From positions 352,001 through 416,000 of the forward strand of contig JAHQJS010000006.1 of NCBI GenBank assembly GCA_019057385.1: a stretch of 64,000 nucleotides of DNA, in the 5' to 3' direction. Both the position numbers and the translations under genes were made by a program. Of the stretch, positions 1-64,000 are shown piece by piece. Origin of the DNA: Candidatus Borrarchaeum weybense (GTDB taxonomy: Archaea > Asgardarchaeota > Sifarchaeia > Borrarchaeales > Borrarchaeaceae). The notes under the pieces were generated by a model that was not told where the DNA came from, searched no databases, and saw only the letters and a program-made list of their open reading frames with translations. Each line of letters begins with the position of its first letter. Positions within the stretch are counted from its first letter, which is position 1.

Positions 1-2
1 CG

Positions 3-317
3 CTTCATGTTCCTCTCTTGTCCTCCACATATCATATGATTGGTGAACGAGAGTTTTCATTAATGAAGGACGGCGTTTATCTAATCAATGCTTCCCGTGG
101 AGGAGTTGTCGATGAAAAAGCACTCCTAGAGGCAATTAGATCAGAAAAAGTTGCAGGTGCTGCTTTAGATGTATTTGAGAAAGAACCTCCAGGCAAATCG
201 GAACTAATAAACGAACTAAATATAATAGCCACGCCCCACATCGGTTCAACTACTAAAGAGACACAAAGAAATGCATCTGTTATCCTAGCAAAAAAAATCA
301 TTGAGTTTTTTAACTAA
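3..317 (+). CDS. D-isomer-specific 2-hydroxyacid dehydrogenase (SerA-like), C-terminal part; 5' end outside window
   Basis: Frame open from the window edge (LHVPL...), motifs INASRGGVVDE, AALDVFEKEP, TPHIG. Confidence 0.9.
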   Translation, partial: LHVPLLSSTYHMIGEREFSLMKDGVYLINASRGGVVDEKALLEAIRSEKVAGAALDVFEKEPPGKSELINELNIIATPHIGSTTKETQRNASVILAKKIIEFFN

Positions 318-476
318 TCGGTGCGATTGCAGTTAATCTGCGGAGGAGTTCACTAGAAAAAATTTAATAGATTGATAGCGGGTTTTTCGTAGTAAGGTGA
401 TCGTCATAAGAAGTGTGTTTTAAACTTCTTTTAATGCGATATGACAAAGAATGATTTAGACCGCTGAGGAGTCATT

Positions 477-920
477 TTGAGCCATACTAGTAAACGACGT
501 GCATATGATTTTATTTTTAAAATAGCAGTCGTTGGTCCTAATGACTTTCTGAAAGATCAAGTACTACACCTAGTCTCAGGGGGCAACGTAGGAATCGACG
601 GTCTACGAATACATGTAGGTGACGCTGATCACACGGACCGAATTAAACTGAGTTATTGGTTGCCGCATCAAGATGCCTACAAAGTATTGGTGTCTCTGGC
701 GCTTAAGGGTGCTCACGGCGCTCTAATTGTCTTAGGTGAAGACGATATTGAAACCTTGGCTAAATATCGTGCTGAAGTGAATAAGAAATGCGGTGAAATA
801 CCAACCACACATCTTCTCATTGGAAAAAGTATGAAACCCGAAGAGATAAATAAGATGGCCGATATTAAAATGAATGAACTAGCCGTTAAAATAAGAGACA
901 GAATCACAAAAGAAGTATAA
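477..920 (+). CDS. Degenerate Rab/Ras-like small GTPase-fold protein (paralog 1)
   Basis: YDFIFKIAVVG, IKLSYW and LKGAHGALIV follow the Rab pattern YDYLFKLLLIG...IKLQIW...YRGAHGIIVV, but G1, G3 and G4 motifs are lost. Confidence 0.65.
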   Translation: MSHTSKRRAYDFIFKIAVVGPNDFLKDQVLHLVSGGNVGIDGLRIHVGDADHTDRIKLSYWLPHQDAYKVLVSLALKGAHGALIVLGEDDIETLAKYRAEVNKKCGEIPTTHLLIGKSMKPEEINKMADIKMNELAVKIRDRITKEV

Positions 921-1179
921 GTCTATCACGCTTTTCAATTTGTACCGAATGAACTGAACTGTTTTTTCGTTGACCTAAGGTTTTCTTTTGATTCAATGTC
1001 GGCTATGATCTGACTATTCTCATTTTGAATCAATTACTGAGAAATAACTTTTTATTTGGACGAAATCCGCTCGATTTTTCTTCCTATACAATGTTTATTA
1101 ATGTCAAGTACTAATATATAGGTATATAAATCATCTTTAAGTAAGACCAATTCTTATTGCTATAGAATGGCGAACTATC

Positions 1180-1626
1180 TTGAGCGTGCAACTAAAGCAG
1201 CGTGATTATAGATTTATTTTCAAAATAGCAGTTACCGGACCCGATGATTACCTAAACGACAAAATTTTGCGTCTAATATCCTATGACAACATTATGGTCG
1301 ACGGAATAGGCGTACATGTTGGACGTGTTGCTTCTGAACAAGTTAAGGTCTCTTATTGGCATCCTCACAAGAGTGCCTTTCAGATACTAGTTCAAAAAAG
1401 TTATCAAGGAGCGAAAGGGGCTCTGATCGTTGCGTCAAAGTCTAAAGAAGATAAAGAAGCAGCGATGCGGTATCGCACGGAGATAAAGAAAAAATGCGGT
1501 AATATACCCACATCACTTCTTATTATTGACAGGAATAAGGCGTCAACAGCAATAAGTAATATGGCCCACCTTATGGTGCGTGAACTAGTCGCTAGGATCA
1601 GAAAGAGGACTTTATACAAAGTGTAA
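1180..1626 (+). CDS. Degenerate Rab/Ras-like small GTPase-fold protein (paralog 2)
   Basis: Clear paralog of 477..920 (FIFKIAVTGPDDYL, VKVSYW, SYQGAKGALIV, KKCGNIPT). Confidence 0.65.
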   Translation: MSVQLKQRDYRFIFKIAVTGPDDYLNDKILRLISYDNIMVDGIGVHVGRVASEQVKVSYWHPHKSAFQILVQKSYQGAKGALIVASKSKEDKEAAMRYRTEIKKKCGNIPTSLLIIDRNKASTAISNMAHLMVRELVARIRKRTLYKV

Positions 1627-1761
1627 GATTGACACGCTATTTACTTTAACTTTTTTAGAATGAAAAAAGTTAAAAACAATCCTTCTTTTCCACTATTTGT
1701 TTTCTCTCCCTGGATGTAGCGTTATATACGCTGAACGTGAAAGATTTGGGAGGTAGTTTTA

Positions 1762-2346
1762 ATGGGTTTATATTCTTATGTTGAGAAAATGTGGAAAGAC
1801 AAAGACTCGAAAGTTATGAAAAGACTTTCACGGCAAAGGCGCATAAAATGGAGGCGTCAACCCGCAACAGTTCGCATAGACCGACCAACACGTATTGATC
1901 GTGCGAGGAAATTAGGATATAAAGCAAAACAAGGTTTCGTTTTAGCTAGAGTTCGAGTTCGACGTGGGTCACGACAAAAACCTCGCCCAACACGTGGCAG
2001 GCGATCAAAGCGCATGGGTGTTACAAAAATTACATTAGGGAAGTCTAGACAGGTTATGGCCGAAGAAAACGCTGAAAGAAGATTTCCCAATTTACGTGTG
2101 CTTAATAGTTATTGGGTGGAAGCAGATGGTATGTATAAGTGGTTTGAAATAATTCTAGTTGATCCAAACCATCCAGTGATTCAGTCTGATCCTAGAATAA
2201 ATTGGATTTGTGATCCAACTCATAAAGGTAGGGCTGCACGAGGACTAACAAGTGCTGGGAAAAAGTCAAGAGGTCTACGTAAGAAAGGATTAGGCACAGA
2301 GAAAATACGTCCTAGTTTGGCAAGCCACAGGCATCGAGGAAAATAA
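1762..2346 (+). CDS. rpl15e: 50S ribosomal protein L15e
   Basis: [40 protein letters not shown]; SD GGAGGT upstream. Confidence 0.98.
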
Positions 2347-2503
2347 TCTTTTTTCTTACTATACTATAAGTCCTTTCCTTCTATTTTTCTTAGAAGGCTG
2401 TAATAGATGATCTCCACAATGTAATCTGATTACATCTATTTAGTACTTCATTAGTTTCCTCAATATCCACTAATCTTTTTTAACAAATCAAGCCGATAAT
2501 AAC

Positions 2504-2998
2504 TTGAGATTTCTAACCTTTGTGATGCCAATGAGTAAGAAAAATGATTTTACCTTCCAGATTTCTTCTGTTGAGTTTACAACGCACGTTCATGCAACAG
2601 AAGATTTAGATAAAGTTACGCAAGCACTCCTCTTTTTAATACCTGATAATATTCACGATAAACTCAAATTAAAAGTAGATAAAGTTAGAGGACATTGGAA
2701 AAACCCAATATCCCTTTTAAAGACAAAATTTACCGATACCGATGATGTCATGCAAATAATCAAGCATATAACAACTGGTTTAGATGATCAAGATAAATCT
2801 GTAGTTAGGGAAGGGCTGGAAAGAAGAATCGATAAATCACATTTATATCTTCGGTTTGATAAACAATCTGCCTTCAAGGGCTACTTCAAATTAAAGGATG
2901 AAGATGATGTAATACGAATTAAAATAACGTTTACTATTTATCCTTCACCAACACGTGAAAAAGTTAAATCAATTAGCGAAAGCTTGTTAATGGAATAA
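2504..2998 (+). CDS. Predicted RNA-binding protein (DUF54/COG1325 family); true start may be ATG 2524 or 2530
   Basis: HVHATEDLDKV, GHWKNPI, LYLRFDKQ motifs; conserved position between rpl15e and rnp3. Confidence 0.88.
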   Translation: MRFLTFVMPMSKKNDFTFQISSVEFTTHVHATEDLDKVTQALLFLIPDNIHDKLKLKVDKVRGHWKNPISLLKTKFTDTDDVMQIIKHITTGLDDQDKSVVREGLERRIDKSHLYLRFDKQSAFKGYFKLKDEDDVIRIKITFTIYPSPTREKVKSISESLLME

Positions 2999-3025
2999 TT
3001 GACTGTCCTATTATGGTGACATGGG

Positions 3026-3739
3026 ATGAAGGGGAGTTACGATGTTCATGTTCATTCAACTCATTCTGGCGGTATATCTACTCTATCAGAAATGATTAAG
3101 ATGGCACATCGTTTGGGACACCAAAGCATTTGTCTATCAGATTTTGGTGCTATAGATCCCTCTCAGGTTGCATCTCTTCTCAAAGAATGTAAAGGTTTGA
3201 CTCCAACTGTATATTCACGAGCAGACATTTCTCCAAAAACACCACGTGAATTATCACACAAACTTAACTATATTAGAAGGAAGATAGATTTAATCGCCGT
3301 TGAGTGTTCTTCAGAAAATGTATGCAGATTCGCGTCGACTAATAGATTTATAGACATTTTAACTCTTGCTCCCACTGCAAAGGCGTCCGTATTCACAGAA
3401 TTGGTTGCTCGTAATTGTTCAAAAAATGGCATCGCATTAGAACTCACTTTGATCCCTTTTATAAGATATTATGGTAAGGTCCGGGCGAAACTCTTACGGA
3501 TGTGGAGAAAAATACTTGCTGTTGCACTTCGAAATAATGTTATGTTCGCAATTGGAACTGGAGCACTCAGTAAATATGAGTTAAGAGGTTCACGAGAAAT
3601 GCTACTATTAGCAAAACTTGTCGGTTTGCCTCATGACTTAGCAAAACAAAGCCTCATAGAGACTCCTTTCAAATTGATAGAACGACGTATCCTTGAGAGA
3701 CGTGGGAAGAGTCTTATGCAAGGGGTTAGAACCTTATAA
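3026..3739 (+). CDS. rnp3: Ribonuclease P protein subunit p30 (Rpp30); native C-terminus displaced by insertion
   Basis: PHP-like DVHVH start, GALSKYELRG motif, operon context. Confidence 0.88.
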   Translation: MKGSYDVHVHSTHSGGISTLSEMIKMAHRLGHQSICLSDFGAIDPSQVASLLKECKGLTPTVYSRADISPKTPRELSHKLNYIRRKIDLIAVECSSENVCRFASTNRFIDILTLAPTAKASVFTELVARNCSKNGIALELTLIPFIRYYGKVRAKLLRMWRKILAVALRNNVMFAIGTGALSKYELRGSREMLLLAKLVGLPHDLAKQSLIETPFKLIERRILERRGKSLMQGVRTL

Positions 3740-3743
3740 GTAT

Positions 3744-5270
3744 TTATAAAACTGCGGAATACTTGATATAATTCCACGTTTTATGATAATCATCAATCTT
3801 TCCGTGAGATGAAAGACCAGCCTTAAGGTTATCGGGCTGTGCGCTCGTCACCGAGTTCAAGACATGCTTCATTAATACTGTTTTTGTAAGTATTTCGGCA
3901 GTCTTGAAGGAAGTTATCCCGCTATGCTTAAAAAGGTCACGGATCATCGACCATCTACGGTAAGGACTGCTCTTTTTCACACGGGGCTCGATGAACTCCC
4001 CGACGTGTGAGAGCACCCAATCGTAGACGGCTGGAATTGCTTCCCTGAAACCCAAACCTCTTCGAGCTATTACATAACTTGCTAAGTGATGTACCGTCAA
4101 ATTATGTAATCCTGAATACTTATATTCCCCAATGAGCGAGGTATATCCGGGAAATACTTTTCTGAAGGACACACCGCGCTTTTGGCATTTTCTCTCTAAT
4201 AGTTGCAAGGCAGTAGTCTTCAAATTGCTTAATTTTCGGTTGCGTTTTGTATTATAGGAAAATTCTTGGTCGAAATGTAAATTCTCGACCACAATGCCCT
4301 TGCCTTTGTTGATGCAGTAATTGACGACTTTATCCATTTTATAGGAGATATAATCATTACGTTTATCTGTTCTATAACTATGCAGGTTGTCAAACGAGAT
4401 GCTATGATACGAGAGCAGAGTGCCGTGCTGGTCTACATTGGTTAACGCCACAAAATTATAGTTGAAATCTAAGCCGATGGCACCATGTTCGTAGCCGTAA
4501 CGTGGTGCGGGTTCGGGCAGTTCATAGGACACATGGACGAAGTAGCGCAGTTTCCTTTTGAAGAGCTTCCTTTTTACGGTTACCGTGTATTTATCAGCAT
4601 TAAGAATCTGCTGAAACCACACTTCCTGCACAAGGTTTACGGACATGGGAATGATCAGCCACGTGCGTCCTTTCTGCTTGGAAAAGGTTCGTATCGTGAC
4701 CGTTTTATCAGGCAATACCTTGATGTTCAGGTTTTTCAATCCTTTTTGTTTCTTTCCTACACAACTGAAGGAAGAATCCCGTCGTATCCTGAACTCTTCT
4801 CTAGTTATGTTGCCGCGTATTCTCTGCCTAAATAAGTTCTTAGTGCCGAATACTACAGATTCGAGATGTAAATTGGGTAGTTTCGTCATTATCGAGGATC
4901 TGCGGGCGTATAAGCCCTTCAACCGGCGATCATGTGTGTCTTGCTCCTTTATGGTGTTGATTTTTTTGATAATGACTGTTATCTGCTGTGTCATGTATTT
5001 CCGTCGTTTTTCCAGCCATGTTTTCTGTGCTTCCAGTTTCGCCTTGTTATCAATCAAGATGGTATTAACATATGGGTTATTGTGACACAGGCTCATCAAA
5101 CACTGTTGGATGGTTTTCCCCTCACCGAAGCGTGTTGCCATGTAGTCCTCGCCATGAAACAACAGGTTATAGCCGATGCGTTTCACCCGGTTATAGATGG
5201 TGAAGAGCTCATGGAGTTTGCGTTCTTGTGCCTCATCGGGATAAATCCTGAATTTGACGGTCTGAATCAT
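3744..5270 (-). CDS. tnpB: IS200/IS605/IS607-associated TnpB-like RuvC protein (long type lacking zinc finger)
   Basis: TVKFRIYP N-terminus, RuvC-I AIGLDFN, RuvC-II IVVENL, YTS, C-terminal HLASYVIARRGLG. Confidence 0.85.
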   Translation of the reverse strand: MIQTVKFRIYPDEAQERKLHELFTIYNRVKRIGYNLLFHGEDYMATRFGEGKTIQQCLMSLCHNNPYVNTILIDNKAKLEAQKTWLEKRRKYMTQQITVIIKKINTIKEQDTHDRRLKGLYARRSSIMTKLPNLHLESVVFGTKNLFRQRIRGNITREEFRIRRDSSFSCVGKKQKGLKNLNIKVLPDKTVTIRTFSKQKGRTWLIIPMSVNLVQEVWFQQILNADKYTVTVKRKLFKRKLRYFVHVSYELPEPAPRYGYEHGAIGLDFNYNFVALTNVDQHGTLLSYHSISFDNLHSYRTDKRNDYISYKMDKVVNYCINKGKGIVVENLHFDQEFSYNTKRNRKLSNLKTTALQLLERKCQKRGVSFRKVFPGYTSLIGEYKYSGLHNLTVHHLASYVIARRGLGFREAIPAVYDWVLSHVGEFIEPRVKKSSPYRRWSMIRDLFKHSGITSFKTAEILTKTVLMKHVLNSVTSAQPDNLKAGLSSHGKIDDYHKTWNYIKYSAVL

Positions 5271-5546
5271 GGTGATCGCCTTCTCCTTTATACCTTAGAT
5301 TACTGTTAGTTAATAAAGCCCACACTTTTAGGATTACATCGCACCGAATCGCACACTGAGATCACAACTTGTAATAATAGCTTGAAATTAATTAGTAATA
5401 AAATTACAGTAAAGAATTACTCAGCATAGTAATTTGAAAATAATCCGGTAGCAAATTTTAAAATTATCAAATTCATTTTTTGGAGTGTAGGATACAAGGA
5501 AAAAATGTAAATAATCCAAAAACCATGTTTATGTGGAGAGATATGG

Positions 5547-6443
5547 TTGGATATTTCATCGTTCGTTTCAACAATAGTTAATTGGGCAGTTGCATATTAT
5601 ATCGCAATTTTAGTGATAGCTAATATCCTTTTGGTAATCGCTACTTGGATCGCTATAATTCAGACCTACCGTTCTCGGCCTATAAAATTAGAAGTCAGAA
5701 AAAAGCATTCTGATGATTTAAAAGAAATTATACATGAATGGAAGTCTCAGATACCTTCACCCGAGAGGGCAATGAATGTGGTTGTCACTGAACCACTGGT
5801 TATTGAAATCTCTGCAGAAAAGGAATATCTTTTTTCCGATCTAAGAAATCATATGCCTAGTGAATTAAAATTATTTGATGTTTGGGATACATACAAGGAA
5901 GCGCTCCATCAATACAACAATCGGCGTTATACTCTTTTCCAAAATATAAAAAATGAAGCCTTAAATCGTACAGGATTACTTATCAGAGAAGGATCTGAAT
6001 CCGGAGTCCTCCGTATAGATTTTTGTAAACAAATTTACGCCAATGTATTTTATACCGCTGAAGGAAGAAAAAAAGACTATACAGACTCTGATTATAGATC
6101 TAACCCTATTAATAACAATGAAATCATGCTTGCATGTGATAATCAAAGCATAGCGCATATAAATAGCGAATTACTAGATGAAATAAAACGTGTTCATCAG
6201 AACTGGATGGATGAACTTAACCGCGAATCAGAATTTGTTAAAGAAGCAAGAAATTTAAGTTCTTTAAAGAATCAATTGGAAACTTCTAAAATGCAATTAG
6301 AGCGAGAATTAAAGGAATATAAACGGATTCCAATACTCCCTAAAGATTGTAAATATATTGGATGGGCTCTTTCTGGTGTTTTGGACTCGATAAAGGGAAA
6401 GATAAAACAGTTATTGAAAACAATTAGTGAACTGCTAAAGTAG
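5547..6443 (+). CDS. Hypothetical protein with N-terminal transmembrane helix (island cargo)
   Basis: 298-aa ORF, hydrophobic residues ~14-38, helical C-terminal part; no recognised family. Confidence 0.7.
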   Translation: MDISSFVSTIVNWAVAYYIAILVIANILLVIATWIAIIQTYRSRPIKLEVRKKHSDDLKEIIHEWKSQIPSPERAMNVVVTEPLVIEISAEKEYLFSDLRNHMPSELKLFDVWDTYKEALHQYNNRRYTLFQNIKNEALNRTGLLIREGSESGVLRIDFCKQIYANVFYTAEGRKKDYTDSDYRSNPINNNEIMLACDNQSIAHINSELLDEIKRVHQNWMDELNRESEFVKEARNLSSLKNQLETSKMQLERELKEYKRIPILPKDCKYIGWALSGVLDSIKGKIKQLLKTISELLK

Positions 6444-6529
6444 TTTTCAGCCAAAGTCAATTTCAAAATTTTCAAATTGATATAAATGAAAATTGAAAAG
6501 CATTTTCTAGTTGAAAAAAGTCATTCGAG

Positions 6530-7141
6530 TTGATTAAGTTGTCTGAGTTTGATCAAACACTCTTTCATTTCATAGAATATCCAAACGAAGAACGATATCT
6601 CGAATTTAAAGAGTCTATACCTTGGGATAGAAAAGAAAACTCTGTCAACATAATAAAAGCTATATTAGCCCTTTCGAATTTGAAAGATGGTGGTTGGATC
6701 GTCATAGGGAAGAAGGAACTGCCTGACGGATCATATATTTTAACTGGCATGAAGCTTAGTGACTTTGAGACGTATGATTCTGATCAGATGAAAGACTTTG
6801 TTAATAATAAATATGCAGATCCCTATGTGACCTTCTCTCTCCACAAAGTAGAATATAAAGGCAACAAATTTATGCTCATCAAAGTAGAAGAATTTGAAGA
6901 GGTGCCAGTTATTTGCAAGAGAGATTATCGCGATATTTTATACAAAGGTCGGATTTATTGTAGATCAAGGACGAAACCAGAAAGTATTGCTGTTCCGGGC
7001 CAAGTTGAAATGAGGGAAATTTTAGAAATAGCAACGGATAAGAGAGCCCTACGCTTTTTACAGCGGATTGAACGCTTCGGGATGAAACTAACACCAACAG
7101 ATGAAGAATTATTTAACAAACAATTGGAGGATCTGGAGTAA
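6530..7141 (+). CDS. Schlafen/AlbA_2 domain protein
   Basis: EERYLEFK (ExxxxExK), ALSNLKDGGWIVIG, IYCRS motifs. Confidence 0.85.
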   Translation: MIKLSEFDQTLFHFIEYPNEERYLEFKESIPWDRKENSVNIIKAILALSNLKDGGWIVIGKKELPDGSYILTGMKLSDFETYDSDQMKDFVNNKYADPYVTFSLHKVEYKGNKFMLIKVEEFEEVPVICKRDYRDILYKGRIYCRSRTKPESIAVPGQVEMREILEIATDKRALRFLQRIERFGMKLTPTDEELFNKQLEDLE

Positions 7142-7839
7142 TGCGAGAACTACCTAGCAGTGAGCAAGTCCTAGAAAAAATCAAATCCCGTGGATATTGG
7201 AAAGTAATCATACGACCACTTCAATTTAAAAAAACGCGTATAAACTCCCTGAAGGAGTGCATAAAACTTGTTGAAGAGAACAGCGTTCGTTTTAGAGGAT
7301 GGGATTATCCCATGTTCTCTAGAAAACACGTAAGGATTAAGGAAGACTATGTTGAATCTATAATTGATATGGACGATCATATAGAAGTGTGGCGGATGTA
7401 TCAAAGCGGCCAGTTTGCCCATCTAGTTGGAGTTTATGAAGATTGGTGGAAATATGAAGAAGTAAAACTTAAGTATGGGGGACCAGTACTAAGTACGCTC
7501 TCAACTCTTTATACCGTTACTGTGATCTATGAATTTGCATCACGTTTAGCTCGGAAAAATTTGTTCGAGAATCGTTTTAACCTGTCAATACAATTGAATG
7601 GAATGAAAAACCGTACATTACAAACCCTTGACTTTAGAAGAATCCTTTTTCGTACGTATACATGCGATCTCAAGGAGATTACTGATGCTAGAGAACTTTC
7701 TGCAGAGGAAATTATTACTAAACCTTATGATCTTGCATTGAATCATACAATCCAGATTTTTGCGCGGTTTAACTGGATGGACCCTCCTAAAGAAATCCTT
7801 AAACAGGACCAAAAGAAATTTCTCGAAGGTAGATTGTAG
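7141..7839 (+). CDS. Hypothetical protein translationally coupled to the AlbA_2 gene
   Basis: TAATG stop/start overlap at 7139-7143; motifs GYWKVIIRP, RGWDYP, WRMYQSGQF. Confidence 0.75.
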   Translation: MRELPSSEQVLEKIKSRGYWKVIIRPLQFKKTRINSLKECIKLVEENSVRFRGWDYPMFSRKHVRIKEDYVESIIDMDDHIEVWRMYQSGQFAHLVGVYEDWWKYEEVKLKYGGPVLSTLSTLYTVTVIYEFASRLARKNLFENRFNLSIQLNGMKNRTLQTLDFRRILFRTYTCDLKEITDARELSAEEIITKPYDLALNHTIQIFARFNWMDPPKEILKQDQKKFLEGRL

Positions 7840-7891
7840 TCCGCAGCAATTACACCATGTTAGAATAATCGATGAAGAGAAGGAGTAAGCA

Positions 7892-8248
7892 ATGGTTAAA
7901 GAAGAGAAAAGCAGATACATAGCTTTTGAAGTAATTATTGAAGAAGATACTCCATTAGAGGTGATTTCTGTTTTTAATTCTATTTCACGATCGATTTTGT
8001 CACTTTACGGTGAGATTGAAGCCAGCCAAAGCGGTATTTGGCTCATTGAATTTGACGCTGAGACGTGCTATGGTATTCTAAGATGCACTTCAAAAAGTTT
8101 AGACAAGGTACAAACCGCTATGGCAATCGTTTCGAGTATTGATAATAGACCCACCATTATACGTTTGCTTAAAACTTCAGGAACAATTCGATCGCTTCGA
8201 TCAGCCCTCGAACAACCAGCATCGACCAGTGAAGATCTGCAAAGTTAA
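7892..8248 (+). CDS. rnp2: Ribonuclease P protein component 2 (Pop5/Rpp14)
   Basis: RYIAFEV, LYGE, GILRC, TSGTIRSL motifs. Confidence 0.92.
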   Translation: MVKEEKSRYIAFEVIIEEDTPLEVISVFNSISRSILSLYGEIEASQSGIWLIEFDAETCYGILRCTSKSLDKVQTAMAIVSSIDNRPTIIRLLKTSGTIRSLRSALEQPASTSEDLQS

Positions 8249-8373
8249 TTTTGGTTCTCACGATCGTGATTCAAGGTCGAAGATTTATCCATGTCAGTCA
8301 CAATAATATTAACTCAAAAATTAGGGACTGCGAAAAAATAAAGAAAAAGGATTGAAAAGGTAGAAATTGTTTC

Positions 8374-9465
8374 TTAAAACATTTTTAGAGTTCGTTGAAT
8401 TGCGTTTAGTGTTGCTGAGACATCGTTTGCATTAATAGCGCCCATATGGCCAATTCGAAAGATTTTACCTTTCAGTTTGCCCAAACCGCCTGCCACGATA
8501 ACGCCTTCTTGTGATAATTGTCCTCTAAAGTCCGCATCTGCAATGCCATTATGATAGACTGCGCTCATTGTATTTGCAGCCCATCCATCCTCAGGAACGA
8601 GTTTAAAGTCCATCTCTGTAAGACCTTTGCGCATCATTTCTGCTAATTTTTCGTGCCGCGCAAACCGTGCCTCCATTCCTTCGCTAACTATTTGATTTAC
8701 ACTTTCATGGAGTGCATAGATTAAATTTACTGCAGGTGTACCGAAATAACTTGGATCACCGCGCTCATATGCTTGCATGATGGGCAACCAGTTGTCAATG
8801 GAAGTATAGAAACACTCAACGGGATGTTTAAGTTTAGCGTGTGCGTCTAAGGCCTTCTGGTTGAAATTCAGTATTGCAAGCCCTGGAGGAACACCCAATG
8901 CCTTCTGTGAACCTGTGAAGCATATATCTACATGATATTTGTCATGATACAATCGTTGTCCTGCAAGAGAACATACTGCGTCTACAATAAATATCGTATC
9001 AAAATCTTTGACAACATTACCAATGGCTTCGATGTCGTTCGCAATACCAGTCGATGTATCAACATGTGTCACTGTAAGGACTTTGTAGTCGTCACTTTCA
9101 AGTTTTTCACGCACCTCTGTAGGATCTGCTGCCTTTCCCCATTCTACTTGAATTTCGTCAACAGCGATTCCGTGTGCTTTGAAAATATCACTGTATCGCG
9201 CGCCGAACACCCCATTATTTACTACTAATGCTTTTTCTCCTCTTTGAATCACATTGGTTGCTGCCATCTCCATAGCTAGCGTCCCAGATCCCGCAATAAC
9301 AAAGGGTTGTCCTTCAGAAATGAAGACCTGTCTTAGTTTTCTTAAAGTATCTCCAAAGATAGAGATAAATTCTGGTGCTACGTGACTCACAGTTACTTTA
9401 CTTAGAGCCCGTATCACTTCTGGATCAAAATTAATCGGTCCAGGGATCATTAAAAGTTTTGCCAA
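8374..9465 (-). CDS. Alanine-glyoxylate / serine-pyruvate aminotransferase (class V PLP)
   Basis: LMIPGP, GSGTLAME, HVDTSTG, DAVCS, GSQKALGVPPG, FRIGHMG. Confidence 0.93.
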   Translation of the reverse strand: MAKLLMIPGPINFDPEVIRALSKVTVSHVAPEFISIFGDTLRKLRQVFISEGQPFVIAGSGTLAMEMAATNVIQRGEKALVVNNGVFGARYSDIFKAHGIAVDEIQVEWGKAADPTEVREKLESDDYKVLTVTHVDTSTGIANDIEAIGNVVKDFDTIFIVDAVCSLAGQRLYHDKYHVDICFTGSQKALGVPPGLAILNFNQKALDAHAKLKHPVECFYTSIDNWLPIMQAYERGDPSYFGTPAVNLIYALHESVNQIVSEGMEARFARHEKLAEMMRKGLTEMDFKLVPEDGWAANTMSAVYHNGIADADFRGQLSQEGVIVAGGLGKLKGKIFRIGHMGAINANDVSATLNAIQRTLKMF

Positions 9466-9963
9466 TTTTGTTCACCTCTAATGTTCTTTTGATAGGGAAA
9501 GTCAGCTAGATTAAGCTGAGCTTTTGTCGTTACTGCTGATACAATGGTCTCAGGTATGTTGTCTAGCAAAAGTAGTGAAACAAGGTTCCAAAGTTTATGG
9601 CGTACACTTGCTTTACTCATTTCCTTGAGGTTGTTTTCATATTTCGCCGATACTCGGCTAATCGTTTTGGTATTCAAAAAACTCTCTAAACCTACGGGAC
9701 AAGTTTCTCCCGTTCTGAACATCCGTGGGACAAACTTTGTCCCTAAACTCCTTGGTACAGCATCCCAACCTCACCTAAAACCAATTGAAATTTATATTGT
9801 GTGCTTTATACTTATATTGTATATAAAGATTTTCCCTCAAACGCAGTTTTCTCAAATTCAAGAAGATTTCAATACCTTAGTATATCTTTGCTTTGTTAGC
9901 GCACGTTTATCATTTGAAAAAACAGTTTTTTCGCGACAAAAAATAAAAAGGAGATTAGAAGGC

Positions 9964-10878
9964 TTAAACTTGTGTCCAAGCCTCTTTTAATGTACGTTTT
10001 ACATTTGCTATAGCCATCTCTGATGTAATACCTTTATGAGGTTTTACTTCGAAACTAACAAATGGGCGTTTACCTTTTTCTAAGTAATCAATTTCAAAAA
10101 GGGCATCTAGGTATTCTGCCAACTCTGTTGCGTCATTTTCTCCTCCTTCAACACCGAAGATCGGATGTTGATCTCCATACAACGGGTTGTTCGGGTCTTT
10201 AACGCAATTTCCGAGGTGCACTAATGTGAGGTAATCCTTCGTGGTCGATAATGCATGGGCAGGTGTCTCATTTAGTAGTGGAAGATGACTTAAATCATGC
10301 ATTAAACCGAAAGTAGGATATCCTGCCTCTCGTACTGCCTTGGCAAACTCCACTGCTGCTTCACTTGGCCCTATCAAAGATTTTTTATCAATATCACGAT
10401 CAAAAATCTCTAAAGTTAACGCTAGATTTCCTTGGCTTTTTGCATATTCGCAGAGTTGTTTTAAAGAATCGATTAATAATGCCATCCCCTTCTCTCTGGC
10501 CGCATCACCTGGATAAGGGCCACTTAGAACGGTAAGATACTCTGCGCCAACTTCGTAGGCTTCGTCAATAGCTGATTTTATTGCCTGTATGGATTTGTTT
10601 CGCAATGCATCGTCTAGTGCGTTCAAATCAAGTTTAGGAAGCAATAAAGCAGGCTGTGCCGAGAAATTAACTGTCAGACGAGAAGCTGTTAAGAGCGCAG
10701 CTACGTCATCTTTAATTGCCGGATCCTTGCATCCACCATAGTCAACAGCTGAGAAAAAGCCGTCTTCGGCTATCTTTGTAAGCGTTTCGAGTATAGGGCC
10801 TTCTCCCGCAAGGCATTCTGGAAAAACCATTCCATGCACTATACCGACTTTCATATAGAGATCCCAATGTTTTTTCAT
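9964..10878 (-). CDS. Xylose isomerase-like TIM-barrel sugar phosphate isomerase/epimerase (possible hydroxypyruvate isomerase analogue)
   Basis: LTLE, DLSH, VHLGN, SFEVKP metal-ligand pattern; directly downstream of gcl. Confidence 0.75.
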   Translation of the reverse strand: MKKHWDLYMKVGIVHGMVFPECLAGEGPILETLTKIAEDGFFSAVDYGGCKDPAIKDDVAALLTASRLTVNFSAQPALLLPKLDLNALDDALRNKSIQAIKSAIDEAYEVGAEYLTVLSGPYPGDAAREKGMALLIDSLKQLCEYAKSQGNLALTLEIFDRDIDKKSLIGPSEAAVEFAKAVREAGYPTFGLMHDLSHLPLLNETPAHALSTTKDYLTLVHLGNCVKDPNNPLYGDQHPIFGVEGGENDATELAEYLDALFEIDYLEKGKRPFVSFEVKPHKGITSEMAIANVKRTLKEAWTQV

Positions 10879-10899
10879 TTTTTCACCGCCTTTAATTTG

Positions 10900-12612
10900 T
10901 TATCCCCTTTCAGCTATGGCGTCCAGAGCTAAGCCCATACTACAATTGGTTTCTCGTTCGCAGATTATATCTAATATTGCAGGGGCATTATCTAGAGCTC
11001 TCTGGAAGGCAGCCTTAAGGTCTCCAGGTTGTTCCACTCTTTCGGCATATAGTCCGAACGCTTCTGCAAGCTTAACGAAATCTATTCCTATTCCATGCTT
11101 CGCTAACTTATCTGTATCGTACGTTAAATCTACCGCATATTCATAGTCATAAACAATGGATTGGTTCTGTCGGATTAAACTTAAGAAACCGTTGTTGAGC
11201 ACAAGCATAACTATTGGAGTTTGGTAGTGAGCTGCCATCGCTAATTCTTCTACCATGAATCCTAATCCGCCGTCTCCTGTGATGCCTACGACTTTCTTTT
11301 GTGGCATTTCCATTTCCTCGTATCCGACTTTAGCTCCAATTGAAGCTGGTAAATCCCAACCCAACGTTCCCGCGCATCCGCAGACTTTATAATGTCCTGG
11401 TTTCTTTATTTCTTGATATTGACCGCTCCAAATCTGATTAAGTCCGACTGATGTCACAAAAATTGTGTCATCATCAAAGAATTCATTTATTTCTTTGAAA
11501 AGTCTTTGAGGCTTGATTGGCACATCATCAAAGTCTAATCTTCTCGCAAGCTCTTTGCGTCGGGCAGGTATTGACGATACCCATTCATTTGGCATTACTT
11601 TTGCATTTCGCGCTTTGGCTTGATCGATCATCATTTGTAGTGCTTCTTTGGCATCTGATACAATTCCTAACTCTGTAGGGACGATCTTGCCAATTTGTAG
11701 AGGATCAATGTCAATGTGGATGAACTTTCTGTCTTTAGTGTAAACATCTAGTTTACCCGTATGACGATCAACAAATCTGGCACCAACCGCTAAAACAAGA
11801 TCGCTCTCTAAGAATAGCTTGTTGCCAAGTCTTGTTTGCATGATGGTACCAACCAGTCCCGCGTATAATGGATGATTAGTGTCAAGCGCACTCTTTCCCA
11901 TGTAGCTAGCACAGATTGGTAAACTTAAATATTCTGCTAATTCTTGGAGTTCTTTGGAAGCGCCCGAAATAATGACTCCTCCTCCGGCTAAGATGATTGG
12001 ATTCTTAGCTTCCAAGATCATATCAATTGCTTTCTTGATTTGTCTTTCATTTGCTTTGGGTGTCGAAAAGTCTAAACTACGATCTGTTTCTGGATCATAT
12101 TCAATTTCTGTTCTCTGGAGGTCAACGGGGAGATCAATAAGCACTGGTCCGGGTCTTCCTTCTCTAGCGATTCGAAAAGCTTCCCTCATAGTACCTGGGA
12201 GGCGATAAGGCTCCCTAACACAATAACTTTTCTTAGTCACTGGTTTAACTATTTCTGCTATGTCAACCGCTTGAAACGCCTCTTGACCCAATACTGCTCT
12301 CGTCGCTGTCCCAGTAATTGCGACAATTGGGATAGAGTCAACTTGAGCGGTATAGAGACCTGTTACAAAATTTGTCGCTGCAGGTCCGCTCGTGCAGATA
12401 CAGACGCCAACTTTTCCAGTTGCTCGTGCATATCCGTCAGCTGCATGGCATGCTCCTTCTTCATGTCGAGCAATATAGTGCTTTATTTTTGTTGTTTGCC
12501 CAAGGTATTTGTAGACGGGATTTATTGCTGCGCCCGGTATACCAAACATTGCTGTTACTCCTTCATCTTCAAGGATTTTTACTATAACTTCCGCTACTTG
12601 CATTTTAGGCAT
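10900..12612 (-). CDS. gcl: Glyoxylate carboligase (ThDP enzyme)
   Basis: FGIPGAAINP, FQAVDI, DDVPIKPQR, AGTLGW, LIRQNQ, ERETNCSMG match Gcl-specific segments rather than generic AHAS. Confidence 0.88.
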   Translation of the reverse strand: MPKMQVAEVIVKILEDEGVTAMFGIPGAAINPVYKYLGQTTKIKHYIARHEEGACHAADGYARATGKVGVCICTSGPAATNFVTGLYTAQVDSIPIVAITGTATRAVLGQEAFQAVDIAEIVKPVTKKSYCVREPYRLPGTMREAFRIAREGRPGPVLIDLPVDLQRTEIEYDPETDRSLDFSTPKANERQIKKAIDMILEAKNPIILAGGGVIISGASKELQELAEYLSLPICASYMGKSALDTNHPLYAGLVGTIMQTRLGNKLFLESDLVLAVGARFVDRHTGKLDVYTKDRKFIHIDIDPLQIGKIVPTELGIVSDAKEALQMMIDQAKARNAKVMPNEWVSSIPARRKELARRLDFDDVPIKPQRLFKEINEFFDDDTIFVTSVGLNQIWSGQYQEIKKPGHYKVCGCAGTLGWDLPASIGAKVGYEEMEMPQKKVVGITGDGGLGFMVEELAMAAHYQTPIVMLVLNNGFLSLIRQNQSIVYDYEYAVDLTYDTDKLAKHGIGIDFVKLAEAFGLYAERVEQPGDLKAAFQRALDNAPAILDIICERETNCSMGLALDAIAERG

Positions 12613-12647
12613 AATCTTCTCTCCTATTTTGTTTATTTTTTAGAGGG

Positions 12648-13634
12648 TTATCCATAAATATCTGGATTAACACAATTTGGTGGTTTGAGTCCCTTAACAC
12701 CAGCAATTACATTTTCAGCAGCCATGGTCGCCATTTTAGTACGAGTCTCTATTGATGCGCTTGCGATATGTGGCGCTAACACAACGTTATCCATTTCATA
12801 AAGTTCTGGTTCAGCTTTAGGTTCCATTTCAAAGACATCCAAACCAGCACCAGCAATCTTTTTCTCCTGTAATGCTTTAACGAGTGCTTTTTCGTCTAAT
12901 ACAGGACCTCTTGATGCATTGATCAAATACGCAGTCTCTTTCATCAAGTCTAGTTCTTTTGCGCTAATATAGTGCTTTGTTTCTGGAAGTAACGGGACAT
13001 GCAATGTCACATAGTCGCTCTCTTTGAGAAGCGTCTCTTTATCTACATATTGAATTCCTAATTCCTTTTCTAGATCCTCAAACCGTACGACATCTGTATA
13101 AAGAACTTTCATGTCGAAACCCTGAGCTCTTTTTGCAACCACACGCCCAATTCTTCCAAGTCCGACGACTCCCAGTGTTTTTCCGTAGACATCAGAGCCG
13201 AGGAATTGCATTATACCCCAGCCTTTCCATGTTTTTTGCCGGAAGTATTTATCTGCTTCGACAACACGTCGCGCGACTGCCATTAGAAGTGTCCAAGTGA
13301 AATCTGCGGTTGTGTCATCCAATACGCCCGGTGTATTAGAAACTGCAACGCCGAGTTCGGTGGCGGCTTTCCAATCGATATTGTTGTAGCCTACAGCTAC
13401 ATTGCTGACTACCTTAAAATTAGGATTTGCTTCTTTCACGGTTTTTAGAATCTCGGCGTTAATGTCGTCAGTGAGTAGGCAAACAAGCCCATCAAGGGTT
13501 TTCATTTTTTCAATAAACTCTGCTTGCGTAAGAGGGACATCACTTTCATTGAGTCCCATCTCACATTCCTTGTCGATCATATCTAAAGCTGGCTTTGGGA
13601 TCACGCGTGACACATAGACTTTTGGTTTACTCAA
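12648..13634 (-). CDS. gyaR: Glyoxylate/hydroxypyruvate reductase
   Basis: AVGYNNID, NTPGVL, GLGRIG, INASRGPV, PHIASAS. Confidence 0.88.
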   Translation of the reverse strand: MSKPKVYVSRVIPKPALDMIDKECEMGLNESDVPLTQAEFIEKMKTLDGLVCLLTDDINAEILKTVKEANPNFKVVSNVAVGYNNIDWKAATELGVAVSNTPGVLDDTTADFTWTLLMAVARRVVEADKYFRQKTWKGWGIMQFLGSDVYGKTLGVVGLGRIGRVVAKRAQGFDMKVLYTDVVRFEDLEKELGIQYVDKETLLKESDYVTLHVPLLPETKHYISAKELDLMKETAYLINASRGPVLDEKALVKALQEKKIAGAGLDVFEMEPKAEPELYEMDNVVLAPHIASASIETRTKMATMAAENVIAGVKGLKPPNCVNPDIYG

Positions 13635-13864
13635 AACTAACCCTCACGATCTCGATAAAATTGTAAAAGAGTTTATAGTACTTCGAATTTATAATTCTAA
13701 TCATGCGCGCACACAAACATATTCGTTCAACCTTATCTTTATAACTTTCAGCGTACTAATAATTCGGTATTAATTGGAGGAAAAATAAAACGGAGACCTA
13801 AAAGGCAAATAATTTGAGGGGATCACCAAGAAAAGGAGGCTTGAAAATTACACTTGAGGAGCTT

Positions 13865-15298
13865 ATGGAACATAAACTAGACTGGGAGGGTACAATCATC
13901 CCGGAATTGAAGGAGATTGTTGGAGAGGAAAATGTTCTCAATCATGTAATAGATCTCTATGTGTACAGTCGCGACGCCAGCATAGACACTGGATGGCCAG
14001 CAGCAGTAGCTTTCGCTCATAATACAGAAGAGGTTTCGAAGGTCGTCAAATTAGCGAACAAATATGAATTTTCGATCATTCCACGTGGCGCAGGCAGCAA
14101 TGTTTGTGGTGGAGTTATCCCTGCAAAACCTGATTGTCTTATTCTTGTCGTTGCAAGGATGAATAAAGTTGTAGATCTCGATTTAGAGAATTTTCTAATA
14201 ACTGTTGAGCCAGGAATGGTATGTCTAGATCTAAATAACTACATAGAACCATACGGCTTTTACTTCGTGCCAGATCCCGCAAGCGATAAAACAGCGACCA
14301 TTGGTGGCATGGTTAATAATAATAGCGGCGGAATTCGCGCAGTCAAATACGGTGTCACAGAACAATGGGTGATGGGTCTTGAAGTTGTATTAGCCGATGG
14401 GACAGTCGTTCACATTGGCAATAAAGCTATTAAATACGTTTGTGGTTATGATCTAGTTTCTCTCTTCGTAGGTTCAGAAGGAACTTTAGGTATTATAACA
14501 AAAGCAATGCTAAAAATGCAGCCGCTGCCTGAGGTCCGCCTCGTAGCTAGTGGTTATTTTGATACCGCCTTTGCCGCAGGTAAGTGCGTCAGAGAAATCA
14601 TTCGGAGAGGCTTTGACCCTTCAGGCACCGAAATAATGGATTATAAGACACTTAAAGCTGTAGAAGAGTATTCTGGTAAGGTAAAATTCCCTGAATGCGG
14701 TGCTGTAGTAGTTGTTGAACTTGACGGAAATAGAGAAGATGTAGAAATGCGTCTTGATCGATTAGAATTAGTCTTTAAAGAAATGGGCGCACTTCAAACC
14801 GAGGTCGCAAGAGATGCAGAAACATGCGAACAAGTGTGGGCGGCAAGAAAGGCAGCATTCCCAGCACTAACTTTACGAAGACCTACTGCTCGTATGGAGG
14901 ACGTAAGTGTCCCACTCGAAAACTTACCCGTTATGTTCCAAAAAATTGATGAAGTTAGTAAAAAGAATGGAATTGAAATAGCGACGTTTGGTCACGCAGG
15001 AGATGGCAACTTACACCCGATACTTCTCTGGGACGAAAGAGATCCAGATCAGCATAGACGCGCATTACAAACTTTAATTGATTTATGGCATGCTGCGGTA
15101 AATTTGGAGGGGACTGTAACTGGCGAGCACGGAATCGGAGTTTCTAAACTTATGATGATGCCGGTGGAACATGAAGCGGCAGTACTTGAGTTAACGAAAA
15201 AAATCAAACAAGCCTTTGACCCAAAAAACATACTGTGTCCTGGTCATGTCATACCTATTCCAGGTCAAAAATTCTTTACTGAGGAGGATGTAAGCTAA
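13865..15298 (+). CDS. glcD: FAD-linked glycolate/D-lactate dehydrogenase subunit (GlcD family); ORF track start 13814, ATG 13865 preferred
   Basis: PRGAGS, PDPAS, TIGG, KYGVT, GSEGTLG, GHAGDGNLH, GEHGIG; SD GAGGAG before 13865. Confidence 0.9.
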   Translation: MEHKLDWEGTIIPELKEIVGEENVLNHVIDLYVYSRDASIDTGWPAAVAFAHNTEEVSKVVKLANKYEFSIIPRGAGSNVCGGVIPAKPDCLILVVARMNKVVDLDLENFLITVEPGMVCLDLNNYIEPYGFYFVPDPASDKTATIGGMVNNNSGGIRAVKYGVTEQWVMGLEVVLADGTVVHIGNKAIKYVCGYDLVSLFVGSEGTLGIITKAMLKMQPLPEVRLVASGYFDTAFAAGKCVREIIRRGFDPSGTEIMDYKTLKAVEEYSGKVKFPECGAVVVVELDGNREDVEMRLDRLELVFKEMGALQTEVARDAETCEQVWAARKAAFPALTLRRPTARMEDVSVPLENLPVMFQKIDEVSKKNGIEIATFGHAGDGNLHPILLWDERDPDQHRRALQTLIDLWHAAVNLEGTVTGEHGIGVSKLMMMPVEHEAAVLELTKKIKQAFDPKNILCPGHVIPIPGQKFFTEEDVS

Positions 15299-15299
15299 A

Positions 15300-16484
15300 A
15301 TGACGAAAGAAAACGTAGTTTCAGGCACAATGCTACCACAAAGATTCGAAAAAATGATTATTTCCGAAGATTCCGAAACTGAGACGTACAGATGTGTAAG
15401 ATGTGGCTTCTGTAGGTTTGCATGTCCAATTTTTGACGCGACTAAAGTAGCTACTTTCAATTGCAGAGGTAGAATTATGGTTGAGCGTGCCCTTATCGAA
15501 GGAGGACTTCCTATTGACCAAAGGGTTCTTGATCTTCTTTATACCTGCACGTTGTGCAAACTCTGCGAAACGCATTGCCCTGCTAAGATCAAAGTCACGG
15601 ACGTGATGCATCACGTCAGAGAGTGGCTTGCTGAACAAGAACATGCCCTTGATGAGCATAAGGCAATCGCAAGCAACATATTGGAGATAGGAAATACTCA
15701 CGCTCAGGATCCCGCTATCTTCAAAGAGGTTTTTGGTGAGATAATTGCAGCTCTTCCAAAGGAATCTTCTACTCTTTACTATGCTGGATGTGTTGGAACA
15801 ATTGATTATCCAGAGAATTCACTCGCTGGCATCAAACTGTTGAAAGAAGCAGGAGAAGAATTCATAATGCTTGATTCAGAATATTGCTGTGGAGGTTATC
15901 TCAACTGGCTAGGGTTTACAAAGGACTTCAAAAAAGAAGCTGAGAAAAATATAGAAATCTTCAAATCACGTGGGATTGAGACCATTATTACGGCATGTCC
16001 AATGTGTGCATCGGTTTTCAATAATGATTATAAGGAAGTCTTGGAAGATATGCCAAAGGCTTATCATATTACGGAAGTTCTCGAACGCTTGGTTGATGAA
16101 GGAAAAATAAAACTTACGCGACCACTCGAAGCAAAGGTTACTTTCAAAGATCCTTGTCACCTCGGTAGATATGCACAGGTTTACGACGCTCCACGAAAAC
16201 TGATCGAAAGTATTCCAGGCGTTGAGTTCGTTGAATTACCCGAAACTATGGGCGAAGCAAGATGCTGTGGTGGACCTATTCGTGTTCCTTATACTGCCTT
16301 GAGAAATGATCTAACCGATGAGATCGTAAGAGACGCCGCTAAGTTAGATGCTCAATTTGTTGTGACGTCATGTCCAACATGTCACCATAGTCTAAGTATG
16401 AGAGCCTACAGAGAACGTATTCGCGTTTTAGAATTGCCAAGACTTGTTGCCTATTCAGCAGGTGTAGTTGACAGTTATCGCTAA
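15300..16484 (+). CDS. glcF: Fe-S oxidoreductase with 2x[4Fe-4S] and two CCG domains (GlcF/HdrD-like)
   Basis: CVRCGFCRFACP, CTLCKLCETHCP, CCGG twice, TACPMC, DPCHLGR, TSCPTC; 1 bp after glcD. Confidence 0.85.
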   Translation: MTKENVVSGTMLPQRFEKMIISEDSETETYRCVRCGFCRFACPIFDATKVATFNCRGRIMVERALIEGGLPIDQRVLDLLYTCTLCKLCETHCPAKIKVTDVMHHVREWLAEQEHALDEHKAIASNILEIGNTHAQDPAIFKEVFGEIIAALPKESSTLYYAGCVGTIDYPENSLAGIKLLKEAGEEFIMLDSEYCCGGYLNWLGFTKDFKKEAEKNIEIFKSRGIETIITACPMCASVFNNDYKEVLEDMPKAYHITEVLERLVDEGKIKLTRPLEAKVTFKDPCHLGRYAQVYDAPRKLIESIPGVEFVELPETMGEARCCGGPIRVPYTALRNDLTDEIVRDAAKLDAQFVVTSCPTCHHSLSMRAYRERIRVLELPRLVAYSAGVVDSYR

Positions 16485-16671
16485 ATGTGACAAGTATCTT
16501 ACCACGCATTACAAGTGTATGGGGATATATGTGTACATCAGTTTCTCCACTTTTTTTAAAAATTTAAATTATGGAGTCACGCTGACATTATCAAAGAAGA
16601 ATTGAATGAAAAACAACCGAACATTAGGTCATAGTAGTTTGGAGGTGTTCACGAAGTAGGAGGCTCGTTAA

Positions 16672-19600
16672 ATGAATGCATTGGAAAATAAAACGGCAGA
16701 AAATATCTTGGTGATTGGCGGCGGAATGGCTGGAATGTATGCCTCGCTAGACATTGCAAATCAAGGCTATACGGCTTTTCTAGTAGAGAAACGAGAAACG
16801 ATTGGAGGAAGATTTTCGCAGGTTTACAAAATCTTTCCGACTGATGAGTGCTCAGCTTGACCACTTACGCCCCTTATGTCAAGTGTTGCCAGAAACGACA
16901 ATGTTCGCTTGTTTACTCTTACCGAAGTCTTAGAGGTAAATGGCGAACCAGGGAATTTTACGGTAAAACTTAAGCAAAATCCTAGATATATCGATCCAGA
17001 CAAATGCACAGGATGTCAAAAATGCATGGAAGAATGCCCTGTTGAAGTGACTTCAGAATATGATATGAATCTTGGTGTCCGAAAAGCAATCTACCTTCCT
17101 TTTCCACAAGCAGTACCTCAGATTCCTCGCTTAGATAAAGAGAACTGCATTGACTGTGGCATGTGTGAGCTGGTATGCCCTGCTGACGCAGTGAATCATG
17201 AAGATTTTGAAAAAATCTTCGAAATCGAAGTTGGTTCGATAATCGTAGCAACGGGTTTTGATGAGTTTAATCCTGAACCATTAAAACAATTTGGATATGG
17301 ATACTACGAAAATGTTGTTACATCACTTCAATTCGAGCGAATGATGCATCCTACAGGTCCAACTCAGGGCAAGATAGTGAGACCTTCTGATGGAAAAGAA
17401 CCACGCAGAGTATTATGGGTTCAATGTGTGGGCTCTAGGAGTGAAAAAGAAGTCGGCAATAAATTCTGTAACCGGGTCTGCTGTATGTTTGCATTAAAAC
17501 AAGCTAGAGCCTATAAACTGCAATCAAAAGGAAAAGGACAGGCAGACCTTTGCTATATAGATATAAGATCCTCAGGAAAACTGTACGAGGAATACTACAG
17601 GGACACACGAAATAATTATATGCCTAATTTAATTCGCGGTAAAGTGGCGGAAATTCAAGAAAACGAAGAAACAAAAGACTTAATCATCTGGGTTGAAGAC
17701 ACTAATACTGGAGAGGTTTCTCAGATCAAAGATGTTGATCTTGTTGTCTTATCTAGCTCATTTGTTCCATCCGAAGGGACAAACGAACTATGCCAAACAT
17801 TAAGCGTTGAAATTAGCGATGATGGATTTCCCTTGGAAGTCAACAGTTATCATCCAATCGAAACAACTCGACCTGGAATCTTTATGGCGGGTGTGGCAAC
17901 AGGCTCAAAAGATGCTGTGGATACAGTTACTCAAGCAAGAGCTGCGGCATCGTCTGCAGTGAACCTTTTATCTGGTTCCCCACCATATATCAAATCATAT
18001 GCATCTAAAACGGAATTAGAAGGTTCTGGCGAGATTCGACTTGGCGTTTTTGTATGTCACTGCGGTGGCAATATCGCAAATTACATCGATATAACAGAAG
18101 TCATGGAATATGCGAAGACATTACCTGGCGTGATCTACGTAGATAATAATGAGTTCTTCTGTAGTGAGCCAGGGCAACAGCAAATCAGCGAGAAAATAAA
18201 GGAACTCAATATTAATCGAGTTTTAGTGGCGGCATGTTCTCCTTTACTCCATGAGGACACATTTAGGACTCTTTTAGAGTCTGCTGGAATAAGTAAGTAC
18301 TATCTTGAATATGTGAACATAAGAGACCAAGCAGCGCAAGTTCATATGCAGACACCAAAAGAAGCCACCGAAAAAGCAAAGGATTTGATCAGGGCTGGCA
18401 TTGCACGAGCACTACATCTTGAGATTGTGCCATATCGGATGGTATCAGTTGTCAACGAGGCTCTTGTTATTGGTGGTGGAATTGCTGGAATGTCAGCTAC
18501 CCTTGATTTATCTAATCAAGGATTCAATGTTCACCTCGTAGAGAAAGAATTGCAACTGGGTGGTCGTCTCAATTCTCTTTACAGAGTATTTCCAGAAAAA
18601 ACTGAAGCTAGCCAAATTGTGGATGAATTAACTGCACAGATAACTAATGCTCCCAATATCTCGGTTTACCTTGAGTCTTCGTTGGAATCCCTTGATGGTC
18701 ACATCGGTGATTTTACAGCTAAAATTAGGAGAAATAATGGAGCAAATACCGATATTAACGTTGGAGCTATTATCGTGGCTGTCGGAACAAATACATATAC
18801 TCCCAAAGATGGCGAATACGGTTACAATACTGTTCCACGTGTTGTAACTTCTCTTGAATTCGAGGAACTGCTCAAAACTCGTAATTTTGATCAAGATCCA
18901 AAGCGCATTGTCTTTATTCAATGCGTTGGGTCACGAGAAGAAGACGGAAACAAATACTGCTCCCGTGTGTGTTGCGGCGTATCACTGAAAAATGCGCAGA
19001 ACGTTAGAGAACTCTTTCCGAACTGTCAAACCTTTGTCCTTTTTAAAGAGGACCTACGACCTGTTGGAAGGTATATGGAAGAGTTTTATCTAACTACAAG
19101 AAAGCAATATCGTACCAATTTTATGCGATGGACAGAAGAAAGACCCCCAATGGTTACGGAAGCCCAAAATGGTAATGCTCTGGTGCAAATATACGATACC
19201 CTTTTACGAACTACATTCGAGATAGACGCCGATTATGTAGTGCTAGCGGTAGGACAAGAACCTCCTGAAGGCTTTGATGAACTGTGTAAGATAATAGGGG
19301 TTACTCGCTCTTCTGATGGTTTTCTTGAGCCTATCCACATAAAATTCAAACCTGTTGAAACACGAAAAGATGGTGTGTACGTAGCAGGGACCATTCTATC
19401 TCCACGAAGCATAAGCGACTCAATAGTGCTAGGTAAAGCCGCAGCGTCGGCAGCAAGTGTGCTTTTACAACAGAAAGAGATTCAACTTGAACTAATCAAG
19501 GCTGTATGTGACGAGAATCTTTGTAGCGGATGTAAGGTGTGCGTAATAGCCTGTCCATATGATGCTATAACTACTAAAGAAACTGAAGCAGGAGAACTCG

Positions 19601-20157
19601 TTTCGGTTACTGATGAAATTGAATGCAAGGGCTGCGGATCCTGTATTGTAGCATGTCCCTCTGGCGCTAGAGAACTTCGATACTGGCGGGATGAGCAATT
19701 CTATCCACAAATTGAATCGCTTTTAGCTGAAAGCAAGCAAAAATCATTACTTCTTGTTTTTGCTTGTGAAAAATGTGGATATGGTGCTGCTGACTTAGCT
19801 GGACTTTCAAAACTTCAATATGACTATCGTACTCGAATTATACGCGTGCCATGTACTGGTCGTGTTGACACACCGTGGTTACTTAAAGCATTTTCACTCG
19901 GCGCAGATGGCGTCGCAGTAGTCGGATGACACAAAGGCGACTGTGCATATATTGACGGCAACCTACAAGCAGAAAAATCCGTTGGATTGGCTGAGAAACT
20001 CCTTGAAACCATGGGCTTTGGTGAAGGCAGAACTGTAATGTACTTCCTTTCATCTGCGGAAGCAGAAAAATTCAGAGAAGCAATGCAAACTTTTGGCGAA
20101 AGTATTTCGAAACTTGGACCCAATCCGTCGCGCATAGCTCAAACTAGAACGGAATGA
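16672..20157 (+). CDS. hdrA: Tandem HdrA-HdrA-MvhD fusion selenoprotein, 1161 aa, two in-frame UGA (16858-16860, 19927-19929)
   Basis: ORFs 16672..16860 and 16876..19929 and the unlisted tail to 20157 are one frame; UGAs fall at FPTDECSA-U-PLTP and GADGVAVVG-U-HKGDC, both conserved Cys/Sec positions. Confidence 0.92.
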
Positions 20158-20200
20158 TCTCTCTCGGGAAACCCTTTCGGGACTGAGAGAAGGACTGGCT
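20144..20200 (+). promoter_or_regulatory. SECIS-like element
   Basis: Stem TCTCTCGG(20160-67)/CTGAGAGA(20183-90), unpaired GAAA and A, minihelix CCC-TTTC-GGG; ATGA(20154-57)/GA(20193-94) at the base. Confidence 0.85.
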
Positions 20201-20275
20201 CCCTACGCAGGGATGCTTCTTATATATAACTTTCATAAGAATATCCTTCAATAAGACAATTAGGAGGACTTATCA

Positions 20276-20728
20276 ATGGGTAAACTTGAAGATTATGAAC
20301 TTCCAGATGACCTATATTATACAACTGAACATTCTTGGGCAAAAGTAGAAGGAGATTCTGTCGTGGTCGGCGTAACCGATTTTGCGCAGGCTATGGCTGA
20401 AAAGATTCAGGCTGTGCAATTACCTTTTGAAGGCGAGTCAGTAGAGTTCATGAAACCTTTTGGAACACTAGAAAGCGGCAAGTGGACAGGCAAGATTTAT
20501 GCCCCAGTCTCAGGTGAAGTTACTGCGTTCAATGAAGGATTGTGGGATGATGCCTCACTTGTCAACAATGATCCCTACGGCGAAGGTTGGATGGTCAAAA
20601 TTACTCCATCCAATTTGGATGAAGATCTTTCAAAACTTATGAAGGGTGGCACGGACGAATTTGTTCAATGGCAACTTGCCGAAATTGAGCGTGTAAAGAA
20701 GGAAGTAGAGGAATCAAAGAAGGAATAG
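20276..20728 (+). CDS. gcvH: Lipoyl carrier protein (glycine cleavage H / LbpA-like)
   Basis: HSWAK, VGVTDFAQ, LESGKWTG (lipoyl Lys), APVSGEV, NNDPYGEGW. Confidence 0.93.
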   Translation: MGKLEDYELPDDLYYTTEHSWAKVEGDSVVVGVTDFAQAMAEKIQAVQLPFEGESVEFMKPFGTLESGKWTGKIYAPVSGEVTAFNEGLWDDASLVNNDPYGEGWMVKITPSNLDEDLSKLMKGGTDEFVQWQLAEIERVKKEVEESKKE

Positions 20729-20731
20729 AAT

Positions 20732-21271
20732 TTGGAAAACGAAAAGGTAGTAAAGATTTCAGATCTAGACTTGAGCCTCGCAGAGGAATTCATCGAGGAC
20801 ATGTCATTTGATCTCTTTGCTTGCTATCAGTGTGGCACATGCACTGGTAGCTGTCCTGTAGCACGGTTCGGTGGCGAAGAATTCAGTCCGAGAAATATCA
20901 TTCGGCTTATCATGTTGGGGGATCGAGAAGCAGTATTGCGCAATCCGCTCATTTGGTTGTGCACAGGCTGTTATGTATGCGAGGAACGTTGCCCTCAAGA
21001 TGTAAAACCTCCAAAGATCATCGTTCATCTCAGGAACATTGCGGCTAAGGAGAACATTATACCAAGCGTATGGTCAGATATCGCAGCCAATATCTTAACA
21101 TTTGGTCTTATGAACGAGATTGGGGAGTTCGAGAACAAAGTCCGTAAAACTCGTTTCAAACTTCCTGAACTACCAACTCCTGACGCTGATACAATGCGAA
21201 AACTCGCTGAAAAGATTAAGTTTGACAGATTAGTCCATTATAAACATCCTGAAGAAGAAACTGGTGAATAA
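20732..21271 (+). CDS. hdrC: Heterodisulfide reductase subunit C
   Basis: CYQCGTCTGSCP and WLCTGCYVCEERCPQDV. Confidence 0.93.
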   Translation: MENEKVVKISDLDLSLAEEFIEDMSFDLFACYQCGTCTGSCPVARFGGEEFSPRNIIRLIMLGDREAVLRNPLIWLCTGCYVCEERCPQDVKPPKIIVHLRNIAAKENIIPSVWSDIAANILTFGLMNEIGEFENKVRKTRFKLPELPTPDADTMRKLAEKIKFDRLVHYKHPEEETGE

Positions 21272-21273
21272 AA

Positions 21274-22161
21274 GTGAAGTACGCTCTTTTTCTAGGTTGT
21301 ACAATTCCCGAAAAAATGAACGGCTACGAAGCCTCTTCCCGCGTGGTCGCAAGGGAACTTGGGGTAGAACTGATCGATCTCCCTAATTCAGGATGTTGTG
21401 GTTCTCCTATCGTTCGTTCAATGGACGAACAATATTGGACGTTATTGGCAGCTAGAATTTTAGCTACAGCCGAAGAAATGGGCTTGGATCTTTGCTGTTT
21501 ATGCAACGGCTGCGTAGGCTCAATCATGCATGCAAATGAGTACTTGAAGAAGGATAAAATCGCAAGGGAACGTATTAACGATATTCTGTCAGACTTTGAT
21601 CTAGAATATAAAGGCACACTTGAAGTGAAACATCTTCTCAAAATTCTTTATGAGGATGTTGGACTTTCACGAATAAAGGAACACCTTGAGATACCGTTTA
21701 AAGACGGGCTTAAGATTGGGGCATACTATGGATGTCACATGCTTCGCCCTTCTGAGCTTACGCACCATGGAGACCCCGAGCGACCTACGCATATGGATGA
21801 AATCATAAATCTTACGGGAGCTATTGCATCAGATTATGAGGGGAAAATATCCTGCTGTGGAGCCCCCGTCTTAAGTAATGCCCCGGAGATCGCTTGGCGT
21901 CTGACACATCGTATCATATCTACTGCGCACGACGCAGACCTTAAGGGTCTCATAACAATATGCCCATTTTGCTCTCTTAGCCTCGATTTAAATCAGATCA
22001 AGGTTAAAGAACTCTGGGAACTTGACTATGATATCCCTGTTCTTCACCTACCGCAACTGTTGGGACTTTCAATGGGCTATGGGGTCAGAGAACTTGGCAT
22101 ATTTGAAAACAGAGTTAAGAGTGCGATGAAATTCCCTCGATTTCTTTTAAAAAATGAATGA
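21274..22161 (+). CDS. hdrB: Heterodisulfide reductase subunit B
   Basis: YALFLGC, CCG, CNGC, YYGCHMLRP, CCG, CPFC. Confidence 0.94.
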   Translation: MKYALFLGCTIPEKMNGYEASSRVVARELGVELIDLPNSGCCGSPIVRSMDEQYWTLLAARILATAEEMGLDLCCLCNGCVGSIMHANEYLKKDKIARERINDILSDFDLEYKGTLEVKHLLKILYEDVGLSRIKEHLEIPFKDGLKIGAYYGCHMLRPSELTHHGDPERPTHMDEIINLTGAIASDYEGKISCCGAPVLSNAPEIAWRLTHRIISTAHDADLKGLITICPFCSLSLDLNQIKVKELWELDYDIPVLHLPQLLGLSMGYGVRELGIFENRVKSAMKFPRFLLKNE

Positions 22162-22205
22162 TAGAAGCATAGCCTTATCAAATACTTAAAATATGTGATT
22201 AACTC

Positions 22206-23450
22206 ATGATCGAATTTGAGCGAAGTCTAGAGTTTGCAAAAGAACTGGACTTGGCGGATCCATTAGCTAAATTTCGAGCAATGTTCCACTATCCCAACTC
22301 CATAATCTATTTTTGTGGCAACTCATTAGGTCTTCAACCAAAAACAGCAAGAACTGAAATAGATAGAATCCTAAAGACATGGGAGGAGATTGGTGTTGAA
22401 GGATGGTTTCATGGGTCAAAAAACTGGTTTTCCTATTCAGATGATTTAGTAAACAGCTTGGCACGAATTATAGGTGCACATCCAGAAGAAGTTTCAATAA
22501 TGAACTCTTTGACTGTCAATCTTCATCTTCTTCTAGTAAGTTTTTACCGTCCTACTTCAGACAGACACCGAATATTGATTGAAGAACATGCTTTTCCAAG
22601 TGATCAATATGCTTTAAAATCCCAAATCCGTTTTCATGGCTATGACGTTAATGATTCTCTACTAGAAGTTAAGGCAAGAGCTGGTGAACATACGCTTAGG
22701 ACAGAAGACATTATTGAAGCAATAGATGAATCTATCGCCTTAGTCCTTTTTTCTGGAATCAACTATCTTACTGGTCAAGCATTTGACATGGAAGCCATCA
22801 CTAAAGCTGCCCATGCAAAAGGGGCAGCTGTTGGCTTTGATCTTGCACATGCAGTAGGAAATATCCCTCTTGAATTGCATGATTGGAATGTAGATTTTGC
22901 CGTTTGGTGTAATTACAAGTATCTTAACGCTGGTCCTGGTGGAATAAGTGCCTGTTTTATACATAAAAACAACTTTGAGAAAGATCTCCCTCGATTTGAT
23001 GGCTGGTGGGGTGGGGAACGTGAGACAATGTTCCTAATGGAGCCAAATATCAACCCAGCGCTTGGAGCTTCCGGTTGGCAAATAAGTACTCATCCTGTGC
23101 TTTTATTAGCAAGTTTGAAAGCAGCGTTAGACGTTTGGGATAAGTTAGAGGACCTCTCCCTATTTTATAAGAAAAGAGATTTGTTAACTGGCTACTTAGA
23201 ATTCTTGATAAAAGAACTAGGTCCTGAAAATTACGAGATAATTACCCCTTCAAAAGCTAATGAGCGAGGATGCCAACTCTCAATTCGAACTCTCAAAAAT
23301 GGTAAAAAATTATTTAATACATTGATAGATCGGGGGGTAACCGTTGATTGGAGGGAGCCTGATATAATCCGTGTTGCCCCCAATCCTTTGTACAATACAT
23401 TTGAAGAAGTTTTTTTGTTTGCTGAGATACTTGCAGAAGCAGTACAATGA
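22206..23450 (+). CDS. kynU: Kynureninase
   Basis: YFCGNSLGLQP, AFPSDQY, DLAHAVGN, WCNYKYLNAGPG, RGCQLS, DWREP. Confidence 0.95.
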   Translation: MIEFERSLEFAKELDLADPLAKFRAMFHYPNSIIYFCGNSLGLQPKTARTEIDRILKTWEEIGVEGWFHGSKNWFSYSDDLVNSLARIIGAHPEEVSIMNSLTVNLHLLLVSFYRPTSDRHRILIEEHAFPSDQYALKSQIRFHGYDVNDSLLEVKARAGEHTLRTEDIIEAIDESIALVLFSGINYLTGQAFDMEAITKAAHAKGAAVGFDLAHAVGNIPLELHDWNVDFAVWCNYKYLNAGPGGISACFIHKNNFEKDLPRFDGWWGGERETMFLMEPNINPALGASGWQISTHPVLLLASLKAALDVWDKLEDLSLFYKKRDLLTGYLEFLIKELGPENYEIITPSKANERGCQLSIRTLKNGKKLFNTLIDRGVTVDWREPDIIRVAPNPLYNTFEEVFLFAEILAEAVQ

Positions 23451-23522
23451 TTTCATCACTTGTTGATTGTTCCTGTAAAAGGTAGCGGGATAACCTAAGA
23501 GAAAGTTTGTAAGGCGCTATCC

Positions 23523-23999
23523 TCACTCTTCTGTTTTGAATACATATTCACCATAAGGATCCCCAGCACACATTGCTTTAGGACGTTCCCATTTAGCCTT
23601 TGGGTTTATGGTCTTACAAACAATATCTACAAAGGGTAAGACCCAATCGCTGAGATCTTTGTACGAAGTTTTAAACGGAGACTTTGTGACTTTAACTCTA
23701 GCAATTGTTTTAGACCGCTCAAGCCAAGTATATTCGTACCCACAGAGCTCATACCAGATGTCCCACCACTTTGCCCATGCTTCAGCATCATTGCCCTCTA
23801 TTTTGAAAGCTGCTAGAAACGTGGCGGTAAGATTCTTTATTCTATCCTCCATTTTGCAGAGCCTTTCATATACTTTAAGTGCTGTAGCTGCACCGCATTC
23901 CTCGCGGATTGCATATAGATAGCCTTTATGGATGGAGATATAGGCTCTGATAGCAAAATCGTATTTTAGTTCCAAAGGTATCATTATTTTCTTATCCAT
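23523..23999 (-). CDS. V4R/ATC-hydrolase-like small ligand-binding fold protein
   Basis: C-terminal INP...KAMCAGDPYGEYVF pattern. Confidence 0.6.
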   Translation of the reverse strand: MDKKIMIPLELKYDFAIRAYISIHKGYLYAIREECGAATALKVYERLCKMEDRIKNLTATFLAAFKIEGNDAEAWAKWWDIWYELCGYEYTWLERSKTIARVKVTKSPFKTSYKDLSDWVLPFVDIVCKTINPKAKWERPKAMCAGDPYGEYVFKTEE

Positions 24000-24086
24000 A
24001 GTTTCCTCATCTCCCTTCGACTGAGTAATTTTTTAGCGCCCCTTACTATGATGTCAAAAAATCCGATACCTGTGAACATGAATTAT

Positions 24087-24160
24087 TGGGCTCTGCTTCG
24101 TCGCGAGTTCTTCATAGTCAGCATCATGACTCCGATTGGGACGGCGTGCATCATCACCCA
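24087..24160 (-). ncRNA. Candidate box C/D guide sRNA (~74 nt)
   Basis: Minus strand: TGG-GTGATGA(C)...CTGA(D')-CT-ATGAAGA(C')-13 nt-CAGA(D)-GCCCA; terminal TGGG/CCCA stem; TATA-like TTTTTAAG about 25 nt upstream. Confidence 0.65.
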
Positions 24161-24300
24161 CTATATATTGTATCTTAATCTTAAAAATGTATTTTTTCAG
24201 ATTATTTCACGCTTTTCTGTGTATACGAGCTACCATCAGTATCAATAAAACGAAAAAACAAGTATTTTTCTCTTCTAAGAACTTGTAAAATAAAAAGATT

Positions 24301-24840
24301 TTATGAGAAATACGAAAATGAGGAGTCCATCTCATCAACGCTTGAATAGTCATCACTGAGACTTGACGGGTGGCTTGCAGTTTTAAACCAGTTGATCAGC
24401 TGTTCTTCATTCGTTTCTGTTATAACTTTATTCTTTTTAAGAAGTTCTTTGAAGGTTCTCTCTCTTATAGGGATCGGTAATCTAACGCCTGTCCTTTTTT
24501 TGACTTCCCAACGCAATTTAGAAAGTACATAGCGAACAGGGAACTTCTTCAAGCGTTTACTGATTTCTTCGCGCTCCATGATTCCCAATTTGATAGATTC
24601 CTGTATAACCCTTTCATTATCGCACATTGTATTAACAAAGCAGTCTTCATGAATTACATGATGACCCTGTACCACAATAACGTTGCTAATAGAAACTTTT
24701 TCACCGCACAGAATACATCGCAACTTGACGCCATCCCTTAATGCCTGCGAAATCAACTCTGAAATTACTGTGTATGGTTCTAAGCTAATAAAAGGATCAT
24801 GATTACAGGGCAGAGGATCTTCATATTCATCTTCCATCAA
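24301..24840 (-). CDS. Hypothetical protein with a C-x2-C-x18-H-x2-C zinc finger
   Basis: CILC...HEDCF. Confidence 0.65.
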   Translation of the reverse strand: MMEDEYEDPLPCNHDPFISLEPYTVISELISQALRDGVKLRCILCGEKVSISNVIVVQGHHVIHEDCFVNTMCDNERVIQESIKLGIMEREEISKRLKKFPVRYVLSKLRWEVKKRTGVRLPIPIRERTFKELLKKNKVITETNEEQLINWFKTASHPSSLSDDYSSVDEMDSSFSYFS

Positions 24841-25019
24841 ATTTCCACTCCGTGCTTTCTCAAACGAAACAAAGAATATATTCGTGTTTTAAATACGTTT
24901 CCAAATAAACACTATTTCAATAAAACCTATTTCGTAATCCCTAAATCTTACACTTTACGACAACAAAAAAACCTTTGGGCAACTATTTTAATGCGAATAT
25001 TCAAAGAACCTTTGAGCAA

Positions 25020-25652
25020 CTATTTTTCCCCGGTCGCCCCCAAGAACATTAGGAATGTGTCATACATCTTTTTAATGCGAATATTCCTGAAATGTGCCAG
25101 TTGAAAGAATCGATACAAATCGTCTACGCCCATTGGGTTTTCATCTTCCCAGATCCACTCTTTCCCAAATTTTTTGTATCCGTAGTTGAGAATCCCTAGC
25201 AATCCAGCGCGATAGGGCACTATGGCAAGTACCTTACCTTTCGGTTTAACAACTCGTCTCATCTCTGCTAATGCTAAGCTTGGTTTTTCAAAATGTTCTA
25301 GCAAACCAACGCTCCATACCGCATCAAAAGTGTTCTCGCTAAACGGTAAGTTGAATGCATCCGTCACAACGAATTTAGCAAGTGGATTTTGAGCAGAATA
25401 TTTCTTGGCTAATTGCAAGGCAGAGGCTGAAAAATCAGCACCAATTACATCTATACCTTTTACACGTATTTTCAGCGAGCATTGCGCAGTGCCACATCCT
25501 ACTTCTAAAATTAAGCCTTTGATTCGCTTTCTAGCAAAACGTGCAAATGTAGAGGAGAAATAATGCTCCCTTAAAAAGTAGATAAGCGAATGAAGAGTAG
25601 ACTGGCGAACATGTTGTTTTTCCCAGACTGAGTCCCATGTATCCTTACTCAT
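25020..25652 (-). CDS. Class I SAM-dependent methyltransferase
   Basis: ILEVGCGTA, GADFS, DAFNLPF, FDAV, LLEH. Confidence 0.92.
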   Translation of the reverse strand: MSKDTWDSVWEKQHVRQSTLHSLIYFLREHYFSSTFARFARKRIKGLILEVGCGTAQCSLKIRVKGIDVIGADFSASALQLAKKYSAQNPLAKFVVTDAFNLPFSENTFDAVWSVGLLEHFEKPSLALAEMRRVVKPKGKVLAIVPYRAGLLGILNYGYKKFGKEWIWEDENPMGVDDLYRFFQLAHFRNIRIKKMYDTFLMFLGATGEK

Positions 25653-25668
25653 TAAAAATCCTCAGAAC

Positions 25669-26370
25669 TTATTTGCCTAATAATTGCCTAAATACTACTC
25701 GAAGATAGCCTGGGCCAACTTTGAAATATCGTAACTTAGAAGTCCCTCCTCCTCTCCTATGATAATGAATTGGAACCTCTATAACCCTAAAATCCTTTTT
25801 GTAAATTTTTAGATGAATTTCTGGATGTATTTCAAATCCTTCAGATTTAAGTTCTACTTTTTCTATTGCCTTCTGTCTCATAGCACGAAATCCCGTCGTT
25901 AAATCATTTACAAAAGTCCGCAAGAAGAGCTTGCTTAATACATTATATAAGCCACTTATGATAATTCGGGATCGAGGCATGTCTGCCCTCCCTCCCTTCA
26001 TATAACGAGATCCGATAACCAAGTCTGCTCCGTTTTTAATTCCTTGAATGAGCTTAGGAATTTCTTTAGGATCGTGTGAGAAGTCCCCATCCATTGTAAT
26101 AATAACATCATTGTTTTTCGCAGCCTTGATTCCCTCTCGCAATGTTAAACCGACGCCACACACTCCATCCGCTCGGAAAACCGGCGTAAGGTTTGTCATC
26201 TTCTTTGACAATTCTTTGAGAATAGTAGTTGTGTTATCATTACTATTATCATCAACGATTATTATTTGATTTTGAATCTTTAATTGACGCAATACATTAT
26301 CTATATCGTTCACAAGTTTTTCTATGTTTTCTTCTTCGTTATGCGCAGGAACTACGACCGCAACCTTCAT
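25669..26370 (-). CDS. GT2 glycosyltransferase, polyprenol-phosphate hexosyltransferase (DPM1-like)
   Basis: VVPAHNEE, VDDNSND, MDGDFSH, GSRY, DLTTGFR. Confidence 0.92.
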   Translation of the reverse strand: MKVAVVVPAHNEEENIEKLVNDIDNVLRQLKIQNQIIIVDDNSNDNTTTILKELSKKMTNLTPVFRADGVCGVGLTLREGIKAAKNNDVIITMDGDFSHDPKEIPKLIQGIKNGADLVIGSRYMKGGRADMPRSRIIISGLYNVLSKLFLRTFVNDLTTGFRAMRQKAIEKVELKSEGFEIHPEIHLKIYKKDFRVIEVPIHYHRRGGGTSKLRYFKVGPGYLRVVFRQLLGK

Positions 26371-26535
26371 TAATGTCTTCTCCAGAAGAAATCAAGCGTA
26401 AATTCTCTTTTTCTACTCCAATGTCGTCCTATAGATTAAGAACAATTAGATAATGTCGTCTCTTTTAACTTAATCGGTGTGAGTTCTTTTCAAAAAAGAA
26501 GTTTGTTCAGTTAAGAAAGAGAAAAGGAAATGACA

Positions 26536-27258
26536 TTACATCAATTTAATCTCTTCATATGAACGGATCAGTCTAGGAAGTATTTCAAAAACTTTTTTTA
26601 CTGCTGGAACAACTTTAAATCGCTGGGAATTCCAATCTGCTTCAATTAAGCCGCGCCATTCAAGCCAGTATAATCTAAGTTTTGTTTTATATCTACCTAA
26701 CTCGACCATGTCTGCAATTTGCTCTAAAGCATTGTTCTCAGTACCAATACGATCGATTATACGCAGTAATGAACTTGCACGTAGAATGTTAATCAACAAA
26801 AGTATGAGAAGCGGTCTCATCATGCCATTGCCTGTCTTGGCTGAAATTGGTATGATCGGATATCCAGTAAGTCCTAGAAGCCCTCTTATTTCTTCACCGC
26901 TCTTTGCCCCAGGTAAATCTTGTTTATTAGCTGCTATCACGCAGGGAATTGATGCAACAATCTGTATTTCTTGCATCTCTTGCCAGATTTCATTGAAATT
27001 TTCGATATTAGGATTTGCGGAATCTACCATGAAAATCATGCCGTCAGCCCCTTCAGATAAGATTTGCCGCAAAATCGAGAACCTGACAAGTCCAGGCGTT
27101 CCAAAGAGAAAAGCTGGAATGCCTAAAACATCTACTGTCCCATGGTCAAGAGCAACTGTGGTTCCTGACTTATCTAACGAAATAGCTGATTCTTTGGCAA
27201 GTGATTGTACAAGGGTAGATTTCCCAGAACTGAACGCGCCCGTTATAATTATCTTCAT
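26536..27258 (-). CDS. MglA/ATP_bind_1-like small GTPase with C-terminal helical/winged-helix-like extension
   Basis: GAFSSGKS, TTVALDHG, LFGTPG, ANKQD, ISAK. Confidence 0.85.
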   Translation of the reverse strand: MKIIITGAFSSGKSTLVQSLAKESAISLDKSGTTVALDHGTVDVLGIPAFLFGTPGLVRFSILRQILSEGADGMIFMVDSANPNIENFNEIWQEMQEIQIVASIPCVIAANKQDLPGAKSGEEIRGLLGLTGYPIIPISAKTGNGMMRPLLILLLINILRASSLLRIIDRIGTENNALEQIADMVELGRYKTKLRLYWLEWRGLIEADWNSQRFKVVPAVKKVFEILPRLIRSYEEIKLM

Positions 27259-27763
27259 ATATGTCTCCCTTCAGCTAATTGTGTTATCTACAGTGATGCC
27301 TCTTTTTATCTATTGTGGAAAACATTATCACCAATATGTTAAAGCTGACTCTTTTGCTTGTTTCTTTTTTAGAGGTCTTTTTGTCATCATTACATCAAGC
27401 TAAACTGCAAAAATTAATAAATTCTCATTCTTCCTGAGGTTTTGTAACTCAAGTCCCTCATTCATGCTTGATTCTAGTTTGGAATTTTATAATCTGTAAT
27501 ATTAGTTAATTTCTCTTACTAATTATGTTCAATAGTTTAACCGACGTTATTTGTTTTTGTCATTTTTGAAAGTTCTTTATCATTCTGTTGTGGACAAATG
27601 TCTTCTCAGGGGTTGCTTATTCTATACACTTTGTTCGTTATGTAAACTCGCTTGCCATTAACTATTTATATAAGAAACGATCAGATATTTGCCAATTTCC
27701 TAAAACATACACATTGTTTTACAAATATAAAAGAAAATAAAAATTTAAAAATTGGGGAAAACT

Positions 27764-29392
27764 ATGTCGAAAACTTTTGCGCGTGATGCAACTGGACTTG
27801 TTCGAGAGATTGGTTGGTTTACAGCTATGACAACTGTTATGTGCTACGTTATCGGCGGTGGTATCAATTTACACTCAGTTAGAGATTTCCCGGGTGCTGG
27901 ATGGGGGGCTAATATTCCACTAGGCTTTGCAATCGGGGCTATCCCAGCGGTTTGTACTGCATGGGCATTTGCACTTATGGCGACTTCTATGCCACGTTCT
28001 GGCGGTCCTTACGTGTGGGTATCCAGAGTTCTGGGTCCATACGCAGGTTTCCTCGCCTCATGGGCGTGGTGGTTTGGTACAGCTACAGCTTACGGCTCAT
28101 TAGCGGTTTGGGACGTCTGGTTCTGGGGATTATGTCTACAGTTAGCAGGCGCATCCACAAACAGTAGTGCTACCTATGATGCAGGAACCGTTTTGGCTAA
28201 TAATCCTGTCGCATGGATTGTTGTAGGTCTTGTTATATTAATCATATTCTGGGCTCTGGCGATATTAGGTGTTGACATTTACGGTAAAGTGCTAAACGCC
28301 ATGTTCATCGTCGCTGTCATTGGAAGCTTCATCACAATGGGTGTATATGCGGCTGCAGCAGCCGGAGGCGGAGAAGCCGCAATGGCAACGGCTTGGAACG
28401 CCAGCCCGTTCGGAAATCCCACAACTCAGTTCTACTATGCTAGCTATGACCAGGTAATGGCCGCCGGAGCACCAGGATGGACCGCTCCATTCTCATGGTC
28501 AGCGACGCTTACATTCATGGCGGTCGGTGCAATATGGGCTTATATCGGTTATACTGCAACCGCCTTCATTGGTGGTGAAGTAAAGACACCAAAGAGGAAC
28601 ATGCTCATTGGTCTAGGCTTAGGTACAGTCCTTATCGCAGTATATTATGTCACAATTTCACAACTAATGTACGGATCAGTCGGAAACTTCGTGAAAGCCT
28701 ACGCGTACTGTGATGCCAATAGCATCGTAATAAACGGGAATTCTCCTAGCGTAAAGGCATTGTTACCAACATTTGCGGCGATTTTAGTGCATGGAAATCC
28801 TGCCGTAGCTGTGTACATAGCAATTACAGGCGCTATTTGGCTGGCCAACGATATTCCGCCATTTTTGATCACAAGCAGCAGAACGCTGTTTGCTTGGGCG
28901 TTTGACAGAGCGTTTCCGCTAAGATTTGCGGAGGTAAGCGATCGTTGGCACAGTCCGGTCTGGGCTGTTAATTTAACGGCCTTCTTAGGTATCCTAGGAG
29001 TCTTCCAAACGACGGGTGAAGACATGGGTGTTACACCTATTCTAGGAACTTGGTTTGCCGTGGTAGCAACGCAGACATTCATGGACGTCGTCATGATGTG
29101 GACTGGATGTCTAACAGCCATGATGTTACCGTACCTGCGAAAAGATCTATTCGAGAAGGGTGCAGCGTTCAAAATTGGACCATTACCGCTTTTAGCGGCC
29201 TTAGGGTTCATCGGATTTATCGCTAATACATACGTCCTCGTAGTAAGTGCAGGCGCTCTAATACCCGGTGGTGTGCCCGTGCTCATGGTGTGGTTCACGC
29301 TCTCGATCCTAGTATGGCTCTATATGCAAACTAAAAACAGAGAGATGGGTATCGATGTCGATACAATATACGCAGAGATCCCGCCTGAATAG
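27764..29392 (+). CDS. APC-family amino acid/polyamine permease
   Basis: FARDATGLVRE start, MPRSGGPY, GGEVK, SRTLFAWAFDR; many TM helices. Confidence 0.92.
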   Translation: MSKTFARDATGLVREIGWFTAMTTVMCYVIGGGINLHSVRDFPGAGWGANIPLGFAIGAIPAVCTAWAFALMATSMPRSGGPYVWVSRVLGPYAGFLASWAWWFGTATAYGSLAVWDVWFWGLCLQLAGASTNSSATYDAGTVLANNPVAWIVVGLVILIIFWALAILGVDIYGKVLNAMFIVAVIGSFITMGVYAAAAAGGGEAAMATAWNASPFGNPTTQFYYASYDQVMAAGAPGWTAPFSWSATLTFMAVGAIWAYIGYTATAFIGGEVKTPKRNMLIGLGLGTVLIAVYYVTISQLMYGSVGNFVKAYAYCDANSIVINGNSPSVKALLPTFAAILVHGNPAVAVYIAITGAIWLANDIPPFLITSSRTLFAWAFDRAFPLRFAEVSDRWHSPVWAVNLTAFLGILGVFQTTGEDMGVTPILGTWFAVVATQTFMDVVMMWTGCLTAMMLPYLRKDLFEKGAAFKIGPLPLLAALGFIGFIANTYVLVVSAGALIPGGVPVLMVWFTLSILVWLYMQTKNREMGIDVDTIYAEIPPE

Positions 29393-29618
29393 CGATAGCA
29401 CCAGCCTAGCTTAATCTCTCTTTTTCTCTTTTTTTATTCTTACGCAGCTAAAACGAATCTATAATACTCTGTTTTTTGCCCATTAAACTCAACTTTCCTT
29501 ATCGAAAAACATTTTAAAAAAACTGTATTATTAGAGGATGAATTCGTAAAAGGTGCAACAAGTACTCAAGATAACTGACACAATGAACATAAGAATTGAC
29601 CTATATGGAGGTAGTAAC

Positions 29619-30581
29619 ATGACTAGAACCAGAGTTTTCTTTACTACAGATGTACATGGATCAGAGCAATGTTGGCGCAAATTTCTCAATGTCACAACAT
29701 TTTATAAAGAGATTGACGTAGCTCTACTTGGTGGGGATACTACGGGTAAGGTTATTGTCCCGATTGTTGAACAAAACGATGGATCATGGAAGGCATCGTT
29801 TAATAAGGATTATCACGTAAAAACCGAAGAGGAACTTCAAGAAGTAGAGAGAATCATACGCTACTGTGGCTCATATCCCTTTCGAACCACACCTGGAGGT
29901 GTGGAAGAACTTGAAAATGATAAAAAGGCCTTAGATAAGTTATTTGATGAGGTAATCGTTTCGGAAATAGAACGTTGGATGGGTCTAGTTGAGGACAAGG
30001 TTCCAGAACATGTAAAAGTTATTGTGAACCCAGGTAACGATGATAGTTTTTTAATTGATGATGTCATCCGAAAGGCTGAAAGGGTCATTTATCCTTTAGA
30101 CGATGTGGTTTATCTCGATGATACTGAAAATCATCCAATGATAAGTTTAGAGTGGGTGAATCCAACACCTTGGAACTCTCCTAGAGAATGTTCCGAAAAA
30201 GAATTACGGAAAAAAATCGATAAATTATTTGACATGGTCGAACCAAGTGATTATAGAAAATTAATTTGTAATTTTCACACTCCGCCATATGGTACCCGTC
30301 TCGATGAAGCCCCAAAACTGACCAAAGATCTAAAGACAATTCAAGTTGCGGGTCACCAACTTACCCAACCGGTAGGTAGCAAAGCTGTACGCGAGGCAAT
30401 TCTTGAAAATGAACCTTTACTTGGCATTCATGGCCATATCCACGAATCTGCAGGAGCTGTAACGCTTGGCAAAACACAACTTGTAAATCCAGGTTCTGAA
30501 TATGGTGAAGGTATCTTAAGGGGATACATCATCGATTTAACAGAAGATGGCATTGAGAAGTTCTGGGGAACAAGAGGCTAA
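29619..30581 (+). CDS. Calcineurin-like metallophosphoesterase (Icc-related); ATG 29619 preferred over 29553
   Basis: TDVHGS, GGD, PGNDD, HTPP, HGHIHE, NPGSEY; SD GGAGGT. Confidence 0.9.
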   Translation: MTRTRVFFTTDVHGSEQCWRKFLNVTTFYKEIDVALLGGDTTGKVIVPIVEQNDGSWKASFNKDYHVKTEEELQEVERIIRYCGSYPFRTTPGGVEELENDKKALDKLFDEVIVSEIERWMGLVEDKVPEHVKVIVNPGNDDSFLIDDVIRKAERVIYPLDDVVYLDDTENHPMISLEWVNPTPWNSPRECSEKELRKKIDKLFDMVEPSDYRKLICNFHTPPYGTRLDEAPKLTKDLKTIQVAGHQLTQPVGSKAVREAILENEPLLGIHGHIHESAGAVTLGKTQLVNPGSEYGEGILRGYIIDLTEDGIEKFWGTRG

Positions 30582-30894
30582 ACAACTTCAAAGAGTAGAG
30601 GAATTTCATGCAAAGTTAGTTATACACTCTATTCATCAAAGACCTTGAAATGCTATTGATTGTCAATGACACAGCTAGAATCAAATACTGAAGCAGCTAT
30701 TTTCGAGAAGCCAAGCTATTCCTCTTTCTACTTAAAAATATTTTAGGGCTGGTCTTTCTATTAATGGGAATTGATAATAATTATAAAGTGTGGATCATAT
30801 ACATAATTTCACATCTCGGATCGTAAGGTTAGTTGTTCAACAAAGATGATAATAGAAAACATTGGATGCCAAAGGTAGCTTGTGAGGATTTAAT

Positions 30895-31596
30895 TTGAGT
30901 AAAAAGACCTATGAAAAAGATAAAATCATTTCAGCCAAAAGTTTAGGAGGGGTAGCTGCTGTTTTACTTGTAGTAGGCGTGTTTATAATTCTTGCTTATC
31001 CCTATATCGGAATTTCTATGATTTTTATAGGTATTGGATCGCTTATCTATACAATGAGGACTCAAAGAGGTACAATTGAAACTCTCGCCGAAGAGGATTT
31101 CGTCGATTATTTGAGAACAAGAGTTAAGAAAAATAAAGGCATCGCAATCTGGTATGACATACAGGAAGACGTGTCTCTCTATAAAGCTAAGGCTAGATAT
31201 CTTCTTACAGGTAATACTGGGAAGGCTGATGGTGTATTCCTTGCGCGTATAGCTGCTGTAATGACACCACAGTGGGACGTAGTTACTATGATCTTCGATT
31301 TCAAAGACTGGGTGACAAAGTCAAATATAGTTGATGTTATCAAATCTGCAGAAAGATACGTGCTGGAGAAAAAATTAAAATTTATATTTATTATTGTAAA
31401 TGGTCGCGGATTTGAGCGTCCAGCAAAGGACGTCACTTTGGATGTTAAAACACGGGAAATCGGGCTAGTACTTACCGATCCAACGCGCAAAATCGTAGTG
31501 CGGGCAGATACATGGTTAAGCAAACAAATCCTCAAAATGATAAAACTCAAGGATTTCAAGACGCTGACGACGAAAAGAGAGATGGAGTTTGATTAA
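30895..31596 (+). CDS. Hypothetical membrane protein (two N-terminal TM helices)
   Basis: 233-aa ORF with SD GAGG and hydrophobic hairpin at residues ~17-54. Confidence 0.7.
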   Translation: MSKKTYEKDKIISAKSLGGVAAVLLVVGVFIILAYPYIGISMIFIGIGSLIYTMRTQRGTIETLAEEDFVDYLRTRVKKNKGIAIWYDIQEDVSLYKAKARYLLTGNTGKADGVFLARIAAVMTPQWDVVTMIFDFKDWVTKSNIVDVIKSAERYVLEKKLKFIFIIVNGRGFERPAKDVTLDVKTREIGLVLTDPTRKIVVRADTWLSKQILKMIKLKDFKTLTTKREMEFD

Positions 31597-31634
31597 CCGA
31601 TTGGTTGGCTTATTAAATAAGCCAGAATAATTTT

Positions 31635-32780
31635 TTAGTGGCCCTCAAAGATTTCTGGTGTTTCCACGTCAAGGTTCCACCAAGGTTTACTCCACTTTTT
31701 GTCAGATTTAGGAAGCTGTTCTAAAAGATCTTCAATTTTGGTCGTAATGTCGGATATTTGACTGGGTGATGCTCCAGTTGATTCAAGAAAATCTTTATTA
31801 TGTAAGATATTCGCAAGGTTTAAGCGAACAGTTTTAAGGATTTTTTTATCCGAGAGGATTTTCTTCAACTTTTCTACATCAATTGCTTCTGGTCCTTCAT
31901 CAAGAGGATGATCAAGGAAGGCTGCACTCACATCTTTTATATCTTTCTTTTCCATCCCTATGACAATCTTATCTTTATTATAGTGATCGTAGTGAAGTTG
32001 CCTATATAAGACTCCTGCTGCTTCTAGCTCAGGAATGACATCTTTGCCCATATCCAATATAAATTGGCATTTCGTAGCGATCATTTTTTCTAGACCGATA
32101 GTATATAACAGTTTTTTCGGGTCTTCTTTGAGTTCATCCTCGACATTAACCGTGTGCCTCATGTCAATTTCATTCGTCAGGATGTCCATAACTTCCACTG
32201 TCGGATGGTCGTTTTCATTACCTAGTGATTTGATCGAACGTACGCGATGCCGGCGGCCGCGCCTCTGCATGGTAAAGATTTTGTCACTCGTACTTATAAA
32301 GTGCAGAAACATGGTCCCATAAAGATCGCCAAGCGCAAGAAGGAGCTTTCTTACCTCGCCTCCCTGTTTTCTGGGTACGACAATATCAATGTCGTGCAGA
32401 ACTCTTTCAAATACACCGCCAGCATTACAACTTGGGCAATGGAGTTTAAATGCACCGCCGCCGAAAATAAGGATCTTCACGGGTTTTTTTGATATTCTTT
32501 TCTCTATTATGTCAGGAAACTCTTCATGAAGTATATGGGCTTTTTCTGCCGCCTTTAGCATAACCAATGCGCCTTTTATCGGAAGATAATCTAAATCAAC
32601 GTAAGAGGGAATACCTAACTCATCCCTTAGAACAGGAAATTCTTCTGGCGTCACCTTTGAAGTCAGAGGTAACTCAACTTCTACTCGATAAATGCCACCT
32701 GGTTCCTCATAGAGTACGATTTTTTCATTAGTAGGCATTTCTATCCACCTAATAGCAGTCTCTTCAATGAAATTTGACAT
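31635..32780 (-). CDS. Nucleotidyltransferase-fold protein of unknown function
   Basis: FGGGAFKLH...HDIDIV (hGG-x-DhD pattern), later KKDIKD. Confidence 0.65.
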   Translation of the reverse strand: MSNFIEETAIRWIEMPTNEKIVLYEEPGGIYRVEVELPLTSKVTPEEFPVLRDELGIPSYVDLDYLPIKGALVMLKAAEKAHILHEEFPDIIEKRISKKPVKILIFGGGAFKLHCPSCNAGGVFERVLHDIDIVVPRKQGGEVRKLLLALGDLYGTMFLHFISTSDKIFTMQRRGRRHRVRSIKSLGNENDHPTVEVMDILTNEIDMRHTVNVEDELKEDPKKLLYTIGLEKMIATKCQFILDMGKDVIPELEAAGVLYRQLHYDHYNKDKIVIGMEKKDIKDVSAAFLDHPLDEGPEAIDVEKLKKILSDKKILKTVRLNLANILHNKDFLESTGASPSQISDITTKIEDLLEQLPKSDKKWSKPWWNLDVETPEIFEGH

Positions 32781-32924
32781 TGATGCGTTCAGGATGAGAA
32801 TGTAAACGTTTCTAATGTATTATAAAACCATTAAGTAGAACCCGATTATTATTAAATTTTCAGATATTAAAGTGTGCTTATAGTAATAACGTGTTTACTA
32901 GAACCTCACGGAATATCAACAGCG

Positions 32925-33134
32925 TTACCGCGTGAGAAACACAAACACAACTACGACTATTAATGCACCAATAATTGCGAGCAGTTGATACTGCTGACGC
33001 CTTTTAAACTTGTTATAGTCTATTTCACACTCTGGTGAGCAATATTCTCGCCCAAACGGGACAGAAACACCACAGTTTTTACAATGTGTATGTTTTAAGA
33101 GCCCTTCTGGTTTTTTAATACGTTTTGTACTCAT
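32925..33134 (-). CDS. DUF2116-like zinc-ribbon membrane protein
   Basis: HTHCKNCG...YCSPEC plus C-terminal TM helix. Confidence 0.85.
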   Translation of the reverse strand: MSTKRIKKPEGLLKHTHCKNCGVSVPFGREYCSPECEIDYNKFKRRQQYQLLAIIGALIVVVVFVFLTR

Positions 33135-33264
33135 CGTTCATCGGTCCTTCCAATTTTTCGCTCATCCACATGTATCACACGTTCTATATAAATTGTAAGT
33201 GATGAAGTCTGAACTTATTTATAATTATTAAAATGAGTATAATGACATTTTTCGTTATCGAAAC

Positions 33265-33717
33265 TTAGTAGGTTATTTTCAATTTGATATCAAATAGGTT
33301 TTCGTTATACCACTGAAAAGCCTTCATGTTCATTTTCTCCTGCTCTCGGTTGAGAGATTGAATTATTATCCACACATTTTGATGTAACTTCATGTATTCA
33401 AGATCCCATGGTGATGGATTCGGTTGTGCAGGATGTGAATGAAAGATTCCTAAGAATTCAAGTCCTGACTCTTCGGCGGATATAAGAATGGCATAAAACA
33501 ACTCAGGATCGATGTAAAATCTCACAGTAGGATTTTCAGCACTATTTTCGGTTTCAACAACGTCCCGAATTACCGCTTTGTTATTTTCGATATGTCCAAA
33601 TAAAACTCCGCATCCTTCCAGCGGATAGCTTTTTCTTGCTACTTCTAGCATTTTGCAGTGTAAGCTCTTTGTTAATACGACCTCTTCGAAAAGGGGCACG
33701 AACATCGCCAATATCAT
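33265..33717 (-). CDS. JAMM/MPN+ metallopeptidase (M67)
   Basis: PLEGCGVLFG and FHSHP...PSPWD. Confidence 0.92.
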   Translation of the reverse strand: MILAMFVPLFEEVVLTKSLHCKMLEVARKSYPLEGCGVLFGHIENNKAVIRDVVETENSAENPTVRFYIDPELFYAILISAEESGLEFLGIFHSHPAQPNPSPWDLEYMKLHQNVWIIIQSLNREQEKMNMKAFQWYNENLFDIKLKITY

Positions 33718-33835
33718 TCTTAGGTTATTCAGATAGTTCTTTTTGAAATCTCTTAATAAATCTCAACGGATAATAAAAATAACATTTAGGAATGATGGTG
33801 TAAGTAACCAAACTCAGATTATGTAGCGTCTTAAA

Positions 33836-34042
33836 CTATTCTTGCTGTTTCTCTTTAACCCACTGTTTTAGCGTGATTTCTGCTGAACCACATTTCGGGC
33901 ATGTAGGATGTAATTTGAATAGTCCATCTTCATCTTCAAATTGTTTATACTCCGCCTCTTGAAAGTGGTGGTCGCACTTGGTACAAATGTACTCGTCAGG
34001 TCTATCCATCAACCTCTTCTCCACTAATTTTACTACTAACAA
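33836..34042 (-). CDS. Small zinc-ribbon protein
   Basis: YICTKC and CPKCGS. Confidence 0.7.
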   Translation of the reverse strand: MLVVKLVEKRLMDRPDEYICTKCDHHFQEAEYKQFEDEDGLFKLHPTCPKCGSAEITLKQWVKEKQQE

Positions 34043-34190
34043 TTTGTGCTTCTTCCATAAAAAGCTTATGGCATAAAAGCGATGGTTTTTTAAAAACTGA
34101 CTGTAATGGTTTGATCGATAGTTGTTTCAAATTTTCAACCTATAACATTTTTATTGATTATAAGTGAAAGTTGTTGAGTGGTGGACGTAG

Positions 34191-34655
34191 TTGTATACAT
34201 TATGGCAAAACAAGATGAATAGGACCATGATACTCGGTCTAATTGTTGCTGGCATTTGCATTGGGGTAACTTTCTGGATCTGGGGTGATCCAGGAAGATT
34301 TAGGTTAATTTCTGACATCAGAACTGAACCGCTTAGTATAGGTGAGGATTTCACTTACAGAATATCGCTGATAACCTTTGTACGCGTGCTTTTGCTCATT
34401 TTCTTCTATGTTGGTTTCGTCCTAGCTTTGGCAACATATCGTGAAGGGGCTGGAGATCTTCCAGGATGGTATGAAGTACTCCTCCCAGCTGTGTTTACTG
34501 CTATCATAACATATTTCATCTGGGATTACCCAAGAACAGCACCTGAGGAAATTGTGCAGTGGTTGTATGCTTGGCATCTTTATTATGTCCTGATTGGTAT
34601 TTTCCTGTTTATTCTCTATGTGCATTATTCAACATATGAATATGAAAAAACGTGA
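34191..34655 (+). CDS. Hypothetical 4-TM membrane protein (start uncertain)
   Basis: Four hydrophobic segments. Confidence 0.7.
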   Translation: MYTLWQNKMNRTMILGLIVAGICIGVTFWIWGDPGRFRLISDIRTEPLSIGEDFTYRISLITFVRVLLLIFFYVGFVLALATYREGAGDLPGWYEVLLPAVFTAIITYFIWDYPRTAPEEIVQWLYAWHLYYVLIGIFLFILYVHYSTYEYEKT

Positions 34656-34723
34656 ATTTCAGGGTGCATACTCTATTTTTCTACTTTTTCGCTGTTTTTT
34701 GTTTTCAGGTCGTGTAGAACTCC

Positions 34724-35797
34724 ATGAATCGGGAATTTGGAATCGTTTACAATTCTAAGTATTCAAATGTTAAAAATCCACCTAATCATCCTCTTCAAGG
34801 AAGTCGTTACTTAAAAAGTATAGAATTTTTTGAAGAGATTGGACTTCTTAGTATGCCAAACATTAAATTGATTGACCCGGAACCTGCAACTACTGATGAA
34901 ATCTTACTCGCGCATACAAAAGATCATTTGGAGTTAGTTAAGAGACTTAGTGAAATTGGAAAGGGCCAATTTGATCACGATACTCCAGCTTATAAAGGAA
35001 TTTACGAAGTTGCACTTTTAACAACTGGAGGGTCGCTTACAGCGATGCGTTCCATATTAAGAGGAGATGTAGAATGTGCAATGAATCTTTCGGGAGGATT
35101 TCATCATGCAAAACCAGATCAAGCGCGAGGATATTGCATATTTAACGACGTCAATATCTTAGGGACGATTTTATTAAATTCTGGGATTCAGCGAGTGTTA
35201 TATGTTGAAATTGATGCCCATTTTGGTGATGGAACATACCATTTTTATAAAGAGAGCCCCAAATTCTTTACACTTTCATTTCACGAAAGCGGCGAATCTT
35301 TATATCCCTATTATGATGATCATCTTTTCGGTGAAGGCGAAGGATATGGTTATCATGTGAACGTTCCACTTCCGATTTGGACTGATGATAATGCGTTTCT
35401 TTATGCATTTCGGTCGATATTCTTACCTGTTGTTTCTTCGTTCAAGCCCGAATTTATTATATTCCAAAGCGGAGTTGATGGACACTGTCGTGATTGGCAG
35501 TCTCACCTTTTGTTGACTAAGAGAGTCTATCAAGAAGTGGCTCGTTTTATAAGAAACGTTATGGATAGTAACAAAACGAAATTGATAGTTCTTGGTGGTG
35601 GAGGTTATGATCCTATGGCTGCAGCTTTGTGTTGGGCATCCATGATAAATGAATTAGCCGATTTGCAGTTAAATCTTACTGGATATGATGATGAATGTGA
35701 AAAGGAGCCTTATGAGAACGTTAATACGATGGAGAAAATAGAACAAATTGTAGATGGACTATCTCCTTTTTTAAGTCCAGAAAAACCCTCTAGATGA
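34724..35797 (+). CDS. Histone deacetylase family protein (AcuC-like)
   Basis: GGFHHA, GYCIFND, IDAHFGDG, SFHE, NVPLP, QSGVD, GGGGY. Confidence 0.94.
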   Translation: MNREFGIVYNSKYSNVKNPPNHPLQGSRYLKSIEFFEEIGLLSMPNIKLIDPEPATTDEILLAHTKDHLELVKRLSEIGKGQFDHDTPAYKGIYEVALLTTGGSLTAMRSILRGDVECAMNLSGGFHHAKPDQARGYCIFNDVNILGTILLNSGIQRVLYVEIDAHFGDGTYHFYKESPKFFTLSFHESGESLYPYYDDHLFGEGEGYGYHVNVPLPIWTDDNAFLYAFRSIFLPVVSSFKPEFIIFQSGVDGHCRDWQSHLLLTKRVYQEVARFIRNVMDSNKTKLIVLGGGGYDPMAAALCWASMINELADLQLNLTGYDDECEKEPYENVNTMEKIEQIVDGLSPFLSPEKPSR

Positions 35798-36160
35798 ACT
35801 CGTAAGTTATTTCTTCCTATCAATTTCCTGATTCTTAAGAAAAAAGGAATAACAAGAAGTAAATATGTATGTTAAAAATGTAGTATTAGTTTAAAGAAAG
35901 AGGCGGTGCGGTTGAATGAAAGAAGAGAGTGCAAATAAATACGAAGAACTTATACAAATGTTAAGAGAGAGTCCTTTAGGATATGCCTGGTCTTTCTTTT
36001 GTTTTATTTGATATCAGCGAGAAGACCCCTTCCGAGAGGGAAGGGATGAATCGCTGACCGCGTTTCTTCCTCTTTCTCACACCTCCGATAAGACATCATC
36101 TATAACTAAGTAAGTGAGCGCGTACGGGGAGCGTGGGAACACCATATGTTTGTTAGTTAT

Positions 36161-37384
36161 TTAGTATGGGCAGTTGAACTGCAAGCCGCTGCCATACCTC
36201 ACCAATTTCACGTGTTTGACCTGGGTATTAACGGTAGCGCCGGTTGGGGTTTTCAAGCGCACCCAGCGCCCCCGGTTGAATATCCCCTTGACCTGGCACC
36301 GCTGTCCCTCATAGGAGATCAGGTCATGAGGCTGTAAGGCGTACCGTTGTGTTCGGATGCTGCGTCCATATCCTTTTCTATTCATTTGGATACTTCGATT
36401 GTTGCGCCGGGGTTGCATCACCATAAAGGGTCGACACCTGGTTTGCTGGCGGCCTCCGGCGATGATAAAGGCGTCATTGGGGTGTGATTTGGCTAACCCC
36501 ACCTCAAGCCGTCGTTGCTTGGTGAGGTAGCCGTAAGTGTGGTTACATTCCAACTGGTCAACCAGTTGCCATCGGACCAAATTCATGAAGGCCGCACTTT
36601 TCAGTGATGCCTTCGCCTGCCGGTGGATTTCAGGGTGTCCGAACTCGGTAGCGGTCCGATCGCCTTTGTGTTGATTGCAGCGCTCACAACTCAGGGTGAG
36701 GTTCAAGACCCGATCACTGCCACCCCGTGACCTGGGGATGATATGTTCCACCTGAAGCGGCACTCCAGTCTTGCCGCAATAGACGCACTTTCGTCCCCAT
36801 TTTTCCAAGAGATACTCTCGTATATGATAGCCTTGCAAGGTTCCCTGTTGATATTCGACCCCTGAGATTTCCGGGTTTTGTAGCAACTGGGTATCAAAGG
36901 TAGCCACCTCCAGTTCGGTACGGCTGACGGGTACCAGGGTCTTAATCGTGTCAATCAGGGTGATATGCGCTTGCTTCTTATGGCGGAGAGAGGGAGCTAA
37001 CCAACCCTGCTCCCGTTTCCGGTTGTCAAACCTCGGCGCCCGATATCGGGTATTGCGGCTGCGCCGGTTTCTTCGATAATTTCTCCTCTGCTCCAATTTC
37101 TTAGACATGTCGTTTCGTAAAACCAACTCGCCCGTCAGCAGTTCCTCTTTTTCTGCAACGGCGGAAAACCCCACCTTTGAATAGCCGCTATCCACCCCCA
37201 GCGTCACCTGGGTAGTATAGCCCATTTCTCGGTCTCGCAAGCGAATACTGAACGGCAATCGCGCTACCACTTTCGCCCCACCTTTTTTTACCAGGAGTCT
37301 ACCTCTGGCTGGAGTGGTGGGATCTAAGGGGTTCCCTTGTGCAGATTGAACGTAGACTTTAATCAGCAACGTTAAGGTCTCCAA
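36161..37384 (-). CDS. iscB: RNA-guided endonuclease IscB
   Basis: PLDP (PLMP domain), RuvC-I LGVDSG, Arg-rich bridge helix RRNYRRNRR, RuvC-II ELEVA, HNH CVYC..EHIIP..CERCN, RuvC-III SHPNDA. Confidence 0.96.
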   Translation of the reverse strand: METLTLLIKVYVQSAQGNPLDPTTPARGRLLVKKGGAKVVARLPFSIRLRDREMGYTTQVTLGVDSGYSKVGFSAVAEKEELLTGELVLRNDMSKKLEQRRNYRRNRRSRNTRYRAPRFDNRKREQGWLAPSLRHKKQAHITLIDTIKTLVPVSRTELEVATFDTQLLQNPEISGVEYQQGTLQGYHIREYLLEKWGRKCVYCGKTGVPLQVEHIIPRSRGGSDRVLNLTLSCERCNQHKGDRTATEFGHPEIHRQAKASLKSAAFMNLVRWQLVDQLECNHTYGYLTKQRRLEVGLAKSHPNDAFIIAGGRQQTRCRPFMVMQPRRNNRSIQMNRKGYGRSIRTQRYALQPHDLISYEGQRCQVKGIFNRGRWVRLKTPTGATVNTQVKHVKLVRYGSGLQFNCPY

Positions 37385-37388
37385 AACT

Positions 37389-37682
37389 AACTATCTTTAA
37401 CGACCTGTAAAGGTCAGCTCCGCAACCGCGGGTAGGTCCTCATCGCCAATGTTGGGGCAGGCACAAAACATGATGATGGTGCAGGTCTCAGGATAGCGAC
37501 CTGGGTCGTCCACCATGTCTTTCAGAGCCCGGAACTTGAGGAGCATTCCGGGGTGATTTTCAGACACTCAGCACCGAACGTAGTTCATCTGCCTCCACCC
37601 TACAGGAGACATCACTCAGGCTAATCTCCACCCCTCTACAGGGACTCTTTCAAGCCTCTTCCGACAGGGAGGGGTAGTTGAC
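37389..37682 (-). ncRNA. IscB omegaRNA scaffold (HEARO-like); guide predicted from 37683 outward
   Basis: Starts GTCAACTACCCC, contains CTACGTT, GGAATGCTCCTCAAGTTCC, CAACATTGGCGA; immediately upstream of iscB. Confidence 0.9.
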
Positions 37683-37711
37683 TTTCATGCTTCTCGATTA
37701 TCGACTGCAAT

Positions 37712-37962
37712 CGGAGTATGCACCTTGTCTGCAAGTGTGCGTATGATCTCTCCGAATGCGGCGGATAACATAGTCTGAGCTGTGATGCTACCAAGAGCCG
37801 TAGTTTTGTATCGATCCCTGCTTGCCTTCCTCCCGATAGTCATCACCGTATGAGAGATACACCACTATTTAAGTATTAAGGAGACCCCCTGATGAAAGTG
37901 AACGCACACTACCGCAATTCATCACCACGCTGAAGTGGTGGTGCTTTCTTGCGTAGTTGTCC
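37712..37962 (-). mobile_element. Non-autonomous IS200/IS605-family element (~250 bp); inner boundary uncertain (37703 or 37712)
   Basis: Left-end-type hairpin CAATTCATCACCACGCTGAAGTGGTGGTGCTTTCTTGCG beside GTAAA (37963-67); second hairpin at 37717-37743. Confidence 0.6.
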
Positions 37963-38175
37963 GTAAAAGCAAATATATTGCAATTATTTTTGTAGTCCTT
38001 TCCTTTATTCTCGTCATTTCCATAATTTATTCAATTTATCTTGGAATGAAACTTTTTGGGATAGTCCAAATATTAGAAAATATGACCACCTAATACGATT
38101 AAAAAATAAACAGACTTGTAGGCGAATATTTCTTCTCTTACTGAGCGTTTGAAAATATGGAGACTGATAGCGTCA

Positions 38176-38571
38176 CTATTTCAGGTCCTCAGAAAGCGTT
38201 TTAGCATCTTTTCCTCGCCTCTTAACCATTATAGACGAGTCCTGCCCTGTATAACGACGTTCCACGGCTTTTATATCTACTAGAGTTAATTTTTCTTCGA
38301 TTACGTGATTTACGTACATTACCATGATAGTCTCTTCAATCTTTATCGCTAAAGATTCATTTTGTTGTCTAATCTTACCTAAGTATACTAAGGCATCAGG
38401 CATTAGTAGTTGCTGTATCAACTGTTTTTTTCGCATTTCAAGGTCTTTCTTTTTCATTTCTGCGCTTTTTTCCATTTCTTTTTCTTTCTGTTTTTTTTCC
38501 ATTGCTTTCAGTAACTCTGCTCTTTTTTTTGCTCTGATTTTCTCAAGTTCTGAGTCATCCATGAGACTCAC
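38176..38571 (-). CDS. PDCD5/TFAR19-like DNA-binding protein
   Basis: DSELEKIRAKKRAEL, LIQQLLMPDALVYLGKI, IMVKRRG. Confidence 0.75.
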   Translation of the reverse strand: MSLMDDSELEKIRAKKRAELLKAMEKKQKEKEMEKSAEMKKKDLEMRKKQLIQQLLMPDALVYLGKIRQQNESLAIKIEETIMVMYVNHVIEEKLTLVDIKAVERRYTGQDSSIMVKRRGKDAKTLSEDLK

Positions 38572-38777
38572 CTAACGCCACAGCGTTTCTTATATTATAT
38601 TTCCTTCTTTTTCTTTCTAGAGTTCGCTATGAAACTGCAAAGACAATTAGTACGTTTTTTCCGACTTTTTATAAAATAGAGAACTTAAAAATCTTATGGC
38701 TTGAAGTTAATAATCCTAAATCATCAAAATATGTTTCTCATATAACTAGTAATTCTCCAAAGTATTTTTTCCTGCTT

Positions 38778-39305
38778 TCAAGTTAAAAAACGCTCAAAAA
38801 GTATTTCATCAATGTATTCATCTGCAATCTTAAACTGCTTCTTTCTTCTTCCCGCTTCCCGAAAACCAAATTTTTTATAAAGAGCGATGGCAATTCGGTT
38901 TGTGTGAAACGTACTAAGACATATTTTTTCAAATCCTAGATGTTTTGCATTCTCTATCGTTTTCTTAAGCAATTCGCTACCTACACCTTTTCCTCTGTAA
39001 TCAGGGTCTACTATAATTCCAATTTCACACACATGCTGAGCAGCATCGTCTTCTAAACGTTCCAATTGAATTTGTCCTACTAACTCACCTTGAATTTCTG
39101 CTACTATAATTAAATCATAATTTCCAAGATCAAACCATCCATTCGTGACTTCTTCAATTGTTATTTCCTGCAGCGTAGGTAAAAACTGCTTTTCTTTAAC
39201 AACCTTGTTAAACATCTTTTTTAGACTAATAATGTCTTCTTTGGTTGAAAATCGCACTTTAATATCATTTGTTTTGTATTTTGATGATTCTTTTTTATCG
39301 GACAT
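38778..39305 (-). CDS. GNAT family acetyltransferase
   Basis: VDPDYRGKGVG, NRIAIALYKKFGF. Confidence 0.93.
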   Translation of the reverse strand: MSDKKESSKYKTNDIKVRFSTKEDIISLKKMFNKVVKEKQFLPTLQEITIEEVTNGWFDLGNYDLIIVAEIQGELVGQIQLERLEDDAAQHVCEIGIIVDPDYRGKGVGSELLKKTIENAKHLGFEKICLSTFHTNRIAIALYKKFGFREAGRRKKQFKIADEYIDEILFERFLT

Positions 39306-39399
39306 TTGACATCCATCTACGAAACATCATCGGATTCGGAAACCAATGTTTTTCTGAAAAGTTTAGTTTATTGAATCTTCTCGCTGCCTTTAACTTTAT

Positions 39400-39437
39400 C
39401 GGAGGGAAATCCCATCAGTCAAGGTGGGGTAGTTCAT
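39400..39437. mobile_element. 38-bp single-hairpin IS200/IS605-derived mini element (PATE/REP-like)
   Basis: TTTAT at 39395-39399, hairpin CCCATC-AGTCA-AGGTGGG, ends GGGGTAGTTCAT like the iscB element right end. Confidence 0.6.
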
Positions 39438-39648
39438 GTATGCTTTTTTCATAACTCAAGAGAAAAACGCTTCTAGTGTACTAATGCTTTATCTAAGAGC
39501 GAATAATTCTTAATTACTGCTAGACAATAGTTATTTAAGAGGGATTGCTCTTTTAAAATAATGGCATTTAGTACATCACCAAATCATTAGAATGGTTAAA
39601 TACACGCCCCAAAGAGAGTGTCTGATCTAACGTTAGAGGAATAATGTG

Positions 39649-39943
39649 GTCAACTACCCCTCCCTGTCGGAAGGGGCTTGAAAAAGTTCCTATAGAGGGG
39701 TAGGAGATTAGCCTGAGTGATGTCTCCTCCAAGGTGGAGGCAGATGAAATACGTTCGGGGCTGAGTGTTTGAAAATCACCCCGGAATGCTCCTCAAGTTC
39801 CGGGCTCTGAAAGACATGGTGGACGACCCAGGTCGCTATCCTGAGACCTGCACCATCATCATGTCCGGTGCCTGCCCCAACATTGGCGATGAGGACCTAC
39901 CCGCGGATGCGGAGCTGACCTTTACAGGTCGTAAAACATAGTT
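39649..39943 (+). ncRNA. Stand-alone omegaRNA scaffold, second copy
   Basis: About 17 differences over ~295 nt (hand count) from the reverse complement of 37389-37682. Confidence 0.9.
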
Positions 39944-40062
39944 TCGGGCACATATTCCTGTGCTCGCAGAAAGGGTATGTGTTCATCCACCTTACACATT
40001 ACAAAAAACTATACCACAATTCATCTCCAGCCTGACGGATGTAGTCTTCTTGCGGAGGTTAG
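39649..40062. mobile_element. Non-autonomous omegaRNA-only IS200/IS605 element
   Basis: omegaRNA copy followed by left-end-type sequence CAATTCATCTCC...TCTTCTTGCGGAGGTTAG and ATAAA at 40063-40067; no iscB ORF. Confidence 0.85.
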
Positions 40063-40068
40063 ATAAAA

Positions 40069-40446
40069 ATGGGAGAAACTTCAACATCAAAAATCGACAC
40101 AATTACACAACTTCTTAAAAAGATGGAACTATCTTCAGGGTTGACAGCTAGCGCTGTGATCAGTAGAGAGGGTTTACCTATAACCTCAGCTATGCCATCA
40201 GATGTCAATGAAGAGATAATTGGGGCTATGACCGCTGCCATGCTTTCGCTTGGCGAACGTGCTGTTGATGAGTTAACACGAGGTAATTTAGAACAACTTT
40301 TCGTCAAAGGAAATGAAGGATACTTAGTAATAATGGCCGCAGGTCCAAGTGCAGTCTTGGTTGCACTAGCACCTGATGGAGCCCTATTAGGTCTAATCTT
40401 CCTTGATATGAAACGAACTGCTCAGCAGGTCTCTGAGCTTTTATGA
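40069..40446 (+). CDS. Roadblock/LC7 (MglB-like) domain protein
   Basis: SAVISREGLPI, AMTAAMLSLGER, VKGNEGY, LGLIFLDMKR. Confidence 0.93.
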   Translation: MGETSTSKIDTITQLLKKMELSSGLTASAVISREGLPITSAMPSDVNEEIIGAMTAAMLSLGERAVDELTRGNLEQLFVKGNEGYLVIMAAGPSAVLVALAPDGALLGLIFLDMKRTAQQVSELL

Positions 40447-40630
40447 AAGCAAAAAAGTTACACAAAGCTTGTAATTATACCTATATTCTATCAAGTTGTT
40501 CAAATGACGACAAATTATATCATTCAAAAAATTCTTTTTATCAACTTAAAAAATGATATAAAGTATTTTGTCTAAAAATATAATATCGAATAAATTGAGA
40601 TCTACCATTTGATTTATTTGGAGGATTACT

Positions 40631-41692
40631 ATGAGGTGGTCATCTAACAAATCGCTTACCTTTTTCATATCAGCGCTTCTAGTGATATCATTGATTTCTT
40701 TAGCACTTATGACGGCTCCTACTGCTGCACAGGAAGAAAAATCAAAAGAACTTACCTTAACTGAAACCGATTCATTCTACATTGATAACGATTTCATTCA
40801 AATCAAATTTGTGAAAAAACGGCCAGTCGTCGAATGGTACAGCAAGGAAACAAATGAACATAGACTTGCTCTTTCTGTATTAGAGTTACAGGAATTCTTT
40901 GATAGTGACGGTACAAGTTACTATGATTCAGGTGACGTACTCTATCGCGAGTTTGACGTGAGCAACCCAAACAATTTACAAGGTCAAAAATTCGATGTAA
41001 CGAAATCAGTATCAGCAAACAGTATTGAATTGACTTTTAGGGCTCGCGGTGACATTGTTGATACCGAAGGTGATAAGGTTGGTTTTGGAGACGTCAGTTT
41101 TATCTTCACAATTTCCGCTTCAGATAGTGGAGCTGCTTCTTATGCGCCCCAAGACGGGGTAGAAATGTCAGTTGAAGTGGTTGTGAGTGATTGGGAGTAC
41201 TTTAATAAAGATAATAATATACTTGCGTTGAATTCATCGCTTAAAATGCAGTCTGGAGACTCTGCCACAATAAATGGAGAGTCGGTACAACCTGCGAATG
41301 ATTATACACAGTTCAAATCTGCTAATGTGCATCTACTATCTGTTTCTAATTCGACAAATGAACAGATGGGTTATGTGCGCTTGGCAGACAAGGATAACAA
41401 AGATACCAGAGACTTTCATGCCTACAAAGCATTTGGGACTCAAATAGTTATAATGTCTACTTATTATAATATAGGCAAGTCTACCATTCATCAAATGTCG
41501 ATTGGGGTACCAGAATCTATTAGTTCGCCTACAGATCAAGGTACAGGAGGCTTTGGTTTTGGAGATATTGGTTCTATTTTTCAGGGATTTCCCGGTATCT
41601 TAAGCAATATTCTGTTCATTGAAGTCGTCGTTGTAGCTGCGGTTCTTGTAACAATTGTAGTACTTCTAGTAAGACGTGTGAAAAAGGAATAA
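40631..41692 (+). CDS. Secreted, C-terminally membrane-anchored beta-rich surface protein
   Basis: Signal peptide ending TAA-Q, C-terminal TM helix followed by RRVKK. Confidence 0.75.
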   Translation: MRWSSNKSLTFFISALLVISLISLALMTAPTAAQEEKSKELTLTETDSFYIDNDFIQIKFVKKRPVVEWYSKETNEHRLALSVLELQEFFDSDGTSYYDSGDVLYREFDVSNPNNLQGQKFDVTKSVSANSIELTFRARGDIVDTEGDKVGFGDVSFIFTISASDSGAASYAPQDGVEMSVEVVVSDWEYFNKDNNILALNSSLKMQSGDSATINGESVQPANDYTQFKSANVHLLSVSNSTNEQMGYVRLADKDNKDTRDFHAYKAFGTQIVIMSTYYNIGKSTIHQMSIGVPESISSPTDQGTGGFGFGDIGSIFQGFPGILSNILFIEVVVVAAVLVTIVVLLVRRVKKE

Positions 41693-41754
41693 ATTAAATC
41701 TTTTCTCTTTTTTTGATAATTCCTACAAAAAAGTTGAAAATATAAACTAAAAAA

Positions 41755-42369
41755 CTACCAAGGAGTATTTTCGATCGTAAAAATGAAGGGTTTTCTAGCC
41801 CTATCTACTCTTATGAAGCCATCCTCTTCAAGTTCGTGTATATAGTTTCTGACAGCAGTGTTAGAGTATCCAGTTGCTTTACTAATAGTTGTGTAGTTGT
41901 TAGCTTTAGTTTTTTCAATGATTGCTAAAATCTTAAATTGAGGTACAGTTTCGAGTAGTTCTTTGAGGATTCGATTCCTGCGAGAAATTTCTCGTTTGAT
42001 CTTACTTGCTGTTTCAATTTTGCGTCTGTCCATTGTTCCAGATTGGATTGAAGGCGGTGCCTCAACTTTTGTAGGTTTTTCCTCAATTTGATCTACAGCC
42101 ATTCCTTTCTGAATAATTTCTTCTCTCAAGAATCCAAGATGACCTATTGCTTTTACAGTAATTGAATTAACGATTTGTGCTAATTTATCTAACACCTTTC
42201 CCTCAATTTTTTCCAAGAAATCGGTGATTTCTGGGGATTTCTGGGAATAATGTTGCTTTAAAATTTTGAAAAAATCTCCTAAGTCTTGAATTTTTTCTTC
42301 TCGTGCTTTATTGATAGCTCCCACAAAACGTAAAGTCATTCTGTGAATAAAATTCTCATCTACAACCAT
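41755..42369 (-). CDS. Hypothetical protein with C-terminal winged HTH
   Basis: PQFKILAII...ISKATGYSNTAVRNYIHELEEDGFI. Confidence 0.75.
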   Translation of the reverse strand: MVVDENFIHRMTLRFVGAINKAREEKIQDLGDFFKILKQHYSQKSPEITDFLEKIEGKVLDKLAQIVNSITVKAIGHLGFLREEIIQKGMAVDQIEEKPTKVEAPPSIQSGTMDRRKIETASKIKREISRRNRILKELLETVPQFKILAIIEKTKANNYTTISKATGYSNTAVRNYIHELEEDGFIRVDRARKPFIFTIENTPW

Positions 42370-42400
42370 AGGATCCCCTGCTACTTACCATGTAAACTTC

Positions 42401-42955
42401 TCAAGTTGGTAGAAGTTGTTTGACAACGTTCGGACTTAGAGGAGGTGTTTTATCAGATACAGAAACACAAAGCGCTAGAAATGTTTCTAGTTCTTCAAGT
42501 AGTGATTTATTCTTTTTATCCTTTTTTGCTATCTCCTTTATCATTTCTGCTGATTTTTTATAGGCCTCTTTTGCCTTTTCTTTTAATGGACCTGAATTAC
42601 TCCAGTAACTAAAGCCTATAGTCTTCCAAATTTCTGTAACGCTCTCATTTGGTATCAATTTTGTTTGAGAATAAAGCTGAGCGCCTTTTTCAAATCCACG
42701 CTCGAAGAATCGTTCGACAGTTAATTTAATTGTTTTTAAATCAATATGATTTGGAATTCCGATATTAATCTCTCCTTTTGGAGTTTCATTTCTACGAAAA
42801 GCATTTGAAATATCATTTATGCTCTCAAAATAGACTATTACGGCAGTTTCGTCTTTACGATATTTTAATTTCCCCCAAAATAATGTTGGGATTACTATCG
42901 CATCAAGAGGTTTACTTTGATCCTCATTCATATTCAATCCACTACTATTTTTCAT
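42401..42955 (-). CDS. Hypothetical protein
   Basis: 184-aa ORF co-oriented in a three-gene run. Confidence 0.65.
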   Translation of the reverse strand: MKNSSGLNMNEDQSKPLDAIVIPTLFWGKLKYRKDETAVIVYFESINDISNAFRRNETPKGEINIGIPNHIDLKTIKLTVERFFERGFEKGAQLYSQTKLIPNESVTEIWKTIGFSYWSNSGPLKEKAKEAYKKSAEMIKEIAKKDKKNKSLLEELETFLALCVSVSDKTPPLSPNVVKQLLPT

Positions 42956-42994
42956 TTGGTAAGATTCATTATTTTGTAACTAATTGATCTAATG

Positions 42995-43699
42995 TTATTT
43001 ATTCAAAGATATAATCTTAAATTCATTCACATAAACATCGAGTTGATTGAGAAAGAATGATAATTGGAATATGGGGACGATTGGAACATTTTGATGGGTT
43101 TTGATATCTTCAATTAACCAACTGATTAAAAGAGGCATTAGAAAACCCCCATCATTCCTTTCTATACAGAACTTTGAAAGATCTGCATCTTTTGAAAAAG
43201 CTATTGTTCTTTCGACCTGCTTTTCAACAGCCTTCTTTAATGCATGTTTCTTTCCAGTCCTAGGGCTCCAATGCTTGCAATCAATGCATAAAATAATTGG
43301 GTCACGTATTGCTAATAAATCGAGTTCATAACGTTTTTTCTTTGAACTTTTGAATCGAACTCTTGAATATACTTGAAATTCGTGATAAAGTAAGATATCC
43401 AGAGTAAATGCTTCAAATTCTTTCCAATCAAGATATTTGCAAAGTTTTTCGATATCATTACCAGCCTTAATTAACAAAAAGGCTAATTTTAATCTAGATT
43501 TAGGCGTTAAATTAACATAATTGTAATCATCTCTTGTAACAACGTCATTTGAAACAAGGTCATCTACTGTATATGTTATGAAATCCAAATCATTAATTCC
43601 TGTCAAACCGGCAAGCATTTCTATACTAATTGATTTCTTTTTGTACTTGAGTAATGACGATAGAACTACTTGTTTAGCGTTATTCTCCATAGGTTTCAC
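42995..43699 (-). CDS. PD-(D/E)xK nuclease-fold protein (Mrr/NERD-like)
   Basis: LDWKEFE, YELDLLA, CIDCKHW. Confidence 0.8.
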   Translation of the reverse strand: MKPMENNAKQVVLSSLLKYKKKSISIEMLAGLTGINDLDFITYTVDDLVSNDVVTRDDYNYVNLTPKSRLKLAFLLIKAGNDIEKLCKYLDWKEFEAFTLDILLYHEFQVYSRVRFKSSKKKRYELDLLAIRDPIILCIDCKHWSPRTGKKHALKKAVEKQVERTIAFSKDADLSKFCIERNDGGFLMPLLISWLIEDIKTHQNVPIVPIFQLSFFLNQLDVYVNEFKIISLNK

Positions 43700-43959
43700 A
43701 TTAAATGTCCTTAAGTTAATTTAATTGCTTTCAAATAATTAGATTCGTTTTTTAGCATATATATCATTCGAGACAATATCTTTTAGAATCTAAAATAGAC
43801 AATTTTTAACTTTTAATGATCAACAAAACACTTAAAAACTGCGAAAATCAATGATGACTAAAATTGAAAATTCTGGAGACGTGAATGAGGTGAAACAGTC
43901 ACAAATAGACTGGAGGAATCGCGAAATCCACTAATGAGTTATTTTTTGAATTAGAAAAC

Positions 43960-44298
43960 ATGAATTTGAAATTAATAAACGATCTCGACCTTAAAAAAAT
44001 ACTCTCCATCTTAATGCGATCTTTTATCCAATTGGCACAAATTCGATTATCTTCTAAGCAAAAGTTGCTGTTAAAGAAGGCAAGAACATTACTTTCTTCT
44101 CAGCAGATGACTTTAACTTCTTTGGCAGAGTATTTATCATCGGAGTTGAATCTCGCGCATTCGACGGTGAAGTGGAATTTGAGAAATTTGCGAGACGTTG
44201 GCCTAATTACTGCTGGAGATGCAAATGAAAAAGGAATTAATGCAGAGCTAACGCTTGCGGGTGAACTTCTCAGCCAAGCTTTTAATACGGAAGTGTGA
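43960..44298 (+). CDS. Winged-HTH transcriptional regulator
   Basis: LTSLAEYLS...HSTVKWNLRNLRDVGLI, ELTLAG. Confidence 0.82.
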   Translation: MNLKLINDLDLKKILSILMRSFIQLAQIRLSSKQKLLLKKARTLLSSQQMTLTSLAEYLSSELNLAHSTVKWNLRNLRDVGLITAGDANEKGINAELTLAGELLSQAFNTEV

Positions 44299-44367
44299 GA
44301 AGCTTTAAAAACAAAAAAAGAAATTACATTTCACTACGCTTATTGATTTTTCATGTTTATAATTTAA

Positions 44368-45372
44368 ATGACCAAGAGATGGTTGAAGAAGATGAGCAAC
44401 GAACAAGAAGGCGCTAGAGTATTTAAAGTAGAATTAGGCGTTGGAAAGCCAGTAAGAAACAGAATAATGCGAAAAGGAAGAGGTTTTAGCCGTTTAGAGT
44501 TGAAAGAAGCAGGAAGTACTGTCTTAGAAGCTCGTAAATTTAGTATTCCTATAGATACCAAACGCAAGTCAATGCATGATTTTAATATCTCCATTTTAAA
44601 AGAACTTCTTGAGGAAGAAAGAGCGAGTTCAGTCCGGACAGAATTAGAAAAAGAAGTCATTAAAAAAGAATACCAAGAATTTACACAGATAAGAGGAATT
44701 GGTTTATCAAGTGCAGAGGAAATAGTTGAAATGGGCATTGCATCTGTAGAAGAACTAGCCGCGCTTGAAGTAGAGAAACTGGATACAGATGTACCAATTA
44801 CGACAATAAAACGCTGGGTTCGGAATGCTAAAAAACACCTTGGAGAAGATATTGAAGAACTAGAGGAACTAGAAGAACTAGAGGAACTAGAGGAACTAGA
44901 AGAACTAGAAGAATTGGAGGAAGAAATCGAAGAACTTGAGGCAACTGAACTAACGGATTTAGAGGCAGAATTGGAGGAAATTGGGTCAGAAGAGGAAAAA
45001 GAAGTAGAGGAAATATCAGAAGATGAGGTTATAGTTACTGAGAAGGACGAAATCTATAAAGAACTTATGCAAGTTCGCGGAATAGGCAAGAAAACAGCAG
45101 AAAAAATTGTTGAGCTTGGAGTTACATCGATTGAGGAACTGGCAGCACTTGAAGTAGATATGATACCGGAAACAGCAGATGTTTCTACTAACTCATTAAG
45201 GAACTGGGTAAAAAACGCACAAAAGCACCTTAAAAGAGAAAGTGAGGAAATTGAGGACGAAGAAACCGAAGAGATAACAGATGAAGAATTAGACAAAATA
45301 GAAGCAGAAATAGATGAATTAGAAGACTTAGACGAAGAAGACATCGATGCTTTGCTTCTGGAAGACGATTAA
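44368..45372 (+). CDS. rpl13e: Ribosomal protein L13e fused to two helix-hairpin-helix domains and acidic tracts (start may be 44392)
   Basis: RKGRGFSRLELKEAG...IPIDTKRKSMHDFN; IRGIG and VRGIG HhH repeats. Confidence 0.82.
   Translation: MTKRWLKKMSNEQEGARVFKVELGVGKPVRNRIMRKGRGFSRLELKEAGSTVLEARKFSIPIDTKRKSMHDFNISILKELLEEERASSVRTELEKEVIKKEYQEFTQIRGIGLSSAEEIVEMGIASVEELAALEVEKLDTDVPITTIKRWVRNAKKHLGEDIEELEELEELEELEELEELEELEEEIEELEATELTDLEAELEEIGSEEEKEVEEISEDEVIVTEKDEIYKELMQVRGIGKKTAEKIVELGVTSIEELAALEVDMIPETADVSTNSLRNWVKNAQKHLKRESEEIEDEETEEITDEELDKIEAEIDELEDLDEEDIDALLLEDD
44854..44916 (+). repeat. 7 x 9-bp tandem repeat (GARGAACTA) encoding (EEL)7
   Basis: Direct reading of the sequence; last unit GAAGAATTG. 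Confidence 0.95.
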
Positions 45373-45441
45373 GAAGAGACTTAAGTACTAATGTTATTCT
45401 TTACTTATATAGGACCTTTTCTATCTGATGGGATGAGTAAC

Positions 45442-46473
45442 TCATCCTAAAATACTTTCTTTATTGAAATCGAAAAAAACAGCTGTCTCCGAATCATATG
45501 TTATTTTGTATTTTTTCGAATCATCTATTTTCCCAATAGTAGATGTTGATAAATCATGTGATTCAAGAAGTTCGATCGCCGCTGAGATATGATTTGGCTT
45601 AATAGTAAGTATATACCCTGTAGAAATGAAAATTTTTGTCCAGTGGTCAAGTGGAACATGTGCAGGTTTATTTCTCTCAATTTGGTTTAGGTTGATAATA
45701 GCACCAACTCTGCTTGCCTCGAAAAGCATGCCAAGTGTTCCTAGAATTCCAGCGTTACTTATATCTTTACAAGCTGATGCAAATCCAGTTTTCCCAATTT
45801 CACAAATAGCTTGCCTATGCCGAAGTACCTCTTCCGATGATTTCATTGAGGTACAATCCCAACCGAAAGTGTATTTTTGTCCAACATGCCCTTTTGTATC
45901 TATAGCTGTAACTATAATATCCCCTGCTCTGGCTCCACTACTTGAAATTCTGTGTTCTCTTCGAACCCTGCCTATTATTCCCGCACTAGCAATATTTCTG
46001 GTGTCATTTGGGTGAGTATGTCCTCCTACAATGGGAACTCTAAATTTTTTAGATCCATCAATTATTCCTCTAACCAAATCATCGCCAATCTGCTTTTGAT
46101 CGTTCTCATATGCCAATATTAAGACCATTGCTAATGGCTTACCCGCCGTTGCATATATGTCATTTACATTTGCCATAACAAGTGAATAACCCGCCATATA
46201 TGGATTGACTTCAATGAATTTTTCCGTAATACTATCCGCATGGAATACTACCTCATATTCTGAGTTCGTATCAAATTCAATGCTTGCACAATCTTCACCT
46301 TTGAATAAAATAACATGAGGTGATTTGAATCCATTGATTTCCAATTCCTTAAGGATCGGTTCGGTATTTTTTTTAGCTTTTATTGCTGGAAATTCTTTCA
46401 ATTCGGCTAAGAATTTGTTGAAATCCATTTTCATTATCATCACACAGAGTTCATAATTAGTATTTAGATACAA
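45442..46473 (-). CDS. AIR synthase/SelD-related protein (methanogenesis marker 2-like)
   Basis: GEDCA, ANVNDIYATAGKP, VGGHTHP, CKDISNAGILGT. Confidence 0.85.
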   Translation of the reverse strand: MYLNTNYELCVMIMKMDFNKFLAELKEFPAIKAKKNTEPILKELEINGFKSPHVILFKGEDCASIEFDTNSEYEVVFHADSITEKFIEVNPYMAGYSLVMANVNDIYATAGKPLAMVLILAYENDQKQIGDDLVRGIIDGSKKFRVPIVGGHTHPNDTRNIASAGIIGRVRREHRISSSGARAGDIIVTAIDTKGHVGQKYTFGWDCTSMKSSEEVLRHRQAICEIGKTGFASACKDISNAGILGTLGMLFEASRVGAIINLNQIERNKPAHVPLDHWTKIFISTGYILTIKPNHISAAIELLESHDLSTSTIGKIDDSKKYKITYDSETAVFFDFNKESILG

Positions 46474-46599
46474 GGAAATATAATTGCCAATTCCACTTAA
46501 AATTTCTATAGAAACTCAAAACCAAAAACTATAAGTTTCTAAAACTTAACTATTAGTTTCTTAAAGTTATTTTTTGTGATTTGAAGTGAGTGTGAATTT

Positions 46600-47265
46600 A
46601 TGAGTGGTCTTCTTGAATGGTTTAAATCGAGACGTGAATCTGAAGTAATTCGAAAAACTAGGGAACATGCCTTAAAAGTGAATCAAGTTGTTCATGAAAC
46701 ACAAGACTTCATTAAGAAGGCTTTTCAAGGCAAAATTCCCAAAAAAACCCAAAAAAGAACTGAGCAAATTGAGCACGAAGCTGATATTTTACGAAGAGAA
46801 ATCTTCTCAATTTTGACAACTGGAGAGATTAATCCAAATGCAAGGGAAGATCTGATGCACATAGTCAAAAGAATGGACGATGTTGCAAATAATGCTAATG
46901 CAGCGGTAAGAAGAATGGCTTTATTTAATGTGGTAGAATTTCCGGATGAACTCAAAGACTTGATTTCAAAGATGATGTCACATTCAATAGAATGTAGTGA
47001 TATGCTAAAGGAGTGTATTGAAAAACTCGGAATTGAGGCATCAGAAATTTTGCGTCTTACAGACAGGATTGGGGAAATTGAACACGAGGTTGATCTCTTG
47101 AATTCAAATGTTAAAAGCTTCTTAATAAATTCTAACCTCACAATGAACCCGTTTGAAGCGATAGTAGTTCACGAATTTATTGAACGTATTGAAAATATTG
47201 CAGATGCATGTGAGGATACAGCCGACATAGTCAAATTGATGGCTTTGCGAGATGAAGTGAGATAA
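46600..47265 (+). CDS. DUF47 family phosphate transport regulator (PhoU-like)
   Basis: IEHEADILRR, REDL, IEHEVD, IENIADACEDTAD. Confidence 0.9.
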   Translation: MSGLLEWFKSRRESEVIRKTREHALKVNQVVHETQDFIKKAFQGKIPKKTQKRTEQIEHEADILRREIFSILTTGEINPNAREDLMHIVKRMDDVANNANAAVRRMALFNVVEFPDELKDLISKMMSHSIECSDMLKECIEKLGIEASEILRLTDRIGEIEHEVDLLNSNVKSFLINSNLTMNPFEAIVVHEFIERIENIADACEDTADIVKLMALRDEVR

Positions 47266-47337
47266 CTAATCCTATGTCGTCTAACTTATAATGTAGCAAA
47301 TTTGTTGCTTTGAAGTCAAAATCATTTAACAAGGTAT

Positions 47338-48447
47338 TTATTCTAGTTCTAAAGCCTTACCCAGTCCTTCTTCTGGATAATCAAAAATAAGAGTTTCTCT
47401 TGGATGAAAATATATAGTTACTCGGTCACCTTCTTTGAACCATTCGCGTGTTGCTTTTTCTTTGACTATTACCCTCTCTTTTTTTTCAAGGTTAACTTCG
47501 TATCTATTCGTACCGCTAATGAATTTTGAACTTTCAATTTCTCCGTGAAAATGATTTGGCTTATCCATGTTTATCTTTTGATAAATTTGAATATCTTCGG
47601 CTCTTATGCCAAGAACAATTCGGGAATTTTCAGCTTTGGATGTCTTGTTAGTTTCTGCTCTTAAGCCATTATCAAGTTCCATTAGTGCCGAATTCTTCTC
47701 TACTTTTTTAATTTTGCCTGCAAAGAAATTAGTATCACTGAGAAAATTTGCAACAAAAATACTTTGTGGATTCTCATATACTTCAGCTGGTGTACCAATT
47801 TGGATAAGAGTTCCTTCTCTTAAGATAGCAATTCTATCTGCTATTAGAAAGGCTTCAGTAATATCATTAGTCGCGTGGATTGCGGTTATCTTTAAATCTT
47901 TTACAATCTTTCGGAGTTCCTTACGTAATGCCATTCTTATTCTTGCATCCAATGCACCAAGTGGTTCATCCAAAAGAAGTAACTTTGCTCCACTCATCAA
48001 TGTACGTGCTAATGCCACTCTTTGTTTCATTCCACCGCTTAGTTCTTTTGGAAGTGCACCTCCTCTTCCAATAAGTACCATAAGTTCTAACATTTCTCGG
48101 GCACTTTTTTTAGATTCATCTAAACTCTCTCCTTTAACTCTAGGGGAATATATCAAATTATCGACGACATCTAGATGAGGAAATAATGCATATCGCGCAA
48201 AAACAAAACCTATGTTTCGGTTTTCTGTAGTTATATTATTTACACTTAAATTATCGATAGAGATCTCGCCGCCCTTATCGGGTTGGATTAAACCAGCAAT
48301 TAATTTGAGGGTAGTGGTTTTACCACTACCGGTGGGACCCAGCAGTATAAGGTATTCGCCGTTGTTGATTGTTAAATTAAGATCATTTAATGCAACAAGG
48401 CTCTCATATTTTTTTGTAACATGCATTAGTTCAACTTTAGGTGACAT
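47338..48447 (-). CDS. ABC importer ATPase with TOBE domain (degenerate Q- and H-loops)
   Basis: GPTGSGKT, FARYALF, LSGGM, LLDEP, HATND. Confidence 0.93.
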   Translation of the reverse strand: MSPKVELMHVTKKYESLVALNDLNLTINNGEYLILLGPTGSGKTTTLKLIAGLIQPDKGGEISIDNLSVNNITTENRNIGFVFARYALFPHLDVVDNLIYSPRVKGESLDESKKSAREMLELMVLIGRGGALPKELSGGMKQRVALARTLMSGAKLLLLDEPLGALDARIRMALRKELRKIVKDLKITAIHATNDITEAFLIADRIAILREGTLIQIGTPAEVYENPQSIFVANFLSDTNFFAGKIKKVEKNSALMELDNGLRAETNKTSKAENSRIVLGIRAEDIQIYQKINMDKPNHFHGEIESSKFISGTNRYEVNLEKKERVIVKEKATREWFKEGDRVTIYFHPRETLIFDYPEEGLGKALELE

Positions 48448-48471
48448 TCGTAATTCAACCTCTATATTTGA

Positions 48472-49593
48472 CTATTCTAAAGATAAATGAGGTGCAAGTC
48501 CATCGCTTGGATATCGGAAAACAACAGCCAATGAGGTATCCATTCGAACCGTTACAATATCTTCAATGTTAAAGGACGGTGGAGCACGAGCAAATTCCTT
48601 TACCCCTATTGTCTCCCCTGCATCCAGTTTTACTTCATATGAGTGCCTATCTCCTAGAAATCTATACCCAATTATCTTTCCCGGGATGAAATTGAGAGCG
48701 CCAAGTCTTTCAATAGAATATATTTTCAGTAATTCTTGACGAATGCTTATAACGACACGCTTACCCCGTTTTATTGCCTTTTCATTGGTTCTAAGTATGG
48801 ATCCGTCGCGTAATCGTATTTCTGATCCTATTTCAGTAACATTTGAAACTACACCTTCAATAAAATTTGACTCGCCAAGGAAATTTGCTACGAAAATGTC
48901 ATTCGGCGTGTAGTAAAGTTCTGTAGGTTCGCCTATCTGAACGATTCTTCCTTTTCTCATAACAATTATTCTATCAGCAATGGCCATAGCTTCTAACTGA
49001 TCATGTGTTACATGAATTGCTGTTAATTTGTTCTTTTTTACAATCTTGCGCAGTTCGTGCTGGAAAATGGCTTTCACTTTTGGATCTAGAGCCCCTAGAG
49101 CTTCATCAAATAGCATAAGTTTAGCGCCAGTAGCTAAAGCTCTTGCGACCCCAACACGTTGCAATTCAGGCGTGTTCAGTTCATCAGGAAAATTTTCAAC
49201 CTTATCTGCCAGTTTTGTAGTATCTAATGCCTCCCAAACGCGTTTCTCAATTTCAATTTCGTCTAATCCTCTCAATTTAGGACCATAACCTACATTATCC
49301 CACACGTCCCAAAATGGAAAAATCTCAAAATGCTGGAAAACGAAGCCTATATCGCGGTTACCGGCTGGAGCAAATGTTACGTCTTTTCCATCTATAATGA
49401 CTTCACCTTCAGTAGGTTGTGTCAGACCAGCAATGATTCGTAAAGTCGTTGTTTTACCGCAACCGCTTGGACCTAGTAAGGTAACGTATTCTCCATTACG
49501 AACTGTCAAATTAACTGAATCGACAGCGATGACCTTATCATAGTGTTTTGAGATATTGCTTAATTTTACCTCTGGCATTTTTACGCTTTCCAT
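48472..49593 (-). CDS. ABC importer ATPase with TOBE domain (degenerate signature motif)
   Basis: GPSGCGKT, FQHF, LNTPE, LFDEA, HVTHD. Confidence 0.93.
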   Translation of the reverse strand: MESVKMPEVKLSNISKHYDKVIAVDSVNLTVRNGEYVTLLGPSGCGKTTTLRIIAGLTQPTEGEVIIDGKDVTFAPAGNRDIGFVFQHFEIFPFWDVWDNVGYGPKLRGLDEIEIEKRVWEALDTTKLADKVENFPDELNTPELQRVGVARALATGAKLMLFDEALGALDPKVKAIFQHELRKIVKKNKLTAIHVTHDQLEAMAIADRIIVMRKGRIVQIGEPTELYYTPNDIFVANFLGESNFIEGVVSNVTEIGSEIRLRDGSILRTNEKAIKRGKRVVISIRQELLKIYSIERLGALNFIPGKIIGYRFLGDRHSYEVKLDAGETIGVKEFARAPPSFNIEDIVTVRMDTSLAVVFRYPSDGLAPHLSLE

Positions 49594-49605
49594 GATTTTC
49601 TAAAT

Positions 49606-51303
49606 TCATTTCCATTCTTCTGCTGACCTGCTAATATAGCGTAATATCAACAAAAGCGTCAAAGAGATACATATCAAAATAATAGATGCGAAAGCTGCTG
49701 CAGGAAGAGCCAAAGATTCCACTAAATCCACAATATACACAGGAACCGTTCTTGATAAACCCATTACTACGATTGTAGCGCCGGTTTCTCCAAGTGATCG
49801 TGTGAATACCATGATTGCACCTGCAAGAATGCCACGTCCTGTCAATCTCAGGGAGACTGTTCGAAATGTCGTCAGATCAGATGCGCCGAGCGTTCTTGCG
49901 ACTTCTTCGTACCCTGGATCGATCCCTTCTATGACTGCTATAACAGGACGGATGAAATACGGATATGTAAAGATTATATGAACCATTAGAATAAGCCAAA
50001 AACCTGGATTAATCATACCTCTCCAAAAGAGGAACGCTGAAAAACCAATTGCAGAAGATGGAACTGCAAGTGGAATGTCAATCATTGCGTCAAGTATACC
50101 ATTAATTTTGCCCCATTTTCTTCGGACTAAAATAAATGCCATGGGTAGCCCAAATCCCAAATTTATTAACGTTGCCAGCGTTGCAACTTGTAAGCTGGTG
50201 ACAAGAGAAATGAACAACCATGCCCATTTCAAATCAGGAGCCAAAAACACTTGATAAAATACGCCTGATTCAAAACGTCCAGTTGCGGGGGAGCCACTCC
50301 ACCATAATGCCACATATTGAAAGGTAAAGAGGCTAGGCAGAAGAATAATGACTAAAAAAATTGCTATTGTCAAAGAGTTTCTAAACCTTCGTTGCCACAT
50401 TCCACTTAAAAACTGTTCAGGGCGTGGCCATACTTTCTCTATTGGAAATCCAACCTTTCGTGCCATGATTCTAACTAAAACTAACATAATAACTGCAATA
50501 GTTACAAGTACCATCGATAGAAACGCGGTTGCTGGAATTAATAATAACTTTCTCCAGGAAACTATGAGTATCGGTGCTGTTTCATATACCCCTGCTACGA
50601 TTAACGTGGCACCTGTTTCACCTAGACTTCTGGTAAATGAAAGAATTGCGCCTGCAATAAGACCTTCTTTCATTAAAGGCATACTTATTGTTCGCCACGT
50701 GGTGAATCCCGAAGCACCCAAGGTTTTTGCTGCATCCTCATAGGTTTTATCGATTCCTAATATAACCGCTTTTAGAGATCTGACGATATATGGGTAGGTA
50801 AAAGCAATATGAGCTAAAATGATCAAAAGTGGGCCACGGGATAAAAGACCCGTTTCTAAGCCTAAAAGCACCGAAATCCCGCTACGGCTACCCCAAAACA
50901 AGAATATGCTAAAGCCAAGTGCTGCAGTTGGAACTGCCATTGGCAGATCCACTAATGTATCCAAGATTTCTTTTCCTTTAAACTTATATCGGGAAATAAG
51001 GATGGCCATTGGCAATCCGATTATTATATTAATAACTGTCGCAATGGACGCAATCTGAAAACTTCTAATTAATGCTGTTCTCATAATCTGCCATCGAATG
51101 TCGCCAGCTATTGGGTCGTTGAAAACTGTTGTGACGACCTCATTCCAACCAAGAAATACTGCTGAAAAAACAAAAATCGTTGGACCTAGGATAATCACAA
51201 AGAAAAAGGCAAGTGTTACTCCCTCGGCGCCTAGGCGACACCATCGGTTCGACAATCGATGTTCCAATGTTCTAATTCTTTCACTGAGCGAAGAGGTCGC
51301 CAT
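49606..51303 (-). CDS. ABC importer permease, two fused ModB/CysT-like domains
   Basis: Duplicated DLPMAVP/DIPLAVP, YEDAAKTLGA/YEEVARTLGA, FTRSLGETGAT. Confidence 0.92.
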   Translation of the reverse strand: MATSSLSERIRTLEHRLSNRWCRLGAEGVTLAFFFVIILGPTIFVFSAVFLGWNEVVTTVFNDPIAGDIRWQIMRTALIRSFQIASIATVINIIIGLPMAILISRYKFKGKEILDTLVDLPMAVPTAALGFSIFLFWGSRSGISVLLGLETGLLSRGPLLIILAHIAFTYPYIVRSLKAVILGIDKTYEDAAKTLGASGFTTWRTISMPLMKEGLIAGAILSFTRSLGETGATLIVAGVYETAPILIVSWRKLLLIPATAFLSMVLVTIAVIMLVLVRIMARKVGFPIEKVWPRPEQFLSGMWQRRFRNSLTIAIFLVIILLPSLFTFQYVALWWSGSPATGRFESGVFYQVFLAPDLKWAWLFISLVTSLQVATLATLINLGFGLPMAFILVRRKWGKINGILDAMIDIPLAVPSSAIGFSAFLFWRGMINPGFWLILMVHIIFTYPYFIRPVIAVIEGIDPGYEEVARTLGASDLTTFRTVSLRLTGRGILAGAIMVFTRSLGETGATIVVMGLSRTVPVYIVDLVESLALPAAAFASIILICISLTLLLILRYISRSAEEWK

Positions 51304-51305
51304 TT

Positions 51306-52442
51306 TTAAGCTCCTTTTGCTTTAGAGACTTCCCATAGATCATTAATGCGAAGAAGCACTTCTCCCTGTGGAGAGGAATGCAAAGGTATAGTCAAGGTAG
51401 ACTCAACTCCATTTTGTGAGTTGAAAACGTCAGATGGCACTTCAGGCGTGCTGAATAATCTAAACCCATGTTCAGGTGCCAATTCCAAAATTTCTTCAGA
51501 TTGTAGAAATCTAAAAAACTCTCCTGCAGCCCATCTTTGCCTATCGCTTACCCACGGGGCGTTTAGAATACAAAAAGGATGATCTGAAAGTAATACTCCT
51601 TCTTCGGGATAAATGGCTTTCAAATTCTGGTTCCAAACGGCTTGCGGATCTCCAGCTAAATTCTTTTCAATAATTAGGTTCTCATAAACGACGAAAACAT
51701 TTAATCCGTTAGGACCTGTTTCAGTAGCTTGGTCAATGAGAAAACCTGTGCTTTCTCCGTAGTAAACAGCTTTTGCTTCAAGTTCTGTCATCCATTGTTT
51801 TACTGAAGCATCTTTTAAGTCGTCTAATGACAATTCCGCTGGATTCTTTGAGGCTGCAACAGCTGCTTCTAGAATGACCGCCATGAAACCTGAATTACTT
51901 AACTGCGGGTTTGTATGCGCAAATAAAAGTTCGCTATCCGGAAGTATCGCTAAGTCGTGAAGGCTTTGGAATCCTGTTATTCCTTGTGTCTTCGCATAAT
52001 TTTCCCAAGTACCAATTATTATCGGAGAATAAATAAACGTCTCCCATTCGGTAACAAGAGTTTCACTTGTACCTCGCTCTTCAGCCCACATTAAATTCGC
52101 TAATGGAATCCATACAGTAGACGCTGGGCTCCAAATAGTAGGTTTTATTCCACCTGTGATCACACTGACCATTGATTCACGGGAGCCAAGTGGTCGAAAG
52201 AAAACATCAATTTGCACCTCAGGGAATTCTTCTTCCCACCATTCTTCAAACAAAGGAGCGACCTCTTCAATCCAACCGCGCTTTTCAGAACCATACACCA
52301 TTTCAAGCCTAATGGTTTCGCCACCGACCTGAGATACCACAAGACCATAGAAATACCCAATGAGGGCACCAATTAGAATTCCTATTAAGAATATGACTAA
52401 TATTAATGTCCACGGTCTTTTTTGTCGTCTGATTGGTCTCAT
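51306..52442 (-). CDS. Membrane-anchored substrate-binding protein
   Basis: N-terminal TM, YGSEK, WSPAS, HTNPQLSNSG, YENL, SDHPF; first gene of ABC operon. Confidence 0.85.
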   Translation of the reverse strand: MRPIRRQKRPWTLILVIFLIGILIGALIGYFYGLVVSQVGGETIRLEMVYGSEKRGWIEEVAPLFEEWWEEEFPEVQIDVFFRPLGSRESMVSVITGGIKPTIWSPASTVWIPLANLMWAEERGTSETLVTEWETFIYSPIIIGTWENYAKTQGITGFQSLHDLAILPDSELLFAHTNPQLSNSGFMAVILEAAVAASKNPAELSLDDLKDASVKQWMTELEAKAVYYGESTGFLIDQATETGPNGLNVFVVYENLIIEKNLAGDPQAVWNQNLKAIYPEEGVLLSDHPFCILNAPWVSDRQRWAAGEFFRFLQSEEILELAPEHGFRLFSTPEVPSDVFNSQNGVESTLTIPLHSSPQGEVLLRINDLWEVSKAKGA

Positions 52443-52642
52443 TTGGTCTTTAATTTCAATGCCCCCAGACCTATAACTCTAAACTATGCGATCAAACATT
52501 CACAACAATGCAATTTAAAATTGTTTCGTAATTGTTTGTTAAAAAGCATTTGCTTAATAAAAAACAGTTTTATAACTTGCAATCTAATAGAGTGCAATTA
52601 GAATTCATCGAATCAAAAATTTTCAGTAAAAGGTGTTTAAGA

Positions 52643-53218
52643 TTGACCACAACATTGGCTATTGTTTGTAATGGTGGTCTTGTTATCGGATCAGAATCTC
52701 AGGCAACAATGGGATTCTTTGTCGCGAGCAATACGGCCACAAAAATCTACAAAATTACTGATTATATTGCTATAACTATTTCAGGTGGTGTAGCTGACGC
52801 CCAGAAGATTGTAGATCAAATTCGTGCGATGGCACAACTATGTATTTTGGATTGGAGAAGACAGCCAACTGTACGTTCAATGGCTAAACTTACATCAAAA
52901 GTATTGGGACAGAACCGAATGTTGCCATATTATGTATCCCTAATAATTGGAGGAGTAGATCAAGAAGGTGCGCATATATTTACTCTTGGAGGGCTTGGTA
53001 GCATTCTTGAGGAGAAGAAATTCGCATCAACAGGATCCGGTTCGCCTATGGCCTATGGAGTATTAGAAAGCGAATATAAGGATAACCTCAGCATCGACGA
53101 AGGCGTAGAATTAATCAAAAGAGCAATTACATCCGCTCGTAAGAGGGATGCTGGATCAGGTGGAGAGTTTCAAATCGTTACGATAACAGCTGATAAAGGC
53201 GTTGAATTTGTAAATTAG
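52643..53218 (+). CDS. psmB: Proteasome beta subunit; TTG 52643 preferred start
   Basis: TTT N-terminus, Glu17, Lys33, SGGVADAQ, STGSGS, RDAGSGG; SD AGGTG 7 nt before TTG. Confidence 0.93.
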   Translation: MTTTLAIVCNGGLVIGSESQATMGFFVASNTATKIYKITDYIAITISGGVADAQKIVDQIRAMAQLCILDWRRQPTVRSMAKLTSKVLGQNRMLPYYVSLIIGGVDQEGAHIFTLGGLGSILEEKKFASTGSGSPMAYGVLESEYKDNLSIDEGVELIKRAITSARKRDAGSGGEFQIVTITADKGVEFVN

Positions 53219-53354
53219 GTTTTTATTGAATGTTATGACTCGGAGAGGAATCTATCTAAAAACTATATTTTTTCTTTGAAGTTGAAAAAAAGAAAGTATG
53301 GTACCCTCCCTAAAGAAGAAATCTTCAGGAGAGACCTGTCTTTTATTTAAGAAG

Positions 53355-53816
53355 TTAATCTCCCGATAAAAGACTTTTCATTATTTTCTCGATTGGATCT
53401 CTTCCGACCGCACCAATAGCTTGCTTCACTGGTGATCCGTTTTTAAAGAATATAAAAGTTGGAATCGCAGAAACTGAGAATTGTCTCGCTATTGCAGGTT
53501 CCTCATCACAATTAAGTTTACCAAAAACAAATTTTCCTGCATAGTCCTTTGCTAGTGCATCGATAATCGGTTCCATAGTTTTGCACGGTGGGCACCAGCT
53601 GGCCCAAAAATCCACTAAAACAGGCATATTTGAATTAATAATCTCATTAAAATTGCCAGAGTCTGCTTTAATTACATCTCCTGTCATTTTCGCATCTACA
53701 CTCCCTTTCGTTTTCATTAGTTCAGCCATTCTCTTTTTACGAAGTTCTTGTAACTCTTCATCGTCTTCCATAGCGTACAGATCCATTATGTTGTCTTTCT
53801 TAAAGTAAACCATCAA
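53355..53816 (-). CDS. trxA: Thioredoxin with N-terminal charged helix (true start probably at MEDDEEL)
   Basis: VDFWASWCPPC, AIPT, FKNG. Confidence 0.93.
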   Translation of the reverse strand: MMVYFKKDNIMDLYAMEDDEELQELRKKRMAELMKTKGSVDAKMTGDVIKADSGNFNEIINSNMPVLVDFWASWCPPCKTMEPIIDALAKDYAGKFVFGKLNCDEEPAIARQFSVSAIPTFIFFKNGSPVKQAIGAVGRDPIEKIMKSLLSGD

Positions 53817-54054
53817 AAACGAATGTAGTAATCAGTTAAATGAGTTAGATGAATGTTTTCACCTGATTTTCATTATAAAGCTTTTGCACATGGCATTGTT
53901 TACTATAAAAAAGATAAGAAATCATGCAATCTGACTAAGTTAAATTGAAAGTACGCGCTTATTTAGAATATTAAAAAATTTAAAGGAAAATGAATTACTG
54001 AGAATTACTAAGGTCTCCTTAGCTTCCCATTACAGCATTATGGTTGTTCTGTGT

Positions 54055-54192
54055 CTATTCAGAAGGTTCCTTTTTGGATTTTTCAGCCAGATGTTTTTCT
54101 AACATATCTTTTACTTCATCTTCAGTCTTTGTTTTGTCCAAGATTTCCTTTTTTAACTCATCAGACATCTTTTTGGGTTCATCATCAGCCAT
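54055..54192 (-). CDS. Small charged hypothetical protein, 45 aa (below ORF-track cutoff)
   Basis: MADDEPKKMSDELKKEILDK...EPSE* with SD GAGGT upstream. Confidence 0.55.
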   Translation of the reverse strand: MADDEPKKMSDELKKEILDKTKTEDEVKDMLEKHLAEKSKKEPSE

Positions 54193-54356
54193 ATTTCAAC
54201 CTCACGAGCATTCTTGAGTAATCCCTCCACTGGGGTCTTATATTTTTTTCGAGAATTTTGTGCGCAGAATTTTATAACGCAAGGTGTGTCAAAATTTAGA
54301 AGCTTTTAATAATGTTTAAGTTCCTCTTCTTGTTGCATCTATGATTTGTTAAGAAT

Positions 54357-55643
54357 TTGTATATGGTGATATTTCTGTCGTACATTGAACGTGTTACCTA
54401 TTGGTACATCAAACGAGCAGTCCTTGGAGGACTCGCAACATTATCAGAGAAGCGATTTGTGTTTTTTCTGTCCGTATCGCTACTGTCTATTTTTGGTTCT
54501 ACGATTTTAACGGTTCTTGATCTTACAACTTTGCCACTGTTTCAATTTATAATCAATATTGAAACTGTAGCAGCAGTAGTTTTTGTTATTGTAGGAGCTG
54601 TCGCTTTTATACTCAAGCGTACGACGATAAGAATAACCTTAGTTATCCTATTACTATCATTGCTTCTTTTAGGGCTTTACATCTTTCAAATTCTTTCAAT
54701 ACCATTTCAAACATTTGCATTTGCATGTTTCTATGGTTGGATTCTGATACTAAATATTTCAACATTTTCGGCTGTTAGAAATTTCATTGCAGGCTGGTCA
54801 GGTCGGATAGTGAGTTTTGGGAAACCAAAAGATGCAATTTTATTTGAATGGCCCATTAAAATTATTGCGATACTAAGTATAGCTGGATTTTTCATTCTTG
54901 GGTTCGGCTTCTTGATAGGCTATGGTTCATCAGATTTCATAAGTGGCATTTCAGGAATAGTCGCTTGGAGCATTTGCGTGGTTATGATCTTTTGGTGGAT
55001 CAAAAAATCTAATAATGACGTATTTGCTTCTATTGTAGGTCTTTTCTTCATTTTTGTGGTGTACCACCTAGCGTTATGTATTTGGAATGGAATTGGTGCT
55101 GGCACGGGATCTCTTGCAGTAGACGCCATCTTCATAGCCGTTGGAACTCTATATGCCGTTCAGGGTCTCTGCAGACGTCTTGCACCAACAAATGAACAAA
55201 AAGTAGGTGAAGAAAAATCAACTTGGGAAGACGGTTCAGTTATTGCGCTCTTAGGCACAGTTTTGGGCTATCATGCCTTTATTGTGAATAATATTACTTC
55301 AGGTCAAAGTACTAGAGTATTAATCTACAGTTTTCATCAATTTTCAATTTTATTCGATGCTATAATTCTTCTTGGATGTGTGATGTTATTTGCTACCTCT
55401 TTAAGATTTAGGAATTACGTTTCAAGGACACCAGGACCAAAAAGTCTCGTTAATGATCTTGTTTCCTTTATCAAGGAGAAAGATCTTAAACACTTCCTTG
55501 ACGACATGTTAAAAAAAGCTAAAAATGATGCAGAAGTAAAAAAAGAAGAATTAGTTGCGGCATTAGATCAACTAAAATCTCGTGCAAAAAAGAAGTTTAA
55601 TTCGTTTCTGAAGAGCGAAGATAAGGAAACCAATGATTCTTAA
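54357..55643 (+). CDS. Polytopic membrane protein of unknown function
   Basis: About ten hydrophobic segments and a charged C-terminal tail. Confidence 0.75.
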   Translation: MYMVIFLSYIERVTYWYIKRAVLGGLATLSEKRFVFFLSVSLLSIFGSTILTVLDLTTLPLFQFIINIETVAAVVFVIVGAVAFILKRTTIRITLVILLLSLLLLGLYIFQILSIPFQTFAFACFYGWILILNISTFSAVRNFIAGWSGRIVSFGKPKDAILFEWPIKIIAILSIAGFFILGFGFLIGYGSSDFISGISGIVAWSICVVMIFWWIKKSNNDVFASIVGLFFIFVVYHLALCIWNGIGAGTGSLAVDAIFIAVGTLYAVQGLCRRLAPTNEQKVGEEKSTWEDGSVIALLGTVLGYHAFIVNNITSGQSTRVLIYSFHQFSILFDAIILLGCVMLFATSLRFRNYVSRTPGPKSLVNDLVSFIKEKDLKHFLDDMLKKAKNDAEVKKEELVAALDQLKSRAKKKFNSFLKSEDKETNDS

Positions 55644-55656
55644 AAAGACAGTACAT

Positions 55657-56589
55657 TCACAATAGTATTGGTCCATTCAGATCAATGTCAGATACTATTA
55701 TTGCTTCTTTGTTTACGTAATTTCCGAGCGCTTTCACTACATCAGTTACAAGATCCGGTTCTACAATTGCATGGAGCGCATCACCGATCATATTTTGTGT
55801 AGCTCCTAGTGCTCCATTTTCTACAGCAACATCTGTCATTTTCTTAATAAGCACTGACATTAAGCCGGAATTGATCGCAAAGTCTTTACATGACTTGAAG
55901 AAATTTTCAATAGTCGGATTTTCTCTAATCAATTTAAGCGAAATTTCTCCATATTCGTTGATTTTTCGTAGTTTTTCATACGATTTAATGACTCCTCGTG
56001 TTTTTATAGGAGAGACTAATGCTGTTACAACTTTCCCAGAAAAATTTGGATCCATAGGTATTCGCTCTATATTGAAAAGTCCCTCAACACCAGGGATCAA
56101 TATTAGAACTATTCCGCCATTCAATATTCCTGAAACACTTCCTAATCCGGTTTGACATTTGACTTCAGCAATATGTGCGATCTTGCCGACTTCATATTTT
56201 GACAATTCTAATTCTAACGCATCATTAAGTGCCATTACAGATGAAAGAGCACCAGCCCCACTAGTTCCGTATCCTGCGCTCATAGGAACTTCGATTTGAT
56301 GCCTTATAATGATATCATACGCCTGCTTTACTTCTTTTAAAACAAGTTCAATAGCAGTTTTTGTCGTATATGCGTTTGGTGTCAGTTTATCGTTTATGAA
56401 GACGTTGATAGTACTGTTTTTTTGTGAAGGAAGTACTTCTAGTTCAGTAATAACTCCCTTCTTAATGACAATTCCGCCGCCGCGCGAACCGATCAAGTTG
56501 GGGTCTTTAAGGAGTTCTCCGTTCAAGTCCCAGAGCTGTGCGCTGAAGAAACTACTGATGCCTGCAGGTGAAAACGCCTTTGCTTTCAT
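55657..56589 (-). CDS. Pantoate kinase (GHMP family)
   Basis: AFSPAGISSFF, GSRGGG, PMSAGYGTSGAGA, AHIAEV..TGLG, QNMIG. Confidence 0.88.
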   Translation of the reverse strand: MKAKAFSPAGISSFFSAQLWDLNGELLKDPNLIGSRGGGIVIKKGVITELEVLPSQKNSTINVFINDKLTPNAYTTKTAIELVLKEVKQAYDIIIRHQIEVPMSAGYGTSGAGALSSVMALNDALELELSKYEVGKIAHIAEVKCQTGLGSVSGILNGGIVLILIPGVEGLFNIERIPMDPNFSGKVVTALVSPIKTRGVIKSYEKLRKINEYGEISLKLIRENPTIENFFKSCKDFAINSGLMSVLIKKMTDVAVENGALGATQNMIGDALHAIVEPDLVTDVVKALGNYVNKEAIIVSDIDLNGPILL

Positions 56590-57197
56590 CAGCCGGCCTC
56601 AATATCGGAATTACCTGATAAAAGTTCAGGAAATGCCTGATGGCACGCTTTTACTACGATTGGAACGACTAAAATTAGGAAGGGTATCTCGCTGACAAAT
56701 GTCCATAATGCAGCACTAAGTCCCAAAACAATTCCCCAGTTTGAGCCCAGGTATGAGATGAAGAATTGTGTGAATGCCCATAGACTAATCCCTATGTAAA
56801 CGCTACCTGCCGCCAAACCAGCGAAAGCGAGGATAAAGTATTTTCTCCATGAAAATTTTCTTTGCGCGTAACCAATTATCCAAAACGCAATAAAATTGGC
56901 GGGAACACCAACAATGATGCTTAGCAGTGCATTACCGTGCCCATATACTACATCGGCAATAAAAATTCCTATTGCCGCCCCTAAACCCCCTACTAGTGGT
57001 CCAAAAAGCACTGCAAAGACAGCTGGAACGATTACTGCTGGCCAGAACCTCACCCCATATACAACTATTCCAAGATTTGTAAATCCACCAAAAACCACGT
57101 ACAAAGCCGCATTAATAGCTGTCATTGAGGTTTTTAATGCACTAAAATAAACATTAGTGGTCATGGTTTCTTTTCTCAAAAATTTATCCCCGTACAA
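56589..57197 (-). CDS. ECF transporter S-component-like membrane protein (start probably MTTNV)
   Basis: AINAALY, VRFWPAV, LFGPLVGGLGAAIG; overlaps pantoate kinase start. Confidence 0.8.
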   Translation of the reverse strand: MYGDKFLRKETMTTNVYFSALKTSMTAINAALYVVFGGFTNLGIVVYGVRFWPAVIVPAVFAVLFGPLVGGLGAAIGIFIADVVYGHGNALLSIIVGVPANFIAFWIIGYAQRKFSWRKYFILAFAGLAAGSVYIGISLWAFTQFFISYLGSNWGIVLGLSAALWTFVSEIPFLILVVPIVVKACHQAFPELLSGNSDIEAG

Positions 57198-57357
57198 TTT
57201 GTGTGAAGAAGTTCGTATAGTAATTGTGGTATAGTACTTTGCAGCTCTTTAAAGATATCGTTATGAATCTATAAAGACCACAAAAAAAATATAGATTTTT
57301 TGAAAATATAAAGACTTTATATTTTTGTTCTCTGCATTCTGCGATACGGAAGTCATT

Positions 57358-58008
57358 TCAAGTTTTAAATCTTCTGATTAGTTGTTAAAGTTTCGCGGCA
57401 AGTTCATCGGTTAGGATATAATCCTTGTACCACCCGTATTTTTCACTATGTGCTTCAATCATGTCGGGAAGTGGGAAATCAAGAAAAACCTCTTTTGAAA
57501 AATTGATAATATCGTCTATAATACCCAAAACTTCATTTACGATACGGTTCCGTGATCCTAATACGGTAATGCGCTTTATTGAATGACTGAGGTCTTATTT
57601 GAGGTCAACAGCGATCATGGTATGTAGTTTGTTCGTAACTGAGGTCAAAAACTCGTCTAATTCTCTCATCGTGAGGTCTTTGTCCACTTGGTAGATTAGC
57701 GAAACGTTTTTGGATGAAGTGTCGTCGCGAGTGAAATCTAAGACGGGCGAGATGTCGTCCACTTCAAGATACTGCATTCTGAGCCTTTTAAGAGCAAATG
57801 GGTGGAAATCAGGGGGGTAGTATTTTAATTCTTCGGGAGGTATGTCGGGATGCCCGTACTCTTCGTGAGAGAGAATAGAGGCGATGCTACCAACGTGATC
57901 GTCTATTTCATCTAATTTTATTCCCGTTTCGATTCGGATCGCGGGCTTTTCGATACGAGGAAGTGGGATTTGATTCAGAATTTTGTTTGAATTTGATTCG
58001 TTTGACAA
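57358..58008 (-). pseudogene. Hypothetical gene with in-frame TAA stops at 57595-57597 and 57385-57387
   Basis: After the 137-aa ORF the same frame continues for 69 protein-like codons (DLSHSIKRITVLG...ELAAKL). Confidence 0.5.
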
Positions 58009-58246
58009 TTTCTCTGCATCTCCTTAGATTTGCCTCAAATATATGTGGGATTAAGAATTGAAAAATCTATTGAGTAAATACTGTTTATTTTAAGTGATGA
58101 TTAATCAATACATGAGGAATCAGAACTTCTAATTTTTAGATGCCTTTTAGTTTCAGTCATTTAACATGCGTATAGAAAATAAATTAGTATTTTCAGTTGG
58201 CATAAATTACATTTATTTTATCGTAATCAATATTGGTGTGCTTATA

Positions 58247-58321
58247 AAATCTAAAAAGGCAGAGGTACATGATAAATAGTGAGAAATCTAAAAAAAGCAG
58301 AAGTACATGATAAATAGTGAG
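58247..58321. repeat. Tandem direct repeat, 2 x 37-38 bp
   Basis: AAATCTAAAAAGGCAGAGGTACATGATAAATAGTGAG followed by a near-identical copy. Confidence 0.9.
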
Positions 58322-58392
58322 AATATCTATATTATGTTATCTATCTTTATGATCATTTACACGTCTAAAAAAAGAAAATTAGGGGTGTTTGA

Positions 58393-60477
58393 GTGTCGGA
58401 ATCTAAAAATATCATCAAAGCTTCAGTCGTCAAATTCCTTGGTCATTTACAGGAGCAAAAAGGTTCTTTAGAAACTGAATTGTCAAACATGCTAGAGGAG
58501 ATGCGTCTCAATTCTGTTTCTGTCTCAAAGAGAAATTATGATGTATCAGACGTTAATCAGATCGTTCGAGAAATTAACACGGCAATGGTAGATTATTTTA
58601 AGAAAACGTATAGTTCCATCTCCGTGGACGCAAGCCGAAGAATCCGTAGCGTCATTGAGGACATAGTCCGCGTCGTGGGTGGAGAATTAGGAGAATCTGA
58701 CATTAATGAAATCATACAAAAGATTGAATCATTTGAATCACAAGCATTGATGGCTCAGGAGATGGCAGGTAAGGCTGAAGTATTACAAGGCACATTAGCA
58801 GAGAGAGAGGCGGAAATAGAACAGCTAAATGAATTAGTAAGAACAGAACGTTCGAAAAATGAAGAAATAACAAAAGAATTGACTGAAAAAACCGAAAAAC
58901 TCACGCAATTAGAAGAAGAAAATAAAAAATATGCAGAACAAATCGAAAGCGGTGAGATGGTCTCTGCAGCTAAAATAGAAGAACTTGAAACAACGATTGG
59001 TGATCAGGAGAAAAAAATCGAAGAAATAGAACAAAATTACTATTCAAAAATTGAAGAAGTCAACGAAAAACAAGAAAAAGTTGATGAAATAACACGAGAA
59101 CTTGAAAAATCAAAGGAAGAATATGAGAGTACTATCGAAGACCTCGGAAATCAAATGATGGGTCATGTAAGTAATGTTGAGGAATTGCAAACGGTCTTAT
59201 CTGGTAAAGAAGAAGAGTTAGAAAATCTAAAGGGTGAGCTGGAGAATCTCAAAAAAGAAGCAGATCTATTGCGCGTGAAAGCTGAAGAAGAGCAAAAGAA
59301 AACAATTGACGACTTAACCTCAAAACTTAATCTTGCTAATACGGAACTAAGTACTTTAAAAGACGAATTAGCCGCAAAGGAATCACATATCAATGATCTA
59401 AACTCTCAATTACACACAAGTGATACTCAGATTGCGTCAAATTCAGAAAAGATAGAAGCTTTAACATCACAGAACAAAGAATTTGAAGACGAGATTCGAT
59501 CACAAAAAGAAATGAATAGAAACTTAGAACTTCAGACAATGGATTTAAACGCTGAGATTGAGCGTCTGAGGGGCGAGATTTTCCGTTTAGAAGGTGAAAC
59601 TGGGTCTCTTCAAGAAAATCTTCGAGAATATGCTTCAAATATCAATGAAAAAGAGACGCAGATTCAAGAACTGACATCTCAAATCGAGCAACAAAACGAG
59701 GAATTAGAGGATCAGAAAAAACAAAATAGTTATCTAACAGAGCAGTATGAAACCTCAATTGCCAAGTATAAAACAATACTTCAACAACAAAATCAGAAAA
59801 TAGCAGAAGTTCATGAACAATTACGGGAAAAAGATAAGGTAGCACTAGAGTCGACTACAAAAGTTGATGATTTAGAAAACAAAATAAAAAGTTTAACTTC
59901 TGAAATAGAAGACAAGTCATCGCGTATAGAATCCTTAAATGATAAAGTTGAAGAACAACAACGTTCGTACAATGAACTCTCTGAGATATTATCCAATGAA
60001 CGTACAAAAATTGTTCAATTAGAAGACGAGTTATCAGCGCCTCGTACCCTAATCTCGAACCTTCAGACTGAGGTTGAACTTGTACGAAATGAAAGTAGAC
60101 ATTACCAAGAACTTAACGAAGGCTATGAAAAAGATTATGAAAGAATTAAAGCTAGATTTGAGGCATTAAATCAGAGAGCGACGCTCTTTAGGGAACGTTT
60201 GGAATCCGATCCGAAGTATAAAATATTGTTCATGCTTGAGGAGATTAAAGGCGGGGGCGGTCTTGGGCTTGATGAAATTAGGTTAGCTATTGGCGAACCG
60301 CCTGCCCTTGTGCGAAGGTTATCTATGGAGCTCGAGACAGAAGGACTAGTGTTGATGGAGACTGTAGATGGTAAGACCAGAGTTAAACCGACACCGAAAG
60401 CCGTAGAACTTGTTGTCGAAATTGAAGAAGAGGAAGAGAAGAAAGAAAGCGATGAGAACGCTGAAAACACCGAATAA
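58393..60477 (+). CDS. Long coiled-coil protein with C-terminal winged-helix domain
   Basis: About 480 aa of heptad-rich E/K/Q/L sequence, no Walker motifs, C-terminal DPKYKILFML...VRRLSMELETEGLV. Confidence 0.8.
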   Translation: MSESKNIIKASVVKFLGHLQEQKGSLETELSNMLEEMRLNSVSVSKRNYDVSDVNQIVREINTAMVDYFKKTYSSISVDASRRIRSVIEDIVRVVGGELGESDINEIIQKIESFESQALMAQEMAGKAEVLQGTLAEREAEIEQLNELVRTERSKNEEITKELTEKTEKLTQLEEENKKYAEQIESGEMVSAAKIEELETTIGDQEKKIEEIEQNYYSKIEEVNEKQEKVDEITRELEKSKEEYESTIEDLGNQMMGHVSNVEELQTVLSGKEEELENLKGELENLKKEADLLRVKAEEEQKKTIDDLTSKLNLANTELSTLKDELAAKESHINDLNSQLHTSDTQIASNSEKIEALTSQNKEFEDEIRSQKEMNRNLELQTMDLNAEIERLRGEIFRLEGETGSLQENLREYASNINEKETQIQELTSQIEQQNEELEDQKKQNSYLTEQYETSIAKYKTILQQQNQKIAEVHEQLREKDKVALESTTKVDDLENKIKSLTSEIEDKSSRIESLNDKVEEQQRSYNELSEILSNERTKIVQLEDELSAPRTLISNLQTEVELVRNESRHYQELNEGYEKDYERIKARFEALNQRATLFRERLESDPKYKILFMLEEIKGGGGLGLDEIRLAIGEPPALVRRLSMELETEGLVLMETVDGKTRVKPTPKAVELVVEIEEEEEKKESDENAENTE

Positions 60478-60741
60478 ACTATTAATAGCTTCCACCTTTT
60501 TATCATTGACTTCTTTGCATTCATTATCTACTTCGCTTTATTGAATGGAGTAGAAATAATGCAACTTTAGGAATTGTTTAGCAAATACCTATTCGGTTAT
60601 TTTAAAAAACCTGAGCCTCCAGGTTACCTTATATACCTTATAGGTATTATAACGTTGCCATAGTGTATCCTATTAGAATAATCAATGAGCCTATGACGCA
60701 CTCAAACTCTATCATATGAAAGTGATTACGGAGGGTAAAAA

Positions 60742-61719
60742 ATGACTCGTAATTCAAAAAAACCTTTTACTTATGGTGTTGACCTAGGAGGCACGAAAAT
60801 TGAAACGGTATTGGTCGATGCTACCGGTTTTGTTTTATCTAGAGAGCGACATCCAACGAATCTAGAAAAAGGAGCAAAGGGCGTTATTAATGATATTGTA
60901 GATTGTGTAAAGAACTGTTTGATAGATACAGAGATAAAAGGAGAAGCCTTAGGTATTGGAATAGCAGGTCAGGTAGACCCATCAACAGGAACCGTCATTT
61001 TTGGCACAAATCTTGGCTGGCGTAATGTACCTATACGATCAGAACTTGAAAAAGCCTTAGGAATCCCAATCGTGGTTACCAATGACGTTCGCGCCGCAAT
61101 GTGGGGAGAATGGATGCATGGAGCCGGTAAAGGAGTGAACAACTTTGTTGTTATTTTCGTTGGTACAGGCATTGGTGGAGGTATCGTCAGTGATGGACGT
61201 GTAATAAAAGGATGTACAGGTATAGCTGGAGAATTAGGGCATAGGACAATTGTTGTCGACGGAAGAAAATGCCATTGTCCCAATTATGGCTGTCTAGAAG
61301 CATATGCAGGTGGTTGGGCCATCGCTGAACGAGCACAAGAAGCAGTTAGAGCAGATCTACAAGCAGGCAAAATGTTAATTGAACTTGCTGGCAGTATTGA
61401 TAAGGTTACTGCAGTTCACGTAATTCAGGCTTACAATAATGACGACCTTCTATCCCGACGTCTAATGAAAGAAACAATCCATTACTTGGGTTCGGGTGTT
61501 GTAGGTATTGTTAATGCTTTTAATCCATGCGTTTTGATTTTGGGTGGGGGAATTATTGAAGGCTTTCCGGAATTGATCGAAGTTGTGGAGCAGATTGTTC
61601 GTAAATATGCGCTTGAGGCGTCTGTTGAGCGGCTTAAAATAGTTAAAGCTGCTTTGGGTGGTGACGCAGGTGGCATTGGTGCGGCTGCTTTAGCTCGAAG
61701 TTTAGTGGGTGAGATATAG
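60742..61719 (+). CDS. ROK family sugar kinase (glucokinase-like)
   Basis: GVDLGGTK, NDV, GTGIGGG, GELGH, CHCPNYGCLE. Confidence 0.95.
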   Translation: MTRNSKKPFTYGVDLGGTKIETVLVDATGFVLSRERHPTNLEKGAKGVINDIVDCVKNCLIDTEIKGEALGIGIAGQVDPSTGTVIFGTNLGWRNVPIRSELEKALGIPIVVTNDVRAAMWGEWMHGAGKGVNNFVVIFVGTGIGGGIVSDGRVIKGCTGIAGELGHRTIVVDGRKCHCPNYGCLEAYAGGWAIAERAQEAVRADLQAGKMLIELAGSIDKVTAVHVIQAYNNDDLLSRRLMKETIHYLGSGVVGIVNAFNPCVLILGGGIIEGFPELIEVVEQIVRKYALEASVERLKIVKAALGGDAGGIGAAALARSLVGEI

Positions 61720-61772
61720 CGGATTATATTTCTGTAGCGGATTTACGAATTCCTGTCGTTAATACTGCTGAA

Positions 61773-62455
61773 ATGCGCGAAGTTGATCGATTGATGATCG
61801 AAAAATATGGCATTCAACTTCTTCAGATGATGGAAAATGCTGGAAGAAATCTGGCAAAACTTGCACGAAGGTTTTTGGATGGATCTATCTCCGGAAAACA
61901 AATAATAGTTGTTGCAGGTAAAGGTAACAATAGGGGCGGAGGTTTGGTGGCGCAAAGCACCTCTACAATTGGGAGGCTCAGATAACAGTATTACTTCAAA
62001 CAGAAGAACTTAGAGGTATTCCTGAGCTGCAATGGAGCATTCTCAAGAAATTTCCTCTTGAAAAGAAAACCGCTGAACGTGCATTGAAATCCCTATCAAA
62101 TAATAAAGGTGATTTAATTCTTGATGCTGTGATCGGATATAGCCTTGCTGGTAATCCACGCGGATGGACCGCAAAAATGATTGAAAGAATAAATTTATTA
62201 TCTATTCCAATACTTGCATTAGATGTTCCTTCTGGATTGGATGCTACAACAGGAGAAATCTACAACCCATGTGTTCAAGCCGCAGCTACAATGACCTTAG
62301 CGTTACCAAAGACGGGTCTTGTGAAGCCAGATGTAAAACAAGTTGTGGGGTCACTATATCTCGCTGATATTAGCGTTCCAGATGTTTTATACGAAGAAAT
62401 GGGGATAAATGTCCCCCCATTGTTTCTTAATGATACTCTTATCAGGCTTAATTAG
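61773..62455 (+). pseudogene. nnrE: NAD(P)H-hydrate epimerase (YjeF N-terminal), frameshifted near 61952
   Basis: MREVDR, LMMENAG, GKGNNRG in one frame; HLYNW, DAVIGY, ALDVPSG, LADISVP in another. Confidence 0.85.
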
Positions 62456-62775
62456 TCGTTTATCTTAATGTGAAAGAAAACGACCCGATTACTCATCATG
62501 ATGGGTTTTGGAAGGAAATATAGCCAAAATACGACTTAATTTCACTTGGATTCTTATATGAAACACTATTCTCTTCTTTGGTTTCTTTAAATTGTCCTAT
62601 TGATAGATATGAAAACATTTATAATTCCAAATATTTCTCAGATTCACTACAATAGTGTTGTAGTTGACGATTGACAAGTTCTCCAAAAAATCTAAATATT
62701 TAACGCCATTTATAGACTAATTAAAAAGACTATCAATTTGTAGCTATTTTGTTCAACTATGGTGGGTAATTCGAA

Positions 62776-63270
62776 ATGGAAGATCAACCGTCCAAATGGA
62801 AGATCATTAAAAAAATATTCAAGAGAGGGGGAAAGCCGATTGCGCTACTTATCGATGGACCAAATATCTTACGCCGAGTTGCTGGAGACCAAGTCCGTTT
62901 AGAATATATTGAGGATGCGGCAAGGGAATTAGGTAAGATCCAAGTAGCAAAGGTTTTTCTTAATAGACACGCCCCAGAGAAGTTATTGCAAGCGATTTCA
63001 AACAGCGGATTTAATCCTGTGGTGGCCCTTGGAGATATCCATGTAGCAATGGCAATGGAGACTATGATTATATTAAATGAATCAAATGTTAAAACACTCA
63101 TTATCGCATCACGACATGCACGCGCAGCAATTTTGCTCCGCAAAGCTAAGGAACAAGGGTTAGAGACAGTCGCAATTGGCTTCGATCCTGGTTTTAGTAT
63201 AGCGCTCCAAAATACAGCAGACTATGTTTTCAAACTAAAAACACCGAAACATAAAGGTTCTAGTACCTGA
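62776..63270 (+). CDS. NYN domain protein (LabA/DUF88, TIGR00288-like)
   Basis: ALLIDGPNILR, KLLQAI, GFSIALQNTAD. Confidence 0.88.
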   Translation: MEDQPSKWKIIKKIFKRGGKPIALLIDGPNILRRVAGDQVRLEYIEDAARELGKIQVAKVFLNRHAPEKLLQAISNSGFNPVVALGDIHVAMAMETMIILNESNVKTLIIASRHARAAILLRKAKEQGLETVAIGFDPGFSIALQNTADYVFKLKTPKHKGSST

Positions 63271-63372
63271 GACGATATCAAAACGTTTGAAATGACGCCA
63301 TTTTTTAAGTTTCGAGAATTAGATACAAAAGATTAAGATATTTGTTGTCTTATGCAAATTGAGGCTTAAGAT

Positions 63373-64000
63373 GTGTGTCCCTCTTTAGATTCAACTTCTC
63401 AAAAATTCGATGTTTCAATTGTTGTGACAGCTTATAATGAAGAACGTTTGATTGAAAGAAGTATTTTATCCTCACTTCGACTTAAAGAATACAATAACGC
63501 TCGTTGTAAAATCATTTATGTGTGTGATATCGGAAGCGATACAACACATGAAATTGCAAAATATTATCGCGAACAATTGGATGTACTTTTGATACGAAAG
63601 GAACGAGGAGGAAAAGCATCCGCGCTGAGAGATGCCATGAAACACATTGAAGGCGATTATATCCTTTTTCTGGATGCAGATTGTTTGCCTCCTATTGATT
63701 TTGTAGATCGAATGCTTGCAGAACTTGATGATGATTTAATTGGAGTACAAGCTATCCCCGTGCCTACGAGTTCCAACCGCTTTGTAGAGTCATTTTCATC
63801 TATTGATGAAAGTTGGGGCTGTTTTTTACGTTATCTCTGGAGTCATTTAGAGGGAGCTGACTTTATTGGACGGTCTGCCTTGTTCAAGGCGGACATAATT
63901 CTAGATTTTGGCTGGAAAGATTACCTTTCAGAGGATTTAGAACTCTCTACACGACTAATATTAGGCGATAATAAAATTAAATATACAAATATCTTTGTTC
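63373..64000 (+). CDS. GT2 glycosyltransferase, runs off the 3' edge
   Basis: GTG start after GAGG; SIVVTAYNEE, GGKASAL, FLDADC, LSEDLEL. Confidence 0.88.
   Translation, partial: MCPSLDSTSQKFDVSIVVTAYNEERLIERSILSSLRLKEYNNARCKIIYVCDIGSDTTHEIAKYYREQLDVLLIRKERGGKASALRDAMKHIEGDYILFLDADCLPPIDFVDRMLAELDDDLIGVQAIPVPTSSNRFVESFSSIDESWGCFLRYLWSHLEGADFIGRSALFKADIILDFGWKDYLSEDLELSTRLILGDNKIKYTNIFV

Follow-up and report, generated by a model that had tools for sequence, protein, structure and literature searches.

A conserved gene cluster of Candidatus Borrarchaeum weybense encoding a GlcD/HdrD-type dehydrogenase, a selenocysteine-containing HdrA-MvhD with HdrCB and a candidate lipoyl carrier

Several described systems resemble parts of a ten-gene cluster in the DNA analyzed here (the window, 64,000 nucleotides). 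In the sHdr-LbpA system of Hyphomicrobium denitrificans and Thioalkalivibrio, an Hdr complex with CCG sites is tied to a GcvH-fold protein that does not belong to glycine cleavage (PMC6067878). As in that system, the carrier of Borrarchaeum possesses a conserved lipoyl lysine and the genome contains an archaeal-type LplAB-LipS1/S2 set. However, this carrier belongs to another clade, termed K-W, and the cluster lacks sulfurtransferases and the hdrC1B1A-hyp-hdrC2B2 layout. Its HdrA, of the bifurcating type, is duplicated in tandem, fused to MvhD and harbors two selenocysteines, the organism is a strict anaerobe, and a 2-hydroxyacid dehydrogenase of the GlcD/HdrD type serves as partner. Moreover, LbpA is defined by two conserved cysteines (Cao et al. 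2018, PMC6067878), while the carrier has none, so that it is not LbpA-like. The MvhADG/FdhAB-HdrABC complexes of methanogens (5odc, 7bkb, 9sfi) share with the cluster HdrB (244 bits, ten CCG cysteines), HdrC, the HdrA domains and MvhD, as well as a selenocysteine at the HdrA position known from Methanococcus. Unlike them, the operon contains neither a hydrogenase nor a formate dehydrogenase, its HdrA is tandem-duplicated and fused to MvhD, and the gene of the lipoyl carrier lies between hdrA and hdrC. Since Mcr and ComA are missing in the genome, CoM-S-S-CoB is an unlikely substrate.

Among solved structures, GlcD is closest to LctD from the electron-confurcating lactate dehydrogenase of Acetobacterium woodii (LctBCD or Ldh-EtfAB, 7qh2; PMC5861303). 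In both cases the 2-hydroxyacid is too positive for the acceptor, and the answer proposed is the co-oxidation of reduced ferredoxin. By contrast, the bifurcating module proposed here is HdrA instead of EtfAB, an HdrD-type subunit is present and protein-bound lipoate, not NAD+, would serve as the middle-potential acceptor. A GlcD-type flavoprotein combined with a Fer4/CCG subunit is also found in sulfate reducers, where it forms two-subunit D-lactate dehydrogenases, and in the HdrD/GlcD pairs of Bathyarchaeia, Methanomethylicia and Korarchaeia, which have been proposed to send 2-hydroxyacid electrons to a disulfide (PMC10667645). What separates the cluster from these pairs is the dedicated lipoyl carrier, which accompanies the pair here and in many sampled loci, and, in this genus, a complete HdrA-MvhD-HdrCB set alongside. 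Finally, the Ehe cluster of the non-methanogenic Culexarchaeia also has a GcvH gene within an Hdr-containing cluster, but its core consists of a membrane [NiFe] hydrogenase, SdhA and CdhA. The authors suggested that the disulfide used by HdrB may reside on GcvH, an idea that has thus already been floated; the carrier clade, its motif and the cross-phylum linkage reported below are not described for the Ehe cluster (PMC9723716).

Each of the ten genes lies at the place and in the orientation given by the first-pass annotation, apart from the bounds of hdrA/mvhD. The plus-strand order is glcD, glcF-like, hdrA/mvhD, gcvH, hdrC, hdrB, with gcvH wedged between hdrA/mvhD and hdrC and a gap of only 3 bp to the latter. 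Divergently oriented are genes for a gyaR-like protein, a gcl-like protein, a TIM-barrel protein and a class-V aminotransferase (Table 1). As noted before, genes for a hydrogenase, Fdh, Flx, DsrC or other gcv proteins do not occur in or beside the cluster. glcD and hdrA were matched only by short contigs from one RNA library.

Table 1. Features of the cluster and its surroundings (positions in the window)
Feature	Position	Strand	Evidence and remarks
Class-V (AGXT/BhcA-like) aminotransferase	8374..9465	-	Pfam Aminotran_5 5e-27; last gene of the divergent operon
Xylose-isomerase-like TIM-barrel protein (isomerase/epimerase)	9964..10878	-	Pfam AP_endonuc_2 4e-15
Glyoxylate-carboligase-like ThDP enzyme	10900..12612	-	NF008431 720 bits (cut-off 791)
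Glyoxylate/hydroxypyruvate-reductase-like D-2-hydroxyacid dehydrogenase (gyaR-like)	12648..13634	-	NF009714 398 bits (cut-off 455); Pfam 2-Hacid_dh_C 7.6e-63
GlcD-type FAD 2-hydroxyacid dehydrogenase	13814..15298	+	Pfam FAD_binding_4 + FAD-oxidase_C; TIGR00387 434 bits (cut-off 568)
GlcF/HdrD-type iron-sulfur subunit	15300..16484	+	Pfam Fer4_8 + 2x CCG
Tandem HdrA-HdrA'-MvhD fusion selenoprotein, 1161 codons	16672..20157	+	Read-through translation
SECIS-like hairpin, 3' UTR of hdrA/mvhD	20154..20200	+	Predicted fold
GcvH-fold lipoyl carrier, K-W clade	20276..20728	+	Pfam GCV_H 4e-37; E-S-G-K69-W-T-G, no Cys
HdrC	20732..21271	+	TIGR03290 110 bits (cut-off 160); eight Cys, two CxxCxxCxxxC ([4Fe-4S]) motifs
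HdrB, both CCG motifs intact	21274..22161	+	TIGR03288 282 bits (cut-off 345)
Kynureninase	22206..23450	+	TIGR01814 437 bits (cut-off 246); 44 bp after hdrB; relation to system uncertain

The hdrA/mvhD gene had been assigned to 16876-19929 but is longer at both ends, because its reading frame runs through two in-frame TGA codons, assigned to selenocysteine (16858-16860 and 19927-19929). Both are occupied by cysteine in paralogues and by TGA in all three same-genus orthologues, and the solved Methanococcus HdrA has X at the position of the first site. Comparison with 9sfi_A, 5odc_A and MvhD chains revealed, in this order, an FAD domain with an inserted ferredoxin domain, the N-terminal domain, a second FAD domain, the C-terminal ferredoxin domain and a full MvhD. 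The predicted SECIS-like hairpin comprises an 8-bp stem, a GAAA/A internal loop and a CCC-loop-GGG element, and its AUGA overlaps the hdrA/mvhD stop codon. Across four genomes it is near-invariant, the single C-to-U change preserving the pairing, even though identity among their HdrA proteins is just 70-90%; Rfam contained no match to it. HdrA, MvhD and HdrC are full matches to solved complexes, and HdrB aligns end-to-end with 5odc_B. The ten CCG cysteines of HdrB are invariant in 11 GcvH-linked HdrB proteins. In this genome, an E1-E2 operon closes with a tandem HdrA in place of E3.

The best scores of GlcD against solved structures were 275 bits for LctD of the confurcating Ldh-EtfAB (7qh2_C) and 263 bits for glycolate oxidase (9qgz_A). 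Its neighbor, though named glcF, encodes by its residues a complete HdrD-type protein, composed of an HdrC-like 2x[4Fe-4S] domain (Cys 32/35/38/42 and 83/86/89/93) and two complete CCG motifs (Cys 164/196/197/233/236 and 286/322/323/358/361), and has matches among the PDB chains of both HdrC and HdrB. Judged by their ten CCG cysteines each, the active sites of HdrB and GlcF are intact.

For the divergent operon, genes and order were correctly described as gyaR-gcl-isomerase-aminotransferase, while the names gcl and isomerase fall below family cut-offs. The gcl-like protein (97-98% identity within the genus) clears an acetolactate-synthase model (546 bits, cut-off 538) and retains the canonical ThDP glutamate in its motif RHEE. 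True carboligases such as E. coli Gcl are not known to have this residue, and its presence counts against a glycolate assignment. The TIM-barrel protein (88-90% identity across same-genus loci) matches only the generic AP_endonuc_2 family in Pfam and gave only weak epimerase matches in NCBIfam; hydroxypyruvate isomerase is at most a candidate identity. For the aminotransferase, the top NCBIfam models were pyridoxamine-pyruvate and aspartate-glyoxylate transaminases, both far under cut-off. As GlcD, GlcF, Gcl and GyaR each score under the equivalog cut-off, the assignment to glycolate is weak and the substrate may be glycolate or D-lactate.

The carrier contains the lipoylation site S-G-K-W-x-G, of which S67, K69, W70 and G72 are invariant among 30 homologues. 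K-W carriers and canonical GcvH proteins fall on opposite sides of one tree branch (SH-aLRT 91). Eight GcvH genes, five of them K-W paralogues, are present in the genome, and five of the eight have a CCG protein at a distance of at most 5 kb, a condition that applies to only 6% of the genome. The genome also encodes a LipS2-LplA-LplB-LipS1 cluster (LipS1 and LipS2 above cut-off) and a second lipoate-protein ligase. Together with the invariant lysine and with the lipoate-protein ligase genes that directly follow K-W carriers in three other phyla, these genes make lipoylation of the carrier plausible.

The linkage of gcvH, whose absence in relatives would have refuted the earlier reading, is conserved: three same-genus genomes retain the whole cluster (protein identity 70-98%), and the gap between gcvH and hdrC is 3 bp in all four genus members. 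The kynureninase gene follows hdrB in two of these genomes (G001 and G004); in the third (G002) the contig stops inside hdrB. HdrCBA-gcvH was also found in other Asgard families, and in Thermodesulfobacteriota, Chloroflexota, Bathyarchaeia, Thorarchaeota and other groups, members of the K-W clade adjoin genes for HdrB or GlcD/HdrD-like proteins. In Desulfocarbo, hdrA/FlpD-hdrC-hdrB-gcvH precedes a glcD::Fer4::CCG fusion, a deltaproteobacterial MAG (L047) has all six gene families, arranged as hdrA-hdrC-hdrB-gcvH-glcD-glcF, and further loci carry GcvH-GlcD-Fer4/CCG modules (L124, L127) or GcvH-NuoEF-FdhA-HdrCB (L126). A census covered 80 loci of many phyla. In it, 17 of 32 K-W-type (K-aromatic) gcvH genes but none of 46 canonical VK-type genes lay at most 3 kb from HdrB or a GlcF/HdrD-like CCG protein (Fisher 9e-9, relatedness ignored). 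The linkage to CCG proteins is thus specific to the K-W clade, and the arrangement of the cluster is far beyond chance. The linkage is not universal, however, since most K-W carriers of other Asgard genomes (E-T-G-K-W-V-G type), and likewise the copy of this type in the present genome (C4:332876), lack Hdr genes within 1.5 kb, and some K-W carriers adjoin CBS-domain or housekeeping genes.

Glycine cleavage does not account for the carrier. It had been supposed that HdrBC replaces the L-protein and is linked to glycine metabolism through the aminotransferase, which could interconvert glyoxylate and glycine. This is scarcely credible, since GcvT and GcvP are absent from a genome estimated to be 100% complete and Lpd-like genes do occur outside the cluster, one of them directly beside a canonical gcvH. 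In addition, H proteins adjoining GcvT in Asgard relatives are of the K-A type in 10 of 10 cases and never K-W. According to these data, the K-W carrier is not a glycine-cleavage protein. McrA, ComA and DsrC were not found in the genome either, so that CoM-S-S-CoB and DsrC also fail to explain the H protein.

We lean towards a reading in which the CCG sites act on the lipoyl dithiol/disulfide, which links a 2-hydroxyacid couple and ferredoxin by flavin-based bifurcation or confurcation. The plus-strand operon would then encode one soluble redox system of three parts: a GlcD/GlcF (HdrD-type) FAD/iron-sulfur 2-hydroxyacid dehydrogenase, the two-selenocysteine tandem HdrA-MvhD with HdrC and HdrB, and a dedicated lipoylated carrier of the GcvH-derived K-W clade. 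The dithiolane of the lipoyl group on Lys69 would take the role of CoM-S-S-CoB in methanogens; HdrB and/or GlcF, to which the carrier would have to bind, would close and open it at their non-cubane cluster sites. Textbook potentials of the free compounds are about -90 mV for glyoxylate/glycolate and about -290 mV for lipoyl/dihydrolipoyl. For pyruvate/lactate -190 mV and for ferredoxin -420 to -500 mV have been given (PMC5861303). With these values, the only balanced reaction would be 2 dihydrolipoyl-H + 2-oxoacid + Fd(ox) <-> 2 lipoyl-H + 2-hydroxyacid + Fd(red), in which lipoyl is the middle-potential partner. The wiring suggested previously, with GlcDF donating electrons at MvhD and HdrB using lipoyl as its high-potential acceptor, cannot run forward because the potentials of glycolate and lactate lie above those of lipoyl and ferredoxin. 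The system may instead correspond to the confurcating LctBCD, but be built on Hdr and use protein-bound lipoate where that enzyme uses NAD. If it runs catabolically, reduced ferredoxin would help to raise electrons of glycolate or lactate onto lipoyl-H, Lpd-like enzymes from other genome regions could hand them to NAD+, and glyoxylate would feed the divergently transcribed C2/C3 genes. On the other hand, HdrB is on the high-potential branch in solved Hdr complexes, which is a point against lipoyl as the middle partner.

CCG proteins are not always disulfide reductases. It is conceivable, though rather unlikely, that HdrABC uses another small thiol or disulfide, while GlcDF is a separate D-lactate/glycolate dehydrogenase that hands electrons on via MvhD-HdrA and the H protein a passenger or regulator. 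HdrD/GlcD pairs are common across archaea, as is HdrABC/MvhD in the absence of Mcr, and their disulfide is termed unknown (PMC10667645; 10.1101/2023.11.21.568159), and HdrABC-MvhD also partners non-disulfide modules such as MetFV (PMC5861303). A passenger is, however, hard to square with the clade-specific adjacency of carrier and CCG genes in many phyla and with the constant spacing to hdrC, and the absence of ComA, McrA and DsrC removes known candidates. Very unlikely is a sulfur system in which the lipoyl arm carries sulfane sulfur to be oxidized or reduced by an Hdr-like complex. Only for sHdr-LbpA has an Hdr-like complex been proven to work with a lipoyl protein of the GcvH fold (PMC6067878), and the lipoylation pathway that accompanies it is encoded here, but the cysteine-free carrier, the lack of DsrE, TusA, rhodanese and a second hdrC2B2 pair in the cluster, the MvhD and ferredoxin domains of HdrA, which are of the bifurcating methanogen type, and the 2-hydroxyacid dehydrogenase as partner all speak against this.

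GcvH acts as a lipoyl relay or assembly scaffold in Bacillus and mitochondria. A corresponding role of the K-W carrier, or one as general thiol reductant for peroxidases, with Hdr merely keeping it reduced and no part in 2-hydroxyacid catabolism, is unlikely. It would agree with lipoate-protein ligase genes directly downstream of K-W carriers in three other phyla, with the two E2 proteins of the genome, which require lipoylation, with the Asgard-wide E-T-G-K-W-V-G copy amid housekeeping genes and with the proposal that lipoylated GcvH-like proteins reduce OsmC/Ohr peroxidases (bioRxiv 10.64898/2026.10.01.755906). Yet a relay leaves unaccounted for both the five K-W paralogues in one genome and the tight adjacency to HdrB or GlcD/HdrD-like genes, which recurs in bacteria and archaea with gaps of 3-170 bp, and the cluster itself contains no peroxidase gene. 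The earlier reading is borne out in part: the gcvH linkage is conserved and other disulfide candidates are missing, whereas the glycine link and the wiring are not supported. Protein-bound lipoate would thus be a concrete candidate for the long-sought disulfide of Hdr outside methanogens.

The lipoyl carrier, the Hdr subunits and the GlcDF pair encoded on the plus strand of the window (glcD, glcF-like, hdrA/mvhD, gcvH, hdrC, hdrB) are well supported as a functional unit by comparative genomics. All genes reported in the first-pass annotation, their order and their orientation were confirmed by an ORF listing and by Pfam and NCBIfam scans. The end of gcvH is separated from hdrC by 3 bp and the end of hdrC from hdrB by 2 bp. 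Neither a hydrogenase, Fdh, Flx or DsrC nor an additional gcv gene was detected in the cluster or its flanks. The window spans positions 352001-416000 of contig C6 in the host genome, which comprises 4.18 Mb on 8 contigs with a GC content of approximately 37%; completeness and contamination were estimated at 100% and 7%, respectively. A bona fide kynureninase gene (TIGR01814, 437 bits; cut-off 246), which is unexpected in an anaerobic archaeon, lies 44 bp past hdrB. The two same-genus genomes with contigs extending beyond hdrB show it in the same place; the third contig ends inside hdrB. Elsewhere in the window, an IscB-like protein of 407 aa (RRXRR and HNH) is encoded within a 2-kb stretch of 51% GC, well above the genome value, and probably represents a mobile element of the OMEGA/IS200-605 type. 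A 508-aa ORF, whose sole Pfam match is an N-terminal HTH_OrfB_IS605 domain, may encode a TnpB-like transposon nuclease. Rfam gave no matches in the window at gathering thresholds.

The carrier has the GCV_H fold (Pfam GCV_H, 127 bits; NF002270, 132 bits; both above cut-off), and its Lys69 aligns to the lipoyl lysine of 1onl_A. The lipoylation site reads E-S-G-K-W-T-G, with S67, K69, W70 and G72 invariant in 30 homologues of 52-89% identity; the source names of proteins 80% identical to the carrier are Lokiarchaeota or Promethearchaeota archaeon, which places the host among the Asgard archaea. The canonical GcvH site of gcvT-adjacent H proteins (E-S/A-V-K-A/T/S) is not found in the carrier. All ten gcvT-adjacent H genes of ten related Asgard genomes encode K-A (ESVKA, ESMKA, ESEKA, DTAKA) and none K-W. 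When 91 sequences of the GcvH family were placed in a maximum-likelihood tree by a quick search, a branch with an SH-aLRT value of 91 had the K-aromatic proteins all on one side and the canonical V-K-A/T proteins all on the other, five of the eight GcvH paralogues of this genome falling on the K-aromatic side. GcvT (GCV_T) and GcvP (GDC-P) were not found in the genome, whereas the same models were positive in 11 (GCV_T) and 10 (GDC-P) out of 14 reference genomes; a link of the cluster to glycine cleavage, as implied by the earlier suggestion that HdrBC could replace the L protein, was therefore rejected. The distinction corrects a systematic annotation error because K-W carrier genes are annotated under the name 'glycine cleavage system H protein'.

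Judging from the gene content, lipoylation of the carrier is possible. The genome contains a complete lipoate assembly cluster of the archaeal kind, LipS2-(159 aa)-LplA-LplB-LipS1 (LipS2 350 bits, cut-off 270; LipS1 281 bits, cut-off 230), and LipS1/LipS2 are present instead of LipA, for which no match above cut-off was obtained anywhere in the genome. A second ligase gene is located after an E1-E2 operon. Another BPL_LplA_LipB match, on contig C6, turned out to be a biotin ligase. In loci of Thermoplasmatota, Thermodesulfobiota and Desulfobacteraceae, a lipoate-protein ligase gene directly follows the gene of a K-W carrier.

The linkage of gcvH to the cluster proved to be conserved. The complete cluster and the divergent operon (gyaR-like, gcl-like, TIM-barrel and aminotransferase genes) were recovered in three same-genus genomes, as far as the contigs reach, with protein identities of 70-98%, and in two further Asgard families hdrC-hdrB-hdrA adjoin a K-W gcvH. 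In Desulfocarbo indianensis, hdrA/FlpD, hdrC, hdrB and gcvH precede a gene for a GlcD::Fer4::CCG fusion; its hdrA/FlpD is broken up in the gene calls, as a Sec codon would cause. A deltaproteobacterial MAG (L047) shows the order hdrA-hdrC-hdrB-gcvH-glcD-glcF, and further contigs carry gcvH-glcD-Fer4/CCG, gcvH followed by a GlcD::Fer4::CCG fusion, or gcvH-nuoE-nuoF-fdhA-hdrC-hdrB. In the last of these arrangements, on the ENA contig L126 of another organism, the gcvH is of the K-W type and stands first in the operon, before genes for NuoE-like, NuoF-like and FdhA-like proteins, HdrC and HdrB, so that the carrier may also serve NAD/formate-linked Hdr modules. Neighbourhoods were counted in 80 loci, which were drawn from contigs with one genome per species. 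An HdrB or GlcF homologue lies within 3 kb of 17 of the 32 K-aromatic carriers but of none of the 46 V-K-type GcvH genes (Fisher value 9e-9, relatedness ignored), and some Hdr or GlcD gene within 5 kb of 20 of the 32 carriers. As the window's proteins served as detection queries, distant CCG proteins are counted conservatively. What the carrier neighbours have in common is a CCG-domain protein. Not every K-W carrier is linked in this way: the Asgard-wide E-T-G-K-W-V-G copy, which is also present on contig C4, sits among housekeeping genes, and Theionarchaea-type K-W copies stand upstream of CBS-domain genes.

The same theme recurs elsewhere in the genome. It contains eight GcvH genes and 23 CCG-protein loci, and although only 6% of its sequence lies within 5 kb of such a locus, this applies to five of the eight gcvH genes (binomial probability approximately 4e-5 by our own arithmetic). 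One gcvH is situated upstream of glcD-glcF-glcD-glcF, another approximately 150 bp downstream of hdrB. A canonical gcvH (ESVKT) on contig C5 shares an operon with genes for an Lpd-like flavoprotein, a DRTGG/AAA_26 protein and an ADP-forming acyl-CoA synthetase, hdrC-hdrB being 3.5 kb away. On contig C4, an E1alpha-E1beta-E2 operon for a 2-oxoacid dehydrogenase, whose E2 has lipoyl, E3-binding and catalytic domains, ends with a tandem HdrA/MvhD of 1110 residues, not with E3, and is adjoined by genes for an OYE/Pyr_redox_2 protein and an HdrD-like Fer4+CCG protein. This operon may represent a coupling of lipoyl-E2 and Hdr; the E2-HdrA junction is kept only in two same-genus genomes and not further away.

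For hdrA/mvhD, the first-pass annotation was right about the gene but not about its extent, the ORF having been cut by two in-frame TGA codons. Both positions align to TGT/TGC in paralogues and homologues, and both remain TGA in all three same-genus orthologues. SepSecS is encoded in the genome (411 bits). A SECIS-like hairpin follows in the 3' UTR; its AUGA overlaps the stop codon of hdrA/mvhD and its apical part has a methanogen-like GAA/A loop. The hairpin is nearly invariant in four genomes whose HdrA proteins are 70-90% identical. Rfam yielded no SECIS or other relevant model at window positions 16400-20400 with E values up to 10, and aragorn gave no tRNA-Sec when its results were screened for Sec or TCA. 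Only two places in the genome, one of them the 3' UTR of hdrA, match a strict SECIS pattern of the Methanococcus type (lower stem of at least 7 bp, GAA-N, three G/C pairs, A), which is therefore not usable here as a genome-wide SECIS detector. TGA/Cys pairing, Sec machinery (SepSecS) and a SECIS-like hairpin together mark the protein as a selenoprotein HdrA with VhuD-type MvhD. A single conserved 3'-UTR hairpin serves two Sec codons in one HdrA-MvhD fusion. The search of RNA runs returned one metatranscriptome (5% word share), in which a few contigs of 155-227 nt match glcD and hdrA, one of them spanning the first TGA of hdrA with zero mismatches; since DNA carry-over is possible, this is only a hint of expression.

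Coordinates of features in the window (plain numbers), on other contigs of the same genome (C2, C4, C5, C6) and in extracted loci (L numbers)
Feature	Position	Strand	Remarks
508-aa ORF	3744-5270	-	
Gcl-like enzyme	10900-12612	-	
hdrA/mvhD	16672-20157	+	true span
hdrA/mvhD, first Sec codon (TGA)	16858-16860	+	motif FPTDECSA-U-PL; X (Sec) in solved Methanococcus HdrA
hdrA/mvhD, second Sec codon (TGA)	19927-19929	+	motif VVG-U-HKGDC, in MvhD
SECIS-like hairpin	20154-20200		3' UTR of hdrA/mvhD; 8-bp stem, GAAA/A internal loop, CCC-loop-GGG
gcvH (carrier)	20276-20728	+	
Kynureninase	22206-23450	+	
IscB-like protein	36161-37384	-	
gcvH upstream of glcD-glcF-glcD-glcF	C2:2455		
E-T-G-K-W-V-G gcvH copy	C4:332876		
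Lipoate assembly cluster	C4:1146826-1150742 (L129:3826-7742)		
E1alpha-E1beta-E2-HdrA/MvhD operon	C4:1195691-1202487 (L130:14647-17979; L135:288-3487)		
gcvH/Lpd-like operon	C5:417367-419248 (L131:5367-7248)		
Biotin ligase	C6:228712		
gcvH downstream of hdrB	C6:688547		
gcvH-headed operon, ENA contig	L126:6001-12426		

HdrA is a tandem protein. Its residues 13-352 correspond to the FAD domain, including the inserted ferredoxin domain, and residues 455-626 to the N-terminal domain together with the beginning of a second FAD domain. Matches to the end of the FAD domain and to the C-terminal ferredoxin domain follow at residues 838-1022, and the whole of MvhD is matched by residues 1026-1154. 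All domains of methanogen HdrA/MvhD are thereby matched (9sfi_A, 5odc_A, MvhD chains), in a tandem-duplicated order and in one chain. HdrB matches 5odc_B over its full length (244 bits), and its CCG cysteines 9, 41, 42, 77, 80, 154, 194, 195, 230 and 233 are invariant in 11 carrier-linked HdrB proteins. The 'GlcF' protein is of the HdrD type, with eight ferredoxin-type cysteines and two complete five-Cys CCG motifs. A complex prediction for HdrB and the carrier, based on alignments, returned a score of 0.00 ('no answer') and is neutral either way.

Several known systems may be considered as models for the cluster. The closest proven one is sHdr-LbpA: in sulfur oxidisers, the Hdr-like complex requires a lipoylated GcvH-fold protein (PMC6067878). 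LbpA proteins contain two conserved cysteines, one near each terminus, some archaeal LbpAs being exceptions (Cao et al. 2018, PMC6067878). The carrier contains no cysteine at all and hence lacks this hallmark of LbpA. Moreover, no sulfurtransferase families (DsrE/TusA/rhodanese) were detected among the cluster genes or their neighbours, and the hdrC1B1A-hyp-hdrC2B2 layout with its double hdrCB pair is replaced by a single hdrC-hdrB pair and the HdrD-like GlcF. With the methanogen HdrABC-MvhD complex, the cluster shares HdrB with its ten CCG cysteines, the HdrA domains and MvhD. However, McrA and ComA were not found in a search across the genome, which argues against CoM-S-S-CoB made by Mcr as the substrate of HdrABC, and an electron-input module (MvhAG or FdhAB) is lacking in the operon and its flanks. 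GlcD and GlcF scored below their equivalog cut-offs (434 vs 568 bits and 81 vs 333 bits, respectively) and glcE is absent from the cluster, so that by these models the set does not qualify as glycolate oxidase GlcDEF. The closest solved relative of GlcD is LctD (7qh2_C) with 275 bits, slightly above glycolate oxidase with 263 bits. Nevertheless, no Etf genes occur in the cluster, so the resemblance to LctBCD, which includes EtfAB, is functional only.

The content of the divergent operon is compatible with glyoxylate metabolism, though its members all score below their own equivalog cut-offs. The Gcl-like enzyme reached 720 bits with the Gcl model (cut-off 791), the top score among ThDP models, but it also passes the acetolactate-synthase model and retains the canonical glutamate (RHEE), which is replaced in the E. 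coli carboligase. The GyaR-like protein obtained 398 bits (cut-off 455), and the TIM-barrel 'isomerase' has only a generic family match. Outside the genus, the carrier-Hdr-GlcD module occurs without the genes of the divergent operon. For these reasons, glycolate is favoured as the substrate here, D-lactate or another D-2-hydroxyacid being a possible alternative. Within the genus, the Gcl-like enzyme is unusually strongly conserved (97-98% identity vs 80-93% for neighbouring proteins).

Textbook potentials are about -90 mV for the glyoxylate/glycolate couple and about -290 mV for the lipoamide couple; ferredoxin in cells is nearer -500 mV. Reported values are -190 mV for pyruvate/lactate, -140 mV for CoM-S-S-CoB, -320 mV for NAD and -420 mV as the standard potential of ferredoxin (PMC5861303). 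HdrB-type CCG sites reduce disulfides on two non-cubane clusters, HdrA-FAD bifurcates to ferredoxin, and LctD-type flavoproteins oxidise lactate only with co-oxidation of reduced ferredoxin (PMC5861303). In the proposed mechanism, the lipoyl group of the carrier would be the thiol/disulfide substrate of HdrB and/or GlcF. Lipoyl and ferredoxin cannot both receive electrons from a 2-hydroxyacid. Averaging -90 mV (or -190 mV) with -420 to -500 mV gives -255 to -345 mV, a range that brackets lipoyl, and the balanced reaction is therefore 2 dihydrolipoyl-carrier + 2-oxoacid + Fd(ox) <-> 2 lipoyl-carrier + 2-hydroxyacid + Fd(red). It would be the LctBCD reaction with NAD swapped for the lipoyl-protein, and Lpd-like enzymes from other loci of the genome could bring the carrier into equilibrium with NAD. 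The docking site of GlcF might be MvhD or the second half of HdrA, where GlcF would sit as an HdrCB-like unit. On the other hand, HdrB lies on the high-potential branch in solved complexes, which does not fit the middle-potential lipoyl couple. Of the initial interpretation, the unit of lipoyl carrier, Hdr and GlcDF is supported by comparative genomics, whereas its electron wiring has to be inverted or left open.

'HdrD/GlcD' pairs and HdrABC/MvhD without Mcr are known puzzles (PMC10667645). HdrABC and HdrD-like genes are among the commonest and most highly expressed energy genes in uncultured anaerobes, including the Asgard relatives of eukaryotes. The disulfide on which Hdr acts outside methanogens is a long-standing question and appears repeatedly as an 'unidentified heterodisulfide' in papers, also in the Asgard literature (10.1101/2023.11.21.568159). 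For Culexarchaeia, the possibility that the disulfide is held by a GcvH from an Hdr/hydrogenase cluster has been raised in one paragraph (PMC9723716). In a literature search with few subscription journals, nothing was found on the K-W clade, its cross-phylum CCG linkage or a GcvH-GlcDF-HdrABC module. The locus is an Hdr system with a lipoyl carrier and bears on the question of the Hdr disulfide, which becomes directly assayable with a lipoyl protein that is small, easy to produce and linked genetically to Hdr enzymes across domains. K-W-bound lipoate could be the general physiological dithiol/disulfide substrate of HdrB/HdrD-type CCG proteins in non-methanogenic anaerobes (Asgard and other archaea, sulfate reducers, syntrophs, Chloroflexota) and, in the operon described here, the two-electron partner at middle potential for a new Hdr-based bifurcating/confurcating 2-hydroxyacid dehydrogenase, a tentative proposal to which we give somewhat less than even weight. 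If true, lipoyl-protein pools would be a cytoplasmic redox currency beside NAD and ferredoxin, and lipoate would have a role in addition to those in sulfur oxidation and in the metabolism of 2-oxoacids and glycine. It would also explain the oxidation of glycolate or lactate without quinones in low-energy anaerobes, and current models of how syntrophs and fermenters conserve energy would change.

Follow-up and report, generated by a model that had tools for sequence, protein, structure and literature searches.

The window analysed here comprises 64,000 nucleotides of contig JAHQJS010000006.1 of the Asgard archaeon Candidatus Borrarchaeum weybense, the genome of which amounts to 4.18 Mb in 8 contigs, with 37% GC. 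Positions 39649-40062 of its forward strand are occupied by a 414-nt ORF-less mini-element of the IS200/IS605 type (ISC/IscB lineage, PATE-like), and the leader of the downstream Roadblock/LC7 gene (40069-40446, + strand, 125 aa; Pfam PF03259, E=6e-17, residues 14-101) now contains this element, the ATG at 40069 lying 6 nt past the element end and being the same ATG that is kept in the congeners. A one-nucleotide ambiguity (a G) allows the bounds to be read either as 39649-40062 or as 39648-40061. From its 5' end, the element (+ strand throughout) consists of an omegaRNA (HEARO) scaffold at 39649-39950, which matches RF02033 and is 94% identical to the reverse-strand stretch 37385-37682; of a module of ORF-less elements at 39951-40019, with the core CCTGTnnnCGCAGAAAGGG placed within a stem, which occupies the place of iscB; and of the far end at 40020-40062, comprising a subterminal hairpin (~40025-40044), CTTG and a 10-nt tail with the motif GGAGGT (40054-40059). 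The target site and TAM, ATAAAA (40063-40068), is owned by the host rather than by the element and is present in the element-free alleles, while the guide is the host 5' flank that abuts the scaffold (39633-39648, + strand, last 16 nt TTAGAGGAATAATGTG), the longer flank being ...GTTAGAGGAATAATGTG, as had been given earlier from the sequence. The subterminal hairpins at 39657-39676 and ~40025-40044, as read from the letters, are similar to each other; there are no terminal inverted repeats, and the first stem of the scaffold doubles as the subterminal hairpin of that transposon end. The mechanical ORF list holds no frame longer than 58 aa within 39649-40062, and nowhere in the same interval do four T stand in a row.

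Another scaffold within the window belongs to an iscB gene of 407 aa on the reverse strand (36161-37384), the product of which matches the Pfam RRXRR profile over positions 1-174 of 174 (E=2e-60) together with HNH, the RuvC and HNH coverage being full and the catalytic residues assessed by eye only. Its omegaRNA scaffold (37385-37682, - strand; RF02033, 67.4 bits), followed by a guide flank of its own at 37683-37698, adjoins iscB and is co-oriented with it; no iscB follows the scaffold that begins at 39649, which therefore stands alone. The inverted repeat pairs 37389-37682 with 39649-39943 (246 nt at 94% and 53 nt at 92%), and the homology begins exactly with GTCAAC at 39649 and ends near 39950, where iscB would begin. 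The sequence-only reading had described an inverted, ORF-less scaffold of about 94% identity 2 kb from iscB, and had taken it for an omegaRNA element that stands alone and draws a guide of its own from the flank; the repeat alignment and the ORF list agree with the former, and the latter is borne out by the flank, which differs at each copy and is held by the empty alleles.

Over 39649-39900 the RF02033 model is matched along positions 1-211 of 211 (68.1 bits, E=5.7e-13). Both HEARO matches in the window (68.1 and 67.4 bits; E ~1e-12) span the entire model; they were accepted by E-value and lie below the RF02033 gathering score of 83 bits, because of which an Rfam scan of the window at the gathering threshold gave no matches. 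As the iscB-linked copy and the copy at 39649 are level in score, the low HEARO value reflects the divergence of the lineage, not decay. An RNAalifold analysis of eight family-A scaffolds (the families are described below) found 0 of 87 pairs compensatory, as these scaffolds are too alike, and so adds no independent structural support.

The genome carries 12 iscB genes, of which that of the window is the only member of family A, the other 11 being 52-56% identical to it. With the use of an nhmmer profile built from the 12 linked scaffolds, 32 near-full scaffolds were found in the whole genome, and 20 of these 32 are without iscB: four belong to family A, nine to family B together with the copy C4:538985, which has no recognisable far end, and six to family C. 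The genome-wide count of copies and guides that had been proposed as a check on the locus thus yields about 20 solo scaffolds beside 12 iscB genes, with differing flanks. The four family-A solo copies, the window copy included, are spread over three contigs, and the three sisters (C4:1161817-1162232, + strand, 90% identity; C8:133811-134222, - strand, 89%; C4:705584-705994, - strand, 85%) match the whole of 39649-40062, all 414 nt and not the scaffold alone, their 5' flanks being unrelated. Every copy begins with GTCAAC after an unrelated flank of its own. The window element is one of four family-A solos rather than a unique companion of the neighbouring iscB; the proximity of iscB was rejected as evidence of a functional link, given that sister copies lie on other contigs. 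The closest relatives of the IscB protein are in Candidatus Borrarchaeota MAGs (84-88% amino-acid identity), in keeping with a host that is a sediment Asgard archaeon.

In 16 solo elements, drawn from each of the three scaffold families, the core CCTGTnnnCGCAGAAAGGG lies 297-335 nt past the start of the scaffold; no full-length iscB element of the genome has it. For the module around it, RNAalifold returned a weak consensus of -4.3 kcal/mol, and its stem seemingly covaries, by eye only (CACATA/TATGTG vs GGCACCT/AGGTGCC); the stretch 39951-40019 might act as a 3' structure of the RNA, as a processing site or as a single-stranded DNA signal. The three sister copies keep the far end (40020-40062), which is also conserved where two iscB elements of family B terminate. 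Family-A elements of full length, whether from this genome or from Borrarchaeota MAGs, end with ...GCTGATATCA(A/G) and have no Shine-Dalgarno-like motif, whereas the family-A solo elements end with ...CTTGCGGAGGT..., like the two family-B iscB elements. Since the ends of the family-A solos resemble those of family B and not those of full-length family A, the solo elements look like a separate lineage with swapped scaffolds and not like fresh deletions from each iscB element. For mobilisation, a single intact Y1 transposase ORF (PF01797) is present at C7:194221-194586, the only intact one in the genome, and its pairing with these ends is putative.

Several other arrangements of mobile elements were met with in the same material. 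At C4:705284-705994 (L004), the scaffold of a family-B iscB element has a family-A solo element ~30 nt away on its upstream side, and the family-B guide consists of the TAM of the A element and the intervening spacer, so that the OMEGA elements are nested. An RNA-library contig (X17) runs to the equivalent of 39979 of one element, then through 14 other letters and into a new scaffold start, which hints at omegaRNA elements arranged head to tail in a related strain. An unrelated repeat of ~120-300 nt (L046:1-296, C6:872256-872551), with dozens of matches at 80-96% identity across all four congeners, is probably another miniature element family.

The insertion itself is documented by element-free alleles in two congeners, G004 (C52:45633) and G002 (C177:773), which read ...AATAATGTG|ATAA(A/T)AATGGG, and G004 matches the window at 100% across ATAAAA and the 22 nt of flank next to the join. 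The join expected on excision, ...AATGTG|ATAAAAATG, had been predicted from the window alone; it is carried exactly by both G004 and G002 (junction 39648|40063), where the comparison of empty alleles suggested at that time could be made directly. Alignment with the congeners identifies the guide flank of the 39649 element as the native DNA of the empty alleles. These have GTG|ATAAAA, so that the insertion took place at N|ATAAAA without target duplication, and ATAAAA lies directly 3' of all four family-A solo copies and of the family-A iscB element. An identical 414-nt skip, that is, the empty allele, is found in a contig from a sediment RNA library. RNA splicing, which the GT..AG limits of the skip in an RNA library would allow, was set aside because G004 and G002 have the same join in their DNA and because the initial GT belongs to the conserved ISC terminus. 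The insertion is polymorphic among close relatives. At the site of the iscB element (36008-37682), G004 has only a remnant of ~50 nt (L041, C52:47638-47710), in which the guide flank and 28 nt from the scaffold start run directly into the far-end hairpin; recombination between two similar hairpins seems to have deleted iscB and most of the omegaRNA there, and G004 retains a family-A iscB, 90% identical, elsewhere (L043). That 39649-40062 is an omegaRNA-bearing, non-autonomous element of the ISC type is near certain.

The effect of the insertion on the roadblock gene was considered in the light of translation initiation in this organism, the 16S rRNA of which has the 3' end ...GGATCACCTCCT. (The 16S rRNA gene, C5:332567-335232 in L034, spans 2666 nt vs 1478 model positions and holds ~1.2 kb of inserted sequence, an intron or insertion.) A survey of Shine-Dalgarno motifs upstream of 2379 long ORFs, taken as a proxy for genes, with the position given as the motif start relative to ATG, showed peaks for GGAGG at -12 (45 counts), GAGGT at -11 (45), GGTGA at -10/-9 (42 and 42) and GTGAT at -8 (33, with 29 at -9). 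Because these peaks stand above a background of mostly 0-6 counts for these five-letter motifs, the organism makes use of Shine-Dalgarno pairing. The GTGAT of the empty allele begins at -9, in register with the genome peak, and the insertion splits its GTG from AT; in the filled allele, the GGAGG brought by the element begins at -15 (genome-wide count 15), which is within the used range and 3 nt upstream of the mode. The earlier description of GTGAT as replaced before the ATG by the GGAGGT of the element is, as a reading of the sequence, sound in view of the empty alleles and of the register survey, and GGAGGT at 40054-40059 is accordingly a candidate replacement ribosome-binding site. The motif may have come from a family-B type end rather than from selection, since the full-length family-A ends have no Shine-Dalgarno-like motif. 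The ATGA-type ends, ...CTTGAGGTAATCTT|ATGA, place GAGGT at -11, the mode of the genome. In three congeners (L066, L068 and L071 of G001, G004 and G002, respectively), a remnant made of the hairpin and ...CTTGAGGTGATTTG|ATGA lies directly before an ORF of 248 aa, with a TATA-like AGTATTTAAAT just upstream of the remnant and with the scaffold absent from the 420 nt upstream that were covered in the congeners; a decayed transposon end may serve as the ribosome-binding site of this ORF.

A position close to a start codon is not peculiar to the window copy. When the empty sites of 19 solo elements were rebuilt, C4:538985 being left out for want of a recognisable far end, six of the joins were followed, at a distance of 0-14 nt, by the first ATG of a co-oriented ORF that measured 120 aa or more. 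The same applies to 1.8% of the AT[GA]A sites in the genome as a whole and to 5.8% of those in intergenic regions (P=9e-7 and 5e-4, respectively); the statistic uses a small sample and ORF proxies in place of gene calls, and models selection against intragenic insertions roughly. The six host genes are mutually unrelated and encode the Roadblock/LC7 protein of the 39649 element (Robl_LC7, residues 14-101), a PurM-like protein (AIRS, from residue 42), an FKBP-type isomerase (FKBP_C, from residue 8), a HEPN protein (HEPN, from residue 10), a glycerol kinase (FGGY_N, from residue 5) and a zinc-ribbon protein with a weak match from residue 3, under the curated cut-off, the element of which was missed by the automated far-end search and added manually. 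Thus, five of the six have Pfam domains above the curated cut-off that begin near the N-terminus, and the positions fit the six ATGs as true starts. Empty sites with guide|ATGA joins are present in congeners for three more of the six elements, and further solo elements of the congeners abut ORFs of 240 aa and of at least 498 aa.

The guide 16-mer of the 39649 element is unique in the genome, its sole exact match being its own flank, and a second genomic target was rejected, as the whole genome holds no match with up to two mismatches followed by ATAAA. Since the guide lies outside the element, it needs an outside promoter, for which the candidate TATA-like boxes of the roadblock gene at 39531-39562 (+ strand; TTATTTAAG at 39531-39539 and TTTTAAAATAAT at 39551-39562), recognised by sequence, would be the sole ones available; the box at 39531-39539 is conserved in all four congeners. 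A marine-sediment DNA contig (X5) departs from the window at 39539 into the hairpin-like CCCCATCCGAAAGGGTGGGG..., which points to a further insertion between these genes in a related strain. Among the assembled RNA-library contigs, which have a depth of 2-5, possible DNA carry-over and no information on strand, start, end or RNA origin, one (X16, depth 2.4) bridges 39984-40190, joining the element end to the roadblock ORF, another (X15) represents the empty allele and includes, ahead of the join, ~22-28 nt of the guide region, and scaffolds of the 39649 family with other guides are present in three libraries. These contigs, found by word sharing, give no cover over 39300-39620, which has no bearing either way. 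Transcription of the omegaRNA from the roadblock promoter is weakly suggested by this evidence.

An internal promoter, such as the A/T-rich ...AAAAAACTATACC at ~40003-40015, ~55 nt before the ATG, would make the omegaRNA and the mRNA separate transcripts and would deprive the former of its role as leader. A TATA-like stretch is indeed kept there in the sister copies (AAAGAAATATACC), and the RNA contig that reaches the roadblock gene begins only at 39984; a contig start is, however, not a transcript start, and solo elements of families B and C, which are without such a stretch, abut start codons equally often, so that this arrangement appears quite improbable. With the roadblock promoter preferred, the transcript is predicted to run on into the roadblock ORF, because the element is without a T-run terminator. 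As to the protein partner, the neighbouring IscB is the only cognate candidate, since none of the other 11 iscB genes encodes a family-A protein, and the use of the 39649 guide by it in trans is plausible.

Combined, these observations may be explained as follows. A mini-transposon inserted at N|ATAAAA, splitting the GTGAT Shine-Dalgarno site of the roadblock gene and making the upstream host DNA its guide; guide and TAM are contiguous only in the element-free allele. The RNA would start at the roadblock promoter and, in the same transcript, continue into the roadblock ORF, the translation of which would start from the GGAGGT of the element; the family-A IscB encoded 2 kb off would act in trans, loaded with this RNA, and cut empty alleles or donor joints, after which homologous repair would restore the element (restorative homing). 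The whole of this explanation, namely a PATE-like element with restorative homing, a shared transcript and translation from GGAGGT, is given a probability of about 0.62.

The state of the window copy itself points partly in another direction. Its far-end hairpin differs from that of the sister copies by two substitutions, both of them unpairing (environmental contigs have G at 40042), because of which this copy may no longer excise, leaving the guide targetless in this cell line. These substitutions, the 6-15% divergence from other copies and the lack of covariation support speak against current activity. They would suit an inert passenger, a decaying insertion tolerated by the roadblock gene, with a GGAGGT that is constrained by transposition or inherited from the family-B type end and does not work as a ribosome-binding site, and with an RNA that, should it arise, is unused by IscB; copies that are 85-94% identical are not recent, full-length family-A elements do without a GGAGGT-type motif, and compensatory pairs were not seen among the scaffolds compared. 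Such a passenger is nevertheless unlikely, if to be taken seriously, when set against a scaffold that is whole over the HEARO model and scores as the iscB-linked copy does, against the enrichment of solo elements just before start codons, against the presence of the family scaffolds with other guides in the three RNA libraries, and against the freedom of the element from any terminator-like T run.

Domesticated TnpB-derived factors, TldR, offer an analogy for a regulatory exaptation, according to which the expression of the roadblock gene would be tuned by IscB through binding or processing of the leader omegaRNA or through guided binding to the locus. What speaks for it is the layout only, with scaffold and ORF on one predicted transcript, together with the element-end remnants that form the apparent ribosome-binding site of the 248-aa ORF in three congeners; yet Pfam covers the RuvC and HNH parts of the IscB in full, close relatives are polymorphic for the insertion and the host genes are unrelated to one another, and hence a regulatory role of this kind is hardly to be expected. 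Restorative homing on a shared transcript may be extended into a more general, tentative and rather doubtful proposal, in which the ORF-less IscB elements of this Asgard genus would be specialised "leader riders" that insert between ribosome-binding site and ATG at N|ATGA or N|ATAAAA, bring a consensus Shine-Dalgarno motif at working distance, a dedicated 3' module and no terminator, and allow one host transcript to give both the guide RNA, as protector of the insertion, and a translatable mRNA, their decayed ends persisting as host ribosome-binding sites. If so, host transcription would be captured at little cost.

The locus offers a clean natural case: the filled and empty alleles are exact, only one IscB is cognate, guide and TAM can be read off, and the expression of the roadblock gene should report on the element. 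If the Shine-Dalgarno end is functional, an RNA-guided transposon would gain the outside transcription that it needs while sparing its host, and the clustering of the elements at gene starts would be explained. Through this locus, active OMEGA elements are also documented in Asgard archaea, and the known framework is left unchanged. In the literature searched, no description was found of a far-end Shine-Dalgarno-like motif placed for the host ATG, nor of the module common to ORF-less elements.

Stand-alone omegaRNAs, according to Altae-Tran et al. 2021 (via PMC10691335), are mobilised and work in trans, and their biological role is stated to be unknown (PMC10691335). The 39649 element is like them in having no effector or transposase gene, a flank-derived guide and effector loci in the same genome (PMC10691335), and action in trans with a compatible effector would be expected; it is unlike the ones covered there in its occurrence in an Asgard archaeon, in its exact empty alleles and in a solo-specific module that extends across three scaffold families. 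IscB guides need outside transcription, with a bias to co-orientation, and PATE-like elements encode omegaRNAs (Meers et al. 2023, PMC10055086). Such elements share with the present one the lack of a protein gene, the presence of both ends, a guide outside the boundary, co-orientation with the host gene and the logic of restorative homing (PMC10055086), whereas they were described for Geobacillus, in a study mainly of TnpB, and the far end here has a Shine-Dalgarno-like motif before the host ATG. ISC termini begin with 5'-GT and insertion is directed to N|ATGA or ATAA (Kapitonov, Makarova, Koonin 2016, PMC4810608); likewise, the element has a 5'-GTCA terminus, subterminal hairpins, no target duplication and an insertion 5' of ATGA/ATAA, and mobilisation in trans by a Y1 transposase would be a further likeness (PMC4810608). 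ISC transposons encode IscB, in contrast to the element, in which iscB is lost and the conserved 5' region, now known as omegaRNA, is kept. Its RNA is like the Rfam HEARO RNA (RF02033) in the full-length match and the same stems, and unlike it in scoring 68 bits, under the gathering score of 83. With the IStrons, a group I intron combined with IS200/605 (bioRxiv 10.1101/2023.11.20.567912), it has in common that harm to the interrupted host transcript is limited, but the IStrons self-splice from the RNA, while here, with no intron, a ribosome-binding site would limit the harm. Altogether, this is a known kind of element, in which the candidate replacement ribosome-binding site at the far end is the one modestly new detail.
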